DNA of 58,221 nucleotides, counting the filler, from Sphacelaria rigidula (lineage: Eukaryota), in assembly GCA_964200075.2 (NCBI GenBank). It is 7 parts of 7 records of this genome, joined end to end, with 100 filler letters (N's around TTAATTAATTAA, not from the genome) between each part and the next. Parts side by side here need not be neighbours in the genome. Positions count along the whole stretch, not along the records: positions 8,333 to 16,564 come from CAXNAA020011835.1; 6 more parts are not named here. One strand, given 5' to 3'. Position numbers and translations under genes: made by a program. Each line of letters begins with the position of its first letter. Position 1 is the stretch's first letter. The notes below the pieces were generated by a model. That model was given only the letters and a program-made list of their open reading frames with translations, had not been told where the DNA came from and made no database searches. Shown piece after piece: positions 1-58,221 of the stretch.

Positions 1-1131
1 CCTCGTGCCCGCCACCGATCGCGGACTCTGTAGTATTCTGCGTACTCGGACGGTTACTACCGTCCTACCAACTGTCACGTGAACTTTTTGTGTGCGGTAT
101 GGCACAAACGGTCTGCTGCACACATTGCTCCGCTTGCGACACAACTACTGTTGTACCAAGCGGCGATCGGCTGAAGTAAGGGTTGATACGCCCATCATTT
201 CGACCCCTACTATACCAGTAGCTACTGTGCGTATGCATGTGCGTGTTGCCATCCCATCCATGCTGTACCTTGATGGGATTTGTACAGACTCGCCGAAGGT
301 GGCACAAGTACAAAATGCAAACGATGACCACTACCGGCGTGGCACGCAGGCTAGATGATGGCCTCGGGTGTACAAATCCTCAGGTACAATAAGGTGGGGT
401 TTTGAAAACTGATTTCTTGGAGAAAGTCTCTGAGAAAAGTCGTCCAAAATGACTTTTCTCAAAGACTTTTTTCAATCTATAAGAAGCGGCCTACCGTTTG
501 GTGTAGATTGGCGTTCGTAATAGATGGGATGACAACAAACATCACAAACGAATTGAAAAAAATCGGAAATTTTGACCCGCGGTCAGGCAATCATTTTTCG
601 TCTCCCCTTGTTTCCACTCTTTCAGCTGTACAGTCAGTATCTGCCTCTGGGGAATCGACACACGAAACCGCTCGCGGGGTTAATCCTTTGACAGCGAGTG
701 TCGCCTCACAACAGTTTTACAGGCGGACAGTCCTGAGACATCCGCGGGTTTCCAGTCTCGAGGGGGGGGGGGGTCTGTGCGCAGAGCATCGGAGAAGCTC
801 ACGGAGTCAACCATGTGTGTTCGGAAGTTTCCCGCGGAAATTTATGGGCCGTTCACGAGGCCCGAGAGGCGCGAGATGCCCATTTTGACCAATCATGGTC
901 GTCAAAATGAGCACTTTCGTTCCGGTTCGGGTGGACTAAATTGGGCTAATTCGCTTCCTACTCCACGACTCATTTTGGTCATGCGGGATCAACCTTAGAT
1001 TACATGTGTACAAATAACTTGTTTTGTATTCTACTCATGGTCTACGCCGTCTGCCTGACCCCTCATGTGCTGCCAGCACTGTAGTGTTGTTGAGCACTAG
1101 GCAGAGGCACCAGCAGCATGAAGTAACTTAA

Positions 1132-1229
1132 CTCTTAGACCGCGAGATTAGTATTTCAGGATCATGCATACTCTTCTTCACTTAAAATTGATGCCGATTC
1201 AACAGAAGACTAACCTCGCGGTCTAAGGG
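1132..1229. mobile_element. ~98-bp piggyBac-type MITE
   Basis: TIRs CTCTTAGACCGCGAG...CTCGCGGTCTAAGGG, flanked by TTAA (1128-1131) and TTAC; shares internal CATGCATAC and TTGATGCCGATT with copies at 8142 and 32602-32803. Confidence 0.75.
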
Positions 1230-4200
1230 TTACTTGTGTTCAGTGGAGAGCGATGGCGCACACTTATACTGTCTCTTGCCGTTGTATCCAGTGAAGACAT
1301 ACAGCACACATACGTACCGACTCAGCACCCAATTGACTGCAGGGTCAAGACTGGTCAGGGGTTTTCCAGGACTATTTTCTACATAAATGACAAATATCCA
1401 CATGTTCATACAAAATGTATTTTGTGTGGCAAGAAAAGAGCAGTTTTGAACCCCAAATGGGGCATAGTCCAAAGCAGTCCACCTATGGGGGGGTCGTTGT
1501 TCAAGGCTCAAGTGTTGGTTGAGGTTTCCTCGTCCTTCAACGAAAAAAAACAAAAGTATATGGTGCAACAGAGATTGTACAATCTCACCGAACGATCGGG
1601 AAACAGTCCGTGAAGAAAAAACGAGCTCATGTCACCAACAGCCAAGTACACGGAATAGCCAGTGGTATATCCCTGAGTTGAACAAATTAGGGTGTATTTT
1701 TTGTACCGCCCAGTGAATCAAAATCAACAAAATAATCTCATCTGCTCCGCCCAGCAGGGGTTGTACTGAAAGTGTCGTGCATACCTGCTCCGACCGACCA
1801 CCTAGGGGCACTCAGGGCATCGGGGCTTGTCTGAACACTAGCCCTCTACCTGTGACGGCGGGACTACTTGGGCGGCTGCTCTGGAGTGTGTACTGTTCAT
1901 CCCTTTGAGGAACATGGTACTGTACACGAATGACCTTCCATACTCTGATGTCTATTTCATGCCGTTGCATGCTGCCTGGCCCCGGTAGTTCAACTGGCCC
2001 AGGTAAAGGCCAGTTTGAGCGGAAAACTGCGGGTCCGTACCCCGTGAGTTTACGGGGTATTTTTTTCCGACCAGCATCAGATTTCCGCTGTTGAATGATT
2101 CGAGGGGTTCGAAGGGCAAAGAAGATGCAATCCTGATTTGGCGAGATTCAACGCGTCGCGGGAGTGCTGATCCGATCCGCCGTACCACAGACAGTGTAGG
2201 CCGTGTACTGGGGAAAGAGCAGTTGACCCTTCGAGACTTCGTACTTCTTCCGAGGAAGGGGGTGGGTTAAACGTATGACGAAAAAAAACAAGTGATGTTC
2301 AGTACAACAGTAGCACAGTACCGTACGACGGAAGTACATGAACAAGATAGTTTTGTGCAAAGTACGTAACCATCGTACAGTGCAGTAGTACAGTGAGTGT
2401 ATGCAGTACAGTACCAGAGACGAGATGAGAGAGCATGGTGACAGGTGTCGACGACTACAAGTATCGCATGAGTATTCTTTGAACGCCTTGGGATCGGGCG
2501 TGCTAATGGATAGCATCACATTTGGGTGTTGTGCTACAAAAGAAGTCGAAGCACGTCATTTGCGAAACCCTGGAAACGTTCCAAAACGCCAAAAAGGTGA
2601 CAACGACGTACCGGGACAGAGAGGTGCCAAAAATGTCGTCACCCTACCTTCGCAGCGGTGCGTAGCATGACTGAAAACCGGCATCAAAAGCGGTGGAGGG
2701 CGTACACAAGAGGTGCTACAATGCATACGAACGGGGTACAGACACAGGCAGTGACCGGTCCAATGCACTGGGTACATGGTGCAGAAAGTACCATCAGGGG
2801 CATGTTTACGATCCCGACTGTAATGACAGTGTGTATACAGTAGCACAAACGGCGTTGCGCGCAGATCTTTCGACAAGATCGTCTCAAATGAGTTATTCAC
2901 ACAGCACGTGTCCCCCCGTCGGGAAAATGTAACACACATAACATGGGGGTATCCTTCAGGTGAGTTCCGGGCAACACGGTTTTAGAAAATGACCGGCGGG
3001 TCGGTCGCCTTGGCTATCGTAGAGAAGAAAGCGCACCGTACACAACCATGATGGTCAAGCCAATCAACGGAACAGCAGATTAAGGAACCCATGCAGGGGG
3101 GCACACATGCACGCACACGCACAGCCACATACCAAGCAGCCCGAAGAGTGTACGCTTTACACAAAGCGAGCGGAATGATTTTGACAGGGCAAAGCCCCCC
3201 TATAAAAGTGCAGTATATACACCAGCACTTTGATCCCGTAACGCAAGATATGACAGGGCGAAGATCACATGAGAGACACAACAGCAAGGTAAAATACAGT
3301 ATAGTATAGTACAGTACAGTACTTATGAGACAAGACACAGAGCCAGTTGGAACACACACATGGAAGAACACATGACCAGCACATAACATCTCGGGCTGTG
3401 TTCTATGCATACTACTGTATAGTTTGAAGTGTAGGTGAGCTCAAGTTGTGTGCGATGAACTGACGTCTGTTCACGGGGAGTGTGATCTGCACGACGACCC
3501 ACACACTATAGGCCGTTGGGTGCAGCCTTCAGGAACTAATACTGTTCCAACATCCCTCAACTGAAGATGCTGTTCACAATGTGTGGGGTGCTATGTGGTC
3601 ATCCAGCGACACTAGGCAACCCGTATCCTCGGGGAAGGGCACACTTGTTGAGCAGCGATGCGCGGAAACAAATCAAACACACCAAACCTTGTCCACATAC
3701 ATATCGAGTGTTCTGTTTCGGCGTTAGCTTCCTCACCTTCACAGATGGACTATGACAGTGAATCAGCAGTGCTCAACAGTGCCTCTTGCTGCTGCTAGAG
3801 AGGGCCCCTTCTTATCTCTCTTTCTTCTCTTTGGCTTTATTTGGCTCCCGCTCTGTGTTGGGATGATGAAGCAACAGATTTTGAGTGGGGCAGTTGATAG
3901 CACCTCCCGCAAATGAGAAATGACATATTATAAATGAAAGTAAGGGTTTACGATTGTTGTAACGGTTCGACGGGCAAAGATCCGCCGCAAAAATAGAGGG
4001 CGATGATGATGCCATGGTAAACACTGCAAAGTGGAGACTCAATGGTAATCGCGTTCCGCTAAATCCATCGGGTTCAGTTCCTCAGCAATCTCAAAGTATC
4101 TTACGTCAATGTATACTCACTACTCATGGGCAAATAAAGAGAACACCGTAAGAAATTGACAGTCGGAACTTCGTGCTGCTGTGCCCTACGCAGCCTGTAC

Positions 4201-5402
4201 TGTATCCAGGGCAAATGTATTGAAATGCGTGTTCGTGTATCTTCTGTTGTTTCAACCATCGAAGATCCACTTACCCGTTTGACAAACCGCATTTGTTTGC
4301 GTGGCGAAGATTTTTGACAAAAACGGGAGGACGCCAGAAGCGCGTCATGTAATATTTGGTGAATTTTGCGTCATTCCCCAACCAATTTCGGCGCATGATC
4401 CTTAGCCATGTAGCCCTATGAGCCCACCCAGCGGATCCTACCGTGTTGTGAACGCACAAGCGTAGAACCTGAGAGATCAGGAATCGGCGGTGTACTTTGC
4501 CACCCCACTGTAATAGGTGAGAAAGCACGTCGTCGGTGCTCGCGAGTCAGTTTCAAATTACCCTACTTACTAGGCGATCATTTCCCAGCCCAAACCCCCA
4601 TGCACGATGCTGCTGCTGTGTTCTGTACTCTACTACTGACTGCGCTTTGTCGTAATGTGACCCGAACGATGTTCTCACGCGATGGAGTTGCTCACTCGTA
4701 TTGTTACACTGAACAACTCATGCCGCCAATGTAATGGAGCCAGATCTATGCCACACTCCTCTTCCGCTAGCCTGTCGGCCTCTGCCAACATGCCAATGTT
4801 CTGGCCAACCGACGGCGCACAGGGTATGGGAAACCGCTCATTGATTGAGTGTGTGTACCGGTGTTCTATTTACAGCGCGCGTCGACGTGGAGCTCAGAGT
4901 ACCACCATATAAATCAAGAACAAAAAAGCTGAGAGAAGCAGGGCGCAGGAGAACTCGAGTCCACCATCCCGAGTGGAAGTAGTCACGGTTATTGTACTGG
5001 TAATCTCCCCCGTCAGTCAAGATGACGTTCCTGCTCGGCGCGTAGCGTTGCGTAAAGAGCTTTCCCGGCGGTAAGTTCACAGCCGCGTACTCGGCAACGA
5101 TAACACATGGCGTGCGATAACAGTGGGGTGCACAACAGGGCACAAACACGTCCACCCACATGTATTTGCTATATAAGCCCCCCATCATGGTATATCTCGG
5201 TACGGTAGTCAACAAGTTGCTTGAACATGCCCAACCGATAAGGGTCGTTACTGTAGACGACCTATATGTACCAACAGTGGAGTTTTGAGTCAACTCCGTT
5301 TGACCGTCTATTCCGCCGCACATTTGCGCCATCCGTTGAACCGGTACCGTGTCCGCCTGAGTAGTCATTGCCAGGCTGGAAAGCATCTACGGGCGCTCAA
5401 GT

Positions 5403-5486
5403 GTTAACATCTGATACAGTCGGAGTGAACCCATTTCAGATCACCTACGCCAAGCCCGTCCACACGGAGCTGTATCAGATGTTAAC
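5403..5486. mobile_element. Small MITE-like element with 17-bp perfect inverted termini
   Basis: GTTAACATCTGATACAG (5403-5419) and its reverse complement CTGTATCAGATGTTAAC (5470-5486). Confidence 0.55.
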
Positions 5487-6320
5487 CCTTTGTTGGTGAT
5501 CATTGTCAACCCTTCGACGGCCACGGTGGATCGTCTGGGCCTCACAGTCATTTTCGTAGGGGAACCGATGTCTATCTTTTGGCGGATTGCCTACTTAGGC
5601 AATCCAAGGGCTTAAGTATCTGCATCCAAGCACAATGCTCCCACCACGCCCTGGTGCTGAAACCGGCACCTACTCTGATCGTTTTATATTGGTCGTCGCG
5701 CATGAACTGGTGCCCGAGAGATCCAGTCGTGACAGACAAACCAACCCAAGGTGAACACGAGGGGAAAAGTGGCTGAAGGAATCTCTACAAAGAACGGAGA
5801 AGACACCGTGGACGGCTTTTGTGGGTACGAATCTCGATGTGGTAGTATAAGTTACAGTTGCAACAAAGAAACCAGTATATACTGCATCTGAGAAATGGAA
5901 CACCAACACTATTTTTTCAGTCCACGCCCGGAAGGCCCAGATATGCCGATTTATCCGCTAGTACAAGCAAGATGCTGCCCTTACACATATACAGTGGTAT
6001 TTCCACTTGAAGAAGTGCTCTTCAGGGAGGGTCCCAACCTCACGATGGTGCAAATCGGTTTGCATCGCTATTCCTCTGGGAGGTGCATAATAGGGCTAAA
6101 ACCACTTCAAGTCTGGATCCCACTTGAAGGCGGCCAATACAATACCTACTGCCTTCTTGATTTGTTGTTTCGTGGTGTCTACAGGATGGATTTTGCAGTC
6201 GGAACCACGTCTTGTTTTTTGTGAGAGTTACTTTTGTCAGAGTATATTCCATGAAGTGGACACTTTCGAACATTTGCCTTTGGTACCACAGCGTTTTCAG
6301 TTTCGCGTTTCTCAGCGATC

Positions 6321-6590
6321 GCCCCGGTGGCTCAGTTGGTAACTTCGAAACCTGTTGACGGTTGGGACATGGATTCGGAACTCGGTGAAGTCACACGATT
6401 GTGTTTTTTTTCTCGCATCATGCCCAACAGACAGTGGAGAGCGACTTTGCCGTGATACACAAAATTCGACCCCACGATCGACAAGGAAAGGGAACCGCTG
6501 AACCTTTCTCGCGATAACAGTAAAAAGGCAAGCATATCAAACGGAGGGTAGAGTGCTGAAGCATACACACACAACAACAAAAAGAAAAAA
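6321..6590 (+). mobile_element. tRNA-derived SINE-like element
   Basis: Head GCCCCGGTGGCTCAGTTGGTAAC with Pol III A-box TGGCTCAGTTGG, degenerate B-box near 6372 and an A/CA-rich tail; homologous head at 24830-24896 on another contig. The 3' end is approximate. Confidence 0.6.
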
Positions 6591-6700
6591 CTCCTGTATT
6601 GACCTTCGTCCTGTGTGACCCCGGCTGATGCACCCAAAGATGCCGAAAGGTGTAGACTGACGTCCAGCATAGATGAGATGACAACACACACGCACGCACA
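6591..6700 (-). repeat. Dispersed ~110-bp repeat (probable non-LTR retroelement fragment); second copy at about 53630-53740 on +
   Basis: Reverse complement CATCTATGCTGGACGTCAGTCTACACCTTTCGG...GGGGTCACACAGGACGAAGGTCAA aligns with CATCTATTCTGGACGCCGGTCTACACCTTTCGG...GGGGTCACACAAGAGGAAGGTCAA. Confidence 0.75.
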
Positions 6701-7468
6701 CACACGTCTTGTGTGAAGAAAATGAATAATTTTCGAAAGTGTCAACTTCATGAGGTATACGCGGACAAAAATTATGCTCACCAGAAAACGCGTCTCCGAA
6801 ACTCCAGTTTCCATGTACATCATAGAACGTGGCGTGTTCTTTCTTACGGTTGCCCTACTTCCATCAGCTTCTTCTCTTCCCCGGCATGGTTCTCTCCTTC
6901 GATACTCAGCCACAATCTGACAGTACACCAACACGACTGCTGTATTGAGTTTCCGGCTACAGAGTACGCATGTGTGGCCCATCTGTCCACCTCCGTTGGT
7001 GCTGTTTCTTTCGTGCATCCGATCCTCTATCGCCGCCGTTTAGGATGAACGTACGCGTATATTACAGTATTCGACCTGTAGTAGTTGTAGTACGAAGATC
7101 TATTGTACACTACAGCTCCCCACCCTTATGCCTCATCGGATAGGGAGGTAAATTGGCACGAAAGCAGGATCGGAGTCACCGCCTCGTACGGGACGAGGTT
7201 GACGAAGTCACAGTGCAGTCTCGCTTGTGTGGTGCAGCTCATAATTGTTCTCATGAGCTCGATGTGTCAAGGTTTGAGGCAACGTTCATCCATCCCATAT
7301 ATCCGGCAAGGCAGTACCCCCCCCCCCCTTCTCCCCGCGCCTCCATAACTTGATGACGTTCGCTCAGGGTGTTGGTGGCGGAGCGTTCCACAATAGCAGC
7401 GGTGCGCCCGGTTCTTCAGCGTCCTGATTGCTGTAGGTCATATAACGAACACGGACAACACTCAAGCA

Positions 7469-7591
7469 ATGGGGCTCTTCAAGAGAATCGCGTCGGCCAT
7501 TGGCATCTCAAAGGGACAGATGCGTATCCTAGTGGTGGGGCTGGACAACAGCGGCAAGTCTACGCTAATTGACCATATCAAGCCTAACAAG
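7469..7591 (+). CDS. ARL6: ADP-ribosylation factor-like GTPase 6 (BBS3), first coding exon only
   Basis: MGLFKRIASAIGISKGQMRILVVGLDNSGKSTLIDHIKPNK: Arf-family MG N-terminal helix and P-loop GLDNSGKS followed by KP as in ARL6; phase-0 GT donor at 7592. No further exons found on the contig. Confidence 0.85.
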
Positions 7592-8141
7592 GTGCACAGT
7601 TTGGGCGCCATCAGTGGTGTTCGTGTGTGCGTATGCGGACTTTGGAGAGGAAGTCATAGAACCAAAGCATTACAGATCACTCGGTCAGCATCTGGCGCGT
7701 TCGTAACATGCCAGTTGAACTTGAAGCTTTCTGCTACTTTTTTTCGGTGTATCACCGCACAGGGTGTATGACTCACTTACTGTTCGTTGTTGATAATTGT
7801 GTGCATCCCATTGTACCAAAGTTCTCTGCCAAGAATATACGGGATGATTTTGGAGGACATACACGCACACACAGGTGGACACTAGGCACACGCAGCATCC
7901 CACGTTTGTCACGATTCCCGAGCTCCCAGATTGGGAACGGCTACCAACTTCCCGGCTTGTAAGCACGTTGAAAACGCGCAGTTACACCCTGATCGCATAT
8001 TTTTCACACGCTGTCAGCTTGCCGACAAGCTGGGACTTTGGGGGACATGTGACGAAGAACCGCGGCCCGACGTGTATCGGCGTCTTGTTCTGCAGTGTTT
8101 CTTTTGCTTCGTGTGAAACTGAGGGTCGGTGTCAGCGTTAA

Positions 8142-8232
8142 CCCTTAGACCGCGAGATAAGTCTTTCTGGACCATGCATACTTTTTTTCACTTGAAATTG
8201 ATGCCGATTGAACAGAAGATTAACCTCGCGAT
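8142..8232. mobile_element. piggyBac-type MITE copy, truncated by contig end
   Basis: TTAA-CCCTTAGACCGCGAG...TTGATGCCGATT...CCTCGCG, colinear with 1132-1229. Confidence 0.75.
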
Positions 8233-8332
8233 NNNNNNNNNNNNNNNNNNNNNNNNNNNNNNNNNNNNNNNNNNNNTTAATTAATTAANNNNNNNNNNNN
8301 NNNNNNNNNNNNNNNNNNNNNNNNNNNNNNNN
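8233..8332. other. Artificial 100-nt contig spacer (N-run, TTAATTAATTAA, N-run); same spacer at 16565-16664, 24897-24996, 33229-33328, 41560-41659 and 49891-49990
   Basis: Six identical spacers with a stop-in-all-frames core; the segments they separate are 8232, 8232, 8232, 8232, 8231, 8231 and 8231 bp (size-sorted). Confidence 0.97.
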
Positions 8333-9340
8333 CCCCGTATTGCCCGATGAAATCATCCGGGTGGCCTGCTCTTCCTACCCTTGCATTATAATCTCCCACT
8401 AACATCACTTATCCTTGCCTTTCATACTCGCGTACATCAGTTGCTATCTCTCCAAACCTCCGCTGTATCTCGTTCACCCTACTCTTCGATTCTGGGGGCA
8501 TGTAGATTTTCCCTACGGAGAAGTCCTTCGTTCCTCGCTCTCCTGGTACCCTTACCCATATGCTCTCGTCGAACTTAGTGTCGTCGATCTCTTTTATACT
8601 GTCACACAGGTATTCCTTGACTGACAATCCTACTCCGCCCGCTCCCCTGCCGTTGGACTTGTGTCCACTTCGCTTTTCCCTTATCCATGGGTATTCTCCA
8701 ACTTTGCATCCTGTTTCCGTCCCCTCTTTCTCCCATGACCCTTCGATTCCAACTATGTCTAGGTCGCGTTCACTTACACATTGCGCTATCTCTATTCTCT
8801 CGTGCTTGTCTGTGGCAAACCCACACACGTTCCACGATCCTCTTCTGGACTTTCTTTCCGAATCATTGTCTGCCTTCCTGTTGCCTACTGTGCTCTCCCC
8901 GTCGCTTTTACTTCTACTTTCCCTTGCTTACTTGTTCTTCCAGAGTCTGGAATGGTTTTTATCTTTTTGCTTCGACCCGCCATGTCTCCTCCCGTTCCCG
9001 TCCGGGGCACTTACCTGTTCCTGCCTCTCTCCCCCTCTGTTCACCCGCGGGCTACGCCCTAGGTTTGTTGCTCAATCAGCTTTGCATACTCTCCGTTGTA
9101 CTCTTGTAACCCATGCCGACACCTTACTTGTCTCTATCCTTGCCCACCCCTTGCTCGCGCTCTGTTTTAGCGTGACTCGGAAGTGCTCTTTCTCCCTCAC
9201 TATATTTTCTCTCGCCAAACAGTATAGTCCAACTCCGTTGCTTTCCCTTCTAGACTCTATTCTCGTCATATCGCTACGACCTCCGAATACCAGCACTGCT
9301 AGTACTCTACCTGTCCCCTCTTAGCTTCTCCACCCGCCCC
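8333..9340 (-). mobile_element. Degenerate LINE (non-LTR retrotransposon) 5' part with APE endonuclease
   Basis: Minus-strand translation GSWNVCG...DLDIVGIEGSW...GAGGVGL...IYMPPES...(stop)...LVGDYNARVG matches the APE motifs WNV-G, E-W, GGV, Y-P and GDFNA; in-frame stop; RT would lie beyond the contig edge. Confidence 0.85.
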
Positions 9341-11829
9341 TCTCTACCGTCTCGCTCTCGATCTCTTTCGAGAGAATCTCCAGCTACTTCGTTTTGAGTG
9401 TATCGGTGGGATGTAGTCAACGTACTGCAACATGCCAATCCTAGTACTTGTTGGGGGTCTGGTGCCTTTTAGTGGGGAGGGAATATTAGATGACGATGGG
9501 CGATTAGATCTTGACTGATTCAGGAGGAGCACAGGTAGAGCCCGTATCTGTTTTTTGCCACTATCTCATTCCGGTTCAACGAGGGGTGGGTCGACCCACT
9601 TCCGTCTATTGCCTTTTTTTGTTACCATAAGAAGTGTTGGAGTCAGCCGCTGTCCAGCCCCCGTGGTGTCTTCTTTTCTATCCTTAGTGGCCGAATATAA
9701 CACACAGGAGAGACGAGGAAATAACAAGATATTTACCTGTCCAGAACAACTTGCCCGAGTATCTGATGCAGGAAGATCTTGTTCTGCTCTGTCGTATATC
9801 TGGATAAAGCATGCAGCATGGAAGTATGCTCCATGTGTTCGCTTGCTCGGTGAAACAAACGGAGCGCACGCTTCACCAGTGAGAGTGACCAACGCACTGC
9901 CGCGCGTCCAAGTATCAATGCTGCAGTGCGTCAAGTAGTTGTTTCATGCTCTTCGGCCTTGCGCTTGCTGCACAGATAGCGTGCGTCGCTCTGTGACTGC
10001 CGTACTGCGTAGTAATATGTTGTATACTCAACACTATACAGCCAGTTTGTGCATTTCCGTTGTATTTCAAGTGATGGCCAGCCCAGCATACACGCGCGGA
10101 CGTCACATAGTACCCCGTCAAGCACAATGTATGTGGCGACGATGTGCAGGATCACCAATGCATCTCATGAACACCACCGATAGCCACGACATGGCACAGC
10201 TTAGCAGCAGATTCATATCATCCCGACGATGAACATTGTGTGCCTTTGGGAACGCAAGCTCTTGTAAAATGTGTCTCATATACTCAGGAATCATGTGTAG
10301 TACAGACGCGCTCGAAACACATGGAGTTGCGACGACCAAATACTTCCTGTCCACGCCACAGCGCAGCTGATGAAGCATTTTCGGACATTACACCGCCGAC
10401 GCACTCACCATCTTCCGCTAGCGGAACTCGGAGTTGCTTCGTCCATCCCGGGTACTCTTGTGGCTGCAATACGTTTGCCGACGATATTCAAGACACTGCC
10501 ACTAATTTGTGCAACCATAAACCCAAGAGGAAGGTAAAAACAAGAAGCTGGCGCGAACCACGCACCCGCAGATGCCTTGGCACGCCCACACGCACCTGCT
10601 GAACCTTTGCCTGCTGGTATCGACAGAGAACCGTGTTTCTGCGGTGCGTGTCGGCGTTGTCGTAGCATATGGTGCCATGTAGACCGAGTGTGCATCGAAA
10701 CGGTGATGATAGATCTTGTCACTGCAATACTCTTGGTTCCAACTCACTGTGCAGTTTCTGTTCCAGTTTTGGTCTCCACCACAGCGGCAAGTCTTTCAAC
10801 TCTCTGAGAGACCCCACCAAGGAGGGGACGCAATCGTTACACGAGTCGGACACTACGAAACCCTTCACAGAGGCTGCAGAGTGATACTGACCGCACAAAG
10901 TCACCTGGGTAAATTTTCGCTCAGCGATTGAGGTCTTGCCACGGCTGATTTGATCGAAAACCTTTCAGCACATCCTTGCTGATGTGAGTTGGATGTCGAT
11001 TTCTATTCAAACCTCGTTTCTTATCGTCATTTGTTCTTCCGGAGTTCGCAACACAGATCAGCAGCTGCTACTCTGTCGCGGCTTGGGGAGCTGTAGCGGC
11101 TTGCAGAGCCCCCGCATTATGCGGTACTTTACACACACATGCGCTTTCTAGTCGTCCCGTCCAGTGTTCAACATCGCCGAGACCCTTCTCCTATGCCATG
11201 TATTATCCGTGCATGTTTGCAGACAGTGTTCAACACAAGAGCTGCCCATCCCTCACCACACGCGCCGATTCTATGCTTACCCACATGCATTGCGTATGTG
11301 ATGCTGGAAGACGATCCCTGAGTCTTTCGGTGATGTTGTCTGGCTCTTCACCTTGCACAACGATTTCTAGCTGACTCGTTCTGTCTGACGATCCAACCCT
11401 GGTCTTCTGTGTTGTTGAATACATGAATGTCAGATAACTTTGATACGGCTGAGCATGCTTTAGCATTGGCGTTGTGCTTCACATGTTTTGTGTAATGACC
11501 GTTGCTCCTATTGTTCTATACTATAACTCAATCCCCTCCCGATCCTTTCCGCAATTGTGTAGAGAACGTCCCATTCCTTGGAATCGTTTTGCGAGTATCT
11601 TCGTAATTTCCGTCGTCAGCTTTTCATGGAGCGTCGTTTGCGTTTGACGGCGGGCAGCTACATTTTCCCCGGGGTATGTGCCGGAGAAGTAACGCCACTT
11701 GTTCTGCGAGGCGTTTCAACTCACTTTCACCCGTGGCTCACGAGATATTTTCTGACCTCTTGATATTTGTGCTTTCGTGAGCAGTTGGTTCTCCACGGAG
11801 CGCGACACGAAGGACCCCGTGATTGACGT

Positions 11830-14215
11830 AGCCACAAAGTTTGCATTACAAAAGGTTGCTCCAAGCCGTCATCTCGCGGTGTACAGGACTACGAGGCGGA
11901 GTTCTGCTCCAGGCACGCCAGGGTGGGAATAATGGAAGTGAACAAGAAGTGCGGCTACGACCGCTGCTCCACGCTTCTGTCGTATGGTGTACCGGGAATC
12001 AAGAAGGCAGACTGCTCCAAGCATGCGATGTCGGGAATGGTGGATGTGGTGCACAAGAAGTGCGCCTACGAGGGCTGCTTGACGAAGCGGTCGTATGGTG
12101 TAGTGGGAAGTAACAAGGCAGAGTTCTGCTCCGAGCATGCAACCGCGGGGATGAAAGATGTGGTGCGCAACAAGTGCGACTACGAGGGCTGCTCCACAAG
12201 GCCGTCGTATGGCGTGGCGGGGAGCAAGAAAGCGGACTTCTGCTCCAAGCACGCGAGATCGGGAATGGTGAATGTGGTAAACAAGAAGTGCGGCTATGAG
12301 GGCTGCTTCACGCATCCGTCGTATGGTGTGGCGGGGAGCAAAAAGGCGGAGTTCTGCTCCACGCATGCGAGGTCGGGCATGGTTGATGTGGTAAACAAGA
12401 AGTGCAGCTACGAGGCCTGCTCTACAAGGCCGTTTTATGGTGTAGCGGGGAGTAACAGGGCCGAGTTCTGCTCCAAGCATGCGAGGTCGGGAATGGTGAA
12501 TGTGGTGAAAAAGAAGTGCAGCCACGAGGGGTGTTCGACGAAGCCGTCGTATGATGTAGCCGGAAGTAAAAGGGCGGAGTTCTGCTCCAAGCATGCGAGG
12601 GCGGGAATGGTGAATGTGGTAAACAAGAGGTGCGGCTACGAAGGCTGCATCATGCACCCGTCGTATGGTGTGGCGGGGAGCAAAAAGGCAGAGTTCTGCT
12701 CCAAGCATGCGAGGGCGGGAATGGTAAATGTGGTGAACAAGAGGTGCGGCTACGAAGGCTGCATCATGCACCCGTCGTATGGTGTGGCGGGGAGCAAAAA
12801 AGCGGAGTTCTGCTCCAAGCATGCGAAGTCGGGAATGGTGGATGTCGTGAAGAAGAAGTGCGAGTACGAGGGCTGCTGTACGAAAGCGTTCTATGGAGTA
12901 GCGGGAAGTAAAAGGGCCGAGTTCTGCTCCAAGCATGCGAGGTCGGGAATGGTGGATGTGGTGAACAAGAATTGCGGCTACGAGGGCTGCTCCAGGCAAC
13001 CGTCGTATGGTGTAGCGGGAAGTAAAAGTGCTGAGTTCTGCTCCAAGCATGCGAGGTCGGGAATGGTGGATGTGGTGAACAAGAAGTGCGGCTACGTGGG
13101 TTGCTCCACGCTTCCGTCGTATGGTGTAGCGGGAAGTAACAAGGCCGAGTTCTGCTCCAAGCATACGAGGTCGCGAATGGTGGATGTGGTGCACAAGAAG
13201 TGCGGCTACGAGGGCTGCTCGACGAAGCCGTCGTATGGTGTAGCGGGAAGTACAAGGGCCGAGTTTTGCTTCAAGCATGCGAGGTCGGGAATGGTGAATG
13301 TGGTAAACAAGAAGTGCGGCTACGAGGGCTGCTCCAAGCAACCGTCGTACGGTGTAGCGGGAAGTAAAAGTGCTGAGTTCTGCTCCAAGCATGCGAGGTC
13401 GGGAATGGTGAGCGTGGTAAAGAAGAAGTGCGGCTACGAGGGCTGCTCCAAGCAACCGTCGTATAGTGTAGCGGGAAGTAAAAGTGCTGAGTTCTGCTCC
13501 AAGCATGCGAGGTCGGGAATGGTGGATGTGGTGAAGAAGAAGTGCGGCTACGAGGACTGCTGCACAAAGGCGTCCTTTGGTGTAGCGGGAAGCAACAGGG
13601 CCGAGTTCTGCTCCAAGCATGCGAGGTCGGGAATGGTGAATGTGGTGCACAAGAAGTGCGGCTACGAAGGCTGCTCGACGAAGCCGTCGTATGGTGTAGC
13701 GGGAAGAAGGGCCGAGTTTTGCTTCAAGCATGTGAGGGCGGGGCTGGTGGATTTGATAAACACGAAGTGCGGCTACGAAGGTTGCTCCAAGCAGCCGTCG
13801 TATGGTGTAGCGGAAAGTACAAGTGCTGAGTTCTGCTCCAAGCATGCGAGGGCGGGAATGGTGAGTTTGACCAAGAAGAAATGCGGCTACGAGGGCTACT
13901 CCCGGCAGCCGTCGTATGGTGTGGCGGGAAGCAAGACGTTGTGCTCCAATCATGCGAGGTCGGGAATGGTGACTGTGGTGAACGAGAAGTGCAGCTATGA
14001 GGGCTGCTCGACGAAGCCATCATATGGTGTGGCGGGGAGCAAGACGGCGATCTGCTGCCAGCACGCGAGGTCGGGAATGGTGAATGTGGCGAAGAAGGAG
14101 TGCGGGTATGAGGGCTGCTCGACGAAGCCGTCGTATGGTGTGGCCGGAAGCAACAAGGCGGAGTTCTGCTTCAAGCATGCGAGGGCGGGAATATCAAACG
14201 TGGTGAGCGAGAAGT
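11830..14215 (+). repeat. Coding minisatellite, 114-bp unit, about 21 copies
   Basis: GAGTTCTGCTCCAAGCATGCGAGGTCGGGAATGGTG recurs about every 114 nt. Confidence 0.95.
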
Positions 14216-14847
14216 GTCAAGAGGGATGGTTCAAACTGACTGTCGACAAAAGGCACACCGTTGATGAGGCAAAGGTCCGCCGAAAACATACCTCTGCATA
14301 CGATACAGCTGCGGCGCCGGACACCGCGAAGCTTCACATTGGGGAGGGCACCCCCCTCCGTAGCCCAACAAAGGTTGGTGGAGGAAGCGTCGCCGATGTA
14401 CGAGGAACGAAACGCAAGCACCCGGGATTCTCGGGTTCTGTTGCAAACGACGGTGTTGGTGCTCGCCGGAGTGCGTTTGCTGGTCCCAGGCAGGTTGTAA
14501 GAACAAAACGCCTAGCTTCTGGGGCTGGTGAAATGATTTCAGAGGCGAGTGCAGGAGATTGGATGAAGGTAGATGTAGCACTCCGTTCTTCCACACACGG
14601 TGGCGATAGGAGTAGGGAGGGTCGCGAGCAGGCTGCCCGTTCAAGTGGTTGGACCAACGAAGGTCGCCGTAGTAGTGTGATTGGCAGTGACGGCGTGTGT
14701 CCGGGGCGGCTTTGCAGTTCGCCGGCTATGGCACGTGAACACCTGGGCATGTTTTATGTGGACGTTGAAGAGGCAGAGGAGAATCCGAACGTGAAGTTGG
14801 AGCTAGGGGTGTCTAGTCCTTTTCGTCGAGCATACGATACAGTGTAG
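11923..14847 (+). CDS. EsV-1-7 cysteine-rich repeat protein (about 20 tandem 38-aa C-x4-C...C-x2-H repeats, then a low-complexity tail with a basic NLS-like motif)
   Basis: 974-aa ORF; unit KKCGYEGCxxxPSYGVAGSxxAEFCSKHARSGMVDVVN matches the EsV-1-7 motif family. The frame stays open upstream to about 11827 with one more degenerate repeat (CITKGC...FCSRH), so the true start or an upstream exon is uncertain. RGTKRKHP lies in the tail. Confidence 0.88.
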   Translation: MGIMEVNKKCGYDRCSTLLSYGVPGIKKADCSKHAMSGMVDVVHKKCAYEGCLTKRSYGVVGSNKAEFCSEHATAGMKDVVRNKCDYEGCSTRPSYGVAGSKKADFCSKHARSGMVNVVNKKCGYEGCFTHPSYGVAGSKKAEFCSTHARSGMVDVVNKKCSYEACSTRPFYGVAGSNRAEFCSKHARSGMVNVVKKKCSHEGCSTKPSYDVAGSKRAEFCSKHARAGMVNVVNKRCGYEGCIMHPSYGVAGSKKAEFCSKHARAGMVNVVNKRCGYEGCIMHPSYGVAGSKKAEFCSKHAKSGMVDVVKKKCEYEGCCTKAFYGVAGSKRAEFCSKHARSGMVDVVNKNCGYEGCSRQPSYGVAGSKSAEFCSKHARSGMVDVVNKKCGYVGCSTLPSYGVAGSNKAEFCSKHTRSRMVDVVHKKCGYEGCSTKPSYGVAGSTRAEFCFKHARSGMVNVVNKKCGYEGCSKQPSYGVAGSKSAEFCSKHARSGMVSVVKKKCGYEGCSKQPSYSVAGSKSAEFCSKHARSGMVDVVKKKCGYEDCCTKASFGVAGSNRAEFCSKHARSGMVNVVHKKCGYEGCSTKPSYGVAGRRAEFCFKHVRAGLVDLINTKCGYEGCSKQPSYGVAESTSAEFCSKHARAGMVSLTKKKCGYEGYSRQPSYGVAGSKTLCSNHARSGMVTVVNEKCSYEGCSTKPSYGVAGSKTAICCQHARSGMVNVAKKECGYEGCSTKPSYGVAGSNKAEFCFKHARAGISNVVSEKCQEGWFKLTVDKRHTVDEAKVRRKHTSAYDTAAAPDTAKLHIGEGTPLRSPTKVGGGSVADVRGTKRKHPGFSGSVANDGVGARRSAFAGPRQVVRTKRLASGAGEMISEASAGDWMKVDVALRSSTHGGDRSREGREQAARSSGWTNEGRRSSVIGSDGVCPGRLCSSPAMAREHLGMFYVDVEEAEENPNVKLELGVSSPFRRAYDTV

Positions 14848-16958
14848 GTGACACTCAGTGTTGTGCCTAGAGAACGTAAAATCTTTGCGGATGTTCGCGT
14901 ACAAGAGTCATCGTGTAAAATACCAGCGGAGAGCATGCCCAAAGTGTGTGTAATCCGCACAATCGAGGAGTCTGTTGGAAAGGATCTACGGCCCAAGACG
15001 GGGCATATCTGAAAAGGGATGTTTAAGGCTGGATCGTCGGCGCAAGTCACAGGCTGAGAACGTGATGATGTCCCGCTTTCGGTGGTGTGCATGGTGTTGC
15101 TCGGTACGGGTGCGATGCGGGCCCCATGGTACGCCGATACTTGGCGGCCACGATTGGCGTTCCCGCTCATCACCACTGTCAGGGTGTAGTTTAGGGAGTG
15201 TGGAATCCGCCTGAAAAAGAAACATCTCACTAGCTTTCAGCACAAATGAAAACGGCGCAGCTGGCGGCGTTTCAATTTGAAAACTTGTTCTCTACCATTA
15301 TAAAGTGCGATTGAGAGTGTGGTCTTATTCATAACATGTATCGTTCCGCCGGTTCCGATAATGAGACGAACAGTTTACATGTGTGGCATGTTGGAACATT
15401 CCTGCCACCCGTTGCCTGAATGGAATGGCAGAATAATGTTGAAAAATGTTGCGCGCTGGCCCACAGGTCGCATTTGTGGAAAAATACACCGTTCAAGATG
15501 TCTCCAAAGTAGTGTGAGTCGTGCGGGTCGAGTGAAAGATACGATTTAGCCAGGTTGTGCCCGAATTCATTCGCAAATGCAGTTGATGCCACCATTCGTC
15601 GTGTGGACTTGGGACTCATGGATATCTTAAAATCACGTTTCTGTTCAAACATTTCGCCGCAGTTTCCGTCGTTGTTTTTGAAAGCGCAAGTCATCGCGTG
15701 TGATATGACTGTTGATATCCCGCGCCCTTTCGTGCCGAGAAAAGTCGCAAAACGTGGTGGGACCCTGGATTCTGTTCCATGATCTCACCCTCGACGGCAG
15801 CGAATCATAACAAATTCTCTTGCACGAAGCCAATGGAGCGCCTCCCGTCTATGAGCTGCAGCAAATCGATTTTGCCAGGGACTCTCGCCAACCGCATCGG
15901 ATTTCCGAAAATGCACTCGAAGCGTGTGCCGACGGACCCATCAAGAATAGCTCATAAGCCATGAACACGGGAAAACAAATACTACCGGATCAGCAAATTA
16001 GCTGCAAAACACCGGGAGCACTTGGAACTGGCCAACCAAAAACAAAAATCATGCTGTGCTGAACAGCAGTCAACCGTACAACGAACACCGGACGCTGGGT
16101 CTCGGTAGACTCCAAGACCACCGCTCCTGCTCCACCTCTACCCCATCCGTGCTCTCCTCCTTGAGGGACAGTACGTGGCCTACACAAATCGCTGACTCTG
16201 CGCAATTTGATGTCACGCCGAGCGTCGACACTCAAAAGAGATGCGTCTTGCACGTCTTCTGCATGATCCTGCGGTAATGATTGATCGGGGGCAGCGGCGA
16301 AGGGTACGGGTGATCGCGAGAGTTAATGGGGCAGGTTACAGTCGATAGATCGGGCGCTTCAGTACAGCTGGGCGAATTTCAACAACCTCGAATTAGAAAC
16401 TGGCGCAGACAGGACGTCCTTCTGTCCCGTGTGGGGATGATGCTTCCAAACGTATCCATTTACTTGGCACCACGCGAAGACGATACCGACACATTCAACA
16501 CTAGGCGGGTACTCACGATCGAAAAGACTTGGACTCATCATGCCGAGCAGCTGGGCACTCTCGANNNNNNNNNNNNNNNNNNNNNNNNNNNNNNNNNNNN
16601 NNNNNNNNTTAATTAATTAANNNNNNNNNNNNNNNNNNNNNNNNNNNNNNNNNNNNNNNNNNNNAAGATATCTAACTCAAGGATCCATATAAAAGAGGTA
16701 CTTGTACCCGGAATCTCGGGTTAGATTTGTGCTATTATCCGACTACCCGAACCGTCACTAGTTGTCCCGCGAATTTGCTACAGAGTAAAAAACTCACACA
16801 AAATATATACAGTTAGATTGCTGGCTGTGTAAATTTCCAACACATGCGGGGCGACAGCAAGCAACACATTACAACCAACCGTAGGCGGTGAACGCAAAAA
16901 CTACAACACCTCAAGCGGTACAGCAACCGCAAAACAGGGTGACGGAAACCGCAGCGGA

Positions 16959-16959
<1 letters not shown>

Positions 16960-16989
<30 letters not shown>

Positions 16990-17058
16990 CAGCAGTAAGG
17001 CAACGCAACACCGGCACGGCACCAGCGAACAACAACACAACGGCGGTACTGCAGCACG

Positions 17059-17092
<34 letters not shown>
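16960..17092. repeat. (CAG)n and (CAA)n trinucleotide microsatellites
   Basis: Direct reading of the sequence. Confidence 0.9.
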
Positions 17093-20000
17093 GAGGGCAA
17101 CGGGACACCCGCAAAACGGCAGTGGCTCGGCAGCTCCAAGATGTCCTGAAGTGTGGCAGTCCATCGTGCAGCCCGGAGTATTGTAGCACGTTCAAAAGTA
17201 CTGGACCTCGCCGAGTTGTAGCGCGTTCCGGTGGCTGGTTCGGATGTGCTCGGACGACCGTTTTGTGCTACTCATTCAATTTTATATCGGCTTAGGTCAT
17301 TGTGCTTCGAACGCCTGGTTACCTCCGTCATATCGTAGGGTACGACACTGTTGTAGCGGAAGCAACTGGTCTTGGTCACCCGTAAATGAGTATCATTATG
17401 CAGCGGGCGAAAAGACGGAGCACAGGGCACCCACGGGGCAAAACCAGGGAAAAGACAGGGCACCACGGGACAAAAACAAACTACATAGCCCATGCTCAAC
17501 TTTTTATGCTCGACGTACGTATGGTAAGTCGACGACAGGACAAAAGAGTGCAAGAGCCGAAGCAGCATACCTGGCACATTGATATTGCAGTGCGGATCAA
17601 ACCCATGACGCGATAACACCCCCTCTGAAAAAAACTGTTTTTTCGTTGGGACGTAGCCGGGGGTAACACCATCGGCACGCAAGGAAACTACGGGTTGGGC
17701 ACCATGTCACGAATCACGTGGAGGATGTCTAGAGGTGAAGGGTGCCAGTTCGTGGGCACCCGAGTAGCCATCGCTCTGATCTCACATGAGGTGCTGAAAA
17801 TATTCCAGGTTATTATGCTGCTATATAAGCTCCTTTAACGTGGGTTACGCGACCTTACATAAGGTGATGGGTGTAATCCAGGTTATATAACCGTATAACC
17901 TCCCGTAACGGGTACCAGTGGCCACCCGTGCACCCCCAACCGTACACTTGTCCTACTAATAAATATGCTGCTGCTGCTGCTGCTGCTTCCTCTCGTGCGG
18001 GAGGCGACCCGCGTTTCGACGTGCGACAACACGCATGCACCTGGCGCGTTATTGCCTCCTCCATGCTTGACATCGACTTTGATCTGTATGCGTGTTGTTT
18101 CGCTCACACTGTATCAGTATACTACAGTACGGGATGCGAATTGCTCACAAAACATATAGAACATTTTGCCCCGAAAGTGTCCTGGCTCTTCCTGATAGAC
18201 TTGTCAAGCTAGCCCGTCAGAAACAAAGGATCCGTCCGGTCGGTCCCAAGAGCACCCCAGAAGGCCTTCTGCGCACGCTACACACGCTGCCGCAGGTGCA
18301 GTACTCACGGTCGTACTGATGGGTCATTTTTTCAGGTGGAAATTTTATTCAATGCAGATGTCTCACCCTCGGAGTGACTATAGACAAATCCGACTCAAGA
18401 CAGAGTACAACAGCAACAGTAAACAGGGGATCCTGGAAAATGAGGTTCATCTCAAAAATAAGGTTCAAGTGGCATATTTGTTTTGCAGGGACGACGAAAA
18501 ACAGTAACACAAAGCGAAACCATCTTTCCCCCCACAACTCCGCAACTGTGAACCATCAGTTGTGGCTAAATGCACCGAACGACTGCGGTGTACACGCGTG
18601 TCGATGACGATATCACCAGAGAGAGAAGCAACGACAGAGAGGAAGCTCCTCGCCCGTGTCCTTTGTGTGCCCTTGATGGGCGATTACCAATCGCTCGAGA
18701 GACTGACATCATGTATGTTACCAGCACGTGCCGAAGTTCTGATGTGCCTGTAGGTATCCCCAAAGCACATCGAGCTGCGGAGAGATTTCGTCTCTTTGTC
18801 TCTGTAGGACATCAATGCGAAGATCGATTTTTCTCTGCCTCTCTTTTTGGACAGGATGCGCTTCTGAGCGCTGAAACACTGGGCAATATTTCCGTTACCG
18901 CTACTACTACTGTTGCCAGCAAGGACGGTGCACTGCGCAGAAAAATAACAGGTGGTCCAATTTGAACTTGGGGGGTGTTATTCATCGTTGATTTTACCCG
19001 ACATGAGCACAAGAGCCTGCCACAAGCCAGTTGGGGTGTGTGTGAGAGACATCAAGAACTTGTGGAGACCTTCTTGACATGCGGAGTGGGAAAATATACC
19101 TATGGTTGTGACCTTACTGTTGCTAGCGTGCTGCAGAGGGGTGCGCCAGCTGCAATCTGGAGCTTTCGTTGCTCTACTCTACTGGCTTCCGTCTGCACAG
19201 AGTATGCCGAGATGTCACACACGGGAAGAACATGTTATTATGTACCCAAATTCGGAACAGCTACTGTATGAAAACAGAACAGTTCGCCTTTCGAAACTAC
19301 ATCCGGATGATTAAAATGGCTCTCCTTACCCGAGAAACTACGGCTTCCCCGTCCCCCCGTGAGGTATGGAACAAGGACGACAGAGTTTTTGGAAGTGCAT
19401 GTAACGCTCACGGGGGAACGCAGAGTTTCTCGTGTACGAAAATCTCCGTTTTCCTATCCGCAAAGAATTTTATGCCCGTGACTTTCTAATATTAACGTCA
19501 AACAGTCGATTTGTGTTCCGTACTGTACTCATTGGCGGATGCCAATCGCAGCAAAGCTGGTGGCGCTATTCGACAATATCTTCGAACGTTTGAACGGACC
19601 CCAAGCGGACACTTTCCCTCGGGTAAGGAGAGCCATTTTAATCATCCGGATGTAGTTTCGAAAAGCGAACTGTTCTGTTTTCATACAGTAGCTGTTCCGA
19701 ATTTGGGTACATAATAACATGTTCTTCCCGTGTGTGACATCTCGGCATACGCTGTGCAGACGGAAGCCAGTAGAGTAGAGCAACGAAAGCTCCAGATTGC
19801 AGCTGGCGCACCCCTCTGCAGCATGCTAGCAACAGTTAGGTCACAACCATAGGTATATTTTTCCACTCCACATGTCAAGAAGGTCTCCACAAGTTCTTGA
19901 TGTCTCTCTCACACACACACCAACTGGCTTTTGGCAGGCTCTTGTGCTCATGTCGGGTAAAACCAACGATGAATGACACCCCCCAAGTTCAAATTGGACC

Positions 20001-20147
20001 ACCTGTTGTTTTTGCCGCGCAGTGCACAGTCCTTGCTGGCAACAGTAGTAGTAGCGGTAACGGAAACATTGCCCAGTGTTTCAGCGCTCAGAAGCGCATG
20101 CTGTCCAAAAAGAGAGGCAGAGAGAAATCGATCTTCGCATTGGTGTC

Positions 20148-21548
20148 TGTAGAGTAGTCCACCTGCAGTATCATGCAGCATGTAGATATGCGGCGGATCC
20201 TGGATTGATTGTTTGGAGGATGACTATCGGATGCGTAACATATCGTGTTCGTGAGGAAATCTTGTGAAGCTTACTTCTGGTTAACGAAGACTGCCGTTTG
20301 TATAACTGCTTGAAGTCTTGAAGTCTCTGGAGCCCGTGACTGGGAGGAAGCCTCTGGAGCAGCACTGTAGCCTTGTCCTGATTGCAGGCAGGTTTACAAT
20401 AAACGTTTATTCAGGAAACTTGTCGTTTCTAGATTGGGTTTTGGACGTCGCACCCGACTGTTTGTAAAAGTGAGGACGCTCACGTTGAATAGTAGGGGGG
20501 GGGAGCGGCGTAGAGAGAGGCGCAGGCCACACGAATCCAAGGCGACTGCGGTGACAGGAGGCTGTTGGAAGGGTGGCAGCACGAAAAAAAGGGGGCACCA
20601 GCGGGCCGGTTGATGAGGTGAAGCTTGCAGCAACCGAATTGACCTTGGGTGGATCCTTAAAATTGCCCGAATATGTGCTAGCGTTCAGTGAGCAAGCTTC
20701 CAAGCGCTTTTACCAAAGATATCGCGAATATGAGGAGGCAGTGGGGAAAAGTAACCAAGGCCGGTCGGGAAAGTGCACACTCTTGACCATGCAAGAGTTG
20801 GTGCCAAAGCACATCCAGAAATGCGTGTCTGACACCATCTTTGACGAGTCGCCACTCGACGAAGACGAATTGCAGCAAGGGATTGCACGCCATGCCAAAT
20901 GCTGGATCGAGATGGAAATTTATCCTTCCGAAGCTGCAGCAGGCGTGAAAAAGGCCCTTGCCGCACGGTCTGAACCAACTGCAATGGGTCGAGTAGACGG
21001 GCAATGAAGTTCATTAGAGGAGTACTTTGCGGAAAATGCAGGTGCCGAGTGCGTTTTCCTTGAATCTGGCCGTACGTTCAAGGCTGGCCTAGCACACGTT
21101 ATTACCAGATGTATGGTCGCCGGCCTGACCCCACCTGAGTTCAAGAATAAAGTTCAAAATATACTTGATATGAAAAGGGACTGGAAAGAGAGCCCGAAAG
21201 TGGTTTATGAGGTAGCTCGTGACTTGGCGGGAAAATGGAAAACTGTTGAGGAGGTTGACAAACACCGCCGACAGCAACCGCAACTTAGGCAAAAAGGCGG
21301 CTCACAAGGCTCCAAAACACTGACATCGCATGCCGGCGCCGCGGCTGGGCCGCCGCAGCAGGTACTGGCGGCGCAGGTAGTGGCGGTAAAAGCTCGAAAA
21401 AGCCCGACAAATCTGGTCCGAGCTATGCAGGTTGTATTGAGTATGGCGATAAGGGCCACCATAAGAAGAACTGTCACAAACAGAGCACACCTGCGGCCGC
21501 GGTGAGTGCGTCCGATGGGCAAGCAAAGTCGTCGCCGCCGCCGCCGCC

Positions 21549-21597
<49 letters not shown>

Positions 21598-23341
21598 GTC
21601 CATGCTCAGCGGGGGGACGGTGAAGGTCCTGCTCCCACACGGGCTGTTTTCCCAGGGGATGGAACGCAAGGGGGTGCGAGTAGTGCGGATAGCATGGTGC
21701 CGCCCCAGCCTTCCGCTCCAGCTCCTGCAGCTCAAACCCAACTGGCAGCGGGACCGGCTCAGGAGTGGACGTGTCAGACAATACCGGTACATACCGGCGC
21801 ATACCGGCGGGGTCTGCACACCGCTGAGGTTGCAGATTTACAGGCTGAGGGTGTAATAGTTGACCGCAAGCAGCGATGCTGCCGGGCAGACTTGTCCGCT
21901 CCAGGTTCCACAGTCAAGAACGTCTGCCCTGTTACTGCAGTTTTGGACTCGGAGGCTGGCATCACTATCATGTCTGGAAAAGTGGCGGTCCAGTTGCAAG
22001 CAGTGTTCCCTGATGTGTCCGTTGTCACCAGTATGGCTCGTGCACACCCGGTGAAACTAGCTGATGGTAGTGTACGAAGTATGCCGTCGAAGACGTGCCT
22101 AGTGCGCACCGCTCTGCACACCAGCTGGAGGCCGGTGGTGTTGGATCCGTGTCACTATGCGGTTATGCCAGGTGCCGATGATGTGGTGATCCTCGGGAGC
22201 GGTACGCTGGAAGCCATGGGCATTGACGCGTACAGTGGGCTGAACGCATGCGCACGCTCAAGACCCGCGTTGGTGAGAGGTGTAGATATGCCTGAATTCC
22301 GAGAATGTAGGCGTGTAAGGATTGCCATTGAGGCGTTACAGGATCCAGGTGGACAAGACGAGCCTGTGGATCCCTCCGTTGAGCGATTGATGTCGCGTGG
22401 TCCCGAGATGGACATGAATCCGGAGGAGGAACTGGCAGAGCGTCGTGTTGCACTGGATCATGCAGTACAGGCGGCTGCGGACAAGGGTATGTCGGCGAGC
22501 GGCGTTGATAAGTTTCGGGAGGTTGTTGGGCGCCGTGTCAACGCCTTTAGGCGAGCACTGCGCGGTGATCCGCCTGCTCGAGTAGAGCCCTTGAAGATGA
22601 GATTCAAACCCAGGGCTAGGGCAGTCAAGGCGAGCCCGCGGGTGTATTCCCCTGTAAAGGCAACGTCGTTAGCGGGGTGTATGGCAACGCTGGTGGCGCT
22701 TGGGCTAGTCTTTCGCAGCTTACAGGCGGTGTGGGCGAGTGCGGCCATGGCAGTTGTGACTAACAAAGCAGGTACGGGCGCGTTTGCTGGCTAAGTATGG
22801 GCTCAAGCTCTGATTGATCGGGTTTCAAGCTGTGATTGGTTGTTGGCGTAGTCCATGGATTTTACTATGCAATTTGGTGTACATTGAGTATACCGCTTGG
22901 TTATTGTTTGCCCAACATATTGGAGTAGTTCGTGCTGGTGTATTAGGATTATACTGGGGGAGGCATCGTGATTTGACCTGATGCGGTCTGATAATGCTTG
23001 TCTCTTGTTGACATCGTAGGGTACTGTCGATGTCTACTGTTTTGTCAAATTCTCTTTCTACTTCGAGTAGTGCGAAGTTTTGGAGGGTGCTGTAGAGTAG
23101 TCCACCTACAGTATCATGCAGCATGTAGATATGCGGCGGATCCTGGATTGATTGTTTGGAGGATGACTATTGGATGCGTAACATATCGTGTTCGTGAGGA
23201 AAGCTTGTGAAGCTTACTTCTGGTTAACGAAGACTGCCGTTTGTGTGACTGCTTGAAGTCTTGAAGTCTCTGGAGCCCGTGATTGGGAGGAAGCCTCTGG
23301 AGCAGCACTGTAGCCTTGTCCTGATTGCAGGCAGGTTTACA
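20148..23341 (+). mobile_element. Internally deleted Ty3/Gypsy LTR retrotransposon nested in the foldback element
   Basis: 251-bp LTRs TGTAGAG...TTTACA at 20148-20398 and 23091-23341 (6 mismatches counted by eye); TGTC TSD (20144-20147, 23342-23345), confirmed against the uninterrupted opposite arm. Confidence 0.93.
20573..22794 (+). pseudogene. Disrupted gag-protease ORF of the LTR element, truncated at the start of RT
   Basis: Gag-like segment with a stop at 21005-21007 and a frameshift; degenerate zinc knuckle CIEYGDKGHHKKNC (21433-21474); polyP/polyQ linker; aspartic protease VLDSEAGITIM...VILG; pre-RT VWASAAM; no RT, RNase H or integrase. Confidence 0.85.
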
Positions 23342-23759
23342 TGTCCTGCAGAGACAAAGAGACGAAATCTCTCCGCAGCTCGATGTGCTTTGGGGATACC
23401 TACAGGCACATCAGAACTTCGGCACGTGCTGGTAACATACATGATGTCAGTCTCTCGAGCGATTGGTAATCGCCCATCAAGGGCACACAAAGGACACGGG
23501 CGAGGAGCTTCCTCTCTGTCGTTGCTTCTCTCTCTGGTGATATCGTCATCGACACGCGTGTACACCGCAGTCGTTCGATGCATTTAGCCACAACTGAGTT
23601 CACAGTTGCGGAGTTTCGGGGGGAAAGATGGTTTCGCTTTGTGTTACTGTTTTTCGTCGTCCCTGCAAAACAAATATGCCACTTGAACCTTATTTTTGAG
23701 ATGAACCTCATTTTCCAGGATCCGCTGTTAGTAGTACAATGCAGTACAAAAGCTGTGTG

Positions 23760-24440
23760 GTACAATGCAGTGTTGTCTCATCTCTCTCCTCGCTGCTTTC
23801 CTTCCTTTCTTCTATGGGCGCCACCAACTATCAAAATACATGAAACCTTTGAAAAGCGTTGGGTCTGTGAGCCTCCACGGTGGGTCATCTGTGTCTTGGG
23901 TTTACCTTTCATGTGAAAATTATGCCAATGCACGGCAAATGACTCGCCCTGAAGGTTATTGTACATGGATGGACGAAGCGGAACAAGGCACAGTACGGAA
24001 TAGTACAGGACGATGCAGTACGATGCAGTACGGTATAGTTCAGTACAGTGTTGCCTTCTCTCCCGCCTCCCCCCTGCGTTCCTTCCCATTGCTCCCATGA
24101 TCTGTGGGTATCACCATGGACCAGATTACAAAAAAACTTCGGAGAGGGTGAACTCGTCCTGCCCCTAGATCTGAAATTAAACCCTTCGGTCTGTCAAGGT
24201 GGGAAATCCGGGTCTTGAATTCATCTTCCAGGTCAAGATTATGCCAATGCACGACAGACGACTCGCCCTGGAGGTGGCTGTAGTATAAATAGACAAAGCC
24301 AAACGACAAGGCACAAGTACAATGCAGGACAGTACAGTTCAGTAGATTGTTGTCTTCTCTCTCTCCCTCCCTGCGTTCCTTCCCATGGCTCCCATTATCT
24401 ATGGGTATCACCATGGCCCACATTATTACAAGAAACCTTT
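23760..24440. repeat. Degenerate tandem repeat, ~300-bp period, about 2.5 copies
   Basis: Recurring ATTATGCCAATGCACG..GACTCGCCCTG and CCCTGCGTTCCTTCCCAT..GGGTATCACCATGG blocks. Confidence 0.7.
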
Positions 24441-24448
24441 GGAGCATG

Positions 24449-24495
24449 AAATCGTCAAACGACTAAGGCAAGCAACAAATGAGTACGCCCCCCCC
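24449..24495 (+). repeat. Dispersed repeat fragment; second copy at about 51181-51228
   Basis: ACGACTAAGGCAAGCAACAAATGAGTACG followed by a C-run at both sites. Confidence 0.75.
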
Positions 24496-24829
24496 GCAGC
24501 TCTGAAAGCGAACCCTTGGGAGTTCAGCGTGGATCATCCGGGTCCTGTTCATACTTCGAATTGTATTATGCCAACTCAATATATGCCAACAAAACACTAA
24601 AGCTTCGTGGCAGTTTGGGGATTATATGCAGACGGCAGGCCGCATGTGGCGGTAAACGTAGGCTTTGCATAACCAAGAAACAGAAGAGCACAATATAGTC
24701 ACCTGGTGTTGTGTGTTCTAGTATACACCACGCTCTCTAACGTGCCCTGGCGCGGCTGAGGACACAGCAGCAATGCTTCTCTGTTACTAATTTCCGGGAG
24801 TGCATTATACCCTGGCACACAAGCCGGTC

Positions 24830-24896
24830 GCCCCGGTGGTCAGTTGGTAACCTCGAAACCTTCTGACGGTTGGGTCGTGGGTTCAATTCTCGGAGC
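24830..24896 (+). mobile_element. tRNA-derived SINE head, truncated by contig end
   Basis: GCCCCGGTGGTCAGTTGGTAACCTCGAAACC...GGGTTCAATTCTCGG (A- and B-box-like), homologous to 6321. Confidence 0.6.
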
Positions 24897-26232
24897 NNNN
24901 NNNNNNNNNNNNNNNNNNNNNNNNNNNNNNNNNNNNNNNNTTAATTAATTAANNNNNNNNNNNNNNNNNNNNNNNNNNNNNNNNNNNNNNNNNNNNTTTT
25001 CGCCGGACTAGGCTCGTACTCAATCACCAAGCGCGAAACGCCGTGGTGTGCTCGGCGAGTCGCATGAAGGGTGAGCTGGATCCGGCTAAAAGCATAATGA
25101 ATATCTTGCATTTGAATGACAACTTACAACGAGTTGCTTTATTTCCTGGTATCGCCGCTTCTAGAGACAGCCACAGCTTATACACTGCCTCATGGATGTC
25201 TCACTATTTAAACACTACGTGGTACGATCATCCCCATCGTGCGGAGTTGAGGTTCTCCCACGCCGCACAACATGATCTAGCTCGCCTACCATCATGGGTC
25301 CCGCAAAAAAAACTCAAGAGCGCAAAACAAACGGTAACCTGGTTGCCTAGCTTACGCAGTGAGTGGCGTGTTTAATAGCGTCATCGCCAACCGACGCCAA
25401 CCCCATCGAGAGTCCGCCCCTACAAAGGCGGGACGGAGCACGCCGGGTTCTCGCCGGACCAGGGGGGGGGGGGGCGAGCTAACTGATGCAAGAAGAAGAG
25501 GACACTTTGATGCGTCGCGGGAGACGGTAATTGGTAAGTGCAGCCGAGTTTTGGTGTCAATGTACCAACCAATACTGCGAAAGGGTGATAATGTTCCCGA
25601 CAAAGAATACACATAAGAGACGTGTGTGTACTTGTACATAGCATAACCCCCAAACCCCCTTGTGAAACAATGCCCACGCACAACCCAAAGTTGGACCCCT
25701 CACGCAGCCTTATATTATGGCATGAATACAAGACCAAAGAGGGAGGACCCATTCAGTGACTGTTACAGTGCCTGTTGCCGGAAATAGCGTTGTCACCAAC
25801 CGCTGCATCGGTGGAAGCCGCGTACAACCGGTGTCTCGGAAGTACCTTCTGACCTCCCGTTGTTGATTCCAAGCGAGACGTGTAGGCTTGAGTTTGTTGA
25901 GACGATATTAAAGTATGCAAATCACCGTGGGCAAACGCCATGGCTAGCTATACAGGGTTAAAAATGTAGACGAAAACACTTTGGTGAAATCGTAGAAACA
26001 GCTGCTATATACTCCTACAAATTGTGCAATGAGCACACTGACAGCAACGCTCCTTTGCTGTGTGACATCTGATTAGTCATGAGCGTAAAAAATATACACA
26101 TTCAACCGTAGCTATCAAATTGTTTGTGGAGATGAACATTTGTAGCTATAACTGTCGAGTTGTTCGTCGACATACAATCACTACTCGTTGTAGACGCACT
26201 CCTTTTCAGTAACCCCCAGCGTCCTCACGTAC

Positions 26233-26541
26233 CTCTCCATTCTGTAGCCGAATGACCGTCATACGAGTGCCGACGCCGGGAATCTTCGCAGAAGGCGCAG
26301 CGACCCCTTCAGATTCAGCTGCCGTGCCCGAATCATCAGCCATTGCGACGGTCGCGACAGAAGAGGTACTACCCGTGGCGGTTGAATCGGCAAATGAAGA
26401 AACCCCTTCTTCGGGAGGAAACCCGAGGAATTCCTGCCCAAAAGAGTGCACTCCCGATGCAACTCGCACGTGCGTGGTGGGGCGGTGTTTAGGCGGTATT
26501 GGGGAGTCTTCGAAACTCTGATACGCCACTGGATCCATCAC
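26233..26541 (-). CDS. Internal exon of a probable DUF4336-family protein
   Basis: CAG acceptor and GTACGT donor, phase 0-0, 103 codons ending GVGTRMTVIRLQNGE, which resembles the DUF4336 RMTVIRL-xG-LWVHSP motif; next exon not found on the contig. Confidence 0.6.
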
Positions 26542-28211
26542 CTGTGCGCGGGCGGACCACGCCTATTTTATCAGAGTCTGAATTTCTCTGTATCTAAATG
26601 GTTCTCGATGGCTTTGGATCAATCAAGTCACGGGTCATATTCCACTACACGTTGAGCAAGTAGCGTCGCGTTCCTTCCTTGGTACTACCAGAGTGGATCT
26701 GTCTGTGTGTTACCCATTTGAGGCACATGTAGCACACCGTTGTGCGAGTGTACGGCAGGGGTGCGTCGGATATGTGGAAACCGTGTGGGGAAAGGGTTAC
26801 TGTTCTGGCATCGTCGTCCACATTTCAGGAATAAATAGCGATATTGTAGTGGGGGGAAATATGCGAGCCGTACTGTGTCTTTCCACTACGATGTTTTCAG
26901 CAAACCATGTCGTCTACACACCGCACGGCCCGTGACGAGGTCGGCACATCCTTACAAGTACAAATTGGAATGATGCAAGCGGTTTCGAGTTATACCCAAA
27001 AACAACATGAACTTGAAAATTCTGAAATATTCAAATTTGCGCCATTTTCCTGAGTCCCCTTTCAAACCGGACCTGGCGTTGATGTTAATCGTCGGAGTGA
27101 ACTCATTGCACAACGTGCATCAAATTTGATTCGTTTGTAATGACTGAACCATGGACTCGGCGACGGAAGTAGCACCCGTGAGAGGACTCAGGTCCTCATC
27201 CTCACATCGATGTAGGGTCGCCCCTATACGAGTATGTACATCTAAAGATATATAAATGTATATGTATATCTGTGTGCCAGGCACGTATCGTTTGTGTCTT
27301 ACGATGATGCTGCGATAGGCGGGGGGGGGCGGGGGTATTTTGGTCAATTTCTTCCACGAAATCCCACATCAAATCGCCGTTGAAAGCAGAAACGTTTGTT
27401 CGAACGCGCTTGATACCAATCAGCCACACTCACTCACACCAATTGACACCGTTTTCACCCAAGTTCAAACGGACCGCGAGTAGTTAGGTCGTTTGACACA
27501 CCTATACGAGCTTATAGTTTTCGTGAAACCACCCCTTTCCCCCCCCCCCCTATCGTAGCATCACTCTTTGATCGTACTTTTTTCACAGAAAACCCAACAG
27601 TTAATGAAAGATGACACTTGTGTTCAATATGGCCCTACGCAGTATCATATTGTCAGGAGTGGTGCGCATGTCTCAACCGTAGCTGACTGCTGTAAGGTAA
27701 TTATATTCCTCCATAAAGAGACCAGAATATCGCCATTGACGTTGGCGTAGTTCATGCGTCCGACCGTGGACACTCCCACCACACACTTACCCCGTATCCA
27801 ACTGTCTCCAGCAAGGCCTGCTTCGTTGCGCCTCTCGCACCATTCCATACAGCGCTGCTGTATTTTTGGAAGTTCGGTAAGTTCATGTCTTCGGGAGAAG
27901 CAGCGTCGTCATCTCGCTGTTCATAATCACAACGGCCCACGATCGACGGTCAAACGAGGCAGTTCATTATTCGTCGTGCTCCCCGTATCCTTCTTACGAG
28001 GGTTAAAGATTTTGCTTTCGATCTTCTGGCAAGGACTCATGTCTATCCATGGTTGTTGTTCATTGAGTTATCGGTGCAGTAGAGACGATGTCAGCATACA
28101 TGGTGCCCACACGTCCCCCCTTGTGGCGCGTTGTAAACACCTTGGCGAGAACGACGAAACTGCCATGCTTGTTTGACATCGTTGTGAAAGGAGAAGCATG
28201 AACGGCTCAAC

Positions 28212-28256
28212 CTCACGAGTACGGCACATTTCCGTGCGGTCGTCGTACAGCTGGGA
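28212..28256 (-). CDS. Possible 45-nt exon (SQLYDDRTEMCRTRE) of the same gene
   Basis: TTTCAG acceptor, GT donor, phase 0-0, compatible with the neighbouring exons; no homology support. Confidence 0.3.
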
Positions 28257-29659
28257 CTGAAATAGGGTGTCCAAGAGATCTGTGTTTTCGATCTCGTAGT
28301 GCGAGCTACGTTGTCTACTCTGATCGTACCATTCATGCCTGCTGCATTTTAGCTGAGCCCACGACTGCGGTACGGTCCTGCAAGCAATGGCAGCATTTTG
28401 CGGTGTTCCTTTACTGTCTTCAGTGTTTGCGTGCACATCGCCATGTGAAAAATCTCAGCTCATGCCATCCGCCGAGTACTGGACCGTTATTGTGCGTCGT
28501 CATAGTACTTACGTGTATTCACCGCACGCAGCGGCTTTGTTGTCATTTTATCTACTAAAGCTGACCATGGCTCAAACTCCCGCCAGTATGAATCGAAGAT
28601 GCGTCATCAACGGTGTCCTACTACTCGACCACCTTGAGAGAGTGCGCTGAATCACCATTGTGACGGTGTTGACAAAATTATCTGCTAGCATCAGGGGTCA
28701 TGAGTATACCGCCGCGGGAAGTCCTCTTTCAGTTTTGTGGTGTAAGACCCACATTTGGAAAACAACGTTCATGTCAAGGGTCTGTCGAGAGAAAAAAAAC
28801 GAACATGGAGCCCCCCCACACTAGCGGAGGATATTTTTTCGAAAGTTGTCATGATTTTTGTTACTTTTTTGTTGATATTGTTCACAGAAATTGGTCAACA
28901 AACACTGACAAAACCCGAAAAATCTGGCGGGTTTTGCGAGTTTTGTATCCTTGTTTCTGCTCCTTGCCAACCCTGTCCCGATGACCTCGGATGCCGGCAA
29001 CGCTCACACACATCTATGTACAATACACGAGCACGCGGAGACGACAGTCTGTAGCCGAAGTAGCAACATTATCTCACGCCTCGCCAAACTTGCCCAGACT
29101 AGTGGTGGGTAGTCGAGGCACACGACACGGAACATGATCCCATAAAATGTAAGCATGGTAGGTGATGAGCTTGAAGGGGCGGTGTGTCCGTCATCTCAGC
29201 GGTCTCCATACCAAGGATCTCTGTACACGGCAGCTGACCGCATCCGCCAACGCCTCCGCAATAAACAAGGAGATAGCAGGCTGGGAGCGCCCCCCCACCC
29301 CCACCCTACCCCCCTCAAAAACTCGACTTTTCGATCTTGGGGCCTGCGTGTCTCCGAATATGTTTTTGATATACCCTTGTTATACGACCCTCGGGCCACA
29401 CAGTGGGTGTTTACTAGTGGCCCATGGGTCAAATATCCGCTTGTGGATCATCATGAAAAAACGAGGCCTACTTTCGAAAACGCGCACGACGATACGCTTC
29501 AACTGCGGTGCTGACACATGCAGCGCGTCATTCTGTCATGACGTCCCCCCACCGGAAATATGTCGCATACAAACAATACTACTGGAAGTCACGTACTGTA
29601 CTGCGTGTTACCTTTCGAGTAGCATCGAAATCGATGAGCGGCGAGATTTTGTGCATCAC

Positions 29660-29989
29660 CTGATATGTTGGCGAAGATTGCCCATCAGCAGCTACCGGCA
29701 CAGCAACGGCATCGTTGTCCCCAGGACGTCCAGTAGTAGTTGACATGATGGCGAGTAGACGAGCGCCATGATGGTGGCGAGTGTTGCTCTGGGGGCTCGA
29801 AAATGGTCGCTGCGAAATAGCGAAGCGGAAGGCCCCAACAGAAGTAGGCGCATCAATAGCGAGAAATGTGATCAGCACGCACGTGGAGGTCACCGCCGCA
29901 GTACCTCTCCTTGAGCGCTGTATCAAGCCCCTGCTTATGATAGTGCTTTCACCATTTCGTCTAGCGCAGTTGCAGGCGGACACATTCAT
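29660..29989 (-). CDS. Probable first exon with bipartite plastid-targeting presequence (likely the DUF4336 gene)
   Basis: Hydrophobic stretch CVLITFLAIDAPT, then SVGA/FRF (ASAF-type cleavage motif) and an S/R-rich transit peptide; ends phase 0 at CAG|GTGATG. Confidence 0.5.
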
Positions 29990-31821
29990 GGTATGAATAC
30001 AGTGTCTCCTGATGATGTATCGTCGTTGAATAGTCCGTGAGCGCCGCAGAAATATGTGTAAAACAAAAACGCAAGCTTCCGTTGTTTTTAAGCCGACACG
30101 AAAGCGCGCACAGCCACTGGGTGTAAGACACTTTCTTTGGTGTGTAAAATATCCACTAGTAGACGGTATTTGTCCTGTGCCGTGGTGCCAAGCGAATGAA
30201 GGTCTCAATGTCTACATCTACAGCATCTTGCAGGAAGAAATGGTTGGCACACAAGGCTCTTGAAAATAATGGACACTCCAGGTTCTTTCTCTATAACTAG
30301 TGGTTTTACTCGCACCGCAGACCGCTGGAAAATGACCACCCTAACCCTGCCCTAAACCCCACACATCTATGGACGCAAAGGATAGTGCGTCTGGTGTTCG
30401 TTAGTAGACTTTAACTCGGTGGGTGTGTTGGCTTATTGCGCCGCATATTTACCAAGCTCAAAATTATCAAAGCCTGCCACAGACACACGGGAAACACAAC
30501 GCCGAAAGTGGTGTCACTGAAAAAAACTAATCGGGGCCTTTCTCACGTATATGGTGTTTTACGAGAGTGTGGAGCATCACTTCTCGAAGAAATCGAAGTT
30601 CAAAGTTGGTATCTCCGGCGGGACGGTCCTCGCCCCTCGCCCCCCGATGTTTGTCCCGCCGCTTTTTTTGTCGGCGCAAGTACGCGACGGTTACACCTTG
30701 ATGCTGGAGACCCTTACGTAATAGTCATGTGCCAATATATGCCGCTGGGTACCCCGCGGACTAAGTTTGGCTGGCAAGGTGAAACTCAGGCGGAGGACTG
30801 GCTAATACAGCACAATTGGACGCAGCTTCAGCTTACGGACACGTATCTTTTATAGCCTGTGGAGGAGTAGGCTGGATCCTCTTCTTGACGTGAGAAAAAA
30901 TAAAAACTCGGGCGATGATTGTAAAATATGTTGGGTCGTGTTTTTCCGCATTTTTTGTGAATGGCTCGTGGTGGGTTTTCCCCAGCAGCGCGTTGTCGTG
31001 TGTTCGTGATAGGCTGCTGTACTGTCCGTAGATGGCGTATCACGAGACTATGCTGCGATATAGCCCATCTGCTTTGATGATGAATTCACTTGTGTTTCCA
31101 CCTTAGCCTACGCGTACCATGCGTAAGTGCTCTCTGGAATATCCTGGTCCTTCACGCGCGAATATTTCGGCACTGTTGTAAAGATACTGTCCTGTACTGT
31201 TGCACTGTCTGTAGACAGTCTTCGAGGGGAACATGTGAAGCTTTTTCTCACATGTACTGTATTGTACTGTATCTACTCTGCTTGTGTTGTACTGTCTGTA
31301 CAGCACTCTCTCGACGACGATGCAGATAACGTGCGATCAAATACTGGTGCCAGAGCTGCCGCAATATCGTCGACGCCATTCGCCCATTGCTAAGTGAGAC
31401 GAGAGAACATTCGCAGCGTTGCCGTTGGTCGAGCACACCTCATTGCTTCTTGTGCCTGTGTGCCTTCATCTTGTGCTCATGTTCCTTTATTTTGTGCTCT
31501 AGTAAGGCTTCTGTCATGACGCCCAGCTACACGATAACCGAAGAGGCGGAATATTCTCATCAAAGGAATGAGGCACCTTACAGTCTAGACAGTAGAAGTA
31601 CAGCACCCTCAGCTCCATCATCCCCGGACCCTACGCAAAACCGGAGGCTAGGAGGGCCAGCCATGGTTTAGATTTGAAATCCTGACAAGGCCCACTCTTG
31701 ACAGCTTCAGCTTCAGCAGTGTACAGGTTGCGGTGATGCACATTACATATTTTACATGGAAACATGGGCAGGGTCATGGTTTGATCCCGTCCGATTGATT
31801 TGGGTAATGTTGCCTGTACTA

Positions 31822-31823
<2 letters not shown>

Positions 31824-31856
<33 letters not shown>
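31824..31856. repeat. (AT)n microsatellite
   Basis: Direct reading. Confidence 0.95.
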
Positions 31857-31861
<5 letters not shown>

Positions 31862-31984
31862 TTATTTTAGTTACCGTACCCACATGAGCTCCTACAGATG
31901 CCCAGGTGTATCGCACCCTGGACAGAAGATTGCATCGTCCCAAAAATGTACCGCGTACACTGTAACGTATACTTTTCCAAAGAG

Positions 31985-32109
<125 letters not shown>

Positions 32110-32601
32110 TCTATCCGACGACCTGAGGGGCGACAGGGGAATATCTACACCAAGATAGGTCCCACGACGGAGATGTCCATTTGCTGGATTACAGTGCGTT
32201 TCTATCAGTGCAGTACTACTACAACTACAGGCGAAGTGTTGCACCGTCTTGTATAGCATGTCCAAGGGTATGCGCAGGGGATGAACACGCCCCCGTGATT
32301 TCATTTTCCACGCCTGATTACACTCACGAGGCGTCAAGACCCGCCACTTTCATTCGTAGCCTATCGTACTGACTGTGCCCAGGAAAGGTAATGACAAACG
32401 ACTATTTCCACAGCCCCCCCGTATCGTGGTCGAAAAAGTTATGCCTTTCAAAGAGTAGAGGCGTTCATGCCGACGGGATTCATCATGGCACATGTGCTTA
32501 CAGTTCTGTACCGCGGTCAGCGGTGAATTCTGGCGTTTCGACGGCAATCCCGTAGTGAGGGGGCGTTTTGTGCGGCGCGCCGTATGTCGAGTATGGGCTA
32601 A

Positions 32602-32803
32602 CCCTCAGACCGTGGCACGGGTAGTCTAAGTGCATCACGCATAATTTTTTTAAGTGAAAATTGATGCCGATTTTCCTACCCTCGCGGTCCGAGGGGTTAA
32701 CCCTTGGACCGCGGTGTTGGGTAGTCCATCCGGACCATGCATACTTTTGTCAAGTGAATATTGATGCCGATTCAGCAGGTGCCCCGCCCTTGCGGTCAAA
32801 GGG
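32602..32803. mobile_element. Two tandem piggyBac-type MITEs (32602-32696, 32701-32803) sharing a TTAA
   Basis: CCCT..GACCG...CGGTC..AGGG termini; GGGG-TTAA-CCCT junction at 32697-32700; TTAA at 32804-32807; homologous to 1132-1229. Confidence 0.75.
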
Positions 32804-33090
32804 TTAATGTGCCTTGCGGGTGAGGATGAGCTACATTTTTGGCATGCCATGCCGTGTGCCATGCTCGCATCTATGCCGTGTACTTGAACAGCCCTCCCAT
32901 GAAGACTCGCACAGGCATACGCGCCTCGAACATGAAACGAGTTTCAGAGAGAGGGGACACGCTCCGGTTGTTTGAATTAAAATAGTACACTGATGGTCGT
33001 CTAGGCAGTGTCTTGTCGAGACAAGAAAAAAAAAAGCGGACAAAAAGCGTTTGCTGATTTGTCGCTGCGATAATCCCCGCCCTCCCCCAA

Positions 33091-33228
33091 GAGCCTAGTC
33101 CGGCGAAAACCCGGCGTGCTCCGTCCCGATTTTGTAGGAATGCGAGGTCAACGGTCTTACGAGCTGGGCCAGCCTAAAAACGGAGTTAAGCTCTAAAAGC
33201 AATATCTCATCGACACAGACGAGTTGGG
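33091..33228. repeat. Terminus of a dispersed repeat family; reverse-complement copies at 24997-25015 and about 25419-25462
   Basis: GAGCCTAGTCCGGCGAAAACCCGGCGTGCTCCGTCCCG versus TTTTCGCCGGACTAGGCTC and CGGGACGGAGCACGCCGGGTTCTCGCCGGAC. Confidence 0.75.
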
Positions 33229-33840
33229 NNNNNNNNNNNNNNNNNNNNNNNNNNNNNNNNNNNNNNNNNNNNTTAATTAATTAANNNNNNNNNNNNNNNN
33301 NNNNNNNNNNNNNNNNNNNNNNNNNNNNCCTGCTTGCACTGGGTCTGCATATATGTGTGACATCAGTCTCTGATATGTCACTGCAAAGGATATCTCCCAC
33401 AAACAGAGGTATATCCAACTTTGCTCTCGGTTTCTTGGTTTAGTCGCTGGCCCTTTGTTCTCTTTTTTTCAGAGTTTGAGATACAACTATTAATAATTTA
33501 AACATGATTTCGTGGAGTTTTTAATAGATATAACGGTGGTAAATATTTCTCCCCCAACGATTGTGATGCGTTGAACACCAGGTCAACACCCGAATAAAGG
33601 CCTCTTGAAAATGATCAGTTGGACTGTATAATTACACCACGGTAGGTGTAGCCTTGTATACAGGACTATTTCTACCTCACCTGCTGATAGTATGTCCTCA
33701 ATACAGGAGAGTGCATTCGTATCACTGATTCATGTTCAAAAGGTGTAGCTCTGCATGCAGGGCTTTAATATACTATTGCTACCAAGGTACACAGACAGTT
33801 CAACAAATAGCTCTGCATGCAGGATGAACAGTGTTTTAGT

Positions 33841-34068
33841 GAGCTTGAGAATAGATATTACACAGTGAAAACGTAAAGCGGTCAACATTGGTTTATTTCA
33901 AATTCAACATGCACTTCCACCACGCACTACATGATATCTGTGGTAGCTTGTGTAGCTTGAGAGTAAATATTACACAGTGAAAACGTAAAGCGGTCAATCA
34001 ATGAATGATTTATTTCAAATTCTACATGCACTTCCACCACGCACTACATGCTATCTGTGGTAGCTTGT
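33841..34068. repeat. Tandem duplication, ~112-bp unit, 2 copies
   Basis: ATATTACACAGTGAAAACGTAAAGCGGTCAA...CACTTCCACCACGCACTACATG..ATCTGTGGTAGCTTG occurs twice. Confidence 0.9.
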
Positions 34069-35961
34069 CATTGATGCCCTTCATATCCCTCAGTATGATG
34101 TCGATGTGTCGCTGAATGCAAAAGTCGGTGATAGGGGCAAAGAGGAGAATATGCGGAATGAATGGTTGCCCAAGTGAAAGCGAATGATCGAATGTACTTT
34201 CGATTGGCGCTCTACTCTCCACTCATAGCACTCATGCCGACAACCGATGGACTATATCGATAATCACAGTGAAGAAATACTCCGCCATGGACACGCTTTT
34301 GTGGTTCTAGTTCCTTCTTTGAGGTTTGCTCGATCTCGAGGAGGCTTTTGTGGTTCGGGATCGGCACCCCGGGAAATAGAGCCAGTGTGGGCAACTTTCG
34401 ATGCCCAAAACACGCGCCACCGGTATCACATGACATCTAAACCTCACAGGTAATGTACCGCTGCACCTTTGTGCACTGCAAAAGAAAGGGCAGCATAAGA
34501 TGCTTTGCCGCCGGAGAAAACGCGGCAAAAGTGGTGAAAAATGCGAAAGGATACATGTACATATATATAAAAGGTTTTCTCTTGCTCCTCAGCGGTCTCC
34601 TTCGCGTCGCGCTGTTGGGGCGCCGCAGTCCGCACCTCGGTCACCTCGACCTCTTTCTGCTCTGCCAGAATAGTGTAGTGCTCACTGCTGTACTGTGTTC
34701 TGTGCGCTGTACACTGTACAGTTGTGGATTGAACTGTTTGGCGTCAGACGTTATGGCGAGAGGCGCGGTTTGATGAAAAGAATGACACATTTATTTTTTC
34801 CATCAGTTTCACATGAACATAGAATAGCTCACATAGAGAACTGAAACCGGTATCAGACCCGCAACAAAGTTAAAAGACAAAATTACGAACATAAACGCCA
34901 CGACTCCACGAACCACGCCACATGGAGCACCCGTGGGCAGGTACTAGCTGCTGAACATGGGGTGCATAATCCCGTTGGAGTACTATATGCGCCAAGTTAC
35001 GCGTGAAACTTAGTTTTGATGCCTTTCTTACGCTGAAATCCCTAAACATATGTGTTTCAAAAAACGCATATGCTTATGCGCAAAACCCCGTTTCATGCGA
35101 TATTATATGCGCGCTTACGAAGCAAAAGCCTACGGCACTGTCACGCAACGACAAGAGACGTGCCCGGTACTCAATGCAGTACAATATCATCATCGCCAAA
35201 ACTGCGCCAATCAAGCAGCAGCAGTGCCGTGTGTTACCAGGTTAGTCTGCAGTTTACAGCGATATGCTGGAGTCGCGCTGAGTGGGGAAACTTGAGACGT
35301 TGTGGTGAGGAGAGAAAATGTAGGATTTACTGCCGTCCCAGCTCGTACCAAGCTCCGGTCTGCACGAGGCTCTCTACCCTTCAGCTCAACATTGTGCAGA
35401 TTGGCTTTTACACTTCACGGCAGCGACTTCACGGCAGCGAGCACCAAGTTTTATACGTTGCGCACTACCCATGAAACACCGCAGTTGGCACGGCAAAGCC
35501 TGCTGTTTGGTTAAGAGCTGAACACGGGGAGGCGCTGTCATTCCCGATCGATTGCCGCACTCGCCGGCATTCCAAAATTAAGACGGTGGTGATCAGTATG
35601 AGGACGCATGTATTGCTCTTCGCCAACTTACATGCTTTGGCCACCTGTATAATCCGCGCCTGGAATACAAGCATGGACCCGTGGCAAAAATCGCGAACAG
35701 GTACATGCAGGTGGACAGCCTTCCGGCGACAACGTACTATATACAACACAGCTACCCCTGCACCTTTGTCCGATATCCAGCCACGTGACGCCGCACCCCA
35801 CTTGCAACTCAACCATCTCTCGAAAGAAGACCGGGTCAGACACGGAAAGACATTTACCGTTACGGCAGCTGATTAAATTAGCATCCTAAATATCTGCTGC
35901 AGTCAGGCACGCGACGCCACTCAAAACATTCTCGATCGACTCTTTTCCCCCAGAGCGAAGT

Positions 35962-37959
35962 TTACGGCGTTACAGTCCTCGTCACGTCCTGGATCGGCAG
36001 AATGAACACCCTGCCAAACCTTAAATACCGCAGCGAAGCTGGCCATGCCACCTCGTCGATCTCTTGGTTGAAGTTGTCCCCGAAGACCAACTTCTGGAGC
36101 AAGACAGGCCACACTGTACTTTTAATCGGCTGGTTGAAGTTGACACCGAACGTCAACTCCCGTAGCGAGGCAGGCCATGCCACACGCTCAATCGGCTGGT
36201 TGAAGAGGCCCACGAATGTTAACTGCTGCAGCGAGGGAGGCCACATCACATCCTCAATCGGCTGGTTGAACCTCCCCCGGTCCATCAACTCCGTACGCCT
36301 TAACAAATCTTCTACTGGTTCGTGACGGTATTCGCCGAGCGTACGCTGCCGCAGCGAAGCAGACCATGCCACACGCTCGATCGACTTGTTGAAGTTGTCC
36401 CCGAACGTCAACTGCTGCAGCGAGACAGGCCACGCCACACGCTCGATCGACTGGTTGAAGTTGTTCCCGAACGTCAACTGCTGCAGCGAGACAGGCCACG
36501 CCACACGCTCGATCAACTTATTGAAGCTGTTCCCGAACGTCAACTCCTGCAGCGAGACAGGCCACGCCACACGTTCGATCGACTGGTTAAAGTTGTTCCC
36601 GAACGTCAACTGCTGCAGCGAGACAGGCCACGCCACACGCTCGATCGACTTGTTGAAGTTGTTCCCGAACGTCAACTGCTGCAGCGAGACAGGCCACGCC
36701 ACATGCGCGATTGACTGGTTGAACATTCCCCCAAACGTCAACTGCTGCAGCGAGACGGGCCATAGCACACGCTCGATCGACTGGTTAAAGTTGTTCCCGA
36801 ACGTCAACTGCTGCAGCGAGACAGGCCACGACACATGCTTGATCAACCTGTTGAACTTGTTCCCGAACGTCAACTGCTGTAGCGAGACGGGCCACGCCAC
36901 ATGCTCGATCGACTGGTTGAAGCTGGTCCCGAACATCAACTGCTGCAGCGAGACGGGCCACGTTACCCCCTCGATCGGCTGGATGAAGAAGTAGCTCAAC
37001 GCCAAATGGTGCAGCGAGGCAGGCCATGCTACACGCTCGATCGGCTGGTTGAACATCTTACCGAACGCCAGATACTGCAGCGAGGCAGGCCATGCTACAC
37101 GCTCGATCGGCTGGTTAAACGCGTCCCCGAACGTCAGGTGCTGCAGCGAGGCAGGCCATGCTACACCCTCGATCGGCTGGTTGAAGTCGTACCCAAATGT
37201 CAAGTGCTGCAGCGAGGCAGGCCATGCCACACCCTCGATCGGCTGGTTGAAGTAGCCATGAAATGCCAAGTGCTGCAGCGAGGCAGGCCATGCCACACCC
37301 TCGATCGGCTGGTTCAAGTTGCCATGAAATGCCAAGTGCAGCAGCGAGGCAGGCCATGCTACACGCTCGATCGGCTGGTTGAGGTTGGAGTCAAATGCCA
37401 ATAGCCGGAATGGGGCAGACCAGTCCACATTTTTTATCAATTGATCGAAATTACCATATCCAAACGAGCTACGCCCAAACGAGATACGTCTAAGCCGCGT
37501 TGGCCATATCACATCATCAAGATCAGCGTTGAAGTCCCTGTCAAATTCCATAAATTCAACATTGGCCAAAACGTTGGTCTCCCGAGACATGAGCTCGGTA
37601 TCTGCACACGCCATCCATCTAACGCCGCGTGCTCGCAGCGACGGCACTCTGGTCTTATCGACACCGCCATTCATCGGCATCGATAGCTGCTCAGCAGGAG
37701 CCGCCCACAGCCTTCGTGGCGTGTGCCTATCAACTGTCACGCGCAATGTGCTGACGCCGCGGCAAGCTATGCAAAACTTCAGCGACGCCAGCTGCAAGTG
37801 CATCGTGGACATGTATGACCCTCGCTCCGATGAAGCCTCGTTGAGCGCGATGGTGAATGCATCCAGGCACAAACTGCCACCTGAATCAAGAGGGTAGGAA
37901 AGACGATTACCTGGATTGTACGTAAACACTGCCGAGCACGATACTCTCGCTGGGGTCAA
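35962..37959 (-). CDS. FNIP-repeat (LRR-like) protein, about 22 repeats of 22 aa; probably a large terminal exon starting at 37880
   Basis: Unit FNQPIExVAWPxSLQxLTFGxx is the FNIP repeat; the ORF begins at TTG, first ATG at 37812; a polypyrimidine-CAG acceptor precedes 37880. Confidence 0.88.
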   Translation of the reverse strand: MTPARVSCSAVFTYNPGNRLSYPLDSGGSLCLDAFTIALNEASSERGSYMSTMHLQLASLKFCIACRGVSTLRVTVDRHTPRRLWAAPAEQLSMPMNGGVDKTRVPSLRARGVRWMACADTELMSRETNVLANVEFMEFDRDFNADLDDVIWPTRLRRISFGRSSFGYGNFDQLIKNVDWSAPFRLLAFDSNLNQPIERVAWPASLLHLAFHGNLNQPIEGVAWPASLQHLAFHGYFNQPIEGVAWPASLQHLTFGYDFNQPIEGVAWPASLQHLTFGDAFNQPIERVAWPASLQYLAFGKMFNQPIERVAWPASLHHLALSYFFIQPIEGVTWPVSLQQLMFGTSFNQSIEHVAWPVSLQQLTFGNKFNRLIKHVSWPVSLQQLTFGNNFNQSIERVLWPVSLQQLTFGGMFNQSIAHVAWPVSLQQLTFGNNFNKSIERVAWPVSLQQLTFGNNFNQSIERVAWPVSLQELTFGNSFNKLIERVAWPVSLQQLTFGNNFNQSIERVAWPVSLQQLTFGDNFNKSIERVAWSASLRQRTLGEYRHEPVEDLLRRTELMDRGRFNQPIEDVMWPPSLQQLTFVGLFNQPIERVAWPASLRELTFGVNFNQPIKSTVWPVLLQKLVFGDNFNQEIDEVAWPASLRYLRFGRVFILPIQDVTRTVTP

Positions 37960-38641
37960 GATATTTCAAAATCAAAATGGCTGAACATTGACAGGATCGA
38001 ACAGTGTTCAAGGTTGTGTTCTATAGGGTACGGGTATGCTGGGTAGGGTATGGGACTTCATGAACTCACAGAACTGCCGGGTATCGGTATAGAAGTCAAG
38101 TCTTGAAGATTTTACAGAACCTGTCGAGTACCGTGTTGATGCCACACAGAAACCCTCACCCAGGTTAACAGTTAGAATTGATCGTACAGAACTGTCAGGT
38201 ATGGCATGGGAGGCATGCATAATTGACGATCGTCGAGCTGAACTATAAGTGCATGTGTACTTGGATTAATTCGGGTACATGCGGTGCAGATTGATGAAGC
38301 ATCATGGGTATCGGATCGCGTACGTTGACGGATTATGTTATGACCGGGTGTGGGAACAATTGAGGGAACCCATATGCAGTCCTTTCTACCGTAGTCTGTT
38401 GTGTTTTAGGGTGCATTTTGGTCAGTGCGTTTTGGGTTGGAGAGAGCAGCTCGGGTGGGGCGTGCACGGTTGATGTATGGTGAGTGAAGGTTATAAGAGG
38501 TTAATACAAGAAGGTACACACATTCCCCTGCCCAGAGCGCGTCCCCTACGGGATCATCCCTTTATCAAATACGCTAGCGAGTTTGAAACGGGTAGACAGC
38601 AGCCGGAGTAGCAGGGAAGTAAGAGGCGACTTTGAGCAATA

Positions 38642-38965
38642 TTCAGCAGCACTTGATAGCGCTTGAGCCTTCAAAGAGAGTCGCGCAGTTAGCGTTTGTT
38701 ACGGTCAGAGGCAAGATTCAGCAGCACTTTATAGCGCTTGAGCCTTCAAGAAGAGTCATGCAGTAGGCGTTTGTCACGGTTAGGCAAAATTCAGCAGCAC
38801 TTTACAGCGCTTGAGCCTTCAAACAGAGTCACGCAGTAAGCGCTTGTCACGGTCAGAGGCGAAATTCAGCAGCACTTCGTAGCGCTTGAGCCTTCAAAGA
38901 GACTTACGCAGTTAGCGTTTGTTACAGTTCGAACAATAGAGCAGCATTTGATTGCGCTTGAGTCA
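38642..38965. repeat. Tandem array, ~75-bp unit, about 4.3 copies, upstream of the Copia gag-like start
   Basis: TTCAGCAGCACTT...AGCGCTTGAGCCTTCAA starting at about 38642, 38717, 38790, 38865 and partially 38941. Confidence 0.9.
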
Positions 38966-39058
38966 ACGAGGAAGTGAGTCAACAAGTGAGAGGTCAAGAA
39001 GAGTTTGAGACAAACAATTCAACAACAAGTAACGGCAGTAGATAAGAAAAGTCGATCC

Positions 39059-39783
39059 ATGGCTAACATGAAGTACAGTACCGAAGAGTTAACGGAAAAG
39101 CTCAGGCATATGGAGGTAGAGAAGACCTAAAAACTACGAATCATGGAAGAAAAACAGGCAGAGCTTATGCAGGCAGCAAAACGCGATGCTACTGCAGAGT
39201 ACGGAAGAGATGGGAGTATGCATTTGTGAAAGTGTTGAAGCACCTCAATGAGACGAAGGGTTTTGGATTTACGTTCGAGAAATGTCACGATAGGCTTTCA
39301 GTTTTCTGCGATACAGATTACGCGAAGAAGGAAACGGATAGGCGCTCGGTATCAGGGTGACCGTGATGTACGGTGGTGTGGTTGTGTCGGCAACGACTCG
39401 CACGCAACACAGCGTAACTCTGTCGACTACGGAAGCAGAGAATGTTGCGATGGCCGAGGGGGCAAAGGAGGGATCGTTTGTGAAGGCAGTGCTGACGTTC
39501 CTGCGACCGCAGATTGTGTCGGGAAACAGGGAAAACCAAGGTATTGTTTTGTACGAGGATAACGAGGGAGAAAAAGCTCTGGCCGAGAATCCTCAGCTCC
39601 GAAAGAAGTAAGCACATAGACGTGAGATATCACTTCATTCGAGAGCTGGTGGGGACGGGAACGATCAGGGTTGTACATGTAGGCTCAGGATGGCAGCATG
39701 CAGATATTTTGACGAAGCCTCTTTCGATCAGCCTGTTCACGAGGCACGGACGTTTTTTTATGGACTTGGAAGGTGACAAGTAG
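39059..39783 (+). mobile_element. Internally deleted Ty1/Copia remnant (putative gag N-terminus joined to RT C-terminus/RNase H)
   Basis: VLKHLNETK...[50 protein letters not shown] and HADILTKPL are Copia RNase H motifs; frameshifts and stops; no LTR pair identified. Confidence 0.9.
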
Positions 39784-40179
39784 GTACGTTCTTTGTGTGT
39801 ACCATTGTGCTCGTGCCATGTATTTTTAGATGTTCGAGTGATGCATTTATGCGCATTTTGGGTTAAGCCACCCACGCTACTTCGAGGGGCATGGGCTTTG
39901 GAGGGCGTTTCCTGACATGTCGTGTATCTGCCTTGACCGGCGTCCATGGATTATCTAGATGGAGCACAAGCTGTTGAGGAGAGGGGGGTTTTGCCCGGAT
40001 AGCCGTGTTTCCCCCTTGAAAGTTTGTTTTTTTCAAGAGGAAAAGTCACGACGACTGGTGTACGGGTTCAGAGGGGGTGCTCGTGTGAACAGGTACACTG
40101 AGTGAACATGCATACGTGCGGATAGATTGATGCGGACGTGCGGGTACTGGTAGTCGAGTGTGTGTGACTACAGTATCCC

Positions 40180-40206
40180 GCTCATGGCAGCTAGGCTGCC
40201 ATGAGC
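40180..40206. other. Perfect 12-bp hairpin
   Basis: GCTCATGGCAGC-TAG-GCTGCCATGAGC. Confidence 0.85.
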
Positions 40207-40376
40207 CTTCACTCTCAACATCTGATCCCTCAGTCATACGGTCGACTCAGTCTAGGCACTTTCCAATAATACAAAATATACAACTATCTATCCTTCGCCA
40301 CGGGCCACGGAAAACCCCATGCCCCAGGTTTTTATGCAGTCGTACATTTCGGTGCTCAAAATAGTGAGAGTAGTAT

Positions 40377-40560
40377 TGCAAGGGCAGGTCGAGTAGAGTA
40401 TACTCGTACTTCAAGTACTCGAAATGGGCTAGGGTGTTAGGAGTCGTACCCCGAAAATAACTGGCAAGCGACCCCTAACACCCTACCCCAATATGTGTAC
40501 GTAAGAACGACTTTCAAAATACCCCGCAATTGATTATACCCTACTCGACCTGACCTTGTA
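40377..40560. mobile_element. MITE-like element with ~26-bp TIRs and an internal inverted repeat
   Basis: TGCAAGGGCAGGTCGAGTAGAGTATA versus TATACCCTACTCGACCTGACCTTGTA; inner TAGGGTGTTAGG...CCTAACACCCTA. Confidence 0.65.
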
Positions 40561-41659
40561 GCATTGATATTGTACCCAACTCTACGCGAACTTCGAGTAG
40601 AGTATCGAGGTCGTGCCCAACTCTACGAAACATGTGAGTAGAGTATTGACGTCATACCCACCCCGAACAAACTTCAAGCGGACTATTGAGGCCATACCCG
40701 AGTGATATTCCACGCCCCGGACCTCCGAAAATACTTACTCGACCATACGTTGGGTAAAGCAACGAGATAATGCTCGGCGCTACCCAAACCTTCGGCAGAG
40801 TAAATACCTGGGTAGTTAGAGGTGTACAACTATTATACCAGACATATCAGTGGTAACTGACATTTCTATCCATGGTTCCGAAGACCCGTATTGGTGCATC
40901 TGCTGACCCTGCACAAAGCATCAACGCTATGGTCGTTGTATGACCTCTTTGAGTTCTCAGAGCTTCACGCTCTAGACACCAAAAACCACATTGGGCAGTA
41001 CCGTCAGAATTACTGTAGGAATGGAGAGGATCGAGAGTAGTTCGATGCGTGAAACCTCTCCGCACTATACTGCCAGTTGCAAACGTCGAAACGAATCTCG
41101 TTGTCGTGTTTCTTTTTTGTTGAGCTCACAGGCCACGTGTTGATACCACACGCTCTATACCTGAGCGACAGTATAGACCGCGCAGTCAAGTGCAATACAG
41201 GAGGGGGCAGAATAGGAAGCACGCACGACATATACGTGAGATGCATGCTCCAGACTACACTGTTTTACACTTGTACAGACGGCATACTGTAGCACTCTGC
41301 ACCACAGTCTACTCGCTGCGCTCCTGTAGCAGTTTTCGGAACGGTGTGCTCTGCGCTGTCCCTCATCTTTTACTCAGCATCAACCCCCCTATTCAAATAC
41401 ACGCAAGAAGGCGATGGGCGATATTCAAATACACGCAAGAAACCGATGGGCGATCTGTGCTGAAAACCGAAATCTGACAAAAATTCAGAGTAACAACAAA
41501 TTGTGCGAATTGAGGTTCAACTCTGAGATGAGGTTCAAGCCTAAAACAGTGCTTTCCCCNNNNNNNNNNNNNNNNNNNNNNNNNNNNNNNNNNNNNNNNN
41601 NNNTTAATTAATTAANNNNNNNNNNNNNNNNNNNNNNNNNNNNNNNNNNNNNNNNNNNN

Positions 41660-44600
41660 TTCGTTCGGAGAAAGGCCTGTGGCGGCATTAACCGAGTTGT
41701 TGTAGGACAACATGATGTGCGAGAGATGTAGGTCCCAGTCATTTTGGCGGTCATTGACAACCATAGAGAGCATCTGGGCCATGGTGGGATTAACTCTTTC
41801 GGTCCCGCCGTTGCCGTTCGGGTGGTGGGCGCTCGTGGCAATTTTTCGGATGCCTAGGAGCTTGTAAAGCTCATCCAAGAGGTCTGAACAAAATTGCTGA
41901 CCATGGTCTGAAAGTAGTCGCTTCGGGCAGCCGTAGTGCTTAAGGTAATCATGGATCAGTATGTCGGCCGTTCCGGCGGCAGTGAAATCTGCGGCGGTTA
42001 CCGCGTACATGGACGCGTGGCGGCTAAAGCGGTCAGTGAAGAGTAAGAGACAGGTGTTGCCGCGACCTGTGGTCGGGAGAGGGCCGAAGTTGTCAAAGGC
42101 CACAAGGTGACCGGGCTCGTCGGGGAGTCCTATAGAGATCACAGGCCAGCGTACTACTGTCTGTCGTGAGGTTTTTCGGGCTTGGCATTTAAAGCATCGC
42201 CGAATCCAGAAGCGGGTTGAGATTTCCATGCCAACCTACCAGTAGAAGCATCCCAAGAGCGCGAGGATGCGGGTGACGTCAAGGTGGCATGACAAGTCTG
42301 TGTGGCAGCCTTTCATGACCCAGGGGCGCATTAATAATGGCACATATATGCGCGCTGTTTCGTCATTGAGTAGTCGTGCGGTGCGTCCCGTAGTTGGGGC
42401 GGCAATTGCGCCTGTCAGGGGCGTGGGCCGACGGACGAGTAGTTGCACGCCTTCATCCGTAGAATGAAGGATGCCTTTACGCACGAGCTCGTATACGTCA
42501 GAAATGACTGGTGGTGGCAGTGTTCCAACCGGGGCCAGAAGTGTGGACGGAAAAGGGACTGCACAGTCAACTTGTAAGTACCGGATGGCTGCGCGACATA
42601 GCTGTTCTACGTGTTGTTCACGAGCCCAATCGCGGTGAGAGTAGCTGGCGAGACACTCGCGTAGCTGACCTTCTGCTGGCGAGCCGACCAAACATGGTAG
42701 GGCAGGTGGCGGGGGAATAGGCGACGGGGCAGAAATGCCAACGTCAATTTCTGTTCCGGGAGCTGGAGACGAGTCGTCAGATCCGTGCTCGGGGGCAGGG
42801 GATGTTTGCGGCGCCATTACAGGCGGCGGGGTTGTATCAGTGCGCGGCGAGGGTGTTTCGCGGCGCGTGGCGCACGGTGCCGAAGGATTTGCGGAGCTTT
42901 GCGTGTTGGTCCGTGGAACTTGTGCTGGGTGGCTGATAGAGGTTAAAGGTGTTGTTGGTGGCGGCGGGGCACTTGGTGTGATGCGGGCGGCAGACCGGGA
43001 GCGCGTGTTGTCGGAGATAAGGTGGGTGACTGGAGGTGTCTCCGCGAAGAGTTTCGCGCGAGCACCGAAAGTGCGAAAGTCGACAAAATCGGAGGTGGTG
43101 GGCTTTAACCCACCCAAGACGGCGTCATATGGTAGAGGGCGAGGTCCTCCCATATGCATACCGGTTTCCGGGCACTGGAGGTCGAGGGCGTAAACGGGCG
43201 TTGAAAAATGTCTGATCGCGTAAATTCCGGGTTCATCGGGTTCCGTTAAACGGCAAGCCGGGCTGGAATCTGCGGCCGTAGGCGGCAAAGGCAGGCGGGA
43301 AAGAAGATCCGCGTTCCCGTTGGTTTTGTCTGCACGGTGCTTAATGGTATACTGTTATGCTGTTAGAAATTACAACCATCGTTATACACGAGAGTTGTGT
43401 TCACCAACCTTGGCGAGTTGTTCGAGTGTTCCGTGATCTATATAGATCTCGAAGGGCACGTGAAACAGATATTGTCGAAGGCGCTTAATGGCCCAAGTGA
43501 TTACTCCGCCTTCCAGTTCTAGCGGGCTCCAATTGGCCTCGTTAGGCAGGGTAGCGCGGCTGATATAAAGGATGGGTCGGACAGAGCCGTCAACCTAAGG
43601 TTGATTCAAAACTCCTCCAAAAGCATTTGTGCTGGTGTCAGTATGGAGTAAGAAATGGCGGGAGCCATCTTGTACTGCCTCCCAATCAGAAAAACAAAGT
43701 ACGGGCTTTTCGGTAAGCGTCTTGAGTATTTCGCGGGTGATAGTCTCCATTTCTGTGGTGAAAGAAAACACGGCTCCTTTCTTGAGTAGCTCAGTAAGGA
43801 GGCGGCGAATCCGTTTCGATGAATTCGGCAAAACATTTCGGTAGTAGGATAGCCCACCCAACAATGAGCGAAGTTGAGAATTTTGGTTGGCATCGGGAAA
43901 TCAGTCATCGCCTTGACTTTGTTTGCATCCGGATGCAGGCCTGTTGGCGAAATGGAATGCCCCAAGAAATCCAAGTCAGTCGCGCCAAGGCGAGCTTTGG
44001 ATGGAGACAGTTTCAAATCGTGCGTACGCAGGCGAAAGAGAAATTCTCGTAGAGTGCGTATATGTGCAATAGGTGAGGCATCGAAAGCGATAGCGTCATC
44101 CAATTACATGATGATGTGCTTGAGGCCCTCGGTGACGCGTTGCATTAAGCGTTGAAAGCATCCCGGGGCAGTGGCGGCGCCTTGTGGCAGGCGAAGCCAC
44201 TCATAGAGTCCGGACGAGGTGCAAAAAGCCGTCAGTGGGACTGTGTCAGGGTGTATAGCATTCTGGAAAAATCCAGAAGCGAAGTCGAAAGTGCTGAATA
44301 TTTCGCCTTCGCCTAAGGAGTCAAAGACTTCAATGCGGGGAATCGGAAGTTTACCGACGACAGTGACGCGGTTCAACCGTTGAAAATTCACGGTGATGCG
44401 TATGTTTCCATCCTTTTTGGGGACGACCACAAGTGGCGAGGCCCAAGGAGAGGAGGAATGTTGGATTGGTCCCGGTCCCAAGTACGCATCCAAGATGGCG
44501 TTAACTTTTTTGGTCAGGATTGGGTTGGTACGGTAGGGCCGAGAAAAGATCGGCGAGACACCGGGTTGGAGGGTAACCTCAAAGAGCAATGTTTTTTAAT

Positions 44601-47600
44601 GCCCAAGATCCGTCTTGGATCGGGAAAATCGGTCTTGGTACTGTAGCAGGGCATCACTGAGTTCTTGGGTGACTGCCGGTTCTCAGCCGGGCCCATGAAG
44701 GTCAAAATTGATGTCGCGCATGTGTGGCGGCAGTTGGTTCCACATGTGCAAGAAACTATTCCGAGATTCTGGTGATAAGCGTTGAAGCACGTCAGCAGGA
44801 GGATCGGAGTTTGACTGGGCAGGATCCACGGTGTGGACCTGGGGTGGGGTAGCAGAGGCGAGATCGAAATAGGGTTCATCGGCACAATGTACTGACTCCG
44901 CCGGAGATGTAGTGTTTAGTGCGGCAGGCTCTGTGACGCACGTCTCGAGTGGGATGTGCATCAGGGGAGCAGCGGCGATTCCTAAAACATCGCTGGGTTC
45001 CAAGTTAGCATGTCCCGTAAGAGGGAAGAGTTGTTGTCCCGCGGACACAAAATGTTCTGTGCCGGCTGGTGCGCCAATGCGGGGTAACATTTCGGCAAGA
45101 TAATGCCCCGTAAGTGCTGGCATGCCATTGCGGCGAACTAGTGCAACTTCACGAAGTTGGGGGTCGTCGGAGAGTCTTATACTCACGCTACCGTTATATC
45201 GTAGGTGGTAAGCAGATCCGGTTGCTTGAGGATTCTTCTGATAAGCCAGGGCGCCGTGGAGAGTACCGAAGTGCTCGAGGTTGAATTCTCCACGCGGCGG
45301 GGAATGTGGCGTTAGTGGTGGAAGCGTGCGGTAGATGCGTGTATTAAACCGCATCTAGCTATCTCTGCCCAATAATATGGCATGAGGCATGGTGCTGTCG
45401 GGGACAACGTATGCCCAGACTGCCAGGCTGGTCGATCGAGTGATGTTGTGAAAGAATTGCACACTGAGACGTACGGATTTACGAGTCGTCAGTGGCGCGG
45501 CCGAGTCACCGAAACCGCCCCACACGCCAGGTTTGGTGGTGGTTTCGCAAGCTGCAGTGGCAGCGCCGGTCTGTTTCATGTGTTTCCATGTTGATTCTCG
45601 AATAAACGTTTGCGGGCTGCCGCTGTCCAACAAGGATACGCATTTCGTAGGCGTGATAGCGTTTGGACCGGCATGGATCGCAACGCGAGTAGTGAAAGTG
45701 GTCGGATCGACAGACACTTTACCGCCGACAAGATCCGGACCGTGTTCCGGCAAGGTAAACTGGTCAGGATCAGCGGGGCTGACAGCAAAAACGCACGGCG
45801 GATGATCCGCCGGTGGGTCAGATGTCTCACCAGAGGAGGGAGTGGGCGGTATATTATTTCCAGGTGTGGCACGGTCATTGGCGATCTCGAAAATGATAGT
45901 CTTTGGTTGACAGGGATCACCGTAAAAGGGGGATCCAGGATGTGCGGGGCTGGAGTCGTCGATTGAAGAAGTAGTGCCGTCAGAATCATGTGATTGTGTT
46001 TCTTCCAGGATACTTGATAAAGCCGTCGAGCTCAAAGTCGTCGCATTTTGGAGAGATTGAGGTTGAGGATTTCCGCTCGAAAGAGGTGTACGTACTGATG
46101 CGCGCGCGTCCTTGGGGGCATGCTTACGGGGCTTTCTCTTTCGCCGTGACAAAGGTCGGGGAAGTTCCAAAACATTTGGGGATGAAACCACAACTGCGTC
46201 CAGTTGCGTCGATGGGATCAGCATCGGGACATGACGGAGCGAAACTTGTGGGCTGCTGTCCGTAGGCAAGTTTGGCTGTTGGGGCATAGCCGAAGATATG
46301 TTGGGGCGGTTGTTGATAAAACCGGCCAAAGGTAGGTCTGCGTCTTGAAAATCGCGGGGAAGGAGCCCGATCCAACTAATTGGGAATTACATGATCCGAT
46401 GTGGTCAGGTTCAAATCAGCAACACTTGGGTCAGCTGAAAAAGGCTTGCTGCTACCTGTGCGTGCGGTCGCTGAGGGAAGCCGTTGCCTCAGGGACTGGC
46501 GGTTGGTCTTCCCACACCTCAGACTTATAGCCGGTACTGAAGGACAAAGTTCAGTGCCGGCTGTAGATCTGAGTCGCGGGGTGACACAACTGTTACGCGG
46601 TGTGTGGAAGGATGGAGACGGGGGTCGATTTGAACGACCGTCAGATGCACTCCTGCATAGTGCCGGAAGAGCCGGGCGGACAATCATAGTCACGGGCTCT
46701 GTGGGCTGTGTTGAAAATTGTTTGGAGGTTTGAGACGGGGTCGATATGAACGGCCGTCAGCTAAGCTCCTGGATAGTGCCGGGGCAGTCGAGTCAGCAAT
46801 ATGTGACACGGACTCCACGGGCTGTGTTGAAAACGTCTTCGCTCGTGCTATCGATGGCGTGGAAGACCGAAGGACACCGGCGTCGGCACGTCATGGATCT
46901 AAGCGATCCGACGTGAAGGTACCAGGGTTTCTGGTGTTGGGATCAGAATTTTGTGTCGGTCCTGTCCGCTGGTGTCTATCAGCGGAACGTTTTTTGTCGC
47001 GAGAACTTTTGATCGTTCCGGCGAGGGTTTCCGTGATTGTTGTTGTGTCGGCGACCGCGATTAGAGCTTTTGTTGCCACGTTGGTTCGAATTGTCGCGGT
47101 AATTTCGAGTTGGTGGACGATAATCGCGCATGCGTTTTTTCCATAGGCGCCACGCGGGTTCATTGTCCTGCAATTCAGGGTTCATGAGATCAAAGGCATT
47201 GATGAATGGACTGTCACAGTCGCGCATGCTGTGACCTTGAACACTACAGTTGATGCAACTGTTGGCATGACTGCTGAAGGCATTGCGTCTAGCGGAAGAC
47301 GAAAGAAGTGGGTTCCACAAATGAGGGTCATCGGTTATGAATGCCGTTGTTGAAGTCAAATTAACATCATCCCAAGTTTCCTCGGAAAACGGCCAACCGT
47401 CAAACTCGCGCTGAATGCATCTCTGGTACTCTGAACATGCATTACTGAACCGGCGACTGAGTCGGGGGTACAGGAAGCGGGAGACAAACTCGAATTCCTG
47501 CCGCGAGCCCCTTCGGCATGAGCGGAGGACACAATCGTAGGTTGTGGACGACAGACGTTGAAGGTTTGCCACGTGTGGCAGGTGTTAGATTACTCTCCTG

Positions 47601-49890
47601 GTGTACAAAAGCAGACCACATAGTATCAACGGAGGCGTAAGGCACTTCGCGATGTGCCAAGAAACCCGGAAACAATGACGGCATCAGAGCTGGATACTGA
47701 TGAGCAACGCTATTGCGGACATAAGTCTGACACATTGTATCGCTCGGTCCATTCTGGCGTCCGACACCCGTCGTACCCGAAACCAAAAGCTTAAAGTCGC
47801 GGAGATAATCCGCGAAGGGGACATCAGATGTGACGACAAAAGAACTCAGCCTTTGGATGACGCTGGCTTGATCACGTTTGTCAAAGTAGCCTATGAGACG
47901 TCTTTCCAAATCAGAGAGTCATTGCGTGCCTGTCTTCCCTTGGGAACGATCCGGATCCATCTCCGCGATGAATCCGTCAAGCACCTGCGTCAAAGAAGCA
48001 GCGAGGTCGGGAAAGCGGCGGCTGATCGATCGATGCATTGCTTTGTGCAAGGGAGTCTGCCAGCCCTCTACCCAGCTCGAGTCTTCGAAACCTTGTGTGC
48101 CAGTCACATCCGCCAAGTGAAGGATGTGACAAACAGTGCGGCGGATGGACGTGATGAGGTAAGAAGTAAACTTGCTCGAATTTTCCTTATCCGCGGCAGG
48201 CACGGTTTTTTTGTGCCAGAGTTTTTTCACATCCATTTGAATATACTGTCTTTGTATCGCAGCTACTCGGGCAGACTCAGCTCTATCGGAAGCTGCTTTT
48301 TTGCTAGCTTCCGAACGTTCTTTGTCAGCCGCGGCGGTTGCTGAAGCGCGGGCTGCAGTAGAGGACAAAGGACGGTCAGGTGTATCCGTATCGGACAAAC
48401 CTAAAATGCGGGCCGAAACATCAGCCAACTTAGGAACCACTTGCCTAAGGGCCTCCGAGCCCGAGGCGGAAAAAGCTGCACCTGACCGATTCCAGGCCGA
48501 TGCGGATGATCCGGAAGAGGTGCCTCCGGTGTGCTTGCCTTTCAGCTTGCGGGGCGGGCGGTTTGATCCGGGGCCGCCCGAAGAGGATCCTCCACCGCCA
48601 TGGCGGCGGCGTGAATTCCCGCCATTGTTGTCATCGTCATCGCGACGATCATCGCGACGGTGATTCTTCTTGTGATCCCGGCAATTGGAGGTCGTGATGG
48701 TCCACCCATCATCATCTTCGTCATCGTTGGGGAGAGTCGTGGCGGGATCAGAGTTAGAAGCGGCGCGTAGCGCCGCAAAAAGGTTGGTGACAGTGTCGAC
48801 GTACCGGTGAAGATGCGGACTATCGCCGATTGTCGCCTGGAGGACCAGTTGGCCCAAGGTGATCGGTGACACGCCAGCGTCCGGGGAGAAGCCGCCCTGT
48901 TCCACGTAGCCACCAGTAACGGCTAACATGCGTTGGGACATGGTGTTCCAAGCGTGTCGGGAACCGTGCAAGTGATTGTTTCGGTGAAAGGGGCCAGTAT
49001 AATCGGCCGCAGACCGAGAAAGCCACACTCGGTCGTGTAATGCAAGTTGCAAGTGTGTGGGGGGGCTGGCAGGGACCGTCGGGCCAGGTGCACGAGGCGG
49101 CGTGGGGGCGGTGACGGCCGCGACAGATGACGCCCTGTCGGACTTACGTGGAATCACGTAGCCCGACCTGGTGTTTGTGGGCGGTCGAGGAGGTCGAGCT
49201 TCAAGGAAGTGGTCGGCGGAAGGCGGCGGGAAGGCTTGATGCTGTGTCACCCGCGCCATCGACGAATCCGCTTCTTGCGTAGTGCGCCAAACACGATCTT
49301 GTAGCTCGCGAATCCTCCTGTTTGCCGTCAAGGCTGCAGTCTGCCCTTCTTCTAAAATGCCCTGTGCGCCGCCGTCTTGGTAGCTTCGGCAAGTGAAGCT
49401 TATCGCTGAATATCCTTCAGATTTGCAGCATGTTCCTCCAAAAGGAGGCGGGCGGCAGCCTCGTCAGCATTGCGTTGCTGGTCTAGTATATTGCGAGTTA
49501 GCGCCGGGGCTTGGAACTTGTAGTCTTGAATGAGCCGTTCTTGTTCCGCGCGAGGGCGGTCCTGGAATAATCTCAAGAGAAGCCCGGTGGGGCAATGCTC
49601 GTCGCCGAGCGGAGGAAGATCTTCCACCGAAGGAGGCGAGCGCACGGAAACGTCCCCGACAGGGGCAGTGGTGGGACCACGTTCCGCATCAGTGTCTACT
49701 GCAGGCTGGGCGGCAGCAGCAGTTGGGGCCGTGGCTGCAGTGGCTGCTGCAGAAGGCGCAGTGACCACGGTAGTGGCGGCTGCGGCGGTAGTGGGAGCGG
49801 CGTTGGTGGTCTCCCTCGTAGGCTTAGCAGCGGTAGTGCACTTCGTGTCCATGGTTGCTGTTGCGAGTTGTCGTTCAAGATCTGTCAAAC
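41660..49890 (-). mobile_element. Decayed Ty3/Gypsy LTR retrotransposon gag-pol filling the whole contig (LTRs outside)
   Basis: Domain order: gag (knuckle CINCSVQGHSMRDC, ~47220-47260), protease (LLDSGSPQTFI, ILLGRD), RT (SPWASPLVVVPKKDG, FDFASGFFQ, LPQG, stop-LDD), RNase H (LHTDTS, NADLLSRLP), integrase (H..H..CFKC, AFDNFGP, LLSDHGQQF, NGGTERVN); many stops and frameshifts. Confidence 0.95.
46612..46836. repeat. ~118-bp degenerate tandem duplication inside the Gypsy gag-protease linker
   Basis: GAGACGGGG..TCGAT.TGAACG.CCGTCAG...GGGCTGTGTTGAAAA occurs twice. Confidence 0.8.
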
Positions 49891-50492
49891 NNNNNNNNNN
49901 NNNNNNNNNNNNNNNNNNNNNNNNNNNNNNNNNNTTAATTAATTAANNNNNNNNNNNNNNNNNNNNNNNNNNNNNNNNNNNNNNNNNNNNAAGCGCTGCA
50001 CGAAACTAGAACTAGCGAAGTGCATGGTTTAAGGTTCCTTCCTGTCCTCTGGGGACAAAAAAAAGAGAAATGTTTCCATACTGTGCGCAGTACAACTTTA
50101 ACAGTGTAATATTGTGTCGTTATCCAGAGTGTGTGTGTGTGTGTTTTGCTATTCATGTCCTGACGGAAAATCATATGCTTGGAAGAAAGAAATCCACACG
50201 CATCTGCCCGGCAGCGGATAAGCATACTTCCTACATGATGACTTTTACTTGTACCATTTTAATTTAGACCGATTGGGGGTGCGGGCGATACATGCAAAAC
50301 CTCAGCATGCTGCTGTGATGAACCACCGGACTGCAACCCTCAACACCACCAGAAACACTTTTTTTCTCGGAAAATCGGGGCTGGGAAGAAAAAAGCCCGC
50401 TATTTACGCACACAAACTGAGCAAGAAAGAATCATGGAACGTCGCCATGAGGGCAAAAACAGAACAGTGTTACTGGTACTATAGAAGCCTAC

Positions 50493-50624
50493 CTTTTGGG
50501 TTTGCGCTTGGCCCTTCCTGTCAGGATCTTGTGCTTGAACCGCCCTAAGCCTGCGCATGGCGGCCACATACTTCAACACTCTGTTGATGGCATCCGCCTC
50601 CATCGCGGCGTCCGGCTCTTCCAG
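50493..50624 (-). CDS. Second exon of the WW-domain gene; resembles the start of the NELF-C/D (TH1) domain
   Basis: TAG acceptor, GTAGGC donor, phase 0-0; LEEPDAAMEADAINRVLKYVAA resembles the D-x-x-ME-x8-Y segment of the TH1 N-terminus (recalled alignment, not computed). Confidence 0.55.
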
Positions 50625-51626
50625 CTACTCCGCGAACGGGTTTGAGGCAGCGAGGGGGTTGTAAGCAATGTCTCGTCAATTGATTGCATTTTTTTTTTTT
50701 TCACGTTGGTGCTCGGTGAGGCGCCTCGTTTTAGCATTCTTCCGTATATACATGCAACTAACCGTCCGCGGTGTGACTTATGGATAACACAATCTCGGTC
50801 GAGGAATCTCGAGATGGAAGCTGTCACCCATGCTGAATGTTAAAAGAAAAGAAAAAAACTTGACACGAAAGCAGAGAGATATCTGATATTAGACTACTTC
50901 CTATGTATAAAAAAACCTCTATGAAAAAACGCGTTTTCTGATAAATGATCAAAAGCCCACTTCTTATGTGATCAGAAAACGTGTTTTTCTATGGAAAATT
51001 TTCCGATAACTAGCGCTTGAAAATGGTTCGTCCAACCATTAACCAGTTGAATGGTTACGCGTAGCGTATTTATTAACCAGTTAAATGGTAGATGATGGTT
51101 TGGTCGTCGAGCGGTGCAGCCGCGAAGCCAACCCCCCCCCCCCGGCAGAGGGGCTCCGTCTTGAAAGGGATGCGTGGTCAATAGTCACACGACTAAGGCA
51201 AGCAACAAATGAGTACGTCCCCCCCCCCCGGCAGAGGGGGCCCCGCTGGAGGCGCCGTGACGGAGGCAGGTTTTGACGCGGTTTGGCTTCACTAGAGCAA
51301 AAATATACGCTAAATTTGGGCTAATTTTCAAGGGTTCTATACAGCATACGCAGCCGGTAACGGCTTATAAAGCCGGTAACGGTAAAGAATGGGTTAAACC
51401 ATTATCCTAAATTTTCATATAACCATTACGATTATTACGATCATAATGATAATGGCCAGTTATGATTGGTAACATTTCCGAGCTCTACTGATGGCATTTT
51501 CCGATGTCCCAAATATATCAGAAATCAGGGTTTTCTTATATATTCGGGATATCGGAAAATATGATTGAAAACGCGTTTGAAATCCCGCCGCACGCCAACA
51601 CACTCTTCAGCCCACGACAGCAGCCA

Positions 51627-52218
51627 TGATGGCTTGGCTGCCATCACCACTGCCATCGCTGGTGCTCGCGGGCAGTCAGCGTCTTCATTCATTGTCCTTC
51701 GCTCGCCAGAATCATGGTGGCTCTTTACCCCATGAGAACAGCGCAAGGCAGGGTCGATGACGAGTCCTTTACAAACACTCTGTATGTAGTTTGCACGGAC
51801 AGTATTGTAGCTCGCAGTTCAGGTCTGTGCATGCAGCGTGTTGCGAACAGCACTCGCAATGCAGTACAGACTGCCCACGCACCCAAGACTTACAGCGACA
51901 GGACCGCACTGACTGTAGACACAAGACCACAGTATACGCAGTGCTACTGCTGTAGTGTCTACAGGGTTTGGGTGCTTAGGCCGTCTGTGCTGTATTCGAG
52001 TGCTGTTTGCAACACGCTGCATGCACAGACCTGAGCTGAGCTACATTACTGTGCAAACTACATACACAGTCTGTACAGCACTCGTCATCAACCCTGCCCT
52101 GTTCTGTTCTCATGGGGGTAAGGGCCATCACGCTACTGGCAAGCGAAGGACAATGAAGCAACACGCTGACTGCCCGCGAGCACCAGCGAGAGCAGTGGTG
52201 ATGGCAGCCAAGCCATCA
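51627..52218. repeat. ~590-bp imperfect palindrome in the intron of the WW gene
   Basis: TGATGGCTTGGCTGCCATCACCACTGC... pairs with ...GCAGTGGTGATGGCAGCCAAGCCATCA; arms of about 270 bp with many mismatches. Confidence 0.9.
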
Positions 52219-52794
52219 CTACAGCCAATGCATACATTACAGCACCGTTGTGTGTACTGTTGTCCGTGCTGTCCTTTCAGTCAAGTACTACCGTGCAGTG
52301 AAAAGCACAACCGTCACTTTTACAGTCAGTTAGTACAGCAAGGCGGTGTTCGTATTGATCGTCTTGCGTCACGCAGCCCACCATGTATTGCGCAGGCAAT
52401 GTATCACAGTAGTGCAGACAGTCAGTACGGACCGTACACCACGACACGACAGCAGAGTGCTGTGTCTCTCTCGCGCGCCCCAGAATTTGAAATAATGCCT
52501 GCACACCTCATAGAAAACGACGAACACTGCGTTTTCAATTTTGACAGTGCGTCCATCATGTAAGAAGGGCTACTTTGAAAAATTATGTGGAAAATCGCAT
52601 TGTTGAAAAACTGCTTTTCTGACAACACTTTTTTTAATACATAAGAAGTAGCCTTGAATGTGAGGTGTATTGGGGAGAGCGCCAAATTGCTGCAATAGTA
52701 CCATATCTAAACCATGGTCATTTGAACTCACTCGTGTTTATTGAAGCACAATCTTCTGGGATTTGAAAGTCCATTGCAAATTCGAAGTCTCACC

Positions 52795-53108
52795 ACTTCA
52801 CGTGACGTGCTCATCACGTTTGATGTAACGTGTAACGTTACATGTAATGTTACGTGTGACGGGTAATGTGTAATGCACATGTAATGTGTAATAGACGTTA
52901 CACGTCACATGAAACGTTTCATATTACGTGATTTGTACGTTTGGGCAATTTAACGTTCACGTTACGTTACGTATGTCACGTTAAAAAATGTAACGTAACG
53001 CTAACGTTTCATTTGAAAATTTAACGTTATGTTCACGTTACGTTTCGGCCAAAATGTAACGTGAACATAACGTGTAACGCTGTGGCACGTGTAACGTGTA
53101 GACCCCTG
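52795..53108. repeat. Low-complexity TAACGT/ACGTTA-rich repeat (both orientations)
   Basis: Dense GTAACGT/ACGTTAC motifs. Confidence 0.7.
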
Positions 53109-55567
53109 AATATTTTAGAGATGGTGATGATAATAGGGCAGGGCTGTGCGTACCCCAGGGAGCGGAGGACTTGCGACACGGAGAGTGATGAGACTTTTGA
53201 CATTACCATGAGAAGGTAAATGACATGGTGGTGCAGAGAAGGTCATGCTACGCAAACGTTCACATCTCACACCCTGGATCAGGTATTCAATTGTCAAAAG
53301 GTGCAGTATACTGTGTAAAGTATCGACTATTGCGCCTATCGCAATAGACAAGATATTCCATACTGTACGCAGTATATGTTTTTATAATGTAATCTTTTGT
53401 CCAGGGTGTGTTACATTTTCAACACGTTAAACATATTATTGGGGTACAAGGCCTGCGGCTAAACGCCGAAGCGCTCAGCGAGAGAGATTTCAGCCAAGGC
53501 AGCGCATCTGTCAGCAGCGATAGTGTTTAAGGGCGTGATGATGTCTGGGGAATGGATAGTCGACAGCAGCAGTCCGTCGAAGGGCGGCGGCATAGTCAGA
53601 TGGGGGCTGGAGCAATGTTGTGTGTGTTGTTGTGTGTTGACATGCCATCTATTCTGGACGCCGGTCTACACCTTTCGGTATACGTGGGTGCACCAGTCGG
53701 GGTCACACAAGAGGAAGGTCAACGCAGGATTTTTTTTTACAAACTGGAGCGATGTGATTAAAAATAACAGATAAATGATGTTTTCTTAACGTCTCTCTGT
53801 CTCTTGTTTTTATTTGGTTTGACTTTGTTTTCTTAGTCTCAGAAGCAACGAGAGCTCTCATCTCTTGTAAGGAATAACAGGGACGTTAACGGGAAAACGA
53901 GCCTACGTCTGTGACCACGGCAGTAGTAATAATAATTGGCGCTGAAAACTTCCGACCGATAACCCCAGCGCCACAGCGGGTGGAGATCGGAGTGACCTCA
54001 CGAAGAACCCACTGACAACGTGTCCGATACGGCCCACTTCACCAAACCACCACACGGTGTGCTTGTGTATGGGTGATGATAGCAGTCTACCCAAAGAACG
54101 GCATGCGTTGGCCACATCTCCGAAGATCGATCCATTCGTTCATCTTGATTGATCGATTGAGGGCGTGTCTTAGCTAATTCGTTTTCGATCGAGAACGGAA
54201 CATGTAGGTCTCAAACTGTTTAAGCGCCGGGATGGGTCATCTGTTGAATCGACGTCATCTCCACTCGAAGAATGACTATGAGACCTGGATCATCCCTGTG
54301 CTGGGGGACACACAAACAAGGGAAGTCGGAAGGAGCCGAACATGTAGATGGAGATGATGGTGCCGATTCGACAGATAGCCCACTCTGGCGCTAGAGGACC
54401 TCCCAACAATATTTACATCGGACTCGGCACTACGTGAGGAGACCATGAAAGAAAAACACGTTGAAAGCCTCTGCGTAAGTAAGTATAAACAGCGTCACTG
54501 GAAGAACGATGTGGGTAAGCGAAAGTAGACGAGATACTCCCCGCCGCAGTGGAAAGGAGTGCCGAAAATATGAGAATGAACAGCCCCACCGATGAATGAT
54601 GGTTCGAAGATGAGTGGAGACACTCTGAAGAGGGGTACGGGGAGAAAAAGTTGAAAGCTACAGAGAAAATTTGGAATGGTGCGGGTAAGAGGAAATGCTG
54701 CGATTTGAGCGCGAACCTCGGATACGGAGAGAGTAGGAGAGATTATTTTGAGGCGAAACTTCGCACAGAAAGCTCCGAGGTGCTGAGAGGCCAGCATTGC
54801 AATCATTTAGAGAGCTTTCGAGCGCTAAGAGGGCAGCAGTCCGACAATTTGAGCTCTAGAGTTCTGACAATGCAGCATCACCGAAAATCGGGAAGAATTT
54901 GAAAGTGCTGAAACACGCTTCAGCAAATGGTACCATGTGGAGTCACCCGTGAACGTAAAAGGACCTATGGAGTCAAATGCACTTCGAAACATCTGATTTC
55001 TAGAGGGTCTGACGATAACCGATCCATTTGAAAAAACGGGATACGGTCAACGTGATGCAACAAAACGGGGGCTGATTTGACGCCGCACTCGGGGGAAACG
55101 GTTTGGTGCATGACATTTTGAAGTGACAGGCCTCCGGCGTGCTCTGAGCTGTTCCACGAACACGATAGGGCAGGGGCGTGGAGCGGTGGGTGTGGTGTAT
55201 GTCGACGAAACAATCCCCACCATTTTTTACATGTAGGTGCCAAGAAGCGCGATCCTGCGTGGGTCATGCGATATGCACAGACAACACTGTAGTTGTTAAT
55301 TACATGAGTGGCATTGTTGCGGTAATCTCTACCCAAACTAAACATGTATGCCTACTTACCACGAGTTACATCATCATCTCCTTCCCACGGTATGTATTTC
55401 AACAAGAGGACACCACCTTACACGTACATTTGCGCGCGCGCGGCGCGGAATGGGAGACCAGCAAAACTTACCCTTCCCCAACATACACAAACGCCCCAGC
55501 TCTACAACGACAGGCATACTTCCATCCTTGAAAGTCCTCCTCAGCCCCCCCTCTTTTTCACGCTCAC

Positions 55568-57175
55568 CCTGCACGCCAGTGCGGCCACTTCCTTCTCAGC
55601 GTTCTGCAAACGCCTTTTCCAATTCGACGCCTCGCCTAACTTTCCCCCTCGTGCTGCCGCGACACCATTTTCCTTCCGTTTTCCGTCTGTCTCTTGTCCA
55701 CCGATACCCTCGTTCGCAGTGCCCCCGCCTGCCGCCGTGGCCGTGGATCGATTTTGCCCTCCTCCACGCGTCTCTCTTCCATCTGCCAGCGCCCCGTTCT
55801 CGTGGATAGGAGATAGCTCTCCTACACCGAAACCACTACTCGCTCCACCGGACGAAGTGCCACCCCGGCTTCCGCCGCCGCCGTCCGCTGGCGAATACGG
55901 AGATGTTCCGAATGCCGAACCGCCCGGGGAAGAAGTAGAAACCGCCGAGTAGCCGCCTTCGCCGCCTCTGCTGCCGCCACCGCGTCGGCCTCGCAGTTCC
56001 TCTCCGAATGCGCCATCTTCATTGTCGTCGTCATTGCCTTCTTCCTCCTCTTCCTCTTCTTCCTGGTCATCAACGCGCACCGGCGAGTAGGTTTCGCCGT
56101 AGGACGGGAAGGCCATGCCTCCGTCGGCAGCGGCCTCTGGCGAAGTAGGTGAGTAGCTGCCTTCGGCTGTTGTAGACCCCGCTGCACCGAGACGATTAGT
56201 GCGTGTCTTTTTCCGGGATGATCGACGAGTAGGTTCAGCTGTTGTAGCGGTAGCACCAGCCGTTTCGGTGTCTGGATCACTTGCGGAACCGGAGGGTCCG
56301 TCGTCATCGGCAGGTGCATATTCCTCGGGAGACGGCTCGGGGGAAGGGGTGCGCGCCGAGTAGTGGGCGGCTTCGTCAAGGGGCGACGATCGAGGTGATT
56401 CCACTGGCGGAGGTGACACAGGAGCGTACTGCTGCCGCAATTGGTCGTCGTCATTGCCATATTCGTTGCCTTCGCTTCTGCCGGCGGACTGCGATACTTG
56501 CTGTCTTTGCTGTGCAGAAGCTGTGCCATCCCCTTCTTCACCACCCGCGGCGATTGAGGTCTGCTCGACCTGAAAGCGCGCATACTCTTCCGGCTTATCC
56601 CAGGTGGATTCCTGCGTGACGTTGTTGTAGTAGTAAATATTGCCGCTGTCGTCCTCAATGGCTGTCCAATCACAAGTTGCTCCCTCCGCTACCACTTGCG
56701 TCTCGTCTGGCGCTTCTTCCGGACTAGCAGGTGCAAACTCCGGATCTACCGCAGGTGGGGTCCCTCCGGTCGCCACACTGCTAGCACCACCATCATCATC
56801 ACCATCACGCACAGACGCCACTCCTTCTGCCTCCTCACCATCATCTCCTTGCCTCACTCCGTCCTCCATTGCCGGTGCTTCCACATCCATAGCCTCGAGG
56901 GCACCGGTGTCATACTCGGCGTCGCCATTGCCGGCGGAAGCGTCGCCATCAGCAGCGGCAGATAACGATGCGCCGGCATCGGTACCACTACCAGTATTGT
57001 TCGTAGCACCAGCGCTGGTGCTGTCATCTTCGCGGGCTTCAAAGTCGTGGTCTTCCCAACCTGCGGGCACGTCCCACTCCGACGCTTCGGTTAGCCGGTT
57101 GTAATAGTAGTGAGACTGTGACTCCTCGTCATATACGCGCTGCCATGGGCATTCTCCCTGCTCTGCTTCTGTCAT
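55568..57175 (-). CDS. First exon of a protein with two WW domains and a long acidic/Ser-Pro disordered region (possible WW-NELF-C/D fusion)
   Basis: WQRVYDEESQSHYYYNRLTEASEWDVP and WTAIEDDSGNIYYYNNVTQESTWDKP are canonical WW domains; ATG at 57175; AGG|GTGAGC donor after 55568. Confidence 0.85.
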
Positions 57176-57824
57176 TTCTGTCAATTTTCGATGTCGCTGC
57201 TACTGCTTTCTGCTGCTGTCGATTGGCTGGATATCAGATTCTAGCGGCTTACCTATCTACTGCCCGTGCTGTAGCGGTGGCGGTGGGTGTGGCGGTGTAG
57301 GCAAGGCTGTTGATTCCAGTTGGGTGTACTGTTGCACCGGGGGATAGGTTCCCTCGGTGTGTGAGCGCGCGGCTTACAGCAGCTGTAATTGGCAATGCAA
57401 AACGCCTCAAGATTTCCTCTGCTTCATCATCGATAGCTGCGACAAAATACGGAGAAAGCTGAATTAAAGGTGGAGTAGAATTTGTAGTACTGGCACCGCA
57501 GCACGGCAGCTCTACAGCAAGGACTGCATGGCAGTAGATGTCGAAACCATTCCGAAATGACCTTACTTGGAAAATGGCAAAATAAATGTACAGCTTGGGG
57601 GGCAGGCCGAACCAGAGGCGTTGTCATTGATACTTCGGTCTCGACCAGACGGCCTTCACGTTGCCGCAGAGAAGGATCCTTCACCAGAGGAACTAGCACG
57701 TAGAATAAGGAATCGGTCTGGACGAATCATTTCCACGAGTACTGGTGGATTAACTGTATCAACATATTTTGCTGTCAACACCGCAGTCTGTGTAGTACCG
57801 TACATACAGACAATACGTGTAGCC
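57176..57824. promoter_or_regulatory. Putative bidirectional promoter/5' UTR region
   Basis: About 650 bp between the divergent ATGs at 57175 (-) and 57825 (+). Confidence 0.5.
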
Positions 57825-57935
57825 ATGCCTAGCGAGCCTCAACCGAAGCGCAATGTATATGTGGGCGGGCTGGAGGAGCAGGTGAATGAGGAGATCCTTC
57901 ACGCTGCATTCGTTCCGTTCGGAGATATAATCGAG
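57825..57935 (+). CDS. PPIE: First exon of a PPIE/Cyp33-type RRM protein
   Basis: MPSEPQPKRNVYVGGLEEQVNEEILHAAFVPFGDIIE matches the YVGGL...LHAAF.PFGDI RRM of cyclophilin E; GTACGT donor at 57936; presence of a cyclophilin domain cannot be seen. Confidence 0.8.
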
Positions 57936-58221
57936 GTACGTCAAGGGTGTATCGCGTAGTCGAACAGGCAGCGCAGTGCAGCACAGCGCAGGACAATACA
58001 ATACCGTGACGGGGGATAGCACCCCCTTCATAGGACAGGGTGTAAGTGCGAGAATTGTCAAGGGAACCAAGGGGCATTCATGGTTTAGTCGAGGGGTGTG
58101 TTGAAGAAGTCACAATATGGCGTGAGGGATGAAGTGCGTGGCTCATAAGTATGATCTCGCCATCATTGAGAGAAGCCCCGACAAGCCCCCCCCCCCCCCC
58201 CTCTTTGGTTAGACACCCATG

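Follow-up and report, generated by a model that had tools for sequence, protein, structure and literature searches.

A 20-module EsV-1-7 zinc-finger-like array gene in Sphacelaria rigidula and the variable positions of its repeats

The array gene, its 5' end and its C-terminal tail

The window, i.e. the whole stretch of 58,221 nucleotides of Sphacelaria rigidula DNA that was analysed, carries on its plus strand a tandem array of EsV-1-7 modules that is followed by a C-terminal tail. The features of the locus are:

11782..11931, + strand, probable 5' leader holding a degenerate first-repeat relic (TGA upstream, no earlier ATG, contig ends)
11842-11916, + strand, degenerate first repeat (relic), between the TGA and the first ATG
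11932..14847, + strand, probable single-exon CDS of 971 aa plus stop (earliest ATG in this frame, context aataATGg; frame unbroken)
11950..14214, + strand, 20 tandem EsV-1-7 Cys3His modules of 38 aa / 114 bp (PF19114, TRF, alignments, ligands)
11968..14127, + strand, stretch occupied by the 20 triplets, which are columns 7-9 in every unit (first 11968-11976, last 14119-14127, normally at 114-bp spacing)
14215..14289, + strand, degenerate last (22nd) module CQEGW...VRRKH (Cys2 and Cys3 lost; alignment A3)
14215..14844, + strand, 210-aa C-terminal tail, subfamily-specific (no Pfam family; relatives at E<=0.001)
14401..14424, + strand, NLS-like basic motif RGTKRKHP (K79 nearly invariant and R80 invariant in alignment A3)
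14563..14574, + strand, conserved MKV[DE] motif (the paralogues almost always keep K, V and E)
14791..14802, + strand, conserved VKLE motif in the C-terminal NVKLELGV block (K207 nearly invariant)

The stop-to-stop frame on the plus strand covers 11827-14847 and encodes 1006 aa, i.e. 3,021 nt without a stop. An in-frame TGA is present at 11824-11826, the array frame contains no ATG before 11932, and the ATGs upstream of that position open frames of 2-54 aa only. Because the first degenerate repeat is flanked by this TGA and by the first ATG at 11932, it is, as judged from the sequence, probably left untranslated. In 11 of the 11 paralogue gene models that were read, the start lay in a repeat, at the homologous Met. 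The earlier note had described the array as basic and as uninterrupted by introns, and both descriptions were borne out. The single frame is unbroken across 3 kb and the gene probably consists of one exon without introns; the protein has a pI of 9.37 and a net charge of +74, of which the 20 modules account for +66 (about +3.3 per module). An antisense frame of 716 aa (11869-14019) was dismissed as a by-product of the repeat. A search for an annotated protein identical to the array protein found none.

The 210-aa tail did not match any Pfam family. Its relatives at E<=0.001 fell into 30 representative clusters, the best being 68-71% identical, and the conservation with the paralogues extended to the stop codon. 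Of these clusters 19 were looked up, and the 13 that carried an organism name were all from Sphacelaria rigidula. The GC3 of the tail is 0.49 versus 0.74 for the array. The NLS-like RGTKRKHP that had been pointed out earlier was confirmed in the tail, and its K-R core was kept in 15 of the 15 aligned paralogues; from its sequence it may act as an NLS. The MKV[DE] and VKLE motifs presumably fit the psi-K-x-E sumoylation consensus. At the place of the degenerate last module, C-x4-C...C-x2-H is retained by the paralogues (alignment A3).

The neighbourhood of the gene consists of high-copy repeats on both sides, together with a degenerate retroelement. TIR, LTR and target duplications were not found in the flanks, and Rfam gave no match over the window.

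Module architecture, variable columns and selection

Pfam PF19114 (EsV-1-7 motif) matched the array in 21 stretches with 952.1 bits (E 2.9e-295; cut-off 25 bits). The designation as an EsV-1-7 zinc-finger-like array was thus correct, the units being tandem Cys3His modules of the form C-x4-C-x16-C-x2-H. The open frame contains 21 units of 114 bp or 38 aa, and Tandem Repeats Finder delimited the array at 11894-14192 (period 114, 20.3 copies, 82% matches, score 2691). Off-length modules are repeats 2, 17 and 20 with 37 aa and repeat 19 with 36 aa. Of the 21 units, 16 have the x16 spacing and four have x15, while repeat 19 is without Cys2. At this position it has a Tyr, the only exception among the zinc-ligand positions, of which 79 of 80 are intact. 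Over 20 repeats the columns C1, V14, C23 and H26 are invariant and another 15 are conserved in at least 90%. The ligand pattern suggests that each module presumably holds one zinc via C1, C6, C23 and H26. A PDB sequence search with the array, A1, A2 and A4 as queries yielded only spurious short matches (RecA, Phe-zipper, guanylate cyclase), and a Pfam Phe_ZIP match to the array was rejected as spurious and of the same kind.

The DNA identity between repeats ranges from 70 to 97%. Identity to the array consensus is 92-96% for the central repeats and 81-87% for those at the edges, and the indels as well as the single ligand loss are confined to the edge repeats. This gradient from centre to edge agrees with the earlier proposal that the array evolves as a minisatellite. 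Unequal crossing-over of the 114-bp units could account for both the growth and the homogeneity of the array, with purifying selection acting on the fold. A higher-order repeat was not convincingly detected (mean identity at offset 4 of 0.844 versus 0.818 for all pairs). Contig joints within the array were considered as length variants and rejected; they have sides of 20-26 letters and skips that are not multiples of 114.

The earlier note had listed 20 triplets of residues following the second Cys as a hypervariable recognition code in an otherwise nearly invariant scaffold. The list was exact and corresponds to repeats 2-21, and the third triplet position (column 9) draws on K, R, H, Q and L as claimed (K8 Q5 H3 L2 R2). 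Columns 7, 8 and 9 have entropies of 1.46, 1.48 and 2.10 bits, which makes column 9 the most variable single column in the array. Their sum of 5.04 bits is the highest of any three-column block, the runner-up reaching 3.92. The scaffold outside the triplet did not prove nearly invariant. Columns 2, 18, 19, 33 and 36 vary equally (1.42, 1.49, 1.85, 1.60 and 1.88 bits), so that eight columns (2, 7-9, 18-19, 33 and 36) have an entropy of at least 1.4 bits. Per-column entropy thus upheld the triplet as the top block and failed to set it apart from the five other columns. In addition, 14 of the 20 repeats have Ser in column 7 and 13 have Thr in column 8; because of these prevalent residues there is effectively one strongly variable residue rather than a triplet.

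On the repeat tree the minimum numbers of amino-acid changes were 5, 5 and 8 for columns 7, 8 and 9, and 9, 9, 6, 6 and 5 for columns 33, 36, 2, 18 and 19; the triplet took 18 of the 110 changes. Columns that vary in this array also tend to vary inside 25 other members of the family (Spearman 0.51, p 0.001), where column 9 again ranked first. Among 38 paralogue repeats columns 36 and 9 were the most variable, column 9 coming second. Repeats with the same triplet were no more alike elsewhere than others (0.842 versus 0.838, permutation p 0.39), and the idea that the triplets simply track the genealogy of the repeats was accordingly restricted to S[KR]Q, IMH and CTK, the derived types. Each module likely accommodates variation at some eight polar positions and not at one special triplet. 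These variable positions would be exposed.

The dN/dS among repeats was 0.39 overall and 0.26 for the scaffold columns, in a rough test that involves 20 related units, few codons and possible gene conversion. In pairwise comparison the triplet had a dN/dS of 0.53 versus 1.00 for the five other variable columns. Its pN is raised (0.373 versus 0.125 elsewhere), but because synonymous change is also raised there (pS 0.546 versus 0.297) the ratio stays at 0.53. Tree-based counts gave S 12.8 / N 18.2 for the triplet and S 75 / N 125 overall, without a significant non-synonymous excess in any column (no P(N>=obs) below 0.1), and dN/dS exceeded 1 at no position. The lack of a non-synonymous excess at the triplet across repeats is an outcome that the earlier note had itself named as speaking against its proposal. 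Together with the equal variation of five other columns, it does not favour the claim that the triplet in particular sets specificity.

Relatives, predicted structures and known modular systems

The gene shares its motif, the 38-aa period and the tandem layout with the EsV-1-7 family (PF19114 / IPR043822), which comprises EsV-1 gene 7, Ectocarpus IMMEDIATE UPRIGHT (IMM) and about 2,000 brown-algal genes. It is a further member of this known, expanded family; a triplet code is unproven. Its 21 Pfam stretches exceed the 7-12 in the 12 relatives scanned and, unlike IMM as judged from the published description only, it lacks the IMM-specific N-terminal domain. One study counts 2,018 EsV-1-7 proteins in 31 genomes, a huge expansion in brown algae, and considers that the repeat may represent a novel zinc-finger class (10.1101/2024.02.19.579948). 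In the papers searched that use the term EsV-1-7, no report of direct zinc or nucleic-acid binding by any EsV-1-7 protein was found. A literature search on EsV-1-7 and PF19114 / IPR043822 likewise brought up no per-repeat recognition code.

Repeats 4-9 were modelled with AlphaFold2 as a metal-free chain (mean pLDDT 83.4, pTM 0.39). The model is mostly coil and strand, and in each module a strand at columns 12-14, a bridge at 22, a turn at 24-26 and a strand at 31-33 recur. The modules are confidently predicted, the arrangement between them is not, and with a pTM of 0.39 the model does not provide a regular superhelix that would fit a polymer. No solved fold matched it in Foldseek (best E 0.91) or in VIA-align (0 of 48,161 chains at Z>=2). 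The weak Foldseek rows, with E 0.9-9, were the nsp13 zinc-binding domain, a tandem B-box and LIM. BFVD returned 29 significant matches, of which four were named 'Endonuclease' and one 'DNA primase', and the match to EsV-1-7 of EsV-1 itself extended over 227 columns with 52% identity to the model.

Among 120 length-matched relatives of the array, 83 end in a domain with the invariant motif RPD...E-x-D-E-x-Q-H...NPD. The AlphaFold2 model of this domain from one viral-type relative (pLDDT 88.4, pTM 0.73) best matched the Vsr endonuclease with DNA, 1cw0_A (Z 9.3, rmsd 4.7, 131 aligned), followed by the I-Bth0305I catalytic domain, 3r3p_B (Z 8.5, rmsd 3.0, 93 aligned), values that only just exceed the stated background of the tool of 7-8. 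Further matches were to other restriction-endonuclease-like folds. Foldseek gave nothing at E<=0.001 for the domain (best 3.7e-3, SfsA with DNA), and by sequence nothing was found in Pfam, PHROGs, NCBIfam or the PDB; of 46 members only two matched DUF559, at E 0.096. The predicted nuclease fold fused to relatives gives indirect support to the idea that EsV-1-7-type arrays may bind DNA. One relative (P0038) has helicase-associated HA domains. The giant-virus arrays that are joined to this Vsr-like ('EDxHD', I-Bth0305I-type) nuclease have the same repeat, with 30-47% identity over the array, and column 9 is likewise among their most variable positions. In contrast to these fusions, the Sphacelaria protein has no nuclease domain and carries the NLS-like tail instead; the RPD...ExDExQH...NPD motif is absent from it and its tail aligns only with Sphacelaria-type tails. 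Peptide patterns retrieved no relatives of the array from a viral contig collection.

The array resembles PRDM9 and the KRAB-ZFPs in being a single-exon, minisatellite-like array of zinc modules with short linkers and few variable polar positions. Whereas the unit of C2H2 arrays is 28 aa, it is 38 aa here with C-x4-C-x16-C-x2-H as ligands, and PF19114 was the sole real Pfam match in the protein, zf-C2H2 giving none. Another difference from PRDM9/KZFP is that no position has a dN/dS above 1. With TALE repeats it has in common a long tandem array of 33-38-aa units and a short variable window. TALE repeats, however, consist of helices, carry no metal and hardly differ outside the RVD, whereas the units described here are 70-97% identical in DNA, have about eight variable columns and are modelled mostly as coil and strand with a Cys3His site. 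The Zn1 site of the plant SBP domain has an identical spacing, C-x4-C-x16-C-x2-H. According to PMC11061197, Zn1 of this DNA-binding domain also has the same Cys3His ligand set. Unlike the array, the SBP domain is not tandem and includes another zinc site that interlocks with the first. An SBP match was not obtained by Pfam (E<=10), by the PDB sequence profile or by Foldseek (35 rows), searches in which modules this short are hard to match.

Candidate functions of the array and transcription of the locus

We give about an even chance to the reading in which the locus is an intact nuclear gene without introns, ordinary for the EsV-1-7 family apart from its unusual length, with a product that likely binds nucleic acid in the nucleus. 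It would be made as a basic protein of 971 aa in which 20 Cys3His modules, separated by linkers of about four residues, precede a lineage-specific tail with the basic NLS-like motif. From these features we infer that the protein would bind zinc, enter the nucleus and bind nucleic acid. The protein would most likely act in the nucleus by binding a nucleic acid, probably DNA. Contacts may be contributed by many modules of weak specificity, and whatever specificity there is would be distributed over several variable positions. That the gene is instead a recent functionless or decaying copy, a coding minisatellite drifting neutrally, is highly improbable. Its degenerate edges (repeat 1 untranslated, repeat 19 without Cys2, the 22nd module with two ligands lost), the drop of GC3 in the tail, the flanking high-copy repeats and the failure to find an annotated identical protein would fit such a copy, but the 3,021-nt frame is free of stops, 79 of 80 ligands are intact, the scaffold dN/dS is 0.26 and the tail is 68-71% conserved with paralogues up to the stop codon.

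LIM, B-box and similar small zinc modules often bind proteins. A protein-protein scaffold of LIM, B-box or RING-type character, with variable sites that tune the choice of partners or are just exposed, seems unlikely. It is suggested by the sole weak structural likenesses of the model (nsp13 zinc-binding domain, tandem B-box and LIM), all of them zinc modules with a protein-binding or accessory role, and by the repeat itself, for which we know of no ligand or biochemical activity; moreover, no Ectocarpus EsV-1-7 gene has another Pfam domain according to 10.64898/2026.04.27.720984. The net charge of about +3.3 per module argues against it, as do the repeated fusion of the nuclease fold to related arrays, the HA domains on P0038 and the occurrence of the nuclease-like domain also behind C2H2 fingers and HA domains (an Atlas lead only). 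The same direction is indicated by the fusion of other EsV-1-7 arrays to a transposase, PMC12477816 describing an Ectocarpus Tc1/mariner transposase with an N-terminal EsV-1-7 domain. In TALEs specificity is set by the RVDs, and in PRDM9/KZFP fingers by positions -1, 3 and 6. An analogous code, in which each module reads one nucleic-acid (or peptide) unit through its triplet and an arms race against viruses or TEs diversifies the array, is very doubtful. Columns 7-9 are indeed the top variable block, column 9 leads in this array and in the family and comes second in the paralogues, its residues are mostly of base-contacting types, and pN is raised at the triplet; related arrays precede a Vsr-like nuclease fold and the gene is set among high-copy repeats and a degenerate retroelement. 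Against this, independent changes are at least as numerous at columns 33 and 36 (9 each) as at column 9 (8) and fewer at columns 7 and 8 (5 each), where Ser and Thr prevail. Furthermore, pS is raised too, the dN/dS of 0.53 falls short of the value for the other variable columns (1.00), and tree counts show no significant excess. Unlike in TALE, the repeats are far from identical outside the triplet (70-97% in DNA), and the model (pTM 0.39) predicts no regular order of the modules.

A wider extension of the preferred nucleic-acid-binding reading would make EsV-1-7 arrays a third natural programmable DNA-reading module, used by giant viruses to aim Vsr-like homing nucleases and domesticated by brown algae as regulators or repressors of viruses and transposons; this we consider quite unlikely. 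Each 38-aa module would then contact a short DNA step through column 9 together with columns 36, 33, 18/19 and 2, the variable polar residues that would surround the zinc knuckle and the linker, and the 20-module Sphacelaria gene with its nuclear-targeting tail would be a domesticated, fast-evolving case. If the variable positions do encode specificity, a new modular recognition system would be at hand. In brown-algal genomes no orthogroup is larger than that of the EsV-1-7 genes, a family that includes the developmental regulator IMM. The long, clean and conserved array, with its column-by-column map, is a convenient substrate for first binding experiments.

With regard to transcription, contigs colinear with the 5' end covered 11455-11967 in run X1 and 11782-11967 in run X2, runs whose RNA label is a guess. 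X1/X2 contigs over 11455-11967 and 14544-15415 had a depth of 21-127 versus 2.6-5.9 upstream (9439-11332), contig depth being unsuited to ranking the parts of a gene. These contigs hint that the locus is transcribed. Unique contigs of X8 were flat, with a depth of 67-101. Runs X1 and X5 look like the same data set.

Gene model, product and tail

The gene is an EsV-1-7 family member. P0001, the 1006-aa translation of the stop-to-stop frame at 11827-14847 (+), matches PF19114 (EsV-1-7 cysteine-rich motif) in 21 stretches with a Pfam E value of 2.9e-295, and by Tandem Repeats Finder a unit of 114 bp recurs in 20.3 copies at 11894-14192 (82% matches, score 2691). Such an array cannot be of chance origin. 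A six-frame motif scan found no further EsV-1-7 units elsewhere in the 58 kb. The absence of introns from the array, claimed in the earlier note, was borne out, as no intron breaks the gene model:

11824-11826 (+), in-frame TGA directly before the P0001 frame
11932 (+), first ATG of the frame, context aataATGg
11950-14214 (+), 20 modules, part of a probable 971-aa product
14215-14289 (+), further degenerate module after the 20 modules
14844 (+), end of the tail of the product

Unit 1 (11842-11916) is the most degenerate, with 64% identity to the array consensus. Together with the in-frame TGA and the first ATG at 11932, this suggests that unit 1 is probably leader sequence and that the product is probably a protein of 971 aa, consisting of 20 modules, one degenerate module and the tail. 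Upstream ATGs at 11455-11676 open just 2-54 codons. The start was the homologous Met of a repeat in all 11 paralogue gene models that were read, an agreement that is partly forced, since this is the only Met within a unit. The contig data, in which no run is recorded as RNA, give a hint of transcription of the locus. A Phe_ZIP Pfam match in P0001 was rejected as spurious; it arises from the FCSKHA segment, which likewise draws short chance matches among PDB sequences. Also discarded as a gene was the 716-aa antisense frame at 11869-14019 (-), which follows the periodicity of the array; its simplest explanation is as a by-product of the GC3-rich repeat.

The tail (P0001 residues 797-1006) matches no Pfam family. 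Its relatives comprise 30 representatives at E<=0.001, the best with 68-71% identity, and among the 19 looked up the 13 that carry a species name are all Sphacelaria rigidula. Their N-terminal parts reach about 298 residues, or some eight units or fewer, versus 20 here. This distribution places the gene in a subfamily specific to its lineage. The NLS-like motif noticed earlier in the tail, SVADVRGTKRKR, is conserved, and all 15 aligned paralogues retain its K-R core. Also conserved in the tail alignment are MKVE(L)AV and the terminal NVKLELGV; both would fit the psi-K-x-E sumoylation consensus. Within 14360-14391, contigs of the sequencing runs X2, X5 and X8 differ at four linked sites (G>A, C>T, G>A, C>T), at about half the local depth or less in X8; the variant sequence is that of a paralogue or of another allele of the tail.

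Variation and selection within the array

The residues of the 20 triplets listed in the earlier note (columns 7-9 of the 38-aa module, after the second Cys) match exactly. Across the 20 units C1, V14, C23 and H26 are invariant, a further 15 columns are at least 90% conserved, and 79 of the 80 zinc-ligand positions are intact. The picture of a nearly invariant scaffold around a variable triplet therefore holds in part: the ligands are conserved and the triplet is the most variable three-column window, but five other columns also vary.

Variable columns of the module (entropy; minimum amino acid changes on a tree of the 20 units from which the triplet codons were left out)
Column 7: 1.46 bits; 5
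Column 8: 1.48 bits; 5
Column 9: 2.10 bits; 8
Column 2: 1.42 bits; 6
Column 18: 1.49 bits; 6
Column 19: 1.85 bits; 5
Column 33: 1.60 bits; 9
Column 36: 1.88 bits; 9

Of the 110 changes, 18 fall in the triplet, roughly double its share of columns. Ser occupies column 7 in 14 and Thr column 8 in 13 of the 20 units; in practice the triplet contributes a single strongly variable residue (column 9) to a set of several. Among 25 further members of the family, each with six or more canonical units (175 units), the most variable within-protein columns were 9, 35, 36, 11, 7 and 19, a profile that correlates with that of the present array (Spearman 0.51, p 0.001). In the tail-sharing paralogues (38 canonical units) column 36 had an entropy of 3.27 and column 9 one of 2.94. 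Both profiles indicate that column 9 is robustly variable across the family, together with linker position 36. Such variability would fit exposure of these residues, a contact role, or both.

An excess of non-synonymous change at the triplet, the check set beforehand for a TALE/PRDM9-like recognition code, was absent.

Pairwise Nei-Gojobori estimates over repeats 2-21
Triplet (7-9): pN 0.373, pS 0.546, dN/dS 0.53
Columns 2, 18, 19, 33, 36: pN 0.315, pS 0.315, dN/dS 1.00
Remaining scaffold: pN 0.091, pS 0.294, dN/dS 0.26
All columns: dN/dS 0.39

Parsimony on the repeat tree gave S 12.8 / N 18.2 for the triplet and S 9.5 / N 41.5 for columns 2, 18, 19, 33 and 36, of S 75 / N 125 in all; by these counts P(N>=observed) fell under 0.1 in none of the columns. 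This is a rough test, since few codons are involved, the units are related and gene conversion is likely. Pairwise and tree counts together imply that the triplet is enriched in replacement change when set against the scaffold, though not when set against silent change in those codons. The substitution pattern thus gives no support to a triplet recognition code, and this reading of the array is unproven.

The proposal of minisatellite-like evolution fared better. Unit-to-unit DNA identity is 70-97%. Identity to the consensus is 92-96% in the central units 11-15 and 81-87% in the edge units, and indels and the single ligand loss are confined to units 2, 17, 19, 20 and the relic unit 1; coding minisatellites usually behave in this way. 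No clear higher-order period was found in the array. On the triplet-free tree the derived triplet types tend to group: the S[KR]Q units 11, 14, 15 and 18 cluster, as do the CTK units 10 and 16, whereas IMH clusters only in part, unit 9 lying with the FTH unit 5 and unit 8 elsewhere. Units with the same triplet were not more similar in the rest of their sequence (0.842 vs 0.838, p 0.39), and STK looks like the common triplet state.

Predicted structure, domain fusions and known systems

AlphaFold2 was run on units 4-9 with A1, the array alignment of 73 rows (mean pLDDT 83.4, pTM 0.39). In the model each module shows the same elements, with strands at columns 12-14 and 31-33, a bridge at column 22 and a three-residue turn at columns 24-26 (C-x2-H), and columns 7-9 are predicted as coil immediately after the C-x4-C knuckle. 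At this pTM the module-to-module orientation is not confidently predicted. In Foldseek no PDB match to the model reached E<=0.001; the nsp13 zinc-binding domain, a tandem B-box and LIM came closest (E 0.9-9). VIA-align, run over 48,161 chains, gave none with Z>=2. Predicted viral structures gave 29 matches at E<=0.001, among them EsV-1-7 of EsV-1 (52% identity, 227 columns), EsV-1-115, four named 'Endonuclease' and one 'DNA primase'.

A C-terminal domain, CxxC...CxxC...RPD...hhhEhDExQH...RxNPD, is present in 83 of 120 length-matched array relatives. Sequence libraries do not recognise this nuclease-like domain; DUF559 is found in just 2 of 46 members (E 0.096). It was folded as P0152, a 220-aa natural short form (46 rows; pLDDT 88.4, pTM 0.73). 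The top VIA-align match among 48,161 chains was Vsr endonuclease with DNA (1cw0_A, Z 9.3, rmsd 4.7, 131 aligned), followed by the catalytic domain of the homing endonuclease I-Bth0305I (3r3p_B, Z 8.5, rmsd 3.0, 93 aligned) and, lower, by other restriction-endonuclease-like folds. The best Foldseek rows were PD-(D/E)xK nucleases (E 3.7e-3 and weaker). Since the Z values barely exceed the background stated for VIA-align, support for a Vsr-like nuclease fold is moderate. An Atlas lead points to the same fold, and the published description of the EDxHD family is consistent with it (PMC3239194). The domain, known here from viral-type relatives (residues 380-574 in P0012; P0152), is also found in 54 short proteins, by itself or accompanied by 1-3 repeats, and, according to Atlas structure leads, behind C2H2 fingers and HA domains. 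The pattern suggests an architecture in which 'binding module + Vsr-like nuclease' combinations are shuffled.

One array relative bears HA domains, and a Tc1/mariner transposase of Ectocarpus is reported to have an EsV-1-7 domain at its N-terminus (PMC12477816). Taken together, the transposase, HA-domain and nuclease fusions are indirect evidence that EsV-1-7 arrays are nucleic-acid-binding modules. P0001 itself carries no nuclease or other such enzyme domain. Published reports already describe the brown-algal expansion of the family (2,018 proteins across 31 genomes, many of the genes clustered in tandem) and EsV-1-7 as a possible new zinc finger and transcription factor (10.1101/2024.02.19.579948, 10.64898/2026.04.27.720984, 10.1101/2025.04.25.649966); no per-repeat code for EsV-1-7 was found in the literature searched. 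The array is neither TALE nor C2H2, which it resembles in layout only. The gene stands out for its length and for how cleanly its variation can be mapped.

Surroundings in the window

At 8400-8670 and 15175-16500 the contig depth in the DNA-like run X8 is about 1e5, compared with about 75 for unique sequence, which indicates that very high-copy repeats adjoin the gene directly on both sides; the two flanks share no sequence. Further features are:

35962-37965 (-), open frame of 667 aa in which a 66-bp tandem repeat (15.8 copies, 36346-37387) encodes 12 FNIP repeats (PF05725, E 3.6e-96)
41612-49942 (-), open frames end to end, interrupted by single stops
55541-57199 (-), open frame of 552 aa containing a pair of WW domains (PF00397, E 1.3e-13)

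Four scanned pieces of 41612-49942 contained no Pfam families. By eye we take its motifs to be integrase-like (…HHPNGNGGTERVN…), a gag zinc-knuckle (CINCSVQGHSMRDC) and protease-like (LLDSGS), and the region looks like a degenerate LTR retrotransposon. Paired 44-base N runs recur every ~8.33 kb (8233-8332, 16565-16664, 24897-24996, 33229-33328, 41560-41659 and 49891-49990) and look like masking rather than assembly gaps. An (AC)60 microsatellite lies at 31987-32106.
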